Shown: one piece after another, positions 1 through 64,000 of the stretch
Position numbering within the stretch: position 1 is the first letter of the stretch
How the letters are laid out: every line of letters begins with the position of its first letter
Assembly: GCA_009103225.1 (NCBI GenBank)
Contig: RHPI01001507.1
Coordinates: forward strand, 416,805 to 480,804
Reading direction: 5' to 3'
DNA: 64,000 bases
Source: Chlorokybus atmophyticus
Taxonomy: Eukaryota; Plantae; Mesostigma and Chlorokybus algae
Position numbers and translations under genes: made by a program
Notes under the pieces: model-generated
Seen by the model: only the letters and a program-made list of their open reading frames with translations
What the model was told of the DNA's origin: nothing
The model's database searches: none

Positions 1-2192
1 AGGATCCAACACAAACCCAGCACACAATAAATCTGTCTTCATCATCTTCCAACGTGCATCGAAGCGGTCAAGGACTGCTTCCAGCAACGTCGTTGGTAGC
101 ACCGCAGCTTGCAGGGTCTCGCGGGCGCTGCTCATGCGCTGGTACAGCTTGCCTACATGCACACAATGATGTCAACGTTGTGTACTTATGCATACACAAT
201 TGCAGAATGTGTAATGTACTCACCCGTGGTTGGGTGATTGCCGTCGGTCAGGCGCAGCACTTTGATTAGCGGCTCAAGAGCTGCAATAATCTGCCCAACT
301 TGCTTTTAGAAATGTGAGGACAAAGCTATCTCTCTAGCTAACTCAGCACCTCGCCGATGTTCGCCGTGCTGTGCTGCCCATGATGACCATGCGTCGTCGA
401 CCACAGTCTTTGCCAAGTCGGCCTTCACCTCTAGAAGCCGTTGCAGCATGATGAAGGCGGAAGCGAAGCGCGTCTCACCAGGCTTGAGCAGCGTCGTTGT
501 TGTCTTAGACCTGCACATCAACATGCAACCAAGTAAGTCAAACAAAACACTCAATTACACAAGCAGACGGGCTGCCTCAAGCTACATACAACTCACCTGA
601 ATATGGCCAGACTCTTGTGATGGTTTGAGATGAAGTTAACAAAGAACTTTCCTTTCTTGATGCTTGTTGCGAAAAAGGGCATCTTGCCGATGTCTTCAAG
701 CAGCAAGTCTAGGACATGAGCTGCGCAAGGGCTCCAGCTCACATGCTTGTACTGCCTTGTGATGATGGCGCCAGCCGAGACACATGCACTGGCACTATCA
801 GTGACGACTTGCACGACAGTTTCTGCACCCACCTGCACAAACAAACACATTAGGAGACGCACATGCAGCCCTAACTTACACACGCACACACATGCAGCAA
901 AAACACACACGCACACGCATGCAGCAACAACACCAGTGCACACATGCAGCAAAATGCAGCCAGTACACACACACACACACATGTAGCCCTAACGTACACC
1001 CACACACGTGCAGCAAAATGCAGCCAATGACACACACCCATGCAGCAACATACACCCACACACGTGCAGCAAAATGCAGCCAATAGACACACACATGCAG
1101 CCCTAACATACACATACGCAGGTGCAGAAAAATGCAGCAAAAACACACACACATGCAGCCCTAACATACACATACGCGTGCAGAAAAATGCAGCAAACAC
1201 ACACACACACATGCACCCCTAACACACACATACGCGTGCAGAAAAATGCAACAAACACACACACACATGCAGCCCTAACACACACATACAAGTGCAGAAA
1301 AATGCAGCAAACACACACACACACATGCAGCCCTAACACACGCATACGCGTGCAGAAAAATGCAGCAAAAACACACACACAAATAGCAAAAACACACGCG
1401 CATGCATTAGGACTGGACGGATTAACTCACCAACTCAACGGCGTTGGCAATCTGCCTGGCTATGTACGCTGCCGACTTAGTTTCTCCTTCGGTGTTGACG
1501 GCGTCCAAGAACACTGCTCCATCAGGCGACACTTGCAACAAATTCAGCAATGGCCTACTATTCACATCAGTCCATCCATCACTAGTTATTGTACAGCCAG
1601 TCTTGCGCACATTGTTCCTGAATTTTATCAGCTTGTCATCAACGTCAGTCTTCACCCTCTTAAGCAAGGTTGTGTGCAGTGCATTGTATGACGGTACTGT
1701 GTAAGAAGGTCCAAATCTAGCAACAGCCCGCATCGCAAACTTGAACAAGGGACTGCGCACTAGAGTGAAAGGCAGGCCTTGCCCATAAAACATGCGTGCT
1801 ACAGCCTCATCAGTGCGCACTTTACTGGCACGGTCGAATGCCTGAATGATGCGTGGAGTTTTGGTGGTTTCAGTGGTGAGGTCGACGGTGGCACTCTGTT
1901 GATTGAAAACATCACCAATGGTGCGCTTTTTCTGTGTTGCTTGCAGGACAGCAATTGAAGCTTCTTCAACCTCCAAAAAATGAGCACGCAAATCTTCTGG
2001 TACGGTCATGCATGCAGCCACACCGACACCTATCTTGCCAGTCAGGTGCGCACGAATTCTCGTGACACCTCCTTGAGACTTCTTCTTGCAGTAGACACAT
2101 TCGACCTTAGACTGATTTGTTGTCTTGCTGCTTGACTCGCCTAACTCTTTGACATGACGCCACTCATTAGCTTGTCTCTTGCCCGAGGCCAT
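1..2192 (-). pseudogene. Spliced hAT transposase with an in-frame stop
   Basis: Exons 2192-1431, 832-597, 510-224 and 152-<1 join in frame through GT-AG introns (1430-833, 596-511, 223-153). A TAA at 308-306 replaces the Trp expected in the F-W motif before KQVGQIIAALEPLIKVLRLTDG. Confidence 0.85.
865..1400. repeat. Intronic minisatellite, unit about 60-65 bp, about 8 copies
   Basis: Recurring unit GCAGCCCTAACA(T/C)ACACA...TGCAGAAAAATGCAGCAAACACACACACAT inside hAT intron 1430-833. It generates the spurious Cys/Val/His/Thr ORFs in the track. Confidence 0.9.
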
Positions 2193-3501
2193 GTCCTGCA
2201 GCAGGACCATTGCCTTAGGCAAAAGACAAGCAGCTAGCAACCAACAACCAACACACCCACACATGTGAGAGAAGGTTGCATTTGTAACAAGACACGCTAA
2301 CCTGAAGCGCCTCTCACGCCGCTGACGCCGCCCACGTCTCGCCCCTGCTCCTGCCGCCTGCCCTAACCCTGCCGCCGCTGCCAGAACAGAGCAGAGCCGC
2401 CGCCAGAACAGACCAGAGGCCTGCTGCACGCGCGAGGGTTTCACGAAAATTTTCTAAGGTAAAAAACCCTAATAAATACGCCAAATACGCGTACCAAATA
2501 CTGCTGGCTGTTGGTACGCGTATAATACGGTATCAGAAATCCTCTGATGCCGTATCGTGCTACTATGGCTTTACTTGCGAAAGGCGTCTGGCGTCGTGAC
2601 TGATGGGTTCTGTTCTGGCAAACGGCAAATTGTTATACATTTTTACGGCATGTTGTCGACCGTCGTGCTGCCCCGCCCTGAGCGCGTCGCAGCTGCGTCG
2701 TCGCTTGCTAAGGAAGGTGCGCGATTGAGTTTCAGCCCAAGACTCTTGAGCATTAGTGGCAGGGATCTTTGCACTATGCTGGCCCCCGTAAGTATGCTAG
2801 GCTAGCTTTGCTGGTGGTTCTTGTACTGTTGAATGCAAGATTGGCTTTGTGTTGTGTCTTGAACTACTGGCCCCTTTGCTATATTGCATGCAACGTGCAC
2901 AGTACATAAGGTGCATGAGTTTGTGTGCTTGTGCATGTGTTAACGTGGTATCATCTACTTAGCAAGTGCACTTCTATCCGCTTTATAAACACACGCCCTT
3001 ACCTAATTGCGCGCGCGCGTTTGTGTATCATGTATCATGTATTGCGGCAATGTGAACTTCTGATGTGAATACATCACATGACATGTACACTCGCGCGCGT
3101 AACTCACAACCCCGCTCGCTCTGCTGATGGCGTATGCGGCGCACCCAAGTTGTCTCTCGGATAGGGTTGTACGGCACAACCCCTTTATTCGAGAGTCAGT
3201 CAGTCTGCAGTTTGTCAAACTGCAGATTGAGTCAGACTTGGAGCATGTGCGGTACAATTGACTCCGCGCAGCACGTGGGGGGGTCAGCGGCCAGGGTCTT
3301 GGCGGTGGCGGCGGCGGCATCCCCGGGGAGGCGGGGCGTCGGGGAGCGGGGGCGAAAGGAGTGAGGGGGAAGTGTCACAGCTCCTGTCCACAGCTCGTTC
3401 ATAGCTGGTCAGCTCGGGTTGGTGCTTGTGTGCGATGCAATGTACGTTCACCAACAGCAGCTGGGAGGCGGGAGAGGGCGGGGAGGGGACAACGGGGGGG
3501 C

Positions 3502-3888
3502 NNNNNNNNNNNNNNNNNNNNNNNNNNNNNNNNNNNNNNNNNNNNNNNNNNNNNNNNNNNNNNNNNNNNNNNNNNNNNNNNNNNNNNNNNNNNNNNNNNN
3601 NNNNNNNNNNNNNNNNNNNNNNNNNNNNNNNNNNNNNNNNNNNNNNNNNNNNNNNNNNNNNNNNNNNNNNNNNNNNNNNNNNNNNNNNNNNNNNNNNNNN
3701 NNNNNNNNNNNNNNNNNNNNNNNNNNNNNNNNNNNNNNNNNNNNNNNNNNNNNNNNNNNNNNNNNNNNNNNNNNNNNNNNNNNNNNNNNNNNNNNNNNNN
3801 NNNNNNNNNNNNNNNNNNNNNNNNNNNNNNNNNNNNNNNNNNNNNNNNNNNNNNNNNNNNNNNNNNNNNNNNNNNNNNNNNNNNNNNN
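3502..3888. other. Assembly gap (387 N) flanked by G-rich sequence
   Basis: Run of N seen directly. Confidence 1.
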
Positions 3889-4818
3889 GGGGGGCATTGA
3901 CGCAGCAGCTTATAAAGCATAAAGCATTCTTGTGTGCACACACACCTCTTGTCGTTTGGCATGTTGAGTAGCATGCTGGGTGGGTAAGGTGGATTAGTCA
4001 AGCTAGCTTAACGCACATAGGCTGGCTGGTGGCATGATCGGCGTATGAGGTATGTACTTCACATGACTAAACAACACCTTTCCAGTGCTTGTACAAACAA
4101 CATAGCGCAGTGTGAAATTCTTAAGAACCACAGCCAGGTGTTGTTGGTTACTGTTGCCTAAGGGTATGTGTTTGTTGTGCGTCAACAACACGCATGGTCA
4201 ACGTGAAAGAAACAGTATGGATGTGAATGCGTGCAGCGTGTTGTGGTGTTATGTTAGGTCACAGTGATTGGATGCAAGGACGACAGCTGCAGCAGACAAC
4301 ATGCACCAACCCTTAACGTGCACGCACTGTGATTACTGCATTTCGCCAAATGCAGCATTGCTTGCCAGTTGTGCGTGGTTACGTGTTGCGCTCCTCACTT
4401 GTTGTTGTTGTTGCTGTTGCAGTTGCTGACGCCGCCGCTGCTGTCTTCGTTGTTGTTGAGCGTGTGGAGAAGTAGAGAAAGGCATGTTCGCATACATGCA
4501 CGCTGTGCATGCCGTTGCTGTGTATGTGACAGAAAAACTACAACCTCAGCTGCAGACAACAGCAACGCAAACTCTTCAACGCACGCACGCACACATTCAC
4601 GCGAGCACACAGCTGTCTGCGTTCTGCCAGCATGCAGTGCGTGGGTGTTTTTGCTAGCATTCATATCGCACGTGCCCCTTGCTTGCCTGTCTGCATATGC
4701 TGTGTTGCTGTTTTTAATCTATAGAATGCAAAGGACACTTGCATAAAGGTGTAAGGCGCGTTCATATTTCAATTCTGCAGATCTGCAGGCTGTTTCTCAC
4801 TTGCCAAGCTTCCCGAAC

Positions 4819-7179
4819 ATGCTTGTCATGGGCGGTACAGCTGATGCGACGAGGAACAACTTGTCAGCAGTGGTGGCCTGCGTGGCGCGGGCGGTTGCCG
4901 GTGATGCCGGTACATGCGGTGGGGGGTTGGGTATGGCAGCGTGTGTTGCCCGCATGGTGCTTGGGTTGGGCGACTTGGCATTGAAGGCGCACGCTGCGCA
5001 CAAGCGAGGAGACACTGCCGAGGAGAAGTATCAGCTGCTTGACGAGCGCCTCCAAGCGGTGCGGACGGAGTTTGTGGAAGGAGTTGTTTCGCTGCAGACG
5101 TTCCTCGACCAACAACCATCGGAGGACGAAGTGCGCAAGGATGCGAACAACCGCTTAGAGGAGCTACAGCGCTCTGCGCAGGACACGGCAGCTGATGACA
5201 AGATGTGGCAGTTGCAGCAATCAATCAATTCTGTCTGCCATCAGTTTGTAGAGTTCCTACAGGCCAGCGAGGCGCTACGTCAAAGCATGGCCGGTGCCAT
5301 GCTGATGGAGAGCCAGAAGGTGGCTGCACATGCACTTCAGCACGCCAGCACGCTACAGTATCCGGACGGACTTCCCTTCGTCATGATGCGGGTCACCGTG
5401 ACGGTCATGCAGGCGGCAACCCTGGAGCTGTGCGGTACGGCAAAGGAGTGCAAGGACAAGCTTGAACGAGCCATTGACATGATCAAGTGCGAGGCATCGG
5501 CCATTCAGCAGGTGTTGGTGGCAGATGCCTATATAAGTGTGCACCACCATTGGGCCGTTCTGGCCTGGCTTTCCGCACTCGGAAGGCACCTCACGGGTAA
5601 GGCGCCTATACTGATTAAGTGCTGCAGGCAGGCACAGGCTGTACGCGTGCTTTGAGCCAAACCTACGAGAATACGCGGTTGCACATGTGCATGTGTGCGC
5701 GTGGGCACGTGAGTGTTTGTGCGGCACTGGGCGTTTGAGGGCGCATATAAGGCTCCTGCACGCGCACGTCAGCACGTGCAGTCTTTGTGGCTAATTTTGC
5801 TTGTGTGGTGGCCTTCGACAGAGTTTCACCGTGGTGAGCGCCCTGATGCTTCACCAAGCCCCAAGAGAAGCGGCTCTCTCGAAGAGCTTCTTGGGCAGCA
5901 ACCAACCACAGCTGGCGAGCACTTGACAAGCTGCGATGCAGCAGCGCAACGAGTGCACGCTATGTTTGACTGGATTCCCGTGCCGGATCTGGAGGGTCCT
6001 GATGCGCTCATTGCTCAGATGGTGCGTTTGCTGAGCCATGGGTCGCCGTCTGCCGTGGCGATGGCGGCCGCAGGTCTTGAGGCCTTGGCACTCAATCCAC
6101 ATGGCATGGAAGTCTTGGCTTTGGCAGGGGAGTCCGTGCTGCAGCCTCTGCAGAGCTACATTGTCAAGTCGGGGCAGCCTGCTGATTGCCACGCCTCCGT
6201 GGCCTGCTGCCTGATGAAGATGGGCTCATGGCGGTGCTCACTGGAGTGGAAAGGCCTCCAAGACTGGGTCCAATCAGTGGCATGGAGCCCAGACGGTCAA
6301 ACATTGGCCACTGCGGATTCTCTTACCGCCGCCCTGTGGAACGCAGCCACGGGTGAGCGCATGCACCAGTTCACATTAGATGACCTTTATGTGCAGTCCG
6401 TCAGGTACAGTCCAGATGGGAGCAGGCTTGCCATTGGAGCAATGAAAGACGAAGACGAAGACGACACTGAAAGTTTTGCAATCCACATCATGGATGTGGC
6501 GTCAAGAAAGAATGTGCAAAATGTTGCCTCTAAAGGCCCATGGATGGCGTGGAGTCCAGACGGAAGCAAGATAGCGACAGTGTCTCCAGATGTTGACTCG
6601 GCAGTATGCATATGGGATGCTACAACAGGAGTGGCCACAGGCGTCAGCCTGGTTGGCCATAAATCTGCTGTTAACTGCGTTTCTTGGAGCCCGGGCGGTC
6701 AACGCCTGGCCACCAGCTCTCATGATAAGACAGCAGCGGTGTGGAGCGCGCAAGACGGGCAGTGCCTTATTGAATTGACAGGTCATACGAAGCAAGTTAA
6801 GAGAATTGCATGGAGCCCTGACGGGTGCAGGTTGGCTACTGGGTCAGGTGACTGCACTGTGGCAGTATGGGACGCAGAATCAGGCCAGCGCATAGCTGAA
6901 ATGAGGCATAACCTTTGGGTTAATGGAGTAGCTTGGAGCCCCGTCGGTTGGTGGATAGCGACGGCGTCACATGACAGGACAGCAAAGGTGTGGCATGCGC
7001 GCACCGGGCAGCAGCTCAGCATGCTGGAGCACGAAGATCGTGCGCGTTGCGTGGCTTGGAGTCCAGATGGGCGCAAGCTGGCAACTGGTTGGGGAATTTG
7101 GATAAGTCAGCCAGGACTTGGGAGAGGTTATTGCATGTCAGATGTGGTCGTTTGTACGTCCCTGCATTTCTGTTGGTGA
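4819..7179 (+). CDS. Helical N-terminal domain + ARM-like segment + seven-repeat WD40 protein (about 711 aa, two exons)
   Basis: Exon 4819-5596 and exon 5822-7179 join in frame across a phase-1 GT-AG intron 5597-5821 (ACG G|AG TTT). Seven WD40 repeats carry W/Y-SP(D/G/V)G motifs, several with GH...W(D). The ARM-like helix is LIAQMVRLLSHGSPSAVAMAAAGLEALA. An acceptor at 4788 suggests a possible upstream exon, so the start is uncertain. Confidence 0.85.
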
Positions 7180-8400
7180 TTGTGGACAATGATGGCTGTG
7201 GTCTGCAGGAGCTGACAAGAGAGCAACGCAGTGAACCAGCATCTTGGCATGCAATTCAAGCGTGAGTGGACAGGCCGTTGCGAGTGGTGGAGATAACATC
7301 AGTAAGCAGTAAGATGTCCAAGCCAGTGCGTTAGTTTTTGCATGTTGCAGACGTTGCGAGAATCTATACACACCAGCATGGTGCCTCTTTGAATATTGTG
7401 TCTGCAACTTGTTGGCATGTTGAGTTGTGTGCCGTTCTCAAACAAACTGAACATTGCACTTAGTGCGCTCTTGCGAACACTGTCCTTGTGTAGATGCGTG
7501 ACCTTGAGCGTGGTTGCGTTTGTGCAAGGCAGGTATATTGTATCATATGAGTCAGGAGAAGCAGTTCCAGCGCAACCGTTCTGTACTGGCTTTCATTGGC
7601 TACGAACCCTTTGGGGCACTAGCTTCTGCGCAACAAGGAGTTGGCTCATTGCAAGTCCGCCTTCCTTCTGACTACGCCACCGTGGGCGCCATTGCCCGAC
7701 GATGGCATCGTTGGCACAAGTCGATGCCACTTGCTGCTGCAGCTACGACATGCAAGTTCCTAGCACGAGCAACCACTTTTCAATTGTATGGATGGCTGGT
7801 GTGGTTGTCGCATTTGCTTGATGTTCTTGTCTGCAGGTGTGTGTCATGCATGTCTACAACTACAGCGCGCACTCTGTACGCATACGCGTGCACACAATAT
7901 GCATGATAGGCAATGGTGCTGGACCTGCTTGTGCAAAAAAGAAAGGTGTTCAAGTTACTGTGCACATGTGGGCATGAGACAAGTGTGCATCCGCAAGTGG
8001 TGATGAACAAAAACAGCATTTGCTACCTATATGTGCAACCACTCCGGTCTGATCTACAATGTACCACATTAGTAGTGGCACTTACTTTGTTGTAACTATC
8101 ATCCCTGTTTCAAGACAGCGCCAACCTGAACAACAGCCTATTCATTTACTATCGTTCGGGCCATACTACTGTTGCTTAAGAGTGCATGGCAAGAAAACCT
8201 TCTTTGACATGTAACGCCGTTATGGCATGTGACAGATGTTGTGTACGCTCTTGTCACACATGTGCCATGCGCCCTATGCCAACGAAAGCATCAGTAGATT
8301 TCGCCAACAATGGCGATCGGGCTGCGGCAAAACAGCCCGAAATTGGTCTAGATCTAGTCGCGCCTAAGGGGTCATTACGGCCCCCACCTTTATAGCCTGT

Positions 8401-9171
8401 GCGGTGACACCGTGGGGCCACGTGCAGGGCAACTTCACACCGGTTGAGCTGGAGCTGTCCCCGGCAGTCAAGGAAGGGCTGGCGTATGTTGCCGTGATCA
8501 TAGAGGCAGCTCGCCGCTTCCCAAACCTGCGGCACACAACCGTCATGCTTGAAGGGGACTGTCAACCAGCCCTACAAGCTCTCTCCAAGCTAGTCTCCCC
8601 TTCGCCTTACCTAAGAGCCCTGCTCTATAAGCTGTGGGGAGTGCTCTGGGCTAGGGATCTCCACTTGCGTTGCTCGTGGCAGCCGCGCGAGCGGCTGCAG
8701 TTGGAAGACTGGCTCTCCAAAACCGCGGATGCGGGCGATTGGGCCCTGCGCACAACAACGCGTGATCAAGTGATAGCGCGATGGGGTGCACCGACTGTAG
8801 ACATGTTTGCTTCGGAGGTCAATACCGTTGCTCCCGCCTTCTTCTCCGCTTGTAACAGCCCGAGCTCGAGTGGCAACGCTCTCACCTCCGGTTGGGACTG
8901 CGCCCCGCGCGGCCTCTTGTGGGTCCTTCCGCCCTTGGTGCTGCTGGGCACGGCAGTACGGTTGGTTGCGCACGCTCGATGTGATTGCGTGTTGGTTGTG
9001 CCTCAATGGACACAGAAACCTTGGTGGCCACAAGTTCTGGGGCTACCTATTCATGAGTCTATGCTACTTCATGCACACCCAGCTCTGTTTGTGAGGGGTA
9101 GGAGAGTGCCTGCGCACATCCCTAGCCCGGGCAAATACCCGCATGTGGCATTCTATATAGTGTTCACCTGA
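8401..9171 (+). mobile_element. DIRS-type RNase H (N-terminally broken) + Dam-like N6-adenine methyltransferase domain
   Basis: The RNase H motifs are GDCQPAL and WQPRERLQLEDWLSK. The MT motifs are PTVDMFAS, NALTSGW, LLWVLPP and LVVPQWTQKPWW, which is the typical DIRS RH-MT order. The frame is open for 256 codons. Confidence 0.85.
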
Positions 9172-9974
9172 TTAGACGGGCACAAGTAGTGCCGCACCAT
9201 GACCTCAGTCCGCCACAAACCCTGTTGTTGTAGCTCTGCCATGGTCATGCCTTGTTTTTGGCCGTGTTGCACACCATCTCGCCTGAAACTATGCAGCGTC
9301 ACATGTGGCTTGTCAATGCCGCTAGCCAACAGGTGCTTGCGTAACGCCTTGTTAGCCGCGGCAGTTTGTAGAGGTCCGCCCAGCCACTTTCTTTTGCTTT
9401 GATGCATGCCACGGAACAAATAGCCCGTGCCAAGCTCCATGTTGTGCTGACGCGCACACTCTACAAACTGCCCCATCTCCTGATGCATGTCAAAAACAAT
9501 GCCACCATGTGTGAGTGGGGTAGCCGGGGGCAACATGTCCTTCCGGTTCTTTAGCACCCCTGTGCGGACTTGTAAGCCCACTTCTGTTTGCTTTAGTTGG
9601 TGCAATTGCAGCTGGCACGCTTCACCGCCCCTCTGCCAACTACACCACAAGTATCGGGACAGCAATCGGTCCCGCATAGGAAGCAACACTTCGGGCCCGC
9701 TTGTAGCCTGTACTTGTGCGTCCAAGTGCGTTGACAGCGTGCGAACGTCGCTCACTATAAAAGGCTCAGCTTGATGAGGCTGTACACCAGCCTTGACAAC
9801 CCCTCGCTGATACGCCTTTACATACTCAATAACTTCGGGTGCTCGGCAAGGATTTCCACTTGCCATGATGCTGTCCCATGCGCTGCCCCTCCCGATTCTG
9901 GCAAAGCCGTTGGTCAAGCTGGTCAGCATGTTCCGAAGGGACTTGGCAGCTAATTGTTGTCTGCCAGACCCCAG
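9153..9974 (-). mobile_element. Tyrosine recombinase (N-terminus missing), fused in frame to the upstream RT
   Basis: Catalytic set R (MRDRLL), K (VLKNRK), HxxR (HSFRR), W (GLWRT) and Y (VRHYL). The GNPC...V..Y.K.Y segment resembles the core-binding region of retroelement YRs. Confidence 0.9.
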
Positions 9975-10757
9975 ACCCCAGCCCTTCTCTCCTGATGCAT
10001 CTGCGCGCAGCAGAATGGAGCTAGGCGGTTTCCACCAAGCGCTGGCTGTGTACATCCGCATGGCTGATCGCAACCACGCAATGAACTCTTTTGTAATGGC
10101 CGGCGCTGCAAACGGTGCTTCCCAAGTGTTGGCGTAGTTTACTACTTCCATGAGCGACCTAGCAAATAGCAGCACGGGAGGAACGGCCAGGCGTAGGCTG
10201 ATTAGCTTGCCTGCTATGCGCGCCAGCACTTTGTTGGTGAGCGTTGGGCGCGCCAGCGTGTCCTCAAGCAGCGTGTCAAGGTCCTCAAGCTTGGCTTCGG
10301 GCACCGAGAACGCGCCCACTTGCGAGTCCACAATGAGCCCCAGCAGCTGCAAGCGCATGGTGGGGAAAGCATTGCACTTAGACAGTCCAAAGAACTCGCG
10401 CAGTGCCGCACAGAGCTGCATGATCAGCTCAATACGCCATAGTAGATGCCCTTGGTTGCGATGCGCCGTGTGCATGTCATCTATGTAGCTGAGGGTGCCA
10501 ATGCCCGCACTTCGCAATGGCTTGTGGATGACAAGCTGCACCATTGTAAATGCATAGCATGCTTGATTCAGTCCAAAGGGGAGCACGTTCCATCTGAACA
10601 CCTGACCTTCAAAGGCCACGCACAAGTAATTGGTGTCACGTGCGCGGATGGGAATGTGGTGGTATCCGCTTTTCAAGTCAAAGCTTGCTTGCCATGCTCC
10701 TACTTTGGTGTAGTGTAACACGTCCCTTAAGCGCTCGTAGTGGAAAGGTATGTGTGC
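9975..10757 (-). mobile_element. DIRS-type reverse transcriptase plus the first RNase H motif, 5'-truncated
   Basis: FDLKSGYHHI, WNVLPFGL, YIDD and LQLLGLIVDS, ending at LLRADASGEKGWG (RNase H motif 1). Confidence 0.92.
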
Positions 10758-10776
10758 GAGAGAGAGAGAGAGAGAG

Positions 10777-11490
10777 GTACCAGGAACCAACTTCTGCATC
10801 TGAACATCAATGAACCAAGGTCAGTGTATGCCTTACGACAACATACGTTAACACCCCACCCATGCGCACGCCCACGCACATGTGCACACGTGCACGTGCA
10901 CACACCTCCCGTATTTGGCAGTCAAGCTCTTCAACGTTGCGGGACATTGACTTGTCATGCCTGTTGTGATCATGCACTGAACACGATGCGAAGACAGAGA
11001 CCATCCCGCCCAGAATTGCCGCGCAGCTTGCTGCTCACCCTCTGACCACCGGGGCAAGTGAGGCCTTCCTACTCGTCTCACTGGCAGCTGGCAAGCATTT
11101 AATAAGAGAGGGAAGCAGATGAAGCGCTTGTTGAGTAAATAGCGGTCACTGCTGTCATAACCCTCAAGATCGAGAGTGGCGCTACATGCGGCGTGAAGTT
11201 GTGACGAACATGTGCCCTGTGACTGCCTGCAAATGTTTCTGCGAGCAGTGGCAATGTCAGCTGAATAGTGCAGCAAACCTTACTTGTGCAAAGTCGGGTA
11301 ACGCTGAGGTGCACTGACTCTGTTTGTGGAGAATTCCTTGACGGGTGCGTGCTGCAAGGTCACCACGGATTGCACTGTTACACAGTCACTTGAGTACTTG
11401 CAAGAGACGGCAACAGCTTCAACAGGCAACGGATTAGTTGGATGCTTTACCAGCCATGCCTGTTGGAGCAAGGCATGCTGCATGCTGCAT
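10777..11490 (-). pseudogene. mTERF-like paralog a (truncated; close paralog of copy d)
   Basis: Near-colinear with 20800-21530. The splice donor after ...AGTGACC is deleted, there is a 1-nt deletion in GACAA(A)GTCA, and the last exon is cut off at a (GA)n tract (10758-10776). Confidence 0.8.
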
Positions 11491-13134
11491 GACGCACATT
11501 GCCACCATGTCAAGTCAGTCTTGTAACACGGCACCTGAAACGCGCATACCGATAGTTTTACCAAGATTGCATCGTTTGTTGGTGAAAACAGAGGCATGCA
11601 GCTGAGCGGTTCGTGCATGCAAGCTGCAGGTGAGGATGATGCACACAGGTGCTCACAGCAACAGCTGTTGCTCCATGCAGTGAATCACAGAGGTCAGCAT
11701 TGCTCGGCTGACCTGCAGCAAACATGTGAGTACCAAGGGATGTGACTGTAGAACCATGATAGACATCGCAAACTGCGCAGCCCCAATGTTCAACCACAAT
11801 GCATGCTTTGCCTCAGCTCATGCAACACTAGGCTGACGGCTATCCGACCTGACAAGATTGTTAGTGAGCAACATGTGTACTCCTCGTGTAATATCTTCGT
11901 GCAAGCCTTTAACGGTGGGCAAGCACAACCAACATAAGCTATAGCTACCTAAAAGTTTGACAGCGTACCGTTTGCAGAACAACAGAGTGGATGTGACTTC
12001 ACTGGCGACGTCTTTCTGCCTGGCACCGAAACCCAGCAGCAGGCGCCATGCTTGCATAGCTGCTGCCGGCGCCCGCGACGGCGCTGACCACTAGGACTAC
12101 AACACGGACGTCGGCAACGACCCCCAAAATTACCACCGCCACCACCGCCACCCTCGCCGCCCCCGCCCCCGCTCGCAGGTTAACCAAGTGTCAATCTAAT
12201 TCTGTCAGCAACATTGCCATTGTGCATGCCATGAGCGGCGGGGGTGGCAGCGGCGGCGACGTAGGCGGCGTGTCGGTGTGGTAGAAGCGATGGTGTCGTC
12301 CATGGCCACGCCGGCCATATCAATTGCCAGCGGATTGGAGTCATGCTGCGCGTGGCTAGCGACGGGCGGGCAGCGTGGCAGCGGTTTGCATACTTAAGCT
12401 GAATTTGCAGCTGCTGCTGTCACTTGCAGGTACGCTGTGCAAGTTAAGCTCAGGGCCGTGTGTTGTGTGAGAACCCAGCATGCTTGGTACTTGTCTGTAA
12501 GACCAGCTGTTGATTGGGCGCATGCATTTACACCAAAGCTATCAGGGCTCAGTTGGTCAGCGCGCCTTGTGCCACTGCTTCAATCAGCTGAGTAACCCCT
12601 TGAAACAAAGGCTGTAGCTAAGCTCACAAAAGGGAAGCAGCTCACATGTTGACTTGCCACATGCTTATGTTCACTATGCACCACGCTCCGTCGTCAATTG
12701 TTGTCACCTGAGATGACTGAGAGACTGGCGTTCGTTAGTAGGTCGGTGCTAGCCATAGGACCAGCATTGGTTTGTGCACCTGCTGCCTGTCAAGCTGTAA
12801 ATAATAGTGGCAGCTTAGCAGCGACGTGAATTCCGCTCGACACTCGATGGCATGCTGACCAGCGTGTGTGTATACGGATTAGTATGGATTGCAGCGTGTG
12901 TGTATACAAGCGTGTGTGTGCGTGTGCATGTATGGTCAGATCGTAACAAATCGCTACAAAACAGTCAACACTGATGTTAAGATGGCGGCAACATACATAA
13001 TCAGCTGTAGAAGTGGCTGCTGACAGTGCCTTGCTGGTCGTAAGGCAGTGTCAGCAGTTAATTCTTCTCACACCTCTTGTAATCCTCCTTCAAGCGCGTG
13101 CAGTTGACTGACTAAGCTGACTGCGTCACAGTGC

Positions 13135-14386
13135 ATGATGTTTTCCCTCATACGCACCATGAGAGCTGCCACAGCCAGAGCCATTGCACCGCGCTTCTAC
13201 AACTCTGCGTACAGGCAAGGCCCAGCTCGGTTTGCCGCTTTTAACATGTCTGAAGTCAGCCCACCTTTCAACCCCATTGGTTGCAGGCCAATTTAAAGCA
13301 CATTTGCAACACAATGGCACATTGCATGCGGCGCAACTCCTGAGGATGCTTTTGACATGAGTAATGAGGTGAGGAGCTGCTCCTCCCAAGCCGTGCTGAT
13401 GCTTGCTCACAAGTTGGAATTGTTGGCACTGCCCACTCATTGTTGTCTGTTGCCAGCTGCCGGCAAAAAGGGTGGGCAGGGCTGGATTGCCCCCATGGTC
13501 AGAAGCTGAGCAGCAAGCTGTGCGCGAGTTCTGGGAGGGGTTATGTCTTTCGCCGCAACAAGTGGCGACCTTGATAGCAAAAGGCATGTCCTTGTCACTT
13601 TACCGCAGTCCCAAAGAGCTGGAGCGGCGACTTTCCGAGGTACTTCGTGTCAATTGGCTCAACCGTGCATGGGTGCTTGTGGTTATGCTTGTCGCATTCC
13701 AGATTCAGAAGTTACTTCCTGGTGTCAACACGAAGTTAGCAGCAACGCTTGCAATTCTAGAGCGACGTCCTGAGACTTTTGCAAACAACCATAAAGGTTC
13801 CAGGCGCCTCCTAAGCATCAGTGTCATGGACCTTTGCATTATGCTGCGCATAGCTCCTCAGTTGCTAACTGCAACACCAGAGGCTGTGGCTAAGAGTTTC
13901 GCTGCCTGGCGGACATTGTTGGCAGTTGATCATGCACAAATGGTTGTGTCTGTGAAACGATGCCCTCAGTTGATCTGCAATGCCGATGCGTCTGTGCGCA
14001 TCAAAGCTTCAAACACTGGGGGACACGCTTGAGTCTTGCCATATAGGGAGCAGGAGCCTTGCCCTGCAGATATGTACAAGCCAAATGTGCTTGTCCGGGT
14101 GTCATGTGAGCGAATGCAAGCGGCTAGCTACAGAATTTACGGAAGTGGAGCGAAGCATGTGGTGGCATGGAAGTGCGCATTTAAGTGTAGAGACCACGTG
14201 CTCGACCGTTTGTTGTTCTGCCGGCAGCATGCAGTCCCATTGGCAGCCTCAACAGCCCTGTCCTTTTCTGCAGCCTCCTGGCACACAAGGTTTCCTGCGT
14301 TTGTCGGCTGGCAACAGGAGCTTTCAACGGCACGGCAGGAGCGAACAGTCAATAGTGATGTCATGCCAACATCCGAGAATGTTTGA
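13135..14386 (+). pseudogene. mTERF-like paralog b
   Basis: Exons 13135-~13370, 13457-13639 and 13703-14386. mTERF-like repeats (LRIAPQLLTATPEAVAKSF, KRCPQLI) and C-terminal RLLFC. There is an in-frame TAA at 13294-13296 and several frameshifts relative to copy d. Confidence 0.8.
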
Positions 14387-17300
14387 AGAGCATTGCGTTT
14401 TGTTTGTGGTTAGAAAGGCGCAAGTGCTGTTGGCAGCTTGAGATAGCAGAACACTGCGGGTCAACAGCTGCTGGCTGCTGGCGTAGGCTGGTGCCGTAGC
14501 ATTGGGCGTGCCGGTGGTAGCAATGTGGGTTGCTTTGCGGTGTGCATGGCTTTTGCGCTCGCTTCTGCTTACAGCTGTGGTGTCTGGTCAGCCTGTGACA
14601 AACGAGCCCCGACGTGCAGATAGGTAAGCGTTCTTTGGTTAACTCACTTGCCTACCGTCTGGCTGGGGTTCCTTGCTGTCTGCAGAGGCATGCACTGCGT
14701 CGGCCACTACACACTGCATGCAGCTTAACTATTTCACTCGAGTTGGTATGTGTCTTGCGGCATGCATAAAGTTGTTGGGTCTGTGCTCTCCTGTGTTTAG
14801 AAGACAGGTAGAGTTAGGTTTCTAGACACGCACGCACGCACGCGCGTATGTGTGTTTGGGTGTGGGTGGGTGTCACACTACACTAGGCTTCCAACGGTAA
14901 GCTTAAACTTTGGTCTGCTGCTTTCTTTTTTCCACCCGCAGGTGTGACAACTGCGTTTCCACTTGGCCAACATGCCGTTGCCTGTGCGTGTGTTCTTGGA
15001 GGCGAGCATGCGTGTACATCAACGGCAATGTCGCCGTGCATTTCCGCTCGCGTTATAGCCATCCTTCTCCAGTCGACCTCCCAACATGCACCCCCTCCCT
15101 TCAGCATGAAGGCAGGGTTCTGCACGGACCTCTACAACGTGTGCGGCGAGACAACATACCGCGTCGTCAGCAACACATTTCTCCATGCGGATGTTAGCAA
15201 TGACGTGTGCGTGAAGCCTTCCACTCGACAGCTTGCCGCGGTTCAACACTGCCTTGGCCGTCATTGTGACCTCATGCAAAGTAAGGGTGTGTGTGGGCTG
15301 CGCATGCATGTACTTGCATGTGTGTCTGTGTGTCTGCGCGCGCAAGCGCATGTGCACGCATATGCTGGTATGTCTGCAGCAGTGTGCACGTGTGTGCGTC
15401 CCTGGTGCATGTGCGCGTGCGCCCACACGCACAGGCATGCACATGTGTGTGCACACGTGCGTGCAGCAGGCATGCGTGCGTTTGAGCACACTCAAGCGTG
15501 GCATGCGTGCACACACGTGCACACGCGTGCGCCGGCCAACTCCCCACAGCACTGCACACACTGCCCGGCGGCTGGTCCACCATGTTTGCCAACACATGCA
15601 TGCGTGGTTGTTGTCCAGGGCCATCCTTCCAGCTAGAGCTCCTCCGCCCTGCACCTTACCCTCCACTTCCCGAGCACAAGCACCAAGCCTGGTTCCAATC
15701 CGAACAGGTGTGCTTGTATGCGTGCGTGAGTTTCCATGTGTGCGAGTATGGAAGCTGTACAGCTGTGCATGAGCAGGACTGGTGCATGCGTTGCTTGGAG
15801 TGTTGACTTCAAGTTGTACACGATGCTCAGGGAATACTGCGGATTGGCGCAATGAGGTTGTGCCGCTATCAAGCAGGCGTCGGCAGTTTGAGAGGGCACT
15901 TACTGAGTCTCTCAGTACATCAGGCTTGAGGTTGGTTTCTGATCATAACCAACCTTCCTGGTCCAAGCTATGCATGCATGCATACGCGCTTGGTCAACGC
16001 ATGCAATCAGTCCACATTGATGTCAGACCCTTGCATCAATGCGGAATGAACTTCATGCCTGGATGGCAGCTGTCACTTGGTAGCACCAGTGTTGCAACGT
16101 GTGGCGTATCCATGTTGCATACCTGAAAGCAATGACACCCTGGCCCAGGTGCGTGCTATCCACATGGCAATTTTATTGGGGAAGTCACCATTGGAAACAT
16201 GCATATCTTGTGGACGTGAAGGTGGTGGTGCAGGCAACAGCTTGGCAGAGGACTTGTGGAGGTGTTTCCAAGGCGCGCAGTGGGAACTGCCACGTAACAT
16301 GTGACTTAGAGGATGCGAGTGGACAGATGCTGTGGAGCTGTTGGATGCAATCAGGCTGGCTGGAATTTCTTGCAGACACATATGTGGCCATTAGGCATGT
16401 TTGCACACTGCTTGAACTGCAACCCGCCTCTGTGCTGCACAGGCCATGCTTAAGACAGACTTGAGTAAGACTTACAAAACCAAAACCAACTGCTGGTCTT
16501 TGCATAGATCGTCCTCTTCACTGCAGGCAAAGAACTGTAGCTGGGTATCTATCAATCCAATCATGTCCCCCATGACTGCTGTTTTATATCTGTCAACATA
16601 GTACAACTCCTGTCTGACTGGTACAACAAACGGACACCACCTACACTAGGTCTGCAGATGGACGGCTCGCCATGCATGCGGATCCTGCATGAGCAGGTGT
16701 AGTTGAAACCTCCATGCTTTGACAAGTCATGTTGCACTCCGTTACAGGCTTGCGGTGGCTTCTGCAAAGCAAACAACTGGGCTTGCATGCCAGCCGCGCT
16801 GTACTGGAGTTCACCACAGCAATGATGCATCTCAGTTTGGTCTCTACTACTCCAGGCGTAAATAGCTACACCCCTTGGTGCACTTGCAACGTCGTAGGCA
16901 ATATGCTTGAATTCAAAAACAAAAGCACACCAATGTGACAGACGTAGACTCACGCTTGCTAAGGGGGATACACACATAATAGTACCTGAGGGTATGTAGA
17001 ACTACACAACAGCAGGCATAATATTCTGCCTGAGGAAATATTTAAGTCGCCATTGCTGCCGTGGTAAGCAGTCGTCTAGGAGCTTGGCACCAGGAAGAAA
17101 CAACTGCGTGTCGGCCTCGGGACGCACATGGACGTCAGCTGGCCTTGATGAGATAGCCTAGGACAATCTTTGACTGGTGAACAAGCGAGTTGTCCTTCAT
17201 AAACAGGTGCATGGCGGAGTGCACAACCACCCGCCCACCACACACGCACAATGCAAACCGCGCGCCTGATCTCGTCAGCAGTTGTCTAGCTGTGCGGATG

Positions 17301-17898
17301 TCAAATGCAGAGCAGCCTTCCTGCAAGAAACAGTCACAAATGATTATGCAGCATACAGCATACAAAGACATAAGGTAGCAAACAACATTGCCACACCACT
17401 GGCCTTCCAGCAACAAAACTTACCAATTTGGCATGCGTCTGTTTTGCTGCCCGAACAGACTTACTTGTGTGCAGAGAGCTTCCATCAGTTTCCCCGGGGC
17501 GCGTGAGCTCCTTGGATACAGAGTGTCCGACATGTCTCAGGGCAGGAATTTCTGCCCACTTGCCATGCAGCGCACCATCCATGAGGCTCTGCTTCAACAA
17601 GGCACATCATTATCTCAAGAAAGTTTTGCTGAACCTCAACCGTTTCCCTAACCTTGCGCTGATGCCACTTTCCTCGGCAGTGAAGAGGTCCATGTTGGCG
17701 TACTCGCTAGCCTTGCACTGCGCAGCGACTTCGGCCAGCTTGATTTTTTGGCTGTCTGCGCACCAAACTCAGACCCCAACTCCTCAACATACTGCTGCAT
17801 GCCTCAATGCTACAGCAGCGGCCGACCCGCAGTGCCTAGCTACCTCAAGCTACCAACAGCAATCAGGCAGCCTCAAACACCAAAACAGCGTACGTTCC

Positions 17899-19166
17899 TC
17901 ATACTTGCTCTAATGTTGGCCCAACAATCAAGTATGCTAACTGCGCCTGTCGTGCCTCCATAAGGTCCTGCTGCCAGCTAATAAACAGGGAACCATTTGC
18001 GCCAGGAGGCTGCAAAGCACACCAGGGCTGATGAGGCTGCCATAGGAACTGCAAGCTGCCGACAGAACAACAAACGGTCGAGCACATTGTCTCCACATTC
18101 AAGTGCTAGGCGCCATGTCAACACCGGCCACGCGCTTCGTCTCAGCTCCAAAAACTCAGTAGCTAGCCGCTTGCAGCGTTTGTGTTGTGCGCTTACTTGA
18201 CATCCGAACAACTACTCCCGGTTGATACATGAAAATCTGCATGGCAAAGTGCCTGCTCCCCAGCTTGTAAAACCCAAAGGCGTCTAGAAATGTCTGAAGC
18301 TTGCTGTGCACGGAAGCACTATTGAGGCAGATCAACTCCGGACATCGTTTTACAAACGTGACCATTTGTGCATGTTCAACTGCAAGCGACATCCGCCAGG
18401 CAGCAAATCTTTCAGCCACAACCTCCGATGTGAGAGTGAGCATGTGAGGAGTTCTGTGGAGCATGATGCGAAGGTCCTTGTCAGTAATGCTTAGAAGCGT
18501 CCGGAGCCTTTCAAGGTTGTATGCGAGAGTCTCAGGATGGCGCTGTAAAAGTGTACAGCCTGCTATTGCTGTTGTGTTCACACCAGGAAGCAGTTTCAAC
18601 ATCTGCCATGTGACAAGTTCAACCACAAGCACCCGCAAGTAAAGATGAGACAGTTGATGCAACGTACCTCAAGGATGCGTCACCAGCTCTCTAGGATTAC
18701 AGTAAATGACAGAGTCTTGCCCACCGCGATGAACAATGCCACACGTTGCGGAGGAAGAGACAACCCCTCCCAAAATTCGCGCACAGTATGCTGCTCGGCT
18801 TCTGACCATGGGGCACGGGGGGCCTGCCCACCTGTCTTGCCAGCACCTGACCAACAGACATTGTTGAGTGGCAGCACCAACAGCTCAAACTTCCAAGCAA
18901 GCATCAGCATGTGCTTGGGGAGAGCAGCTCACCTTCCTGCTTTCGTTAACAGCAGTCTCAGGAGTTGTTGTGCCGCATGCCAAGCGCAATTGTGCGGCAA
19001 AAGCGCACTGCAGCTGCCTGCAAGCGAGTTGTGAGACATTAACTTTGCAGGTGAGATCAACTGCGGCATACCAACGCTGGCCTTGCCTTTTCAACAAGTT
19101 GTAGAAGCCGGGTGCAATGGCTCTGGCTGCGGAAGCTCTTGTGGCGCGCGCCAGGGAGAACATCAT
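17899..19166 (-). pseudogene. mTERF-like paralog c (close paralog of copy b)
   Basis: The transit-peptide-like start MMFSLARATRAS matches copy b. Repeats LHRTPHMLTLTSEVVAERF and KRCPELI. Frameshifts occur in exon 2 and in the last exon. Confidence 0.8.
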
Positions 19167-20799
19167 ATATGTACTGTAACATAGTCACAGTCAGATCATC
19201 AAGTCATATGCACGCCGTTGCAAAAGGATCACAAGCGTTGTAAACAGCCTTCGCTGACAGTGCTTTGCTGGTTGCAAGGCACGGCAATGTCGGTAGCTTT
19301 TTCTACAGCCGATTATACAAATTGTTGTACCGACATCAGCGTGCATTGGTTTCCAGCAAACTGCAACCACTTGGCAACCTGGCCACACGCGCGCATGCAC
19401 ACATTCGTATAATACGCGCTAGTCAGCAAACCGTCCAGATTTGAGTCAAAGAGAGGTTGCTATTAACTAAGTACCCAAGCTGGAAAGCTGCCGTTGTTGC
19501 TTCAAGCTTGACAGTCAGCACGTGCAAAGCACGATGATGGTCGTAATGCTAGTACCGACCTGAATACTGCGAGTGCCTCAGTTACTGCCGGAGACACCAA
19601 CTCACGGGAAGACGGTATGGTTTTGTTGTGAACACCTAAGCTTATGGCATGGCAAGTTAACATGCGTCCTATTGTGAGCTTGGCTACAGCAGATGTTCAC
19701 AGGTTTCACACAGCTTTGAGACAATGGCATACGGCGAGCGGCTGCGCTAACCAGCTGAGCCACAGTAGCTTTGTTCACAATGCATGCTACGTAACGCACG
19801 GCATAAGCTTGACCTACACAGTGTACCTGCAAGAGTCAGCAGCGACAGCTGCAATTGACACCTCAGCTCACGCACTAAAGCTACCCGCCCGTCGCTGGCC
19901 ACGCAGAGCATGCCACCAACCCCCTTGCACTCGATAGGGCGATGCCACCGCCCCTACCGTGAGCGACTCTCGGTACGCGCGCACGTCGCCGCCGCTGCCC
20001 CACCCGCTCATGGCTTGCACAATGGCAAGGTCGTTGACAGAGACGAGCTTGACACTTGGTTAAGCTGCGGGCGGGGCGGCGGTGGTGGCGGCGGTGGTGG
20101 AGGGCGTTGTTGCCGATGTCCATGTCGTTGTCCGTGCTGTAGACCTTGTGACTAGCGCCGTGTCGCAGGCGCTGGAGGCAGCCATGCATGTAAGCATGCC
20201 GCCTGCTGCAGTCCGTCAGAGGCGACGGTGGCAGCAGCTTGCATAGGGTTTTAGTGCCCGGCAGAAAGACGGCGCCAGTGAACTGACTCTGTTGTTCTGC
20301 AAACGGTACGTTGTGAAGCTTTCAGTAAGCTGTTGGTAGTGTTTGCCCATCGTTGGGAACTTGCACACAGCTTTCACACGACGAGTGCACATGCATGTTG
20401 CTCAACGACAATCTTGTCAGGCAGGATAGCAGTTAGTCCATAGTTGTGCGTGAGCTGGAACTGCCTCAAAGCATGCATTGCGGTTGAGCCTTGAGGGTGG
20501 GGGCAGCGTGTTTACAATGTCTATCATGGTTCTACAGTCACATCCTTTGGTATCAACATGTTTGCTGCAGGTCAGCTGAGCAATGCTGACCTCTGTGTCT
20601 GACGCATGAAGCAACAGCTCAAGTTGCTGTGAGCACCTGTGTCCATTAACCTCACCTGTAGCTTGCATGCACCAACCGCTCAGCTGCATGCCTCTGTTCT
20701 CACCAACGACCAACGCAACTTTAATACAACTATCAGTATGCGCATTTCAGGTGCCGTGTTACAAGGCTGACTTGGCATGGTGGCAATGTACGTCATGCA

Positions 20800-22539
20800 G
20801 CATGCAGCATGCCTTGCTCCGACAGGCATTGCTGGTAAGGCATCCAACTGGTCCATTGCCTGTTGAAAGCTGTTGCCTTCGCTTGCAAGTACTCTGCAAG
20901 TGACATTCTGTGGCAGTGCAATCCGTGGTGACATCATGGCACGCACCCGTCAAGAAAGTCACCACAAACACAGTCAGCGCACCTCAGCGTTACCGCTTTT
21001 TAAACAAGTAATGTTTGCTGTACTGTGCTGAGTCGACATTGCTACTGCTCACACCGTTGTTTGCAGGCAGTCACAGGGCACATGTGCGTCAGAACTTCAC
21101 GCCGCATGTAGCGCCACTCTTGATCTTGGAGGTTATGACAACAGTGACCAGGTGAGCTGCTACTTACCCAACATGTGCTTCGTCTGCTGCCTTCGCTTAT
21201 TGTGTGCTTGCCAGCTGCCAGTGAGGCGAGTAGGAAGGCCTCACTTGCCCCCGTGGTCAGAGAGTGATCAGCAAGCCGCGCGGCAGTTCTGGGCGGGATG
21301 GTCTCTGTCTCCGCAACGTGTTGAGTCTATGATCACAACAGGCATGACAAAGTCACTGTTTCGCAATCTCGAAGAACTTGACTGCCGAATACGGGAGGTG
21401 TGTGCAAGTGCACATGTGCACATGTGGGCGTGCGCTTGGGCGCGGGCGCGTTGTAATGTTAATTGTCGTAAGGCATACACTGACCTGGCTTCGTTGATGT
21501 TCAGATGCAGAAGTTGGTTCCTGGTATCCACATGGCAAAGCTGACTAGGCCCGAGTTGTTGATGCATTCTCCCGCAACTCTTGCAATGAAGCTACCGGAG
21601 TTAAAGACTATATTGAGCGTCAGTGACAAGGAGCTGTTCGTGATGTTGCGCCAAGCACCCGACGTGCTGAAGTGCACACCAGAGGTTGTGGCTGAAAAAG
21701 TCGCTGCGTGGCGGGCTTTCTTGGCGGTTGATCATGTGCAAATGGTTCAGTTACTCGTACGCTGCCCGGATCTGCTCTATCGCAACGACACTTTTGTGCG
21801 CAGCAAGCTTGGCACGTTCGTAAACACATTTGTGACCTGCAAGTTAGGAAGCAGGGTTCTGGCTTCGAAGATCTTCATGAACCATCCTGGAGTGGTTGTG
21901 AAGCTGTCGTGCGAGCGTATTGAAAGGCGATGCAAGCGTCTTGCAATGGACTTCACCGAAGCAGAGCGCAGCCGTTGGTCGGTGTCGACGTGGAGAGTGG
22001 CTGTCACGCGGGGAGACTGCGTGTTGGACCGGTTGTTGTTCTGTCGGTATCATGCAATCCGCATGCAGGCCACAACAGCCCTCACCATGTCCGCAGCATC
22101 ATGGCACAACAAGTTCCCAGAGTTTCATCAGTGGCAACAAGAGTTTGAAGATGCACGCAACAGGTGCGGTCAACCTGTGAACAGATACTCATGTGTTCGT
22201 GCCCGTGCATTTGTGTACACACGCAGGCGTCAGAGCTGGTTATGTATACTCTGCAATGCAACAGGCTTAGCGGACTCTGTGTGCGCAGGGAGTTGGTTGA
22301 GGCAAGGATGGTTCACACCACTGAGGTCGTCCACTAGGCGCCTCTGTATCACAAGATATGCAAGTTCATATGTACAAATAGAGCTCACTATGTATATGCT
22401 GTCCGCTGGTGAACTCCCTGCATACGTTCACTCTTTTGTGTCATATTACGTCGGTGTTGAGTCAGTCAGTGTCAATGCAAGGCTGGCTGTGTTGTTGGTT
22501 GATGGAGGGCGGATGCGCCTTGGGTTAGGGCATCTCTGA
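20800..22539 (+). CDS. mTERF-like paralog d, the most intact copy (5' end uncertain)
   Basis: Exons 21067-21151, 21215-21397 and 21505-onward splice in frame. Repeats LRQAPDVLKCTPEVVAEKV and VRCPDLLY, with C-terminal RLLFC...FPEFHQWQQE. The upstream exon has an in-frame TGA at 20901-20903, so it may also be defective. The true 3' end may be spliced near 22164. Confidence 0.65.
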
Positions 22540-23648
22540 CAGACTTTTTCTGAGCGGCGACAGCTTACCGCAAAAAAAAGAACAAGCAACGCGCAATGCT
22601 GGAGCGCTTCCTAGTCAACCCTGGCGTGCATACACCCGTGACACGAAATAGGTTGGGATAGTTCTGTTGAGCACACTGCTTACAGTTCTGCAAAGCGTTT
22701 CAAACCTTGTTGCAGATGGCTTCATTGGTGCAAACGCTTTGCACATGAGAGTGTGCTGTGCTGAAGTGCATGTACACGCAGCAACTTGCAACAGTTTCTT
22801 TATTAGACCACTACGCACCAGCTCTGTGTGTATATGTACAGGATATGCTAGGTGCTGTTGTGGCACGTGGGCACGTGCATGCGCGCATGCATGTATGCGT
22901 GTTTGTTTGTACTAGTGTGCGGAGCAAGGGCGCGTGTGACTGGGTAGGTACGTTACAGTTGCTGACACTCGTTCAGTTGCCAACATGCACAGTCTACTAC
23001 AAGCCGCTTGACACAGATTCTGCCACAAGCCATTTCCAATAACCCAACATTGCACAGGTTTACCTGGCAAGCCAGCTGCTGTGGGTGGATACCAGCAGTG
23101 CAATGACTGCATCAAGCAGATTTTAATATGCAACTGGGAATAGGTTTCAGTAGCATCTGCTACACTACTTTCTGCGACTCTCACTGCATGCGCGAAGGCA
23201 TTGCAAGCAATACCGTACAGGATATGCTGCCAGTAGTTGTAGACATGCATGACATCACTCACAGCATGCCAAACAGCATGCACGCACGTTGTAACACAAC
23301 CACCGGGCTATACACACTGTTTGTTCCAACTATGTGCAGCAAAGGTTTCAAGCCCTCCAGCATTGTTGTTGTTGCAATATGCAAACTGAAGGCCATTGAC
23401 ATGCGCATACAATTTCTCGTAGAGCACATGCATAACATACAGTTGCAGCAATCTCTTTGAGTGCGGCAGATGTTGGCTTTACTTCTGTACACTTTACACC
23501 GCAGTAACTTACCAAAGCACCATAGTCTATTGGTGCATAACTACTGTCAGACTAAGATTACTATGAAATCGACATTGGATGCTATTGCTTGCCATAGCCG
23601 TCAATGCATCCGCTAACTACTACTATTCCTCCACAAAGCTACATCAGC

Positions 23649-24873
23649 TTAAGGCAGGGTTGGCAAGCCACCTGTTGGGAGGCCACCTGTTGGCAATACG
23701 AGAGCGTTGATTGCGTTGACAAGCACCAGCTTGTCGACGGTGCTCGTCGGAAGCGTCTTGGAGAGGTTGCACCGTTGCTGGGGCAGCGGCTTCTTGCTTG
23801 CGGAGATGATCTAATTGCAATGCAAAAGTCAGCGCCAGCACTTGACTGCAGTGCACTATGTTTACATGCCGGCGCATGCCTGTCACACGCTCACAAGTCC
23901 AGGCACACTGACAGAAGTGCGTATGCGCGCACAGTGTGTCACTCGTACATAGGCACGCACGCATGCACATACACGCACACGTGCTCATGCTCATAAACAC
24001 ACACTGCACGCATCTACCCACCAGGGTGATGTCGCCTTCCACATATGCAAGGCATTTCCTATCAGGGCCGTTGAGTACGATGCGGCTGATGCCTGCCTTG
24101 ATGCGGTCGCAGACTGTTTGGGCTGGCCAGCTGGCGACGCAAAGAGGGGTTGTTGGAAGAAGCTGTCATCAGCTTACGCCCGCCCGGCATGCCCACGGCA
24201 AAGTTGCCCATCGTCACCATGTACAACAAGCACTGCGCGTCCAATATGTTCGACTGCGGCAGGCTGCAGACGCCACCCGCCAACACGTACCCGTTGCTTC
24301 CAAGGCGAAATGGGTTCAACTGTTGTAGCCAACAACTTACTAGTCAGTCCAACAAGTGTGTATGGTACGATTTCTGCATGGATGATGCAATGTGGGGAAC
24401 CAGAGGTTCATGTCATAGCCAAGTTGTGCTGATTGACTGCTTGAGTAGATTGCACAGTGGGTATGCGTGCTCCCTGGAACATCATGTGAGTATATGTGCT
24501 TACTTGGTTGAGTTGGAAGTTGAAGATGGATGCAACAACCTCGCCACCTATGCCGGAGGGAGTTGGTGCAGGCTGTGAGACAACACTGGGCCTGTCTTGG
24601 GCACATATAGAACAGAATCAAAAAAGTTCCACACACAACGCACACGCACATATACACACACGCATGCGCATAAACATGCAGGAGCACGCATACGTATACA
24701 CGTGCACATGTACACACATGCGCCACTTACACTCCGTTGCCGATCTCAAGGTGGATGACAATGTGCTCCAAGACGCCGAGGCAGATGGCATCAGCGGGGT
24801 TGGTGTGAAGGGAGGCGAGGAGAAGGACAAGCAGTGACGCCGCAGCCGACAAGGAAGAGGAGGAGGACGCCAT
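23649..24873 (-). CDS. Intact five-exon gene for a predicted secreted protein (211 aa), function unknown
   Basis: Exons 24873-24731, 24591-24504, 24319-24178, 24122-24022 and 23810-23649 total 636 nt with matching phases 2/0/1/0 and GT-AG introns. The start MASSSSSLSAAASLLVLLLASLHTNPADA is signal-peptide-like. The gene ends in TAA, with a TGTAA about 150 nt downstream (23498-23494). Confidence 0.8.
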
Positions 24874-25378
24874 TGCTAACCTGTGTGGGTAAGTGTGGGT
24901 GCGTGGGTGTGTATGTGAGAGTGGGAGCTTGATGATATTGCGTTGTAGCCATCACTTTGCTATGCTATGCCATGCAATGCAAGACAGCTGCACTTACCGG
25001 CAGTGTACTTGGTCCAAAATGCCCACAACGGCGTACACTACCAGCCCAAAATCTAAGCAATGTGTATGTAATCTACACCTCCACTGAAAAGCTTAATATG
25101 TGGCTTCACCCCAACAACAAATCTGCTGTCCTCGCTTGTCTCCACAAGCAAGCAGGTCCTTTCTGCTCCGTCACGTGCATGCATTCAGGCAGTAGTAACG
25201 GCATAGGTTATGCTACGGTTGTCAGTAGAATGTGTTGGCTATTACCTTTTTTGCATAAGGAACCAAAGAGAGGATCGCTACGCTGTGGATTGGACTGCTG
25301 CCGACAACCAACACGTCAGCTTGCGTGTATGTATACATGGCCATCACGTGCATAACGACCAGAATTTGTAGACTCACT

Positions 25379-25598
25379 TGTCATGACAGGTATAACTGCT
25401 GCCTGTACCCCCTGTGTGAAGCAGCTATCAACTACAACAAGAGCTAGATAGATATCAGTGTACATGACGGTGAGAGTTACTACAACGAGTAATCCACTAG
25501 TCTGTCTGATTTCCTAGTCTCTCTCTCAACCGAGCCTTTCAATACACAGCATTGTGGCGGTTTAAGCAGCGGCATCCCACAACTTGCGTGACACGACA
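25379..25598 (+). repeat. Possible orphan LTR (about 220 bp) of an unrelated family
   Basis: It starts TGTCATG and contains CGTGACA/ACGACA ends, with an AATACA motif near the 3' end. There is no partner LTR or TSD in the window. Confidence 0.35.
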
Positions 25599-27812
25599 AG
25601 TCGTGCTACCTTAAGATTGTCAGCAAGCATGCAGCTGCGGCTCCGTCGTGATGTTGAGCGCTGCGCATGCACACATTTCGCAGTCAATTTGCGTCTTGGC
25701 AGTACAGCAATTAGGTCTGATTCAGTAGCTACCTACAGTGTACAATGGGCAAATGTTATGAACGCCTTGGCAAATGTTGTACTACGGGACATGTTCCATG
25801 GCGTTCACGAATTTGCGGGCCGAAAAGTTCCGCACCATTTATTCTGACAGCGCACAAACGCGCATGTCAACCTCGCGCGCAGCGCGTGGCATGCTAGGCG
25901 GCTGTGTGTGGACCTTAACGCGGCTGAGTGACGATGTTAAGACGGCTACGATGGACCCCGAGATGTGTAAACTTGTTAAAGAATACCAAGATATCATGGT
26001 GGACGGACTTCCATCTGGTCTACCACCTCCACGAAGCGTAGACCACCATGTGGAGCTGATTGAGGGCGTTCACAAGCTACCGTATCGACCCGTATACAAA
26101 TTGTCACCTTTGGAGCAAGAAGAGGCCGAGAGGCAGGTGGAGGACTTGCTGAAAAGAGGCTACATGAGGCCTAGTAAGTCCCCTTATGGTGCACCTATTT
26201 TGTTTGTACAAAAGAAGAATGGGAGCTTGCGCATGTGCGTCGACTACCAAGCTCTCAACAACATCACGAAGAGGAATTGCTTTCCACTCCCATGTATCGA
26301 CGAGTTGCTGGAGCAATTGCAAGGTGCGCAGTACTTCACAACACTTGATCTTGCTGGGGGTTATCAACAAATCCGCATCGCGCCTGAGGATTTGGAGAAA
26401 ACAGCTTTCAACACGCGTTATGGGCACTGCAATTGGTTGATTATGTCCTTCGAACTTACGAACGCGCCGGCAACATTTCAAACGCTAATAAACGGCGTTT
26501 TCGCTGATTTAATTGGTACGGTAAGGGAGTCCTCGTGTACCTCGACAACATTTTTGTGTACGCAAAGACAAAGGAAGAGCACGTGGCACTTCTACGGCGC
26601 GTGTTGCAACGTTTGCGCGAACACAAGTTATACGCCCAGCTACAAAAGTGCAAATTCTTGCTTCGAGAGGTGGAGTACTTAGGCCACATCGTGTCGCATG
26701 AAGGCATCAAGCCGGACCCCAACAAAGTGCAGGTGGTGCGCGAGTGGGCTTCCCCGACTAACGTAAAGGAGGTGATGTCCTTTTTAGACCTTGCGGGGTA
26801 TCATCGCAAGTTTATCATGGGGTTTTCGCGCATAGCTGCTCTGTTGACTGCCCTACTCAAGAAGGGAAAGCCTTGAAGCTGGCCAGCAACAGAGGAACAT
26901 GCATTTGCTGCGTTGAAGAAGGCGCTGACGGAGGCACCAGTCCTGGCTCACCCCGACATGGAAAAGACATTTATTTCGGCTTGTGACGCGTCCGACACAG
27001 CCGTAGGAGCTGTTTTGCAGCAAGACCATGGCAACGGCCTTTAACCAGTAGCATTCTTCAGCAAGACGATGAGTGGTGCGGAGCTGAATTATCCCGGGCA
27101 CGAGAAGGAACTGTTGGCGCAAGTAATGGCGCTACGACAATTGCGTTCTTTTCTGAAAGACAAAAAGCTGGAGTTCTTTCAACTTTTTGACTTCGATATT
27201 AAGTACAAGCCCGGTACGTCACATGGTGTTGCTGACGCGCTGAGCCGGCTTAATGCAATTGAGGCACGCGCTCAAGTGCAGCCCGACTGAACCGACCAGA
27301 TTCGGCAAGTGCTTCGTGAAGACACGGAGGGTATGAAAGTGTTGCAAGAGCCGGAAAGTGTAGCTACGGACACAAGTGGGCATTGGTCAATGCGCGACGG
27401 GCTGCTATGGCACCACCGGCGCTTGTACATCCCCAACGTCGCGCATATCCGTGTGAAGTTGCTGAAGGAAGCTCATGACGTGCCCATTGCTGGTCACCAA
27501 GGTTTGGAGAGGACTTTGGCAAGCTTGAAGCAGCGTTTTTACTGGCGAGAGATGCATCGCGATGTGCGCGACTACGTGGCGTTGTGCGACGCATGCCAAA
27601 GGGTGAAGGCAAGCAACCAAAAGCCAGGTGGGTTGCTGCAACCTCTTCCTATGCCATTGTCCAAGTGGGAGCAAGTTACCATGGACTTTATCACGGGGCT
27701 ATCAAAGACAAAAGCAGGGTACGACGCTATACTTGTGTTCGACAAAACCAGCAAAATGGTACGCTTGGCACCATGTGAGTCTTGCACAGCATCGGAGGCA
27801 GCATGCTTGTTC

Positions 27813-29419
27813 CACCCGTAGAAATGGGTTTCGGCAAATCAGGTTGGATCCGCAACTTTGTAATGGACAAAGCCGGATATTACTTGCGAATTTCGCAAAT
27901 TTTACAGCGGATCCATATAAATGTTGTTGATGCAGCCGGAATTTCATTGCAACCTGTCAAAAGCGGCAATACGCCGGTGACGATCGTAAGTACCAGATTC
28001 CCAACAACGTTAAGGATTCGGTGTTTACGTAATCAAGGGTTCAGGCCATGAGAAAGACTTGTGTAAGTCGCAATTACAGCTGTGAACAATGCGTCTTTAC
28101 TCCCTAACGCAATTGAGGACTCGACGATAACATCAGAGTGCATTTAGGTTGCGTGCTAAAGCAGCACACATCATCATTGACATTGAGACCAGTTCCATCA
28201 ACGATACAAGACTTTATACTTAAACAAACTCGGAACGCTAGGATCGATCCTTCCATTATTTCATACCATAATAATTTTACGATCTCATAATTGCCAAATT
28301 GCCGGTTCAACCCCGCGGCCTGCTAGTAGCAGGCCGCGGGGCAAGCAAGTAAAAGGCTGCGACTTGCATGTATAATCATTGGTAAACCGTGTAGCACATG
28401 AGGTAAACATGTGAAAACTTGACCAGAACTCCGCAACCAACCTTGCGCCAGCAAGTGACGCAGGGCGCATAATGCAAACATCTGACGGTAATTTCGCGCT
28501 GTATTTGGACAAAACGGCAAGTCGAACAAAGTCTTCCTCCCCAAGTCACCTTTATGGTGGTAAAATCCACCTTCACCTTTACCTTTTAGATACAAGTGGT
28601 ATACATATACATAAACATCGCGGTCTATATACCTATAACAAACAAAAAATATGTATGAACATATGTATATGTAAATATATATAATATACATATACCGGTA
28701 GTGGCGTTGTATGCAGCTGTTGGTGCATGCGTGATGCATGCATGGCGCACGTGAGACAATTGAGGCAGCCATGAAGGTTATAGACTTCACCAACGCACAG
28801 TCAGGTGTCTTGTGTCGTCGTATTCTAGACGGTTCATTGTTAGGTCGCACGCAGTTGCTTGTCAACCCAACACTGCCGCGCAGGTTTGAATCGCGACGAT
28901 GGAGAGACGAAAACCCGTGTGCTGTGGCTCTTTTGGTTTTTCGCCGAGAACCGCGGCTATAACATTTTCTGGTTAGATCACGCATTAAGAACAATCTTTT
29001 TAATACATGATCTAACCAAAAATAAGTTTAGGATGCGGCTATTATGAAGTTCAAGAAAAGACGGATACCGAACTTAATGCACACCAGCTAGTTGACCTTA
29101 ATAGCAGCTCGATACCAAACCGCGGCTTTAACATTTTCTGGTTTGATCACGCATCAAGATTAATCTTTTTGATACATGATCTAACCAAAAATTAGTTTAG
29201 AATGCGGCTATTATGAAGTTCAAGAAAAGACGGATGCCGAACTTAATGCACACTAGCTAGTTGACCTTAATAGCAGCTCGGTACCAAACAAAGTTGTGGC
29301 TGCAGCCGCAAAAAGTGCAAAAATGTATATGTTGCATATGGATCCCTAATTAAGTTATAGCTGGATCTCCAATTAATTTGTGGGCAAGGCCGAACTGTTG
29401 GGGGCCATTTCGACCGGTG
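27813..29419. mobile_element. Non-autonomous CACTA/EnSpm-like element no. 2 (1607 bp)
   Basis: TIRs CACCCGTAGAAATGG / CACCGGTCGAAATGG (13/15) and a 3-bp TSD TTC (27810-27812, 29420-29422). Removing it rejoins the integrase sequence (CTTGTTC|GTGAAGC). No transposase is seen. Confidence 0.85.
28951..29289. repeat. Two-copy tandem duplication, period 169 bp
   Basis: CCGCGGCT(A/T)TAACATTTTCTGG...GCAGCTCG(A/G)TACCAAA begins at 28951 and again at 29120. Confidence 0.95.
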
Positions 29420-32229
29420 TTCGTGAAGCATGTGTTTTGTTCTCATGGATTAACACGAAGCATTGTGAGTGATCGCGACACGCGCTTTACAAGTAAGTTT
29501 TGAGAGGCGCTGCATAGTGCACTAGGTACCACACTAAAGTTTAGCACGGCATTCCACCCGCAAACTGATGGGCAAACGAAACGGGCCAACCGTGTGATCG
29601 AGGACATGCTGCGTTGCTACGTTAACGACGACAAGACAATTGGGCGAAGCTGCTTGATTTGGTGAAGTTTGTGATCAACCACCATAATGCAAGCACAGGT
29701 GTTACTCCCGTCCTTATGAACTACGGGCAACATCCATTGACACCGTTGACGGCATGGACACCGCGACGACATGACGTGCGTGTGGAGGCAGCTAATAACT
29801 TCCTCACAAAGTGCGCGGACATTAATAAGGCAGCTAAGGAGGCACTATTGGTGGCACAAAACAGGCAGAAGCAGTACGCGGACGCGCATCGCCGACACCT
29901 CACATTTTTGGAAGGCGACATTGTGTTACTCTCCGCGAAGCATGTACAGGTGCGTACGGGAGTTCGCAAGCTGAATAAACGCTGGTTGGGACCATTCAAG
30001 GTCAGCAAAGTTATTTCGGACGTGGCGTACAAGCTGGAGCTACTCAACACCATGCGTGTGCACCCCGTTTTTCGCGTCTCCCTTATGAAGGCATATCGAG
30101 GACAACCGCCAGCAAGGCCGCCCCCCGAAGTTGGCACGGATAGTGAACTAGAGTGGGAGGTAGAAGACATCCTTGGTGAGAAGTTTGTGCATGGCGTGCG
30201 CAAGTTCTTAGAAATGAAAGGGCTATCCATTGCATGAAGCATCCTGGGAGCCAGAGGCACACTTGGCTAATGCTCGAGACGTTGTGCGTGACTATCTTGC
30301 TCGACGACAACCTCGCGAGCTTCGAGGACGAAGCTCACCTAGGGGGGGAGGAGGGTAACAGTCAAGACCAAATTTCGTGATTTTCATGGCCATTTTAGGC
30401 CTTATTTGTGAGGTATCATGATTTTCATGACTTGTGGCGGATATCGGCGAGTTGCGAGTCTGCCGCAGATATCGACCGGCCCAGGGCCAGTCTGGAAGAC
30501 GCCAGAAAACGGAGGGCCAGTCGAGAAGGGCTCGACCAGAATTCTGGAAGGGCCTGGCGCCAAGTAGTATAACTTGACCATATGAGCAGCAAATGAGGAG
30601 ATCTTTGGTGCGTCGGAAAGGTCTAGAAGTGTACTACAAGATTTTGCAAGAATATCTTAGCTTCTAGTTCCGTCTAGCGCTAAAATCGTCTAGACAGTAG
30701 CATGTGCAGACTGGTAGGTATAAAAGAGACATTCTACAATTTGCAATACAACCTTTAGCTCCCTAGTTTCTGGTGTGCAAGCTTGGTGGTGGTTAGCAGA
30801 GGTTGCTAGCGTATGCCCACTGGTGTGTGCTTGCTTGTGTGACGATCCAAGGCGCTACACAAGTCGGTGTGTAGCTTGGAGCGCATGCGCGTGCGTATGC
30901 GAGTGGCGGGGCGCGCGTGTACATCAAATGCAGGACATGCATGCGCATGCACAACGTGTAGTCCAGTCAGCACGCAGCAACACATGCAAGGTGTCGTACA
31001 AATGACATTTAGTTGACCACCGGGCTACTACTAGCACGCTAATCTACTGCCTCTACCCCATTAGACATGCAGCAGTCAATATGCAGTTGGTAACCACCTG
31101 CCCACACGGGCGTTGGTTAGTTGTTGGCGCTTTTGGTCACGCAGACAGCATGCAAATTGGCGACCAGGACTCCCCCTCCCTCTCTCCCTGGCTCCGCCGC
31201 CTTCCTCGCCCTTTGCTAGCGACGCAGCAGGGTTTGCTGGGTTGGTATGTCGTAGTTGCGTTGCACTGCCGACGTCAGCAGTGCCTGGTCCAGTGCCCTC
31301 CGCACAGGTTGTGCTGTCTTCGGTTCGGGTGCTGGGCTGGTTAGGTGCTGGTTGGGGTTGGGTGGTGGGGTTGGGTGCTTGGCAGAGGGGGCAAGGTTCC
31401 GGTGTGAATACTGTGTCTTGGTGAGAGGGTTGTTGATTGGACCAACTCACAGGTGTCAAGGCACGAGCACCGTCACACCGGAGGTTGTATATGTTGTGCG
31501 CCAGACATGTGCGAAAAGCTATGCAAAATTTTGGTGTGCCTCTCGGCAATGAATATGTCGCCATCAATCGCAAGCCTTTCCATTTCCGCGGCTATTCTAA
31601 AGCTTTCGCGGCAAGTGTTCAAGGTTGTGTTTACGCTGTGATGTGCCAGCTCTGTCCGTTGAAGCGCTATGTTGTTGACACAAAGCGGTTTGCTGTTGAG
31701 CAATATGCAGTTCCAACTTAGTCTCTGTTGCAGAAATGGACATGCTTGTGGAATTCTTTCACATGGCTGACACGGAGTTGCGGGAGCGCCATGATGTTTA
31801 AAGGCAGGAGTTGCAGTTGCGCATAAATGCACAAGCTAATTTGGTGCATACTCCCTAAAGTGCATGCTCATCACTTTCGCTGTAGTGTGGACCAGTTAGT
31901 CATAGTAGTGGCTGCTCGATGTGCGGTTGTTACTTGATTGCGTAGGTGTACTTATGTTGCTGTGGTCAGTTTTGGAGCTTGATGTCTTATAAGAACGATA
32001 TTATGCAATACGAACGTATGTGTTATGCACAACTGTGCTATGGCTACCTAACACACTACTGGCCACCTAACTAATACGACACTTGCAAGGTCAATCATAA
32101 TGCACTATACACATGCACACCGCCATCACAAACACTCTGGCTGCCATGGCAATGGTTGTCATTTGGTGCATGCGAAGTGCTTGCCCACAGATTTCCTTGG
32201 TCGAAGTCTGTTTGCATTGCCAGCTCCAG

Positions 32230-33800
32230 ATCGTCGTCATCGTCTTCGGTCAAAACTTCTGTTTTTTTGGCTGCCCTAGTTGTGGTGGCTGATACAAGAA
32301 CATCAGCTGGATGCGGCGACAGACCGGAAACTCAACTTGGGGATGAGGACTGCTGTGCAGTTTATCCAAACACTGCTTGCATAACGGGTGCCCGCACACG
32401 GCAGCAGCAGCATCATGATGTCTACGGGGTCTTTCTTGTCATAGCAGCACACGCAGGGTAAGTTCAGGTGTTTGGCCTTGCCCTTGCTCTTGTACTGCTG
32501 CGCACGTGCGGTTGCTACTCTTCAGTGGTCGCGGCGTCCCTGAGCGCTGTAGCCTATCCTGTTTAGGTACTCGCACAGTTCTTCCACAGAGTTTGGTACA
32601 GAACCACTTAGGTCTCCATCCTGGCATTTTTGAGGTCGAGTGTCTTGGCCTGCCCTAAATTGATCAGTGCACAGCGTAGCAAGAGACACCTTGATGTTGT
32701 AACTACATGTACCTGTTCTACCCGTGGGTACTCTTCCACCAAGTACTTGTAGGAAGCCTGCAGATGGTCTTCAGTTGCCCCAAGTGCAGTCTGGTATTCC
32801 TCGAAAACTATGCCGTGCGGTTTGATAACCTCACAGAATCTCCATGACGTATCACTTACACGGATTATTGATATTTAGTCCGCAATCTGGACACGGGCTT
32901 GGTTTAGTTGTCATCGAAGTACGGGCATTGTTGACACATGCAAAGGGCTTTGCAGAGCTGCTGATCGCACCATTTGTTTTTTAAATAATGGGTGCCTGCA
33001 TGCTGTAGCGTTGAGCCAGCAAAGCGTTGACTCGCTTTTGCTGTTGTTGCACCTGACGCTGTGTGGCCTGCGAGTCGTGGTTGGTCTTTGTCAATTGCAG
33101 GTGCAATTTGTTAATCAATTGTTGATCTGCGTCTTGCGTTCTGGTTCTATGCTAGCTGTGCGTGATCTCTGTTGGTCGTGTTGATGGTTGATTCTTCCAC
33201 AGATGTTCAGCTGTGCAATGCAATTGCGGGCTGCGCGGAGCTTCTGTTGCGTTGCTGCCATTTGTTGCTCTTGTCGGCAGGCTGTCATCTGCTGTTTGTG
33301 GTGTATTGTGGACTGCTCCGTTTGCTTGCGTACAGCCGCAGCTAAGGCCTGGTGACGCTCTTGCATTGTTTTGTTGTCGTATGTCAGGTTGTTGTCTGCC
33401 ACAGCAGGAACAAGTTAAATATTGCTCCAGTAACCAACCAGAATGCTGGACAACAAGTTACTTGCCAGCTCCAACAATATGTTTTTGGTGAGCTTGTGGA
33501 GCATTTTTAAGTGGAGCCGGATATTGCTGCTTTGATCCAGGCTTAAGAATTTAGATTAAGTTCCACGCGCGGTAGATTTTTCTATATTATATGCCGCAAG
33601 AAAGGTGTTAACAATCGCAAATATGCAGTTATTCAGTAGTTGTAGTGTACATGACTCTTCTTTTACAACATATGACGCAATTGTGGAAGCTTTCATTGGT
33701 TTGCGTCCGCGCTTGCGTGGTGTCAGCGCTTGTGGACGCGCAGGTACTTCTGCATGCACTACCAATATTACTTGCATGTGTATCAGCTTATCATGTTGCA
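32230..33800 (-). pseudogene. Intronless coiled-coil + RING-finger gene remnant (paralog 1)
   Basis: After correcting one frameshift, 32455-32319 reads CVCC..LLPCGHPLCKQCLDKLHSSPHPQVEFPVC. Upstream LYQTLWK.LCEYL is shared with paralog 2. Confidence 0.65.
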
Positions 33801-36800
33801 CGGAGTTAACATAACACCCACTTACCCTGAGGTGCTGGTAGTGCCAGGGTTGATGTCCGCAGGTGTGGTTGCTCTGTTGACTGTGGATGCTGCAGATTGG
33901 GGTCGTATGCGATGTGTATTGGCTTCAACACACCCTGTAGTGATGGTGGCATCGGAGTGTCGGGTTGTTGTGTAGGCCAAGTGCTGTTTACTGGCAGGAC
34001 TGCTCCTTGTTGTGGGTTGAGGTTGTGACGGATGATTGCTGCGCGGCCCTATAGTGCCAATACGTTTGCAAGGGGTTAATGACCATACATATTTGGCAAT
34101 GACTCATGAATTGTTGAGCGATTTTGATATTGGTTGATATCATGTAGATGGTAGGTGTCACTGTGCATTGTTCGTCACGTGAGTCAACTCACCCTGGGCA
34201 TGCATGCATGCTCCCCTCTTCTGCCTGTTCTTGTGTGCATGCATGCATTAATGTTACTTACCAGGTCCAGCTAATAGCTCAACAGTTCCCTTTCCTACAA
34301 CGCATAGTGTTTTCATGCAGACCACTGCCCGGATGGGATTTGAAGTTTTGGCTCGCCACCTTGCTAATCCATGCTTTATGCTGGTGTCCTGTCTGTTAAA
34401 CAGCCGGATACGCAGCGGACCCGATAGCTAACGCACATTGCGTGCCTGAGTTGCCTCCATGGCCGCCGGCAATTGGATTGTTAACATGGTTGCGCTGAAC
34501 CTCAACAACACCCTGGCTTTGCTGCCTCACAAGTGATGCCTTGGTTTGTAACGCAATCGTGTGCTTGAGCTAAGTGGGCTTGCATTGACACATATGACAT
34601 TGGTTTAAGGAAACGGTGATGGGTCCCATCGCATGCAGAAACAGAATTAAGTCACGACATTTATGGTCATGGTCATGGTAGCTGGTAGTGCCTCTCACAC
34701 ATGATGCTGCAACTGCGTGATCCGTTGCGGCATGTAGGCATATCTGATCGTGGGGTGCAATATGCTGACATATGCCAACATATGAAACAGTATGCCGGCA
34801 TATGCGCGCTCCATCGTCCATTGAGTTGGCTTGTACAATATCGTCATGAAGTTGCAGGAGTAGAGCATTACAAATCTACTGACAGCGTCGGCTGCATTGA
34901 TCGGTGTCTATGATTGGCTGCAAAGTTTGACATCTTGCTGTGATTGGCCGTTGGATTTCATTGCGCGATGATTGAGCGAACAAGCGCGCTCGTAGTATAT
35001 AGGGGCTACGCTAGTTGCCGTTGATCCCGTTCACCGAACCATGAGAGGCGCTTGGGCAGCAATCTTGATCACAGAGCATTGCGGTGAGGGCACGGGTGCC
35101 TGGTATTGGCCTTAATCTGCTGTTGCATGTATGTGTCATCAGTAATGTATATGTTTGTTTTCATACAAATACGTGGATCGCCATGAGTTGGGCGGAAATG
35201 ATGGAGCTCTCGCGTGCAGTCAGTCAATGCTGTGTTGATAACTATTGCAAGCATGCTTATGTTGGCATAAAGGCCGTGGACGGGGAATGTTTGGCTCTTT
35301 TCAATAACTTCAGTGGTTGAGTCGTATTGGCCATCGCTGGAGGATGTGTGGATTGACGAGCGTCTGCTGCGTCTTCTTGAGGCCTTTTTAGCATCAATGC
35401 AGCGGTTTGTCACTGACAACATTGCGATTGCAGACCCAGTCATTTTTTCAAGATGGAGGCTCACTGTAGCTTGCTTCGAGCTTCTCATGAGTGTTTGGTA
35501 GCACGGCATGCGGCTTGGGAGAAGGAGATAAAAAGGCTCATACGCAAAGCTAAGTTTGTTAGCTACACCATTTTATGCTTTGTAAACATGTTCCAATTGG
35601 TAGTTATTGGTAGTTAGTGACAATTGGCAGTTTGCAATTTTACAGCGGCACAATATAAAGGGACTTATCTACTAAAAAATCTATACATGTGTGGTTGTCC
35701 GATGGTCACCCTTCGGCGTCGCTGTCTTGAGCAAGCTGGTTGTCGTATTCTTGGCGCATTGTTGGTGCCATTGTGTCCGCATAGTCGCGCATGGGTTTGC
35801 AAGTGCTCTGATAGCTCCATCTGTTCTCCGCTTGTATATCTGCTTCTTCTTCTTCAGCAACCAATCTTTTCTTCAGCTGCACCAGCTGTCATGGACATTG
35901 AGACCTTCAGACAAACTGTATTGATATTGTGCTGTTGAGTGTACCATGCGAGTGATTGAAAATATGTGTGGACCTCTGTTGTTTGGTTGTCGAGTTGAAA
36001 TTGCATATCATTCACTTTGTGTCCCAACTCGACCACGTGTTATATATCCGAGACAACAACATTAATACATTAAAGCTACTTTGAGTTCAAGCTACAATAA
36101 ACAGAGTTGAGCCGTCAACAGGATATGTATTTGTGTGTTAAACCACATTGTGAGTACAATAATGCTTGTGTTGCATGTACTGTATTGCCATGTGGTGATG
36201 TAGCCGTTTACCTTCTTACTGTAACTGGCCAGTTGCATTTTGATCGCAAACAGTTCACTTCTCTGTTTGTACGCCTGTTGTGCATGTATCAACCACGCGA
36301 ATAACACTTTGTGACCAAAGTTGAAGCTCTGAGGAATGCATGCATGATGCTTGCCAGTTGCACGTTACGTTGCATACCTGGTCAATCATGCAGTCGAGTT
36401 TACAAATCTTCTCTGCAATGTTGCTGCGCAGCTCATGACATATATGCAACATGTATAAGTGTTCGAGTCGCGACATTAGCAATTGTCGCTGATAATGTGT
36501 GGTATCTACGACCAGTGTGCACACTGGCATGAGTTTATCGTGAGCCATGCTGATTGATCGAGATACATGTACCATCATAAACGTTGCAAGGCAACCAACC
36601 CTTTACAGTATTTTTTTCTAGTTTAGCAACACTGCATGCAGAAGTGTTTGTAGTGTAGTGGAGTGTATGTAGTGTATGTAATTTGGTGTGAACTTGAGCA
36701 ACGGTGGTGCTTACATTTGTTGCGCCACTGTTGTATAGTGTTTTCCATGATGTCGTCGTCCCGATGGTGGGTGTCGCCGTGGTGCGCCATAATCGCCCTG

Positions 36801-36942
36801 TGCTGTAGTTGAAGTTCTTGCCTCAGGCACGTAGGTCTTTCTTTCTTGCAACTTTTCCATAATAGCCCTAAACATTAAGTGAACTTATAATTTACATGCC
36901 AAATCAATGGAGCGCGGTACGCTAGCATATCGCGCTACATAT

Positions 36943-37081
36943 CAGCTTTTGCGAACAGACAAAAAGCAGTAATCACCAAATTATGCCGCCATAGTTTGGT
37001 AATTACTACAGCTTTTGCAAACAGACAAAAAGCAGTAATTACCAAACTATGGCGGCATAGTTTGGTGATTATTGCTTTTTG
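36943..37081. repeat. Nested inverted/direct repeat forming an about 120-nt hairpin
   Basis: Two units (36943-37008, 37009-37081) are direct repeats whose cores are also reverse complements. Arms of about 48 bp run from 36960 to 37081. Confidence 0.9.
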
Positions 37082-37133
37082 CCAATTTCATCAATGCAGA
37101 ATATGTGCATGAATTGTAAAATCTGACAAGTAT

Positions 37134-37805
37134 TGTGACGGTGCTCGTGCCTTGTCACCTGTGAGTTGGTCCAATCCACAACCCTCTCAACAAGACACGG
37201 TATTCACACCGGAACCTTGCCCCCTCTGCCAAGCACACACGCGCGCCCCGCCACTCGCGCACGCACGCGCATGCGCTCGAAGCTACACACCGACTTGTGT
37301 AGCGCCTTGGATCGTCACACAAGCAAGCACACACCAGTGGACACACGTTAGCAACCTCTTCTAGCCACCACCAAGCTTGCACACCAGAAACTAGGGAGCT
37401 AAAGGTTGTCTTGCAAGTTGTAGTATGTCACTTTTATACCTACCAGTCTGCACATGCTACTGTCTAGACGATTCTAGCGCTAGAAGGAACTAGAAGCTAA
37501 GGTGTTCTTGCAGAATCTTGTAGTACACTTCTAGAACTTTCCAACGCACCAAAGATCTCCTAATTTGCTGCTCATATGGTCAAGTTATACTACTTGGCGC
37601 CAGGCCCTTCCAGAAATCTGGTCGAGCCCTTCTCGACTGGCCCTCCGTTTTCTGGCACCTTCCGGACTGGTCTTGGGGCACCGGTCGATATCCGCGGCAG
37701 ACTCATAACTCGCCGATATCCGCCACAAGTCATTAAAAACATGTACCTTACAAATAAGGCCTAAAACGGCCATGAAAATCACAGAATTTGGCCTTGACTG
37801 TTACA
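37134..37805 (-). repeat. 3' LTR of chromovirus copy 2
   Basis: Direct repeat of 42552-43223 that follows the polypurine tract. Confidence 0.97.
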
Positions 37806-40800
37806 CTCCTCCCCCCCCCAGGTGAGCTTCGTCCTCGAAGCTCGCGAGGTTGTCGTCGAGCAAGATAGGCACGCACAACGTCTTGAGCATTAGTCACGTG
37901 TGCCTCTGGCTCCCAGGATGCTTCATGCAACGGATAGCCCTTCCATTTCACTAAGACTTGCGTACGCCATGCACAAACTTGCGTACGCCATGCACAAACT
38001 TCTCACCAAGGATGTCTTCTACCTCCCACTCGGGTTCACCGTCCGTGCCAACTTCGGGGGGTGGCCTTTCTGGCGGTTGTCCTCGATATGCTTTCAGAAG
38101 GGATACGTGAAAAACGGGGTGCACACGCATGGTGTCGGGTAGCTCCAACTTGTACGCCACGTCCGAGATAACTTTACTGACCCTAAATGGTCCCAACCAG
38201 CGTTCATTCAGCTTGCGAACTCCCGTACGCACCTGGACGTGCTTCGCGGAGAGTAACACAATGTCGCCTTCCTGAAACATGAGGTGTCGGCGATGCGCGT
38301 CCGCGTACTGCTTCTGCCGATTTTGTGCCACCAATAACGCATCCCTAGCTGCCTTGTTAATGTCCGCGCACTTTGTAAGGAAGTCATTAGCTGCCTCCAC
38401 ACGCACGTCATGTCGTCGCGGTGTCCATGCCGTCAACGGTGTCAATGGATGTTGCCCGTAGTTCATAAGGAAGGGACCTCCCTTATGAACTACGGAGTGA
38501 CACCTGTGCTTGCATTGTGGTGGTTGTTGATCGCAAACTCAACCAACTCAAGCAGCTCCTCCCAATTGTCTTGTCGCGCGTTAACGTAGCAACGCAGCAT
38601 GTCCTCGATCACACGGTTGGCCCGCTCCGTTTGCCCATCAGTTTGCGGGTGGAATGCCGTGCTAAACTTCAGTGTGGTACCCAGTGCACTATGCAGCGCC
38701 TCCCAAAACTTACTTGTAAAGCGCGGGTCGCGATCACTCACAATGCTTCGTGGTAATCCATGAGAACGAAATACATGCTTCACGAACAAGCGTGCTGCCT
38801 CCGGTGCCGTGCAAGACTCACTACACGGTGCCAAGCGTACCATTTTGCTGGTTTTATCGACGAACACAAGTATAGCGTCGTACCCTTCTTTTGTCTTTGG
38901 TAGCCCCGTGATAAAGTCCATGGTAACTTGCTCCCACTTGGACAATGGCACAGGGAGAGGTTGCAGCAACCCACCTGGCTTTTGGTTGCTTGCCTTCACC
39001 CTTTGGCATGCGTCGCACAACGCCACGTAGTCGCGCACATCGCGATGCATCTCTCGCCAGTAAAAACGCTGTTTTAAGCTTGCCAAAGTCCTTTCCAACC
39101 CTTGGTGACCAGCAATGGGCACGTCATGAGCTTCCTTCAGCAACTTCACACGGATATGCGCGACGTTGGGGATGTACAAGCGCCCATGGTGCCACAGCAG
39201 CCCGTCGCGCATTGACCAGTGCCCACTTGTGTCCGTAGCTGTATTTTCCAGCTCTTGCAATACTTTCATACCCTCCGTGTCTTCACGAAGCACTTGCCGA
39301 ATCTGGTCGGTCCACTCGGGCTGCACTTGAGCGAGTGCCTCAATTGCATTAAGCCGGCTCAGCGCGTCAGCAACACCATTTGACGTACCGGGCTTGTACT
39401 TGATATCGAAGTCAAAAAGTTGAAAGAACTCAAGCCATCGAGCTTGTCTGCGACTCAGATGAGGTTGTGTTTGTAAGTACCTCAGTGGAGAGTGATCCGT
39501 CTCAAGCACGAACTTTTTGCCTTCCAAAAAACAACGCCATTGTCGTAGCGCCATGACTTGCGCTAAAAGTTCCTTCTCGTGCACGGGGTAATTCAGCTCC
39601 GCACCACTCATCTTCTTGCTGAAGAATGCTACTGGTTGAAGGCCGTTGCCATGGTCTTGCTGCAAAACAGCTCCTACGGCTGTGTCGGACGCGTCGCAAG
39701 CCAAAATAAATGTCTTTTCCATGTTGGGGTGAGCCAGGACTGGTGCCTCCGTCAGCGCCTTCTTCAACGCAGCAAATGCATGTTCCTCTGTTGCTGACCA
39801 GCTCCAATGCTTTCCCTTCTTCAGTAGGGCAGTCAAGGGAGCAGCTATGCGCGAAAACCCCATGATAAACTTGCGATAATACCCCGCAAGGCCTAAAAAG
39901 GACATCACCTCCTTTACATTGGTCGGGGCAGCCCACTCGCGCACCACCTGCACTTTGTTGGGGTCCGGCTTGATGCCTTCATGCGACACAATGTGGCCTA
40001 GGTACTCCACCTCTCGAAGCAAGAATTTGCACTTCTGTAGCTGGGCGTACAACTTGTGTTCGCGCAAACGCTGCAACACGCGCCGTAGAAGTGCCACGTG
40101 CTCCTCCTTTGTTGTCGCGTACACCAAAATGTCGTCGAGGTACACGAGGACTCCCTTACCAATCAAGTCAGCAAACACGCTGTTCATAAGCGTTTGAAAT
40201 GTTGCCGGTGCGTTCGTAAGTCCGAAGGACATGACCAACCACTCGTAGTGCCCATAACGTGTGTTAAAAGCTGTTTTCTCCACATCCTCGGGCGCGATGC
40301 GAATTTGGTGATAACCTCCAGCAAGATCAAGTGTTGTGAAGTACTGCGCACCTTGCAATTGCTCCAGCAACTCGTCGATACGTGGGAGTGGAAAGCAATT
40401 CCTCTTCGTGATGTTGTTGAGAGCTCGGTAGTCGACGCACATGCGCAAGCTCCCGTTCTTCTTTCGTACAAACAAAATAGGTGCACCATAGGGGGACTTA
40501 CTAGGCCTGATGTAGCCTCTTTTCAGCAAGTCCGCCACCTGCCTCTCGGCCTCTTCCAGTTCCAAAGGTGACAACTTGTATACGGGTCGATACGGTGGCT
40601 TGTGCACGCCCTCAATCAGCTCCACACGGTGGTCTACGCTCCGTGGAGGTGGTAGACCAGATGGAAGTCCGTCCACCATGATATCTTGGTATTCTTTAAC
40701 AAGTTTACACACCTCGGGGTCCATAGTAGCCGTCTGAACATCGTCACTCAGCTCCGGTGCTGACTTTGCAGTGTTTTCGCGCACCACGCACAACCATGCA

Positions 40801-41375
40801 GCCTTTGCCTTCCGTGGAGACAATAACTTCCTCAATTGCACATAAGAGATCTGGGCAATTGTCGTACCACCTAATTGTGCGTGCCGCGCCTCGATGACGT
40901 CCGATGCAGCTTGAATGGACTCTCCACCGTTTCGCTCGATGGTGAGCACGCGCTTCCTCCAATTGATGGCTGGATTATGTTGCCATAGCCACGGTAGTCC
41001 CAAAATCCCATCAAACCCGTTCCGTAGGGTGATGCAGCAAAATCGCATGCTCTCCTTCATCTTCCCAATGCGAACGCACAACTCTTTGGTCATAAACGCA
41101 GCGCCATCACCTCCAGAGGGTGGCTCTCCATCAGCGAGCTTCACTTCACCTCCTCGTAATGACGAAAGCCAACCGTAACGCCGCGCGATATCAATACTCA
41201 TGAAGTTGCTGTTGGCACCGCTATCAATCATGAGCTTACACTCTCTCCATCGTCCTTGGTCATCGCAAATGTGTGCTCGAAGCCCGAAGTACTTTGTTGT
41301 CTCCTCGTTTGCATAACTCACCACCATTGGCGCGTTCAAAGCCATCTCCTCTTGCTTCTTTAATGGAAATGTCAC
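37806..41375 (-). pseudogene. pol: pol of copy 2 (PR-RT-RH-INT-chromodomain), broken by two +20-nt lesions near the 3' end
   Basis: LMIDSGAN (PR), YLDDIL (RT), CDASD...DALSR (RH), H-x5-H...CDAC (INT zinc finger) and [10 protein letters not shown]. The chromodomain reads EWEVEDIL...[14 protein letters not shown]. The frame is open 41375-38490. Confidence 0.95.
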
Positions 41376-41428
41376 AGCATCCGTCCGTGCATGAGGCTCC
41401 TTCCTATCCCCAGCAGTAGCCTCCTCAC

Positions 41429-42457
41429 CTACTGGGGGAAGTCGTTTTCCTGCTCCACGCCATTTTGCTCCATGGTGTTGACGCGACGATCACGGCGAGG
41501 GTTGCCATCCGGTGTTGGCCTTTGCGTGCTTCGTTTGGGGCATCCGTACGCCAAATGCTCCGTCGACCCACACGCATAACACTTGCGCACACCTTTACCT
41601 CTTTCACCACGTCCGCCGTGCTTCGCCTCACTTCCATGCGTGTGTATGGCACCCACCTCCATTGGTGCAGGCCCAGAGTCAGCTCCACCTCCATTGGCAA
41701 GTGCTGAACTTGGTTCTCCTCGTCTCCATGCATGTTGAAAGCCTCCCCGGGGCTGATCACCATGCCTTTGCCTCCAGTCAGTGTTTCTTGTGGTGGACTT
41801 GAAGTACAACGCGTCGAGACGCTCCGCGATGCGTATAGCCTCCGCGAGTGTCTTCGGGTCCCGTAGCTCCACTTCTTTACGCCCCAAAGGTTTTAAACCA
41901 CGTGTATACCTGTCCAACTGCTCCTCCTCGGTCATATTGGGTATGGACATCACCAATCGCTGAAACGCGGCCGTGTACGCCATCACCGACCCCATTTGCA
42001 CAAGGGCTGCAAGTTTGTCGCGTGCGGCCTTCACGCTCTCAACGGGAACAAATTGATGCCTGACCTCCAGTGCCAACTCTTCCATGGTGGTCAATGGTAG
42101 CGCCAACCCGTTTGCAACACGCGTACATCGATGCCTCCACCACACAAGTGCTGCACCTTCAAGCAATGTCGCTGCAACCTCCACGTGCAGATGCGTGGGC
42201 ACCTCCGTGAGCTTCAACCAAGACGATACTTGAAAAATCCATTCATCCACTGCATCTCCATCACGTTGACCCCTGAATGGCTTGGGCTTTGGCACCTTCA
42301 CATGCACGCGCGAGCTTGATGCCATGGGAATTTGTACACGCGCCATCGCATGCTCATACGCCTCGCGTTGTGCTTGTGCCGCAGCTTGAGTGTGATGAAG
42401 CTCTTCCCTCAATGCCAAGATGGCAGCTTGAAGCTCTTCCATGCGAGCATCCTCCAT
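41429..42457 (-). CDS. gag: gag of copy 2 (342 aa)
   Basis: Retrotrans-gag-like region (LLEGAALVWW, KLAALVQMGSVMAYTAAF) and zinc knuckle CYACGSTEHLAYGC. Confidence 0.95.
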   Translation of the reverse strand: MEDARMEELQAAILALREELHHTQAAAQAQREAYEHAMARVQIPMASSSRVHVKVPKPKPFRGQRDGDAVDEWIFQVSSWLKLTEVPTHLHVEVAATLLEGAALVWWRHRCTRVANGLALPLTTMEELALEVRHQFVPVESVKAARDKLAALVQMGSVMAYTAAFQRLVMSIPNMTEEEQLDRYTRGLKPLGRKEVELRDPKTLAEAIRIAERLDALYFKSTTRNTDWRQRHGDQPRGGFQHAWRRGEPSSALANGGGADSGPAPMEVGAIHTHGSEAKHGGRGERGKGVRKCYACGSTEHLAYGCPKRSTQRPTPDGNPRRDRRVNTMEQNGVEQENDFPQ

Positions 42458-42551
42458 CTCCACTAACACACTACACTCTGCTTCCGAATGAAAAGTGTAA
42501 ACGCCCACCCACTTCCTCTGTCACCTTCGTAAACCGTGCTCCGATACCAGT

Positions 42552-43223
42552 TGTGACGGTGCTCGTGCCTTGTCACCTGTGAGTTGGTCCAATCCACAAC
42601 CCTCTCACCAAGACACGGTATTCACACCGGAACCTTGCCCCCTCTGCCAAGCACACACGCGCGCCCCGCCACTCGCGTACGCACGCGCATGCGCTCGAAG
42701 CTACACACCGACTTGTGTAGCGCCTTGGATCGTCACACAAGCAAGCACACACCAGTGGACACACGCTAGCAACCTCTTCTAGCCACCACCAAGCTTGCAC
42801 ACCAGAAACTAGGGAGCTAAAGGTTGTCTTGCAAGTTGTAGTATGTCACTTTTATACCTACCAGTCTGCACATGCTACTGTCTAGACGATTTTAGCGCTA
42901 GAAGGAACTAGAAGCTAAGATATTCTTGCAGATTCTTGTAGTACACTTCTAGAACTTTCCAACGCACCAAAGATCTCCTAATTTGCTGCTCATATGGTCA
43001 AGTTATACTACTTGGCGCCAGGCCCTTCCAGAAATCTGGTCGAGCCCTTCTCGACTGGCCCTCCGTTTTCTGGCACCTTCCGGACTGGTCTTGGGGCACC
43101 GGTCGATATCCGCGGCAGACTCATAACTCGCCGATATCCGCCACAAGTCATTAAAAACATGTACCTTACAAATAAGGCCTAAAACGGCCATGAAAATCAC
43201 AGAATTTGGCCTTGACTGTTACA
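42552..43223 (-). repeat. 5' LTR of chromovirus copy 2
   Basis: It is adjacent to the PBS and contains the TATA-like GGTATAAAAG. Confidence 0.97.
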
Positions 43224-43659
43224 AGTATGCTTTAATTTTGCATAATGCTGACAGTTATATATATACACTTTTGTCGGGTGAGCTAGATGAGGTACTAGTA
43301 AATGGGAAGATAGGCCAGCGTATGCAACATGCTTGTGAACCGCTAATTATTTAGTCTTCAGTGATGTATCATTGTTATCATACATGCAATGATGTCACCA
43401 TAGTGCTAGGAGCCTGTCCGAAATGGTTCCGACACAAGAGGCACACACCATAACGCAACACACACATGCTGCAACACACACAGGTTGCAATTCGCACACC
43501 AGGTTGTACACAACATAGTTGCAGGGGCAAGAAACTATGTATAATGACAAATGGCTACCATGAGGATTGCTACACTGCTGTGGGTTGCTGCGAGGTACTG
43601 GCTCCAGGGTCACCATAGGGTTGGTGTTTCGGTGTGTCATTGTCGCTGCTGCTGATATC

Positions 43660-44623
43660 AATAGCTGGGAGTCCTGGCTGTGCATGCGTATGCTTGGGCG
43701 GTCGAAACATGAAAATCGGCTGGAAACGTACATAAAAGGGGCATTCCACCTGTGGGTGTGGACCTGTGTGCAGCTTCCTCGGACATGGCCTGCATATCGT
43801 TTATTCGCAGCAAGGGAGTGGCAGCAACTGACCGGCGCTAAATTCCATGTAGCATAGTGGGCGTGTAGTGTCGTTGAGAAACACTTGGGTTTGCCCGCTG
43901 AAGTCCTTGCGCACATATACCCAGTGTTGTTCAATTGTAGCTGATTGTTGCAGAGCATATCTTAGCACGGTGAGGTATTCACACAGTTTCTGCCACAAGG
44001 TGGTATACAAGTTGAGCTGTTGCTGCCTTCTGGCGTCTCTATGTTCGAATATTTTTGCCTGGACCAATTGTTGTTGCAGAAGCAGTAGTACTCACACATG
44101 CTTGAGGTGCATGTAGCACATAGCTCATGGCTAAAGGCGCACCTGCTCAGCCCAATCACAGTCAGCAAAGTACTTTTGCTAGTTTCTGAGCTCGGCATCA
44201 GCTATTGCCAACTGAATCTAGAAGTCTTGCATAGTGGATGGCTGTGGGCTCCACTGTTTGCAAAAACGCCAGTTGGATGCTTGCACGCGTAAGGCGCTGG
44301 TCAACTCCACGAGCTGCGGTGCAACCTCCGTTAGTAATGTGTGTTTGCAACCGCGGCAGTGTTGCAATGTACCTTTTGCTGTTGCATGTGGTTTGGAGTG
44401 TTTGCTTGGCTTTTGTTATTCGTGCAACCTCTTGTTGCTGAAGTTGGCACTTTTGTTGCAGAAATGTTGTTTTCTGCTTGTCTTTGGCCATCCTCCTGGC
44501 GCAATGCAGCATATGTGTTAGCATTGTTCAGGTCGTCGCGCACATGGGCGTAATTTTGGCTCATCTTTTTGCTGTGCATAAGTTTGTAGCATATTCACTT
44601 ACTTGCGCGTTTCAGCTCAAGGT
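43660..44623 (-). pseudogene. Coiled-coil + RING-finger gene remnant (paralog 2); its 5' part resumes beyond 63467
   Basis: (C)PLCY...LPCCE*TICRPCPRKLHTGPHPQVECPF at about 43863-43730, and LYTTLWQKLCEYL. Joining the flanks across the AGGT TSD restores KRLHREHLELKRASK. Confidence 0.65.
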
Positions 44624-44860
44624 TGTCGGGTCGGGGGAAGTCGAGGGTCACACTGTCTCGGGCCGCTGCAGGGAAAGTCATGCGTGCTGGTCCTGGTGCT
44701 GCAACATGTTATAATCTGTGGCAAAAGTAAAAGATAACCCATCTTGTATGGCGAGGAGTGCTTGGTGGAGCCGCTCCACTGTTGCTGAACGCGGACATGT
44801 GGAGGCGGTGTCTTCCTTAATATACATGCTGTGCTGTAGGACACACAGTCAACAAGCCAC
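44624..44860. repeat. Repeat A (237 bp), terminal copy
   Basis: About 94-95% identical to 45446-45682 (manual count). Confidence 0.97.
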
Positions 44861-45443
44861 TACTATAGGTAGTGCTGTTTACACAGTTCTTTGCATGAGC
44901 GGAAAATGTGTTACACTGTTAAGTGAGGTGAATGAGCAAGCAACACGTGAATACTATGCCCTGACTGATGCCAACAAGCACACTGCAACCAGGCCCACAG
45001 CGATGACAAGCACAATGCACACGCGAGCATGCACAGGCTCTCACACAATGAGGGGGTTCTTGGTAATCGGGATGGCGTGTTCGTAGTTCAAGTCGTTTCA
45101 CAACGCTCATAGCTTTCTCACTGACAGTGTCACCAGCTGATCTGGTGAACACTGTGATTACTTATACAAGTCAAATCATGACTGTTCAGAACATAAGCTA
45201 ACGGTCATATGGAGGCTATTTTCACAGCGATTGTCACTCGATATAGATCACAACTTATAACTGAACTCACAACTGAACAGCTACGCGCGGTGCCTATGTG
45301 GGCTATGGTCGTGAGCTACCCTGAAGTCATGACCTAGCTACTGGTCAGGGACGCGCGCGCATTGGTATGTCGATAGGAAGGGCGACGATTGTGATGTAGA
45401 CATGCCCGAGGAAGGCTGGTATGTGTGGGCACCAGGCATGACA
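44847..45443. repeat. Repeat B (about 597 bp), internal copy, sharing a 14-bp overlap with A
   Basis: About 93-94% identical to 62859-63463. It contains TATA-like TGTATAAG and TGTAA motifs in element orientation. Confidence 0.97.
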
Positions 45444-45445
45444 GC

Positions 45446-45682
45446 TGTCGGGTCGGGGGAAGTGGAGGGTCACACTGTCTCGGGCCGCTGCAGGCAAAGT
45501 CATGCATGCTAGTCCTGGTGCTGCAACATGTTATAACTTGTGGCAAAAGTAAAAGATAACTTAGCTTGTATGGCGAGGAGTGCTTGGTGGAGCCGCTCCA
45601 CTATTGCTGAACACGGACATGTGGAGGCGGTGTCTTCCTTAGTATACATGCTGTGCTATAGGACACACAGTCAACAAGCCAC
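45446..45682. repeat. Repeat A' (237 bp), directly after the polypurine tract in element orientation
   Basis: It is separated from B by the dinucleotide GC (45444-45445) and abuts a C7 run (45682-45688; G7 on the element strand). Confidence 0.97.
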
Positions 45683-45749
45683 CCCCCCTGAGCTTCTGGG
45701 GAGCTTCAGAGCTCAGCTGCTAATGCAGGTGAGGAGGGCCGTTGGCGCG

Positions 45750-45884
45750 GCAATCGTCGCACCAGTACTCCTACATGGGTATTGCGTCGAATGGGGGCTC
45801 CAGATAGTAGCAATGCAGGCCCTTGTTACAGCCATCGCAGAGCATCATGAGTGCGTCATCGCCGGCGCTGCCGCAGCGTTCACA
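45750..45884 (-). pseudogene. PHD finger at the integrase C-terminus
   Basis: CERC-x10-LCDGC-NKGLH-CY(Y)-LEPPFDAIP..YWCDDC is a C4HC3 pattern with one Cys mutated to Tyr and one stop. Confidence 0.9.
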
Positions 45885-45985
45885 TCGTGTGCTGTGGGCG
45901 GGGCGAGGGTGCTAGATGCGCGCGAAGCCTGCTACGTAGGGGAGGTAACATGGCGCGCAGTTCACCATGTTGTCTTTCAACCTCT

Positions 45986-47200
45986 CTAATTCTGACCAAG
46001 AAGGTCCAGCACTCCTGTGGGGTACACCTTGAGTACCTTGTAGATGGTGCGGCCCACGGAGGTGTTGAGCGTGTCCTTGGTGGCTGCCATGCGGTAGGCA
46101 AAGTCACCTGCTTGAAACCGCCATTGGCGCTCTTTGTAAAAGCCGCTTCGCACGCGCTTGTAGCGCAAAGTGTCACGGTGCTGTGCGATGCGCAGGTTGT
46201 GGAAGGCCATCGGGACGGTGTGCTCGAACAGCGTGGCACGTGTGGTGATGTCGTGGTGCATCCAGTCGGGATCGTCGAGGTTGTCCACCACACGGTCTAC
46301 TTCCCGCTGTGCACGAAAGGGAAGCAACGGCGGACGCCCGAACAGCAAGTAGTATGAGCTGTACTTGCGCAGCGCCGCCTGCTTCGACAATTGGTAGCCA
46401 AGAGCCACCCACGGAAGGTGGTCGTCCCAGGTGTTCTTCTCATAATCCAGCACGTACTTGCGGAGTGCCTTCTTGATAGTCTGCACCGTCCGCTCGGCGA
46501 GACCGTCGGCTTGAGGGTGGTCACGCGAAGTACGGCGATGATCGATGTAGCATCTATCCAGCAGGATGTCGAACTCCCCTCTGAACTTAGTGCCCTGGTC
46601 GGTGATGACCTCGGCGCAGCTGCCGAACCAGTTGAGGACATGGGAGAGGAAAGCTTGAGCCACCCCCCTGCTGCTCTTATCGGGTAATGGCACCAGCTCC
46701 ACCCATTTGGAGAAGTGTTCGATCATGACCAGGATGTAGCGGTTGCCCCGCACCGAGGGTGCCAAGTCTACCTATATGTCGAGTCCCCAGCGGTAGAACA
46801 GCCCAGAGATGGGGAGAGGGTGCAATATGGCGCTGCGTGTGTTGAGGCTGGCACGTACCATGTCACACTGCTGGCAGCGTCTGACGAACCCCTGCATCTG
46901 TTTGGACAACTCATACCACCAATATTGCGCCCTTACCAGGCTGACGGTACGCTTGACACCAAAGTGCCCAAGATTCGTGTGAAGGGCAGCGATGATGCCC
47001 TCGCGTGTGGCTGGTGTTGGCACCTCCTTGTCCTCGTCCTGGACGCGGCGGTACACTTTGTCATCCGCCCACCGGTAGTGGCGGGTGCGCTGACTGACAC
47101 GATCTTTCTCTCGTGCAGTCATATTGGAGGGAAGCTGGCCACTTTGAAGGAAGGAGAGTGATGGCTTGTCTAGCCATATGTCCTGCCTGGTGTCGGTGGG
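45986..47200 (-). pseudogene. Integrase (H2C2 zinc finger + rve core)
   Basis: LHTNLGHFG...YWW...CQQC, WGLD, ITDQG, HPQADGLAER. Frameshifted. Confidence 0.93.
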
Positions 47201-47439
47201 TGCCAGCTCGGTGTCGTCGACTCCGATGTCGACCGCGTGGACGTCCCCTAGTGGTGTGGTCGCTGTGGGGTCGGTAGCCTCAAGGGCAGGAACCTCTTCT
47301 GTCGTCGAGGCGGTGTTAATCTGGCGCCCTGACCGTAATGCGGCAGCAGCAAACATGGCCGCCATGGTGGGAGCTGCTGCTGCGGGGCCGAGCTCGTGCC
47401 GGGCTCCGGTTGCATCGTTGGTAGTGCGGTGAGGGTTGC

Positions 47440-48660
47440 GACTGAGGCCATCGGCGTCCTGGTTGGTGAGGCCGGCGCGGTGGTCGATCTCGAAGTCATA
47501 CTCCTGCAGCTACAGGGCCCAGCGAGCAAGTTATCCTGTCAGATGTTGGTTGGTCATTAACCACTTGAGTGGCTGATGATTGATGATCTGAAATTGACGA
47601 CCAAAGAGGAAAGGTCTGAAGAAGGAGATAGCCCATGCTGCAGCAAGGCACTCCCCCTTGTAGCTGCTGTGGTTGGCCTCAGCGCTGTTGTTGCTTCGGC
47701 TGGCATACGACACCACCCGCTCCTGCTTGTTCTCATCGTGCTGTACCAGCACAGCCCCCATCCCAAGTTTGCTCCAGTTGGTGTGGAGGATGAAGGGCTT
47801 ATTGTAGTCAGGACGTTGCAGGATGGGAGCAGTGGTGAGCCTGCCCTTTAGCTCCTCAAACGCCTACTGTTGTGGCCCCTTCCACGCAAACTCCACCTCC
47901 TTCTGCAGGAGCTCGTTGAGGGGTCGCGCGATCTTTGCCGCCAAAGCCTCCACCTTTGCCTGCTATACGTACGCATCGTGGGGCACAATCATGTGCCCTA
48001 GGTAGGGTACCTTGCGAGTGAAGAAGGTGCACTTGTTGGGGTGCACTGTTATCCCCACCCCCTTGAGTTTCTCCAGCACTTCCTCGATATGCTGCAGGTG
48101 CTCGTCGTTATTGCGACTAAAGATGAGAATGTCGTCAATGTAGCATCGCGCGGAGTTCAGCCCCTTCACGGCTTTGTCCATGACGCGCTGGAACTAGGCA
48201 TGAGCGTTCTTCAGTCCGAAGGCATGACCTTCCACTGGTACAGCTGCCGGTTGCCCCAGAAAGAGGTCTTGTGCTTGTCCTCCTCCTTGATGACGATCTG
48301 GTTGTACCCTTGTCGCATGTTCAGGATGCTGAAGACGGTGCAGTCTCCTACATCATCAAAGATACCCTCTGCAGTAGGCATTGGATACCTGTCTTGTTTG
48401 GTCTTGTTGTTGAGGGGGCGATAGTCGCCGCACATGCGCCGGTCTGTTCAGTTGCCTGCTGAATCCTTCTTCAGGGGCATGACGGTCGCGGCCGCAAAGT
48501 CCGATGTGGACCTCAATCAGGACTGCATCTAGCAGCGCCTTGCACCTCTGCTCCACCAAGTCTTCTTCCAACTTGGAGAGTCGGTACTGTCGTAAAAACA
48601 CCGGTTCGGTGTCTACCAACTCGATGTCCATCTGGTAAACTGAGCAAACACCCAGTTCCC
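47440..48660 (-). pseudogene. RT + RNase H of the DNMT-bearing element
   Basis: KKDSAGN*TDRRMCGDYRPLN, WKVMPFGLKNA, CYIDDILIFS, HTNWS..GMGAVL, SSYKGECLAAAWAI and DADGLSR. About 30 codons of the connection region are deleted. Confidence 0.95.
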
Positions 48661-48929
48661 TTACACTGCAATTGTATTGACTTCTCCATTTTGTAAAGGA
48701 GAGCCTCCGGTTGTTCTCGTGTCTGGCCTGTAGCCAGTGGTCTAATGGCATGGGATCAACAGGTGGCGTTAGCAACTACTGGGATGTCCTCCACAGTGAC
48801 TGCTGTCTGCTCCTCCATATGGGCGATCTCTCTCGAGGGCGGTGTGTGCCGCTTTGGTCTCTTGCACGCGATCGGCCCACCCCCCTGCCAGGTGTTCGAG
48901 CTCCTAAAAGGACACATGGCGATCTTGAA

Positions 48930-49896
48930 GAGCAAAGCACATTTCCAATAACCATACCATGCTGTTTTGACCCATGGCGCGTCCCAACAATTGGCATTGC
49001 TGATTGTCGGTTAGCGTGGAACCTGTGATATTGTCTGGAGAGAAGCCCATGGCGCGTTCGCGCTCACGTGCGTTGAGTTCCTCCAGCTGGCCTGTGTTGG
49101 AATCCAACACCATGCCCTGCGCCGTGGTTGCGGAAGGCGTACGTTCCTGAGTAGGACACCAGCGTGGGGAGCGCACGACGTGGTTGCCCAGGCTGGTTGC
49201 ACTGGTAAAATTGGTGGTGATCGCGTCGAGTGACTGGTTGTGATGTTCGACCAGTCCAAGATAGTATCGACTGTCAGATTGCGTGGACGACAGCTGTGCA
49301 GATATTCAGCAGCAAAGAGATCTTCGACCGTTGAGAGGTTGGTCCCACTTGGCACGGACGCGATGAGCACGGGAGCCATGCCGCGCTGCGTTAATTTTGA
49401 GAGGATGCTCCAGTAAGGAACACACCTGTCGGAAGCTGTTGGCCACGTAATGGCGCTTATCGTCCTCGAAGTGCACATATTCGATGATGTATCCTGGAGG
49501 CCTGGACAGCTAGTTGCTCTGCAGAGTTTTGCTGACACGCATCAGATGCTAGAACAATTATGAGCGAGGATCAGCGAGCCCTTGGCCGCTGCCTGCTCTG
49601 GAGTGCCCTTGACACTCCCATCCTGCTATCAGCAGGTCGATGTTGCCCACCGCTAGGAGGTGATCTGCAGTGATTAAACGGATATTCTGTGGCAGTGTCT
49701 TCAGACTGCCTTGCAATGCCGATAGCGGCAGTCGCTGCGGGTAGCATTTGTGTAGGTGGCGCAGGTCACCTGCGCCACGGTAGTGGGCCCGGGCAATCTG
49801 TGCGTGTGGATCAGGGTCACAATACTTGGTGACCGTCGCGCCGGTGTTGAGAACAGAAAAAAGGCCACTATCTATTCCTCTAAATAGTTCCAACAC
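48930..49896 (-). pseudogene. C5 cytosine DNA methyltransferase domain inside pol
   Basis: Motif I VLELFRGIDSGL; motif IV IAGWECQGHSRAG..GLADPRS (Cys at 49614-49612); motif VI IIEYV; motif VIII NAARHGSRAHRVR; motif IX/X ELNARERERAMGF...QLLGRAM. The order is canonical, with several stops and frameshifts. Confidence 0.92.
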
Positions 49897-50313
49897 GCTG
49901 ATGCCTTATTGTCGCCGGAATACGTGAAACTCCACTACTGCAGTGGCCACCTGGTGTTGTTCCTGGACAGCAGCTTGGTCCTCGCAGAGAGGGAATCATG
50001 AAGTGAGCCGCGGTCTGGTCAGTAGCAGATGTGCGACCACCTGTGCGCGCCAGCCGTGTTCCGCTGGTTGCTGGTGGGCCACTTCCTCAGTGGCATCTTT
50101 TTGAGACTTGTCGTATGGGATATGAGAGTCTTAGACCGCATTGTGGGTGACCACCGCAGATGATTTGTTAGTGCTTGCCGACAACGACCTGTAGGTGGAT
50201 ATTGCAGCTGACCTTTAATGGGAACGAGTGCGGGCCACCAACTCGAGAGGCGGATATCCTTGAACCTTTCCGTCCTCCTCATCCCAATGAGGACGAAACC
50301 AGGCCTTTTCTGT

Positions 50314-50700
50314 TCAGCAGTCCAGCCCCATGCCAATAGGGAAGTTGAAGTCTTGTCCCAACAACAGGTTGAAGGATCCTGCGTCGGTGACCACACACTT
50401 CTGTATGACCTCGGTGCTGTGGGACGGGTCCACTCCTATCAAGCGAATGCACAGGGCTTGCTTGGTGATACCGATCACCTTGTCACGGCTGCCGGTTGCG
50501 GTGTCGAGCACGTACGGGCACGGCATCAGCTCAGCGCTGGTGATGCCAAGGTCACGTGCGAGGTAACGTCCAATAATGACAGGCTGGGCTCCAGAGTCCA
50601 GTATCACCCGCTTGGGTGCTTGCCCATTCATCGTGACATGCTTACATTGGTTCGCGATCATGGCCGCGTTGGCGTGGATGCGCAGTCGCTTGAATCGTCG
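50314..50700 (-). pseudogene. Retropepsin aspartic protease
   Basis: RVILDSGAQPVIIG and FNLLLG. Confidence 0.9.
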
Positions 50701-51125
50701 GTAGCGTGTGCGTGAGGTGTCTGCTGCTGCAGTCTCCTCCGGTGGTGTCCAGCGCATGCGCTCGACACCGCACTGCGCAGTGCGGCAAGCGTCCCTCGCC
50801 CAGCTGGGTCTTGCGCACTTCCTTGACCGCGGCCTGGCCCGAACCGTCATTGCCTTGGCTGTTGATAAACACGCTGTGGCCTGGGTGCCGGCGGTGCTGC
50901 CTGCGGCTGTCCCGGTTGTGGCGCCGGGGGATTGCGTCTCTGTATGGCCGGGGTCATTCCTAGCGGCGTGGTTAGTGGCTGTTGGGGCAACCCGTGGAGG
51001 GCCGGGTGTTTGTGGGCCCGCCTCCCGTGTGGCTTGTTCTTCCACATAAGTCCAGCGTACTGCATGAGCTGCCTCCCAAACCAGTGTACCTTCCCATGTG
51101 GCTGTTGGGTTGTTGATCACGTCAC

Positions 51126-53191
51126 CACACGGATTGACGTTCGGGGACCATGCATGGTCCTTCCACGGACCCCGCGGGCCATACATGGTCCGTCCCCGCG
51201 GACCACGAGTGTCTGGTCCGCGAGGGACGGACCGTCCATGGTCCTTGTGGGGCCCCAACACACCTGGCGCGCAGTCGCGCACCACATATGGTCCGTGCCG
51301 CACCTTGTATGGTGCGGCACGGACCAGTACTCTACGCTGGTTCCTGGATGCGGACCAGGAGTGGGCCCGCGGCTCAGCGGCCCGGCAGCCGCGCACCGTA
51401 CATGGTCCGTGCCGCACCATGTATGGGGCGGCATGGACCAGCAATGTTGCTGGTTGGCGGCCCTGCAGGGCGCGCTACACGTGTACCATGACTGAAGTAT
51501 CGTTATTGCATGTACGAGTACATAGGTACATTGTGTGTATCATTTAATAAATGACAGGCCGCACCGACTGTCGCCGCTTACCATAAAGTGGACAGTCGCA
51601 AATGGTCGGCGGCTGTCAATGTATATTGACAGCCGGCTGTCCATGTACATTTTAACTTGACAGCCGCCGACCAGTTGCGGCTGTCCACTTGTGGCCTATA
51701 TATGTATAAATGGATATGTGTATACATATAAATATATGTGTATATATACACACATATATATATATGTATACATGCATATGTATATATATGTTGACAAATA
51801 TACGTGTGTGTGCATGTAGGAATAGGCTTAAGGTATACAAGCAAAAATTGTTGACGTATTGCGGCGCAATTTGCAGCCGTGCAATTACTTCATATCTATC
51901 ATTTCATGTACATACATTGTTGTAAGTAGATTAATGCGCGTACACATGTGCATTAGACCTTTCATATGCAAAATTATATACATCTTACATAATGTAATAA
52001 AATATGATTGTACAAAGTGTTATAATTACTGTACAATTACATACTCTAAAATAATAACTATATCAAATTTACATTCATGCATTGCGCGTGTTAATTGCAT
52101 TAAATATAGTTCGTTGGTTATTACATTATCATAATGTTCACAACCGTTAACATCATACCATGAATACATATGTTGATGCTGTTCGCATGTTGCATTGCTA
52201 GGCGTAGTTTATGGTATGATTGGTTTTAATATTTTGTATGAAACGAAAGCGCAAGCAATGTCAGATGTTATGACTTATAGCCTTACTTGTATTACCTCAT
52301 AAATGGCCTATAAAAGCCTCATGCGACCACAGAATCACGACAGCCCGATAAGGTACACTGGCTGCATTGACAGTCGCAATTTGGCTACTATCACTAAGCA
52401 TTGTCACAATGACAGCCCCTAACAAGTCTACAAATTGTACTGGCGTATTGACAACCGCCGAGTTCGCGGCTACCGGTATGTTGTTTACCACCGTCCATGT
52501 AACTGGTACAGCCTATAAATGCTACAATTGCATAGGCTCAGCCTGTGGGCCGATCAAAGCGACACACAATCTCCGACTGTCCATCGGCAATTACTGCCGC
52601 CGGCCGACAGTCGCCAAGCGGCTGTCGGCGCATGCAATAAACTATATGATATAGGTTGCCATGCGACCCTACCGGTACGTGCACTTGTAGCTTAGTGGTT
52701 AAGGCGTCGTCTTTGATATGCTAAAGGTGCTGGGTTCGAATCCGGCCGATGCGTGTGTTCTTGACTAATCATTCCACTAACGCCGCGAAGCTGGCCGCGG
52801 CCTCGTGCGCCGCAGGTTGGGCGTGGCCGGTGCCGCCGGCAAAGATGTGTCAACTTTTACTGCATTTGCACTCATATTTACATTGGTCCATAATAAATTT
52901 CGGTCCATGGTCCGCTGGCCGGACCAGTTATGATTGAAGTTTTATAATGATATGATTTAGTCCCTGGTCCGATGGCCGGACCATACCTGGTCCTGACGCA
53001 ACAGTAATCGGCCGGACCTTAAGTGGTGCGTACCAAGGGACAATGGTACCATTCACGTGAAATTCGGACCATGAATGGTCCGACTGTCGATGAAAAACAG
53101 ACCATGCAAGGTCCACCGATTTCATTTAGCAGGGGGAAATCCCGGTCCTGCGTCACGGACCATTCATGGTCCTTGAACGTCAATCCGTGTG
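51126..53191. mobile_element. Non-autonomous CACTA/EnSpm-like element no. 1 (2066 bp)
   Basis: Perfect 17-bp TIR CACACGGATTGACGTTC, extending to about 35 bp with 3 mismatches, and a 3-bp TSD CAC (51123-51125, 53192-53194). Dense subterminal GGACCA(T)/(A)TGGTCC repeats lie at both ends. Removing it restores the host reading frame (CWS|DVINNP). Confidence 0.92.
52681..52753 (+). pseudogene. tRNA-derived pseudogene / SINE-like head
   Basis: 73 nt, with A box TAGCTTAGTGG (52688-52698) and B box GGTTCGAATCC (52733-52743) at tRNA spacing. The acceptor stem pairs about 5/7 and the anticodon stem does not pair. Confidence 0.75.
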
Positions 53192-55070
53192 CACTCCAGC
53201 AGTGATTCTGAGGCATGGGCTGGAGATACACTGCGCGCAAAAGCCGCGCTCTTATGTCGTGGGTGATGGTGGGGACCCTTAGGATCTCTGCCATGTAGGC
53301 ATCCCATCTGCCATTGACCACTCCCACCTCCAACACCGTTGTTGCTCGCGCCTGCACAGTGAGGTAAATCTCTGGCTGTTGAACATGCTGCTCGTAAGCA
53401 GCTGCAATGCGTCGGCGTTGCCGCGCTGCTTCCACCCCTGGCAACCTCAGTATGGCCTCTTGTACTTCTTTCAAGGTGTCAGTGGCTGTAGAGGCAACCT
53501 TGTCATAGGCTTGCCGTACTAAACGCAGGAAGGCGTCCAACCAGAACAATCTGGTGCTAAAGGCGAACAGGGGGACTGCGGGGTGGTTGGTGACTAGCCA
53601 AGTCATTAGTCTTGCTCGAGCTGCATTACCACCATCTCGCATCCCCAGCATGCATCTCAGGCCGATGCCTTCTTGTCGGTGCAGCATGGTTGCTTGTTGC
53701 AACAGGGCAGTACATAGTTGCTGTTCCCCAATTGAACCTGCTCCATCTCGTTGTGTCCACCCTTGCGGTGTGAGGTAGCCTCTCCCTGGATCCCGTTGAT
53801 CTTCAGGCAAGTCTTCCAACAAGGCAGGTAGCAGCGGAGCGATCACCCCCCTGATTTATTGGGCCATCGCCCTCGTCTAATCGACGTTGGGCCCACCGAC
53901 GAGAGGTGTTGTGCTTGATGATGGGCCAGCGACTATTGGCTGAAAAACGCCAGCGCGAGCATCGGCAAGGGCGTGCGCTCTTGCGTCGATTGCCGCCGCT
54001 TGATCCTGTCGCCAGGTGAATGCCTGTTCCAGCGCGGTGTAGCGCTCATGACGTCGAATGGTATTGAGGGGCCTCAATGCTTCGTTGTCACCCAGAGGCA
54101 TGTCGGCTGTATCAGCGATGTGCTGCTGCAAATTGGGTTGCCGGTCCCCATACGTGTCTAGTGGGCTGGGCTCAAAGGGTTCATGACGGACTGGTGCGGG
54201 TTGGCGTGGCGCCGTCTGCATATCGTTACGCAGAGTCCAGAACAACTGCAGTGCCAGCTCCAGTACAACAGGCATTCTGACAACGAAGACACGGTCTCGC
54301 ATGGGAGGTGCCGTGCCGGCGAGGATTTCATCCTCCAGCCGTCGCTGAGTCTTAACTGGCAGTGTGTGATATTCAGGCAATGGGAAGACTCGATCACTGC
54401 GTTTAACGCGTGTTGTGCGCTCCCCTCCGCGCCCAAAAGCAATGGTAGTGGGATCTGCCCCACGCATGATGGTCTCCCAAGCACGCTCAGCTTGCTGACC
54501 TCGCTGGATAGCCTGAGTGACGTCGAGGGCGGGCAATGTAGCTGAGCGTGTTGCTGTAGCGGCAGCAGGCTCGATGATGGCACTGTCGGTGGTGGCGAGA
54601 GCGGTCTCAAAGCCTGCTGGCATAGGTGGTTCTGCGGTTGCAGCAAGACCGGTGCGACCTGCTGCTGCAGGGCCGGTGACAGCTGTGGCTGTGGCCTGCG
54701 TACTCACTAGTGTGGGCGCGACAGTGCTCACTGGTAGACCAGTTTCCAGTGAGATTGGAGCGGTTGCTGCTAGCGTTGACGGAGTTGACGTCGTAGCCGG
54801 TGTGACCGTTACAGCTGGTATAGTACCACTGGTGGCTTCAGAGGAGGTGGCTGCTGACGATGTTGCAGCTTCCCCTCGCACTCGCCGAGATGGTTGAATA
54901 CGGGACGGAGTGCTGGTGTCTCTCGTGCGCTTTGAAGCCATCAGTGCCCACCGGGCAGAGTAACAGGCGCGATAGTCCTGCTCCGTGTCTTCCTCCAAGC
55001 GTGCCATACGTGCCATGAGGGCAGCCATATGGTCATTAGCTGGCGGTTGGGCTGGAGCCTTGGCGGCCAC
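53019..55070 (-). pseudogene. Unknown polyprotein segment (ORF3 + ORF4) between the gag zinc knuckles and the protease
   Basis: ORFs 55070-53877 and 53846-53192 are in the same frame, separated only by TAG and TAA. ORF4 continues into the PR ORF once CACTA no. 1 is removed. Confidence 0.7.
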
Positions 55071-55237
55071 AGCAGCAGCGCGCGGACGTCCTTCCAGTCC
55101 CTTACGCTGAGGAGGGCGATTCTTCCCCCTGTAGCCTTGCTCTTCCTTGCGAGCGTTGGCGTAGTAGTTGGTGGGTGCGGTTATATACCTCCGGTGTCGT
55201 TGCTGTTGTAGCCATCAGAGCTGTTGCCGTTGTGGCC

Positions 55238-56040
55238 TCAAGTGTTGTTGCTGTTGTAGCCACCAGAGTTGTTGCCGTTGTAGCCACCCGAGTTGTTGCC
55301 GTTGAGGCCTCCAGTGTTGTTGCTGCTGTGGTTGTTGACGGGTCTCAACTCGGGAAACTTGAGCCAGTAGACTGACTCAGCGTGGCGTGTCTTGTGACAG
55401 TAGTCGCAGGCCAGAGTTGAGTACCCTTCGGTGCACTCCTTTTGGTAGTGCCCATGCCGTCCACAGCGATAACACAGCACAGGGGCAGACAAAGCAGTAT
55501 GCGCTGATCGTTTCCCTTTGTCGCGTGCTGGTGGAGCGTCGCGGCCACGATCGCGGCGCGGAGGCTCGACAGTCGTACTGGATACAGGCCGTGAGGCGCT
55601 GCGGTTAGTGTCCAGCACTGCCTTCTCATACATCAAGCGCTTATGGATGGCTTGTGCAGTCTCGCAAGCTTCCTTGAGCGTGCAGCCAAGGGGCCTGCTA
55701 TAGTTCAGGGTCAGGCGCGTCGATTCGCTCAGGGTGGCATCCAACTCATTGACATATACCACTGCAGCCGCCTCATCGCTGACGATCTTGTAGTCAGTGT
55801 CCTTCAATAGCCCTTCCAGTCTGGAGTACAGGCGTAGGGGGTCTGCTGAAGGTATTACATGGGTCATGCTTGTATCCGGTCAGCTTGCCCTTCATATAGG
55901 AGTCGAGGGTCGAAGGTACCAGGAAGAAGCGCGTGGACTCCAGACTTAGCAAGACGGTCGAGTCATGACGGACTCCGGACAAGGCTGCTTGGTAGAGCCT
56001 TGGGAGAAATTGCGTAGCTTTGTGAATACGTAAGCTTAGC
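55238..56040 (-). pseudogene. gag: gag-like ORF 2 with tandem zinc knuckles and Asn/Gly repeats
   Basis: ADPLRLYSRLEGLL, CYRCGRHGHYQKEC, CDYCHKTRHAESVY(C)W, followed by 24-bp NGNNSGGY-type repeats. Confidence 0.8.
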
Positions 56041-56290
56041 AAGCGTGGCTTAGCTTGTTGGAAAGCTCTAGTTGTGAGCTAGACAGCGTAGCTTACAGAA
56101 CAGCAATCGGCTGAGTATAGCGCACGCGGTGCTTGCCAATGTAGACGTGTGTAGAGACTGGCGGGGTATAAAGCCCAGACTTGTTGCAATGAAGAAGAGA
56201 GGTCACGATGTAGCATGTGTGCGGATGCTATGGCGGCAGTAGCAGTCATGCTCTTGTGTTGATGTTGTTGGCGTGTCACTTGCACGTGTG

Positions 56291-56959
56291 TGTAACAGTC
56301 AAGGCCAAATTTTGTGATTTTCATGGCCGTTTTAGGCCTTATTTGTAAGGTACATGTTTTAATGACTTGTGGCGGATATCGGCGAGTTATGAGTCTGCCG
56401 CGGATATCGACCGGGGCCCCAAGACCAGTCCGGAAGGTGCCAGAAAACGGAGGGCCAGTCGAGAAGGGCTCGACCAGATTTCTGGAAGGGCCTGGCGCCA
56501 AGTAGTATAACTTGACCACATGAGCAGCAAATTAGGAGATCTTTGGTGCGTTGGAAAGGTCTAGAAGTGTACTACAAGATTCTGCAAGAATATCTTAGCT
56601 TCTAGGTCCGTCTAGCGCTAGAATCGTCTAGACAGTAGCATGTGCAGACTGGTAGGTATAAAAGTGACATTCTACAACTTGCAATACAACCTTTAGCTCC
56701 CTAGTTTCTGGTGTGCAAGCTTGGTGGTGGTTAGCAGGGGTTGCTCGTGTGGCCACTGGTGTGTGCTTGCTTGTGTGACGATCCAAGGCGCTACACAAGT
56801 CGGTGTGTAGCTTCGAGCGCATGCGCGTGCGTACGCGAGTGGCGGGGCGCGTGTGTGTGCTTGGCAGAGGGGGCAAGGTTCCGGTGTGAATACCGTGTCT
56901 TGGTGAGAGGGTTGTGGATTGGACCAACTCACAGGTGACAAGGCACGAGCACCGTCACA
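56291..56959 (+). repeat. 5' LTR of chromovirus copy 1
   Basis: TGTAACA...CGTCACA, with the TATA-like GGTATAAAAG. Confidence 0.97.
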
Positions 56960-56961
56960 AC

Positions 56962-56973
56962 TGGTATCGGAGC
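56962..56973 (+). other. Primer-binding site for initiator tRNA-Met
   Basis: TGGTATCGGAGC versus the canonical TGGTATCAGAGC (G would pair with U). Copy 2 has the same sequence. Confidence 0.9.
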
Positions 56974-57058
56974 ACGGTTTACGAAGGTGAGAGAGGAAGT
57001 GTGTGGGCGATTACACTTTTCATTCATTTCGGAAGCGGAGTGTAGTGTGTTAGTGGAG

Positions 57059-58087
57059 ATGGAGGATGCTCGCATGGAAGAGCTTCAAGCTGCCATCTTA
57101 GCATTAAGAGAAGAGCTTCATCACACGCAAGCGGCGGCACAAGCACAACGCGAGGCGTATGAGCATGCGATGGCGCGTGTACAAATTCCCATGGCATTAA
57201 GCTCGCGCGTGCATGTGAAGGTGCCAAAGCCCAAGCCATATAGGGGTCAACGTGATGGAGATGCAGTGGATGAATGGATTTTTCAAGTATCGTCTTGGTT
57301 GAAGCTCACGGAGGTGCCCACGCATCTGCACGTGGAGGTTGCAGCGACATTGCTTGAAGGTGCAGCACTTGTGTGGTGGAGGCATCGATGTACGCGTGTT
57401 GCAAACGGGTTGGCGCTACCATTGACCACCATGGAAGAGTTGGCACTGGAGGTCAGGCATCAATTTGTTCCCGTTGAGAGCGTGAAGGCCGCACGCGACA
57501 AACTTGCAGCCCTTGTGCAAATGGGGTCGGTGATGGCGTACACGGCCGCGTTTCAGCGATTGGTGATGTCCATACCCAATATGACCGAGGAGGAGCAGTT
57601 GGACAGGTATACACGTGGTTTAAAACCTTTGGGGCGTAAAGAAGTGGAGCTACGGGACCCGAAGACACTCGCGGAGGCTATACGCATCGCGGAGCGTCTC
57701 GACGCGTTGTACTTCAAGTCCACCACAAGAAACACTGACTGGAGGCAAAGGCATGGTGATCAGCCCCGGGGAGGCTTTCAACATGCATGGAGACGAGGAG
57801 AACCAAGTTCAGCACTTGCCAATGGAGGTGGAGCTGACTCTGGGCCTGCACCAATGGAGGTGGGTGCCATACACACGCATGGAAGTGAGGCGAAGCACGG
57901 CGGACGTGGTGAAAGAGGTAAAGGTGTGCGCAAGTGTTATGCGTGTGGGTCGACGGAGCATTTGGCGTACGGATGCCCCAAACGAAGCACGCAAAGGCCA
58001 ACACCGGATGGCAACCCTCGCCGTGATCGTCGCGTCAACACCATGGAGCAAAATGGCGTGGAGCAGGAAAACGACTTCCCCCAGTAG
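57059..58087 (+). CDS. gag: gag of copy 1 (342 aa)
   Basis: Essentially identical to the copy 2 gag, with a CX2CX4HX4C knuckle. Confidence 0.95.
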   Translation: MEDARMEELQAAILALREELHHTQAAAQAQREAYEHAMARVQIPMALSSRVHVKVPKPKPYRGQRDGDAVDEWIFQVSSWLKLTEVPTHLHVEVAATLLEGAALVWWRHRCTRVANGLALPLTTMEELALEVRHQFVPVESVKAARDKLAALVQMGSVMAYTAAFQRLVMSIPNMTEEEQLDRYTRGLKPLGRKEVELRDPKTLAEAIRIAERLDALYFKSTTRNTDWRQRHGDQPRGGFQHAWRRGEPSSALANGGGADSGPAPMEVGAIHTHGSEAKHGGRGERGKGVRKCYACGSTEHLAYGCPKRSTQRPTPDGNPRRDRRVNTMEQNGVEQENDFPQ

Positions 58088-61052
58088 GTGAGGAGGCTAC
58101 TGCTGGGGATAGGAAGGAGCCTCATGCACGGACGGATGCTGTGACATTTCCATTAAAGAAGCAAGAGGAGATGGCTTTGAACGCGCCAATGGTGGTGAGT
58201 TATGCAAACGAGGAGACAACAAAGTACTTCGGGCTTCGAGCACACATTTGCGATGACCAAGGACGATGGAGAGAGTGTAAGCTCATGATTGATAGCGGTG
58301 CCAACAGCAACTTCATGAGTATTGATATCGCGCGGCGTTACGGTTGGCTTTCGTCATTACGAGGAGGTGAAGTGAAGCTCGCTGATGGAGAGCCACCCTC
58401 TGGAGGTGATGGCGCTGCGTTTATGACCAAAGAGTTGTGCGTTCGCATTGGGAAGATGAAGGAGAGCATGCGATTTTGCTGCATCACCCTACGGAACGGG
58501 TTTGATGGGATTTTGGGACTACCGTGGCTATGGCAACATAATCCAGCCATCAATTGGAGGAAGCGCGTGCTCACCATCGAGCGAAACGGTGGAGAGTCCA
58601 TTCAAGCTGCATCGGACGTCATCGAGGCGCGGCACGCACAATTAGGTGGTACGACAATTGCCCAGATCTCTTATGTGCAATTGAGGAAGTTATTGTCTCC
58701 ACGGAAGGCAAAGGCTGCATGGTTGTGCGTGGTGCGCGAAAACACTGCAAAGTCAGCACCGGAGCTGAGTGACGATGTTCAGACGGCTACTATGGACCCC
58801 GAGGTGTGTAAACTTGTTAAAGAATACCAAGATATCATGGTGGACGGACTTCCATCTGGTCTACCACCTCCACGGAGCGTAGACCACCGTGTGGAGCTGA
58901 TTGAGGGCGTGCACAAGCCACCGTATCGACCCGTATACAAGTTGTCACCTTTGGAACTGGAAGAGGCCGAGAGGCAGGTGGCGGACTTGCTGAAAAGAGG
59001 CTACATCAGGCCTAGTAAGTCCCCCTATGGTGCACCTATTTTGTTTGTACGAAAGAAGAACGGGAGCTTGCGCATGTGCGTCGACTACCGAGCTCTCAAC
59101 AACATCACGAAGAGGAATTGCTTTCCACTCCCACGTATCGACGAGTTGCTGGAGCAATTGCAAGGTGCGCAGTACTTCACAACACTTGATCTTGCTGGAG
59201 GTTATCATCAAATTCGCATCGCGCCCGAGGATGTGGAAAAAACAGCTTTTAACACACGTTATGGGCACTACGAGTGGTTGGTCATGTCCTTCGGACTTAC
59301 GAACGCACCGGCAACATTTCAAATGCTTATGAACAGCGTTTTTGCTGACTTGATTGGTAAGGGAGTCCTCGTGTACCTCGACGACATTTTGGTGTACGCG
59401 ACAACAAAGGAGGAGCACGTGGCACTTCTACGGCGCGTGTTGCAGCGTTTGCGCGAACACAAGTTGTACGCCCAGCTACAGAAGTGCAAATTCTTGCTTC
59501 GAGAGGTGGAGTACCTAGGCCACATTGTGTCGCATGAAGGCATCAAGCCGGACCCCAACAAAGTGCGGGTGGTGCGCGAGTGGGCTGCCCCGACCAATGT
59601 AAAGGAGGTGATGTCCTTTGTAGGCCTTGCGGGGTATTATTGCAAGTTTATCATGGGGTTTTCGCGCATAGCTGCTCCCTTGACTACCCTACTCAAGAAG
59701 GGAAAGCATTGAAGCTGGTCAGCAATAGAGGAACATGCATTTGCTGCGTTGAAGAAGGCGCTGACGGAGGCACCAGTCCTGGCTCACCCCAACATGGAAA
59801 AGACATTTATTTTGGCTTGCGACGCGTCCGACACAGCCGTAGGAGCTGTTTTGCAGCAAGACCATGGCAACGGCCTTCAACCAGTAGCATTCTTCAGCAA
59901 GAAGATGAGTGGTGCGGAGCTGAATTACCCCGTGCACGAGAAGGAACTTTTAGCGCAAGTCATGGCGCTACGACAATGGCGTTGTTTTCTGGAAGGCAAA
60001 AAGTTCGTGCTTGAGACGGATCACTCTCCACTGAGGTACTTACAAACACAACCTCATCTGAGTCGCAGACAAGCTCAATGGCTTGAGTTCTTTCAACTTT
60101 TTGACTTCGATATCAAGTACAAGCCCGGTACGTCAAATGGTGTTGCTGACGCGCTGAGCCGGCTTAATGCAATTGAGGCACTCGCTCAAGTGCAGCCCGA
60201 GTGGACCGACCAGATTCGGCAAGTGCTTCGTGAAGACACGGAGGGTATGAAAGTGTTGCAAGAGCTGGAAAATACAGCTACGGACACAAGTGGGCACTGG
60301 TCAATGCGCGACGGGCTGCTGTGGCACCATGGGCGCTTGTACATCCCCAACGTCGCGCATATCCGTGTGAAGTTGCTGAAGGAAGCTCATGATGTGCCCA
60401 TTGCTGGTCACCAAGGGTTGGAAAGGACTTTGGCAAGCTTAAAACAGCGTTTTTACTGGCGAGAGATGCATCGCGATGTGCGCGACTACGTGGCGTTGTG
60501 CGACGCATGCCAAAGGGTGAAGGCAAGCAACCAAAAGCCAGGTGGGTTGCTGCAACCTCTCCCTGTGCCATTGTCCAAGTGGGAGCAAGTTACCATGGAC
60601 TTTATCACGGGGCTACCAAAGACAAAAGAAGGGTACGACGCTATACTTGTGTTCGTCGATAAAACCAGCAAAATGGTACGCTTGGCACCGTGTAGTGAGT
60701 CTTGCACGGCACCGGAGGCAGCACGCTTGTTCGTGAAGCATGTATTTCGTTCTCATGGATTACCACGAAGCATTGTGAGTGATCGCGACCCGCGCTTTAC
60801 AAGTAAGTTTTGGGAGGCGCTGCATAGTGCACTGGGTACCACACTGAAGTTTAGCACGGCATTCCACCCGCAAACTGATGGGCAAACGGAGCGGGCCAAC
60901 CGTGTGATCGAGGACAACCGCCAGAAAGGCCGCCCCCCGAAGTTGGCACGGATGGTGAACCAGAGTGGGAGGTAGAAGACATCCTTGGTGAGAAGTTTGT
61001 GCATGGCGTACGCAAGTTCTTAGTGAAATGGAAGGGCTATCCGTTGCATGAA
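58027..61052 (+). pseudogene. pol: pol of copy 1 (-1 frame to gag), with a nonsense codon and deletions
   Basis: PR, RT, RH and INT motifs as in copy 2. TGG has become TGA at 59710-59712, and the INT C-terminus is deleted. Confidence 0.95.
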
Positions 61053-61723
61053 TGTAACAGTCAAGGCCAAATTTTGTGACTTTCATGGCCGTTTTAGACC
61101 TTATTTTGCAAGGTACATGTTTTTTATGACTTGTGGCGGATATCGGCGAGTTATGAGTCTGCCGCGGATATCGACCGGGGCCCCAAGACCAGTCCGGAAG
61201 GTGCCAGAAAACGGAGGGCCAGTCGAGAAGGGCTCGACCAGATTTCTGGAAGGGCCTGGCGCCAAGTAGTATAACTTGACCATATGAGCAGCAAATTAGG
61301 AGATCTTTGGTGCGTTGGAAAGGTCTAGAAGTGTACTACAAGATTCTGCAAGAATATCTTAGCTTCTAGGTCCGTCTAGCGCTAGAATCGTCTAGACAGT
61401 AGCATGTGCAGACTGGTAGGTATAAAAGTGACATTCTACAATTTGCAATACAACCTTTAGCTCCCTAGTTTCTTGTGTGCAAGCTTGGTGGTGGTTAGCA
61501 GGGGTTGCTCGTGTGGCCACCGGTGTGTGCTTGCTTGTGTGACGATCCAAGGCGCTACACAAGTCGGTGTGTAGCTTCGAGCGCATGCGCGTGCGTACGC
61601 GAGTGGCGGGGCGCGCGTGTGTGCTTGGCAGAGGGGGCAAGGTTCCGGTGTGAATACCGTGTCTTGGTGAGAGGGTTGTGGATTGGACCAACTCACAGGT
61701 GACAAGGCACGAGCACCGTCACA
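61053..61723 (+). repeat. 3' LTR of chromovirus copy 1
   Basis: Direct repeat of 56291-56959, followed by TSD GTGTG. Confidence 0.97.
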
Positions 61724-62646
61724 GTGTGTATGTCAACAGGGTCCTCATTGGGCTTGCGCCGGAACCGCCTCAACTCCTCCACTTTACTAGTGGTTTGCGG
61801 TGGGAAGGTGCGACGAAGTGCAGCGTATGGATCCTTGAGTGGAGAGTTAGAGATGGCAGCACCCACAGTGATGGCTGGTGCGCGCAGTGCAACTGACTCA
61901 AGGGTGAAAGCACTGCCTCCCGCACGAGAGCCAGGTGTTGCCATAGGTAGGGGCGTGCCCACCTCAACGGCTGCAGTTCGTTGTTCTTCAAGGATGGCAG
62001 CGAAATGGTCCAGGATCCGGGCCCGTCCCGCGACCGTCTTGATCTCAATCTCTGCAGGGGTCAGGTTGACGATCACCAACTCCGATTCCTCCTCCTCTGC
62101 TCTGTCAATGGCTGCCGCTATCGACAACCCGGTAGCTGCAGCGGGAGTGACAGGTGGAAAGACGGCTGCTGGATGGTGCAGTGATGCAGGTGCTATGGTA
62201 TTGGCGAGCTCGCCATAACCATCAACTCGATGCAGTTCAGCAACAAACTTTTAGACATCATGTGCTTCATGGTCCAGATACTGAGCAGCAATGTGAAAAG
62301 AGATCTCATCTGACCAGTTTTTGTTCTTCAGAGCCTGCTTTCGCATCTTGGAGTGGAACTTAATGATGAATTCGTCCAGAGAGTTAGTGCCAGCACGTCC
62401 GGAGAAGTGCAGGGACGTGGTTGAGCTGGAAGACTCCATCTCGTAGTCGTCACTGTCGCACGAGAGTGGGGAAGCTCGATGCCGTTGAGTGGACAGAAAC
62501 GGAGTGCAGTCGGTAATAGCACGTGAGCCTCTGCTGCTACGATCGTTGCTCCCGTCACTGATCCGCTCATAGGTGAGGTTGGAGGTTGGGCTCCAGATGC
62601 GGAGGTCACCCTCGTCTATTGGAGAGAACGGGGTGGGCCTGCTCAT
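61724..62646 (-). pseudogene. gag-like ORF 1 of the DNMT element (continues, degraded, at 56290-~56080)
   Basis: FSGRAGTNSLDEFIIKF, IAAQYLDHEAHDV*K and KVEELRRFRRKPNEDP resemble capsid-region motifs of retrotransposon gag. Confidence 0.7.
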
Positions 62647-62858
62647 ACAGCTAGTCCAAAGGTGAAAGTGTATGCAGGGTAGAGTGTTTGTACTCTACCG
62701 TCTGTCTCGATGCCGCTACCACTCATCACACTAGTGCTTATGTGCGCACTAGGTAATGACAGTGATAACGAATGCCCAGGGATGTGTCCCTAGATACAGA
62801 CTGCACTATCTGATGCAGAATGCAACGCACTCACTTGAGCAAAGAGGGTGACACTGTG

Positions 62859-63463
62859 AGTCAACAAGCCACTACTATAGGTAGTGCTGTTTACACAGTT
62901 CTTTGCATGAGCGGAAAATGTGTTACACTGTTAAGTGAGGTGAATGAGCAAGCAACACGTGGATACTATGCCATGACTGATGCCAACAAGCACACTGCAA
63001 CCGGGCACACCAGGCCCACAGCGATGACAAGCATGATGCACACGCGAGCATGCACAGGCTCTCACACAGTGAGGGGGTTCTTGGTAACTGGGATGGCGTG
63101 TTCGTAGTTCAAGTCGTTTCACAAGCTCTTAGCTTTCTCACTTACAGTGTCACCAGCTGATCGGATGAACACTGTGACTACTTATACAAGTCAAATCATG
63201 ACTGTTCGGAACATGAGCTAACGATTATATCGAGGCTATTACCACAGCGATTGTCACTCGATATAGAACACAACTTATAATCGAAATCACAACTGAACAG
63301 CTACGTGCGGTGCCTTTGTGGGCTATGGTTGTGAGCTACCCTTAAGTCATGACCTAGCTACTGGTCAGGGACGCGCGCGCGTTGGTATGTCGATAGGCTG
63401 GGTGACGGTTCTGATGTAGACATGCCTAAGGAAGGCTGGTATGTGTGGGCACCAAGCATGACA
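62859..63463. repeat. Repeat B' (605 bp), the only terminal repeat at the element's 5' end
   Basis: Homologous to 44847-45443 and followed directly by the TSD AGGT. No A copy is adjacent. Confidence 0.97.
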
Positions 63464-64000
63464 AGGTGTTCCCGGTGGAGTCTCTTGAGTTGATCACTTC
63501 AAACCTGAACCGCTTGCTGTATGAGTTCCTTAATGAACTGTGTTTATAGACGGGGCATGGTTTCTCCTGCGACGTAGTGTTAGCAAGACGATGAGTTGTA
63601 TCATGTTTAAACTACGAGTCACACCAATGTCACAATCTCGCACTCGAGATGAACTGGGGGTGTTTGCACTGGAATGTCTTTAACGCTTGGATGGTGTGAT
63701 ATTTCGTGTACCTGATATGTCGCGTAGTGAACATAGTGCTTGACATATGAATGGACATTGTGTTGTGCAGTATCTATAGGTATCGGAAACGCCAATGTGG
63801 TGGCCTGAGCCGTACGTCGGGATCATTCACGATCTCGATTGGGTGACAAATGTTGGCAAGAGATGGTGGCATGGGAGTGGCTTGGTTAATAGGCCATGTG
63901 CCTGCTACAGGCATAAACGCGCCGACAGTAGGATTGAGAGAGAGAGAGATTGTGGCGTGTCACTGCTGCTTGGCCCTAATATGCATGTTAATAGTCAACT

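Follow-up and report, generated by a model that had tools for sequence, protein, structure and literature searches.

A two-piece fragment of a kangaroo-type DIRS retrotransposon in Chlorokybus atmophyticus, probably formed by end joining or template switching

Introduction

In a 64,000-nucleotide stretch of the Chlorokybus atmophyticus genome (the window), positions 8401 to 10757 contain parts of a DIRS-type retrotransposon in an unusual arrangement, in which a reverse transcriptase (RT) runs directly into a tyrosine recombinase (YR) in one long open reading frame. A preliminary description of this locus, made from the sequence alone, read it as an internal inversion of an element that had created an RT-YR fusion, and took the intact frames to mean that the event was recent or that the frames were under selection. 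Two questions follow from this: by what route did the arrangement arise, and does the fused frame encode anything that functions?

Results

One RNase H domain is divided between two strands. Two open reading frames (ORFs) from the ORF list cover the locus. The ORF on the minus strand (9153-10799; 548 amino acids) begins with the RT part and continues with the YR part, and the ORF on the plus strand (8404-9171; 255 amino acids) encodes the rest of the RNase H and a methyltransferase-like (MT) domain. Both sets of coordinates, and the 19-bp overlap of the convergent ends, were as first described. The features, from left to right, are as follows.

8400/8401, outer junction: the RNase H continuation meets flanking sequence from outside the element, with an in-frame stop at 8365-8367
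8401-9171, plus strand: remaining RNase H (AVTPWG...) and MT-like domain, with no ATG at its start and a stop codon at 9169-9171
9153-9171: convergent overlap (19 bp) of the MT and YR stop regions, with tail-to-tail ORF coordinates, the native arrangement inside the inverted block
9153-9974, minus strand: tyrosine recombinase piece of 273 codons plus stop, comprising the second half of an ALOG-type domain and the complete catalytic domain
9974/9975, inner junction: end of the RT joined in frame to the truncated N-terminal region of the YR
9975-10757, minus strand: DIRS reverse transcriptase piece that starts shortly before motif A, includes YIDD and the thumb/connection region, and ends with the first RNase H motif
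10758-10777: (TC)n/(GA)n microsatellite with a short filler, separating the host paralogue from the RT piece and translated within the ORF as TSLSLSLAH
10778-12034, minus strand: truncated member (copy 1) of a family of mTERF-like host genes, outside the DIRS element and 82% identical by blastn to 20246-21526 on the plus strand (copy 2)

Pfam placed RVT_1 at residues 23 to 156 of the minus-strand ORF and Phage_integrase at residues 373 to 539. The RVT_1 match (E=4e-11) covered only profile positions 56 to 204. The RT piece opens with IPFHYERL...FDLKSGYHH, and finger motifs 1 and 2, which read PMGVV...GK.R.I.NGRYLN in the relatives, were absent upstream of it; YIDD is kept, in agreement with the preliminary description. 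In tblastn searches with the proteins P0001 to P0013, every RT match lay inside 10790-9975. The RT is of the DIRS type, its best relatives being RT-RNase H-MT proteins with an adjacent YR.

All parts of the RNase H are present, on different strands. The RT part of the minus frame closes with DASGEKGWG at 9975 and runs on in frame into the YR, as had been claimed, and this first aspartate motif occupies 9975-10001 on the minus strand. The remainder starts at 8401 on the plus strand, where the frame reads AVTPWGHVQGNF; the plus-strand ORF is without the first RNase H aspartate, and its match to RVT_3 (RNase H-like) was weak and under the Pfam cutoff (E=0.025). The RT and RNase H-MT (RH-MT) pieces were searched apart, and their abutment was taken from the alignment coordinates. 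With P0001, which is the Chlorokybus paralogue Chlat1 Chrsp66S07209 (RT 49% identical), residues 4 to 252 aligned by tblastn to 10721-9975 on the minus strand and residues 253 to 300 to 8401-8544 on the plus strand, exactly where the missing continuation had been proposed to lie. Since the boundary between residues 252 and 253 of P0001 maps to 9975 on one strand and 8401 on the other, the two pieces of the window abut with no residue lost or gained. P0001 and the environmental relatives L001 to L007 (RT identity, 31 to 40%) continue this motif likewise, as DASG..GWGA.TPWG, in line with the GWGAV that the preliminary description had called canonical. The same split was seen with the distant RT-RH-MT proteins P0002, P0003, P0005, P0009, P0011, and P0012.

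The rest of the plus-strand ORF is MT-like. The RH-MT parts of P0002, P0005, P0009, P0011, and P0012 aligned to 8419-9165, and within this, 8527-9165 aligned to the C-terminal regions of P0005, P0009, P0011, and P0012. Two of these proteins, P0009 and P0012, carry Pfam PF05869 (Dam) in the aligned region; a Dam match was not found in the plus-strand ORF itself.

The junctions share two bases and lie outside repeats. Comparison of the two breakpoints showed exactly 2 identical bases (GT), as the preliminary description had noticed, and no inverted repeat. Therefore, site-specific or homologous recombination is unlikely, and end joining or template switching is likely. An inversion mediated by the YR, or by homologous recombination between inverted repeats, was considered and rejected on the same grounds: the only candidate repeat, a 16-nt inverted pair at 8473-8488 and 9972-9987, is misplaced in that it is not located at both breakpoints. 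Separately, the last 20 nt before the RT/RNase H breakpoint (9975-9994, minus strand; CAGGAGAGAAGGGCTGGGGT) are 80% purine. This stretch is polypurine tract-like, which could be relevant if the break arose during reverse transcription, and may equally be due to chance.

An assembly artefact, in which the assembler had produced the inverted block by a chimeric join, would also place the pieces on opposite strands. The window does contain a scaffold gap (387 N at 3502-3888), and no independent record of either ORF was present in the public collections searched. However, the N run is 4.5 kb distant and the breakpoints lie outside repeats. The assembly would have to be wrong at two exact junctions, each in unique sequence without homology. 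Repeat-induced collapse, moreover, produces joins at homologous positions, whereas here RNase H motif 1 is joined to the N-terminal domain of a YR. We regard an artefact as very improbable.

Relatives carry the YR convergent with RH-MT. The native layout was read from DNA sequences surrounding genes related to the RT or to the YR. At six independent loci (L001, L002/L003, L004, L005, L006, and L007), RT and RH-MT are colinear on one strand and the YR is convergent with them on the opposite strand. Their MT and YR genes lie tail-to-tail with gaps of 0 to 270 bp. At L006:107-2080, for instance, the YR gene (plus strand) ends at 1231 and the RH-MT gene (minus strand) ends at 1232, abutting with no spacer; elsewhere among the relatives the gaps are ~60 to 270 bp. 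In none of the six does RT run directly into YR, and all of the word-search matches to the fused ORF (13 of 13) span its RT half only. This layout means that the RH-MT/YR block at 8401-9974 is inverted relative to the RT, the central claim of the preliminary description, and P0001 supports the same reading. In the fragment, the YR is still antisense to RH-MT, the native convergent pair having been kept, but it lies on the same strand as the RT; this strand placement is put down to the rearrangement.

P0001 and L001 to L007 resemble the fragment in the continuation of their RNase H motif and in having a convergent YR and differ from it in two ways: their RT and RH-MT are colinear, and their YRs have the full N-terminal domain. 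One of the closest known systems, by domain set and layout, is Kangaroo, the PAT-like DIRS element of Volvox carteri, with RT-RNase H-MT and an opposite-strand YR convergent with MT, an arrangement that is found here within the inverted block and in the six relatives. Kangaroo has been described as belonging to the PAT type, with its YR domain inverted (PMC4157794), in line with the native order that the preliminary description had given for Volvox kangaroo-type elements. Compared with Kangaroo, the fragment has its RT on the strand opposite RH-MT and is without gag, RT motifs 1 and 2, the YR N terminus, and split direct repeats. Kangaroo also carries internal repeats between MT and YR (PMC4157794), for which there is no room here, since MT and YR overlap by 19 bp in the fragment and abut in L006.

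The sole protein seen with RT and YR in a single frame was P0067, a same-strand PAT-like polyprotein of 1,197 amino acids with the order RT-RNase H-MT-zinc ribbon-ALOG-YR. In P0067, unlike in the fragment, RT is separated from YR by complete RNase H, MT, and ALOG domains, and its YR is only ~25% identical to the window YR. The direct passage from RT into a truncated YR in the fragment is attributable to the rearrangement. Among the relatives examined, none has RT running straight into YR as its native state; family copies with such a frame would have told against an inversion. Neither ORF, nor any protein model more than 49% identical, was present in the protein collections searched. Likewise, neither exact-protein look-ups nor metagenomes, collections that are not expected to hold this alga, contained an independent record of the junctions or closer relatives.

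The YR lacks its N-terminal part, and this part was not detected next to the junction. In DIRS elements, a YR with the catalytic residues R-K-H-R-(H/W)-Y takes the place of an integrase. Such a YR is present here, and its catalytic residues (R115, K142, H228, R231, and Y263, numbered within the YR part) are all conserved, as had been claimed; the Phage_integrase match (E=8.6e-6) scored 26.1 bits, below the cutoff of 27.1. When the YR part served as query in an exhaustive HMMER search, 290 matches were obtained. In these alignments, residues ~1 to 13 of the window YR corresponded to residues ~80 to 140 of full-length YRs, whose N-terminal extension beyond the window YR had a median of 89.5 residues. 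Pfam ALOG directly precedes the integrase domain in the YR relatives P0061, P0067, P0101, P0103, and P0137, and recombinases of the DIRS1 type have ALOG as their DNA-binding domain (PMC3537659). The ~90 N-terminal residues that are absent from the window YR are thus predicted, from these alignments, to be the first half of an ALOG-type DNA-binding domain.

The position of this missing part bears directly on the simplest route to the arrangement, a clean reciprocal two-break inversion of 8401-9974 in an otherwise complete DIRS element. Such an inversion predicts that the sequence left of 8400 is the 5' part of the YR followed by the 3' terminal region of the element. The exact contiguity of RT and RNase H and the presence of GT at both breakpoints fit this, and the frame read across 8400 into 9974 is open for 11 codons. 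It then meets the in-frame stop listed above, however, and has no ATG. A profile of the missing N-terminal part was built from 84 relatives and recovered three of three held-out loci (L004, 1e-18; L002, 8e-14; L001, 8e-5), yet it gave no match in 6900-8460, where the best E value was 12, nor in the rest of the window, where the best was 0.21; the relatives behind it are ~25 to 30% identical, so a very divergent N terminus could escape detection by it. The predicted 5' continuation of the YR was thus not seen left of 8400, which leaves a clean inversion unsupported. On the other side, gag, the RT fingers, and terminal repeats are absent, and a truncated host paralogue is found instead. A clean inversion would need extra deletions, one of them ending exactly at the junction, all within the short time that the frames have stayed open. 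In this respect the preliminary description did not hold, in that the simple reciprocal inversion inside a whole element that it implied is unlikely.

The fragment adjoins a truncated host gene copy. The right flank is a truncated paralogue of an mTERF-like host gene. Homology of this copy to copy 2 runs by blastn from 12034 to 10778 and ends there, where the copy is cut off by the DIRS fragment; copies 1 and 2 are oppositely oriented. It is from the mTERF-like copy that the 548-amino-acid ORF takes its ATG at 10799 and its codons MQKLVPG, and in copy 2 the same codons run on into mTERF-like sequence. A likely GT...CAG intron at ~10800-10937 in copy 1 is conserved in copy 2. ORFs of this family, dispersed or in tandem, were found at 10778-12034 (minus), 13403-14338 (plus), 17981-18871 (minus), 20246-22536 (plus), and 23884-24009 (minus), and the Pfam mTERF match was under the cutoff (E=3e-4; paralogue at 21484-22536).

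We also considered whether 10848-11276, into which a tblastn alignment of P0004 ran, could be the N terminus of a DIRS pol. This was rejected: the N-terminal parts of the relatives had no significant match there, and the region belongs instead to the mTERF-like paralogue family, which has four or five copies in the window. As for gag, the N-terminal parts of the relatives matched nothing near the fragment, and no gag ORF was found.

No sequence beside the fragment resembles the ends of an element. Direct repeats longer than 34 nt were absent from 6500-13000, and none flank the fragment, so that the split direct repeats (A1-B1...A2-B2) of complete elements were not found; nor were long inverted or terminal repeats around it. 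The sole blastn match of 7500-12000 was the host paralogue. The remainder of mTERF-like copy 1 was not found left of 8400, and a simple DIRS insertion into this copy was rejected for this reason.

To the left, 1.2 kb from the fragment, is a WD40-repeat gene (5713-7179, plus strand; at least five WD40 repeats; Pfam E=1e-42), the ORF of which probably extends via an intron past ~7090. No other DIRS copy was found in the window, the remaining RT matches being Gypsy-type or unrelated; the decayed neighbours with which the intact frames had been contrasted were not confirmed as copies of the same family. A 306-codon open frame at 25762-26679 (plus strand) matches Pfam RVT_1 (E=3e-15), and weak matches of the DIRS-like proteins P0009 and P0011 fall inside it, at 26083-26487.

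The open frames are compatible with youth. The 548-codon product would comprise 7 host codons, 9 microsatellite codons, an RT lacking its fingers, a single RNase H motif, and a YR that retains half of its DNA-binding domain. Of the possible substitutions in the two frames, 3.8% create a stop codon. The probability that both frames stay open over 2,412 nt is 0.40 at 1% divergence and 0.065 at 3%, and the open frames are thus compatible with up to ~3% neutral divergence. The prior for an in-frame junction is 1/3.

These values matter for the possibility that the chimeric ORF is held open by selection, as an exapted host gene or a functional variant element. A run of 548 plus 255 codons without a stop, the retention of YIDD and every catalytic residue of the YR, and an ATG that comes from a host gene exon could all be expected of such a gene. 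But the RT fingers are missing, the RNase H is split, and the DNA-binding domain of the YR is halved; in-frame stops lie immediately upstream; a collection of 5.8 billion proteins held no similar model except the 49% paralogue; and youth alone accounts for the open frames. We consider selection extremely improbable. Of the alternative posed at the outset, recent or selected, the first part stands, in that frames which are still open suggest a recent event, and the second is not supported, youth and the 1-in-3 chance of an in-frame junction being sufficient. The intact YIDD and YR catalytic residues would then reflect youth and not function. By the same token, the view of a meaningful RT-YR fusion is not sustained, given that the ORF starts in an mTERF-like remnant and a microsatellite. 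The 548-codon frame is best read as accidental read-through, and from its domain content no working RT, RNase H, or recombinase is predicted.

Discussion

We conclude that 8401-10757 is probably a young fragment in two pieces, non-autonomous and derived from a DIRS element of the kangaroo type (PAT-like, antisense-YR), that arose by end joining or template switching. In the parent element, the RT up to the first RNase H motif was contiguous with the remaining RNase H, the MT, and the antisense YR. The two pieces now lie in opposite orientation, joined tail-to-tail at 9974/9975. Compared with the full element, both outer ends are truncated: gag, RT motifs 1 and 2, ~90 YR residues, and the terminal repeats are absent, and the fragment adjoins a host gene copy that is itself truncated.

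These features most likely stem from one complex event. A candidate is that two-piece DIRS DNA or cDNA, broken or aberrantly primed, was captured where the chromosome had broken in the mTERF-like paralogue; alternatively, an inserted copy may have suffered at least three breaks and lost its outer parts. A single event is more economical because a multistep origin would require that the copy was inserted, partly inverted, and trimmed by two deletions, one of them stopping exactly at the junction, all in the short time allowed by the open frames. The event was probably recent, which would account for the open frames.

Rearranged or 5'-inverted retroelement fragments are known from L1 twin-priming inversions and from cDNA capture at double-strand breaks. 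The fragment shares with those formed by end joining or template switching its contiguous pieces in opposite orientation, its truncated ends, and its 2-nt microhomology. Twin priming of the L1 kind was rejected, since its geometry is wrong: it yields head-to-head joints, whereas the joint here is tail-to-tail, with the upstream and the downstream piece connected through their 3' ends. DIRS elements are not known to use target-primed reverse transcription. Integration of a broken circle in circularly permuted form was rejected as well, as its pieces would share one orientation.

A more speculative route starts from a break between the GWG and AV codons, after which the upstream piece would prime synthesis on the downstream piece and synthesis would stop at the break. 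Run-off at the break would explain the exact contiguity of the GWG and AV pieces. That the fragment is an aberrant product of DIRS replication of this kind (an RNA cut between GWG and AV, with the 5' piece priming on the 3' piece), or else that the chimeric ORF is expressed as a new host gene, is very improbable. If aberrant replication were true, the exact contiguity and both truncated ends would be explained in one step.

The young, end-joined or template-switched fragment that we favor is almost certainly dead and ordinary, and on its own it is a minor finding, another dead and rearranged copy of a retrotransposon whose type is already known. First, it is a base-exact example of a tail-to-tail rearrangement with a 2-nt microhomology. 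Second, it illustrates that function cannot be assumed from a long open "fusion" frame in a piece of a transposon; here, such a frame begins in the remnant of a host exon and runs through a microsatellite. Third, the YRs of this DIRS lineage carry an ALOG-type DNA-binding domain, and the ALOG regulators of plants are thought to derive from the domain of such YRs (PMC3537659). Finally, the fragment points to recent activity of kangaroo-type, antisense-YR DIRS elements in an early-diverging streptophyte alga.

Follow-up and report, generated by a model that had tools for sequence, protein, structure and literature searches.

A decayed Ty3/Gypsy copy in the genome of the alga Chlorokybus atmophyticus, a member of a green-algal and moss lineage with the organization PR-[DNMT]-RT-RH-IN-PHD, lacks two complete direct long terminal repeats (LTRs) and carries split repeats instead, with B' alone at its 5' end and A'-gc-B-A at its 3' end. 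On balance, the arrangement of repeats and junctions leads us to favour a model in which the repeat made by reverse transcription (A-nn-B, with nn a two-base spacer) does not coincide with the ends used by integrase, which would act on LTR-joined cDNA, probably circles. Whether circular cDNA is ever a real substrate of a DDE integrase is an old question of retrovirology, for which the usual answer is ‘dead end’.

Structure of the focal element

The window, as we call the whole 64,000-nucleotide stretch analysed, contains the element on the minus strand at 44624–63463, in the order TSD(AGGT) - B' - gag-PR-DNMT-RT-RH-IN-PHD - G-run - A' - GC - B - A - TSD(AGGT), where TSD is the target-site duplication. 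The copy therefore belongs to the B-I-A-nn-B-A form, with I denoting the internal region. Its repeats and boundaries are as follows.

44620–44623, no strand: TSD copy 1 (AGGT), read directly; equals 63464–63467
44624–44860, minus: A, terminal repeat at the element 3' end; 94.5% identical to A'
44861–45443, minus: B, internal copy, joined directly to A; 92.2% identical to B'
45440–45449, no strand: palindrome GACA-GC-TGTC at the A'/B junction, read directly (spacer GC at 45444–45445); candidate internal integrase site
45446–45682, minus: A', internal copy immediately 3' of the G-run, from repeat comparison and direct reading
45682–45688, minus: G7 run (C run on the plus strand), candidate polypurine tract; the 14-mer and A' both begin with its last G
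62859–62872, minus: 14-mer GTGGCTTGTTGACT at the boundary of B' and the internal region, the same as the first 14 nt of A and A'
62873–63463, minus: B', sole repeat at the element 5' end, with outer end TGTC, from repeat comparison and direct reading
63464–63467, no strand: TSD copy 2 (AGGT), read directly

The element combines features of two retrotransposon orders. Its split direct repeats have the X-I-Y-X-Y arrangement of the DIRS order (PAT/Ngaro type), and its outer ends, TGTC...GACA flanked by AGGT/AGGT, are the TG...CA termini and 4–6-bp TSD of Ty3/Gypsy elements. Both junctions were read directly, with AGGT followed by TGTCGGG on the left and ...CATGACA followed by AGGT on the right. 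On the element strand, A begins GTGGCTTGTTGACT and ends ...CCCGACA, and B begins TGTCATGCC. A and A' span 237 bp each, and no further copies of A or B were found within the window. Repeat divergence of 5–8%, stops, frameshifts and a nested Gypsy element mark the copy as decayed. A reading made previously from the sequence alone had described a split-repeat, DDE-integrase Gypsy with TG..CA ends and a 4-bp TSD, and the repeats, junctions and domain matches bear this out. It had also claimed that removing the element restores the target reading frame; an 87-codon stop-free stretch does span the empty site, mainly upstream of a ttcag acceptor-like site, which lends that claim weak support.

The internal junction, ...CATGACA GC TGTCGGG..., forms a 10-bp palindrome, GACAGCTGTC (45440–45449), which is unique in the window, although chance yields one in 13 of 100 shuffles. 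The 14-mer AGTCAACAAGCCAC (also written TGGCTTGTTGACT) is present at exactly three places, 44847, 45669 and 62859, where chance would account for about 0.03 occurrences. The copy at 62859–62872 begins TGG and is a possible primer-binding region; in the moss-type family the sequence after B' does not begin TGG. Neither the window nor the relative loci yielded any tRNA gene.

Coding content

The polyprotein has the PR-RT-RH-IN order of Ty3/Gypsy elements, and its integrase comprises an H2C2 zinc domain and a DDE (rve) core; the segments are as follows.

45770–45910, minus: PHD-finger remnant after the integrase (translation C..C...LMMLCDGCNKGLHCYYL...WCDDC; matched by blastx to the PHD region in relatives), with an in-frame stop and in a frame other than that of the integrase ORF
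45986–47365, minus: integrase, with H2C2 in ORF 46772–47365 (Integrase_H2C2, 1e-14) and the DDE core in ORF 45986–46765 (rve, 2.8e-7), separated by a stop
47531–48775, minus: reverse transcriptase and RNase H in several frames (RT_RNaseH, 1.9e-19; blastx collinear with relative P0356)
48931–49905, minus: C5 cytosine DNA methyltransferase (DNMT) between protease and reverse transcriptase, frameshifted (DNA_methylase, 6.5e-4 on ORF 49558–49896)
50347–50637, minus: aspartic protease within ORF 50314–51444 (Asp_protease_2, 4.3e-7)
55238–55867, minus: gag-like ORF with a CCHC zinc knuckle (zf-CCHC, 1e-5)
56291–61723, plus: nested ordinary Gypsy, ‘E2’, younger than the focal element and separate from it (a pair of 670-bp LTRs with 98.4% identity; TGT..ACA ends; 5-bp TSD GTGTG)

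The rve score of 31.2 bits lies slightly below the Pfam cut-off of 32.6, and the integrase core aligns at 47–60% identity with hundreds of Gypsy integrases. The DNMT region is about 32% identical over 340 aa to that of P0356 (blastx) and, as in P0356, lies between PR and RT, whereas in many relatives it lies between RH and IN. A PHD finger after the integrase and a C5-DNMT within pol, two features of the green-lineage IN-PHD Gypsy clade, are both present, as are that clade's G-run, short A, CGACA-nn-TGTC, B and TGTC/GACA ends. Ordinary Ty3/Gypsy elements such as E2 share with the focal element the gene order, CCHC gag, aspartic protease, integrase, short TSD and TG..CA ends, but E2 has two complete LTRs, and the two ends of the focal element share no repeat. 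A separate ORF elsewhere in the window (9153–10799) joins a reverse transcriptase to Phage_integrase.

Recurrence among relatives

Relatives were taken from metagenomes and algal genomes and share 45–57% amino-acid identity with the element; they are not copies of the Chlorokybus family itself. Protein searches returned none near-identical to the focal proteins, the best integrase identity being 60%. PF00628 is found in relatives from Haematococcus, Chromochloris and many metagenomes, in some cases together with PF00145. One locus, L089, was left out because its contig looks chimeric, and P0124 was found only on 5-kb contigs.

The B'-I-A'-nn-B-A layout was present in 27 independent insertions among the relatives, and another 26 had a repeat-less B'-I-A form; an ordinary LTR pair occurred in none of these insertions. 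Perfect 4-bp TSDs flank 9 of the approximately 17 relatives having both ends (L041, L044, L062, L068, L052/L070, L037, L047, L053/L081 and L071), and several others match at three of four bases. Recurrent B-I-A-gc-B-A copies with 4-bp TSDs had been predicted from the sequence alone, and ordinary LTRs in other copies had been named as the contrary outcome; the comparison, made on relatives, bore out the prediction. The alternative permutation that had been thought possible, B-A-nn-B-I-A, did not appear in any of about 15 fully covered relative loci.

In all lineages covered, CGACA-nn-TGTC follows downstream of a G-run, at approximately 50–240 bp where the G-run was seen; among them are the locus with the most similar pol (L003), other algae (L006, L087 and L090), Haematococcus (L005) and moss-type loci. 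Most relatives have a run of G5–G9 at the equivalent position. In the window and in relatives alike, A always begins right after the G-run and B always stops where the internal region begins, and at the B|A join LTR end and LTR start meet exactly. The spacer differs between relatives (AC, GC, GT, AA or TA) yet follows the A+B tree; nn is therefore inherited and unconstrained, as expected of bases discarded in end processing, and its fresh formation in each cycle from parental flanks is rejected.

Some loci fit less simply. L006 reads B'...A'-GC-B without a terminal A, which counts against our preferred explanation, and in the Haematococcus locus the repeat enters an N gap, so that its ends are not informative. 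The L003 and L088 contigs consist solely of head-to-tail units with 100% identity and one A-nn-B each; they fit circles or tandems, and could also be genomic tandem arrays or assembly concatemers.

A proposed model of integration from LTR-joined cDNA

The inserted unit always starts with TGTC (the start of B), finishes with GACA (the end of A) and has a 4-bp TSD, and the same ends stand head-to-head internally as ...CGACA-nn-TGTC.... In the favoured model, the LTR defined by reverse transcription would be A-nn-B, and the DDE integrase would act on a cDNA with LTR end and LTR start joined, cutting it at the inverted site. Most simply, this substrate would be a circle with two LTRs or one. Nicks after each CA, two bases apart, would leave the usual recessed CA-3' ends, which would then be inserted. 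Cleavage of a two-LTR substrate in the LTR proximal to the primer-binding site would give B-I-A-nn-B-A, and a one-LTR circle, or later recombination between A' and A, would give the repeat-less B-I-A; the B-I-A copies may all be secondary recombination products.

Several parts of this model had been put forward in the sequence-only reading. The assignment of A-gc-B as the reverse-transcription LTR agrees with the parse of the repeats, and integration ends at the internal CA-GC-TG site agree with the observed ends and junction. The 14-bp redundancy is indeed present three times in the window; as a circularizing device it fares poorly, since relatives of the same layout have 0–1 nt. Genes have B on both sides solely in B-I-A-nn-B-A, which is therefore the sole form able to give terminally redundant RNA, assuming that the promoter and R lie within B. 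A freely opened two-LTR circle should yield both permutations equally, and with none of the alternative against about eight fully covered, independent loci of the observed one (form 2), a directional step is missing from the model.

Extended to the lineage, the model would have these Gypsy elements of chlorophytes, early streptophyte algae and mosses obligatorily integrate circular LTR-joined cDNA, with the DDE integrase opening a palindromic att site inside the LTR. We offer this generalization tentatively, as possible but short of probable. If it were true, circles would be genuine precursors of integration, and standard LTR finders would miss half of the insertions, namely Gypsy copies without LTRs.

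Alternative explanations

The single permutation is what would be expected if the ends were regenerated in the manner of DIRS/PAT elements, without LTR-type circles. RNA would begin within B' and end within the terminal A, the internal A'-nn-B would bridge and restore both cDNA termini, and integrase would take linear ends. The layout is the same as the A1-I-B1-A2-B2 of PAT, Ngaro and TOC1-type elements, and a published figure legend draws an equal comparison for a related element (see below). We nevertheless consider this route unlikely: it leaves unexplained why A starts at a conserved G-run and why, in every family, what meets at the B|A join is the end of B' and the start that follows the G-run, it predicts abundant B-I-A copies only via recombination, and the focal element encodes no tyrosine recombinase (no Phage_integrase match among its ORFs; blastx collinear with Gypsy polyproteins).

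Slightly less probable in our judgement is a route with no free circle, in which integrase would cut the internal site in the 5' LTR of linear [A-nn-B]-I-[A-nn-B] cDNA and insert both CA ends, with host end-joining sealing the end of B to the start of A. Its product would be exactly B-I-A-nn-B|A, flanked by a TSD and precise at the B|A join, by known integrase chemistry only, and no observation separates it from the circle route. It requires, however, a concerted reaction that leaves a chromosome break for repair, gives no reason for a 5' LTR preference and does not produce B-I-A directly.

It is most improbable that the LTR consists of A only (237 bp, TG..CA, preceded by the G-run), with ‘gc’ plus B a leader carrying the primer-binding site and the locus a tandem or recombinant of two partial elements. 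A is indeed bounded by the G-run and ends in CA, the L003 A itself reads TGTC...GACA, and B in the window begins TGTCATGCC-TGGTGCCCAC, which contains TGG. Against this, no copy of A lies 5' of B' in any of about 15 loci whose upstream side is fully covered, on which ground the reading is rejected; in addition, TSDs flank B'...A rather than A...A, and three families would each need the identical ‘deletion’ junction. The converse, B alone as the LTR with an extra A, was rejected because it explains neither the B-I-A copies nor the G-run|A boundary.

We likewise give almost no credence to an event peculiar to the Chlorokybus genome, be it a single aberrant integration, a local rearrangement or a misassembly, which the single copy in the window would allow, as L087 and the 27 independent insertions, which come from other assemblies and samples, repeat the layout, and the ends fall exactly on both palindrome halves with a 4-bp TSD. 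Another reading, in which the internal region entered a solo ‘B-A’ LTR as a LINE-like or nested insertion and duplicated 14 bp, was rejected: that region encodes a Gypsy gag-pol, has its G-run abutting A' and lacks repeats of its own.

Comparison with known systems

The sequence-only reading knew of no DDE-integrase Gypsy with this layout, a statement contradicted by the Fig. 4c legend of de Mendoza et al. 2018 (PMC5890265), which gives KnitGypsy-Dnmt3 of Klebsormidium nitens a DIRS-type repeat structure with Gypsy domains. As in our element, a Gypsy pol with a captured C5 DNA methyltransferase resides in a streptophyte-alga host, there Klebsormidium nitens and here Chlorokybus, the latter identified through a protein matching one from Chlat1 at 98%. 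PMC5890265 contains no analysis of TSDs, ends or mechanism. In print, the split-repeat layout in a Gypsy element is known from this one mention and is not known to have been explained, and the earlier claim of novelty was overstated.

PAT, Ngaro and TOC1 (DIRS order) share the X-internal-Y-X-Y topology, with joined termini stored internally, but have a tyrosine recombinase and no TSD, whereas the focal element has an H2C2 and DDE integrase, TG..CA ends and a 4-bp TSD. A tyrosine-recombinase element thus cannot be called from repeat topology alone. LTR-based annotation tools miss or mis-bound elements of the focal lineage, because B-I-A has no terminal repeats and B-I-A-nn-B-A resembles DIRS.

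Foamy virus (PMC1180852) and HIV-1 (PMC1905944) integrases are reported to cleave the palindromic junction of 2-LTR circles. By analogy, the CA...TG palindrome of juxtaposed ends would be the target of a DDE integrase in the focal element as well. In retroviruses the palindrome exists only at the LTR–LTR join of a by-product circle; in the focal lineage it is permanent, lies mid-way in the RT-defined LTR with a 2-nt spacer, and all integrated copies are permuted. With every integrated copy representing, under the favoured model, a circular permutation of the reverse-transcription product with the joined ends inside, the lineage would be a natural test system for the circle question. Chlorokybus is also a second early-diverging streptophyte alga with a recorded DNMT-bearing Gypsy.

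Structure of the focal element

The focal element is a decayed Gypsy on the minus strand (44624-63463), in which we read, in element orientation, B', internal region, G-run, A', GC, B and A. A repeat finder and in-window BLASTN identified the two repeat pairs, with no further copies of A or B in the window.

Repeats and coding features of the focal element
44624-44860: A, 237 bp, 94.5% identical to A'
44861-45443: B, 92.2% identical to B'
45446-45682: A'
62873-63463: B'
First in minus-strand order of the internal region: gag-like ORF with a CCHC knuckle
Second: aspartic protease
Third, 48931-49905 (minus strand): C5 DNA methyltransferase (DNMT), frameshifted, inside Gypsy pol between protease and reverse transcriptase (RT)
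Fourth: RT and RNase H
Fifth: H2C2 zinc domain and DDE integrase core
Last: PHD-finger remnant with an in-frame stop inside

On the plus strand, the left end reads AGGT/TGTCGGG...(A)...AGTCAACAAGCCAC, the A/B join AGTCAACAAGCCAC/TACTATAGG...(B)...CATGACA followed by GC, the next unit TGTCGGG...(A')...AGTCAACAAGCCAC/CCCCCC followed by the internal region, and the right end internal...AGTCAACAAGCCAC/TACTATAGG...(B')...CATGACA/AGGT. Direct reading of these junctions bore out the split-repeat layout proposed by the sequence-only reading, with TGTC...GACA termini and a 4-bp target site duplication (TSD; AGGT on both sides). The 14-mer at both internal boundaries and the B-A join occurs three times in the window (~0.03 expected by chance). 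At the A'/B junction lies the palindrome GACAGCTGTC; its single occurrence in the window is not significant alone, as 13 of 100 shuffles also yield one. The proposal that excision restores a target reading frame is weak, since most of the 87-codon open stretch across the empty site lies upstream of an acceptor-like ttcag.

No tyrosine recombinase was found in the focal element. By blastx, the relative polyprotein P0356 (PR-DNMT-RT-RH-IN-PHD) is collinear with it, and RT-IN is 45% identical over 776 aa. The DNMT also lies between protease and RT in P0356 and a second relative polyprotein, P0189, and between RNase H and integrase in many relatives, which suggests two placements, or two captures, in one clade. 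A 24-bp tandem repeat (4-5 units; 55188-55329, minus strand) encodes an N/G/S-rich repeat at the C-terminus of the gag-like ORF, and a 43-nt inverted repeat and an AT-rich near-palindrome lie between the gag-like ORFs and the protease (51586-51789). No coding content could be recognised in the 51.5-53 kb region, which may represent another insertion.

Recurrence among relatives

No protein more than 60% identical to the focal integrase was present in the two protein libraries searched. The integrase falls in a large clade of green-lineage Gypsy elements that have a PHD finger at the C-terminus and, in many cases, a DNMT; the clade takes in Haematococcus, Chromochloris and many metagenome proteins. 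Using integrase-core alignment, we gathered 80 loci from JGI metagenomes (48-57% identity) and counted layouts by self-comparison and junction reading, with duplicates of one insertion removed. Recurrent copies had been predicted, and 27 independent insertions have the layout B'-I-G-run-A'-nn-B-A, where I is the internal region and nn a 2-nt spacer. Another 26 are B'-I-G-run-A, with unrelated flank directly after ...CGACA. In this set, no locus had A upstream of B', A-nn-B at both ends, or the permutation B-A-nn-B-I-A that had been considered possible. B' starts with TGTCATGCC in both forms.

Perfect 4-bp TSDs, each expected by chance at 1/256, flank L041 (ATGT), L044 (TTTA), L062 (ATAA), L068 (CATA), L052/L070 (TGTG), L037 (CCAA), L047 (GTAT), L053/L081 (ATGG) and L071 (TCCC), and three of four bases agree in several other relatives. 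About half of the related insertions (L008, L037, L047, L053, L071, L078, L084 and ~19 more) are B'-I-A units that have TSDs but lack any terminal repeat, and these Gypsy copies would escape LTR-based finders.

The junction G-run, short A, ...CGACA nn TGTC..., B is present in every lineage examined, with a deviation in the L088 unit (G5 run only, variant palindrome).

The internal site across lineages
L003: relative with the most similar pol; A ~215 bp; GC spacer
L005: Haematococcus; A 47 bp; junction GCGACA GC TGTCATG
L006: ENA contig; A ~225 bp; junction CGACAGCTGTCG
L087: ENA contig; A 238 bp, repeated after a 733-bp B
L090: NCBI GCA_036681025.1; A 63 bp; B start is the contig start
Moss-type loci: JGI metagenomes; A ~180 bp

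The spacer varies (AC, GC, GT, AA, TA) between a constant CA and TG, and it agrees with the tree of A+B sequences, so it is inherited and unconstrained. The B-A join always combines B's end beside the internal region with A's start after the G-run. The 14-bp redundancy, proposed as the circularising device, is not general: the starts of the internal region and of A share only 0-1 nt in the moss-type and L068 families, and the 14-nt identity is specific to the focal element's family.

The sequence-only reading knew of no DDE-integrase Gypsy with this layout; it was mistaken, as the layout is already in print for KnitGypsy-Dnmt3 of Klebsormidium nitens (de Mendoza et al. 2018, PMC5890265), to which the Fig. 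4c legend assigns DIRS-type repeats and Gypsy domains; that paper has no analysis of ends, TSDs or mechanism. A literature search found no later paper using that name, and split direct repeats with Gypsy and integrase yielded DIRS papers only; TOC1 is regarded as a non-autonomous DIRS element. The focal element adds a new member, a decayed one from Chlorokybus, to a kind that has hardly been described, and the published layout is extended here by its recurrence across the clade, by evidence on TSDs and the att site, and by the class of B-I-A copies that lack repeats.

Proposed mechanism

Three boundaries recur: A's start, set by the G-run; B's end, set by the internal region; and A's end and B's start, set by integration. 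Their best reading, as originally proposed, is an LTR of A-GC-B that contains a CA-GC-TG site for integrase. Under ordinary reverse-transcription rules, A's start and B's end would set the LTR as A-nn-B, making the B-A join an LTR-LTR join. Each integrated copy would be a circular permutation of the reverse-transcription product, opened between CA and TG of one LTR; a two-LTR substrate would give B-I-A-nn-B-A and a one-LTR circle B-I-A. If each strand were nicked after its CA, at positions two bases apart, the products would be recessed CA-3' ends with 2-nt 5' overhangs, exactly the ends that integrases use. Foamy-virus and HIV-1 integrases reportedly cut the palindromic 2-LTR junction (PMC1180852 and PMC1905944), a precedent for this chemistry.

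Two contigs, L003 (1-18357; 2.2 x 8262 bp) and L088 (1-20469; 1.8 x 11535 bp), contain nothing but element units, 100% identical and arranged head to tail, each with a single A-nn-B; neither contig has host flank. Both may stem from extrachromosomal circles read round, but could just as well be tandem arrays or assembly concatemers.

If a two-LTR circle were opened freely, both permutations would be expected, and only one was observed. The route may instead be DIRS-like bridging on the internal junction, or linear cDNA may be cut and then sealed by end-joining, and the B-I-A class could have arisen when A' and A recombined and not from one-LTR circles. No primer-binding site was recognised in the window or the relative loci examined. 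L006 (B'...G8-A'-CGACA GC TGTC-B) has no terminal A and is a misfit to the circular-permutation model; a 61-bp repeat (3088-3148 and 18805-18865) brackets it, just upstream of B' and 401 bp downstream of B, the downstream copy being flanked by 375-bp repeats (18434-18808 and 18865-19239). The comparative data speak against each of three further readings: an LTR made of A only, a one-off event, and misassembly. At L089 (12112-18601), a Gypsy polyprotein gene is followed by bacterial-type genes (NAD synthase, ABC/cobalt transport, BioY), most likely in a chimeric metagenome contig.

Other elements and genes in the window

Further features of the window
1422-2444 (minus strand): DUF659 ORF, adjoining a tandem-repeat block at 850-1400
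5713-7179: WD40 ORF
9153-10799 (minus strand): ORF with RVT_1 and Phage_integrase
10778-14473 and 17813-21526: homologous inverted blocks
25923-31477 and 37133-43223: two E2 copies
56291-61723: E2 copy nested in the focal element and younger than it, TSD GTGTG

E2 is an ordinary Gypsy family with 670-bp LTRs and 5-bp TSDs in its three window copies, one of which lies 1.4 kb upstream of the focal element in opposite orientation; conventional Gypsy elements thus also occur in the host genome. The ORF at 9153-10799 marks a tyrosine-recombinase (DIRS-like) retrotransposon, so true DIRS-type elements share the genome with a Gypsy that mimics their repeats, and the inverted blocks appear to be two diverged copies of the DIRS-like element. 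DUF659 is typical of hAT-type transposase-derived proteins. The WD40 ORF places the window in Chlorokybus: it is 98% identical to a protein of Chlorokybus atmophyticus (JGI Chlat1), an early-diverging streptophyte alga.
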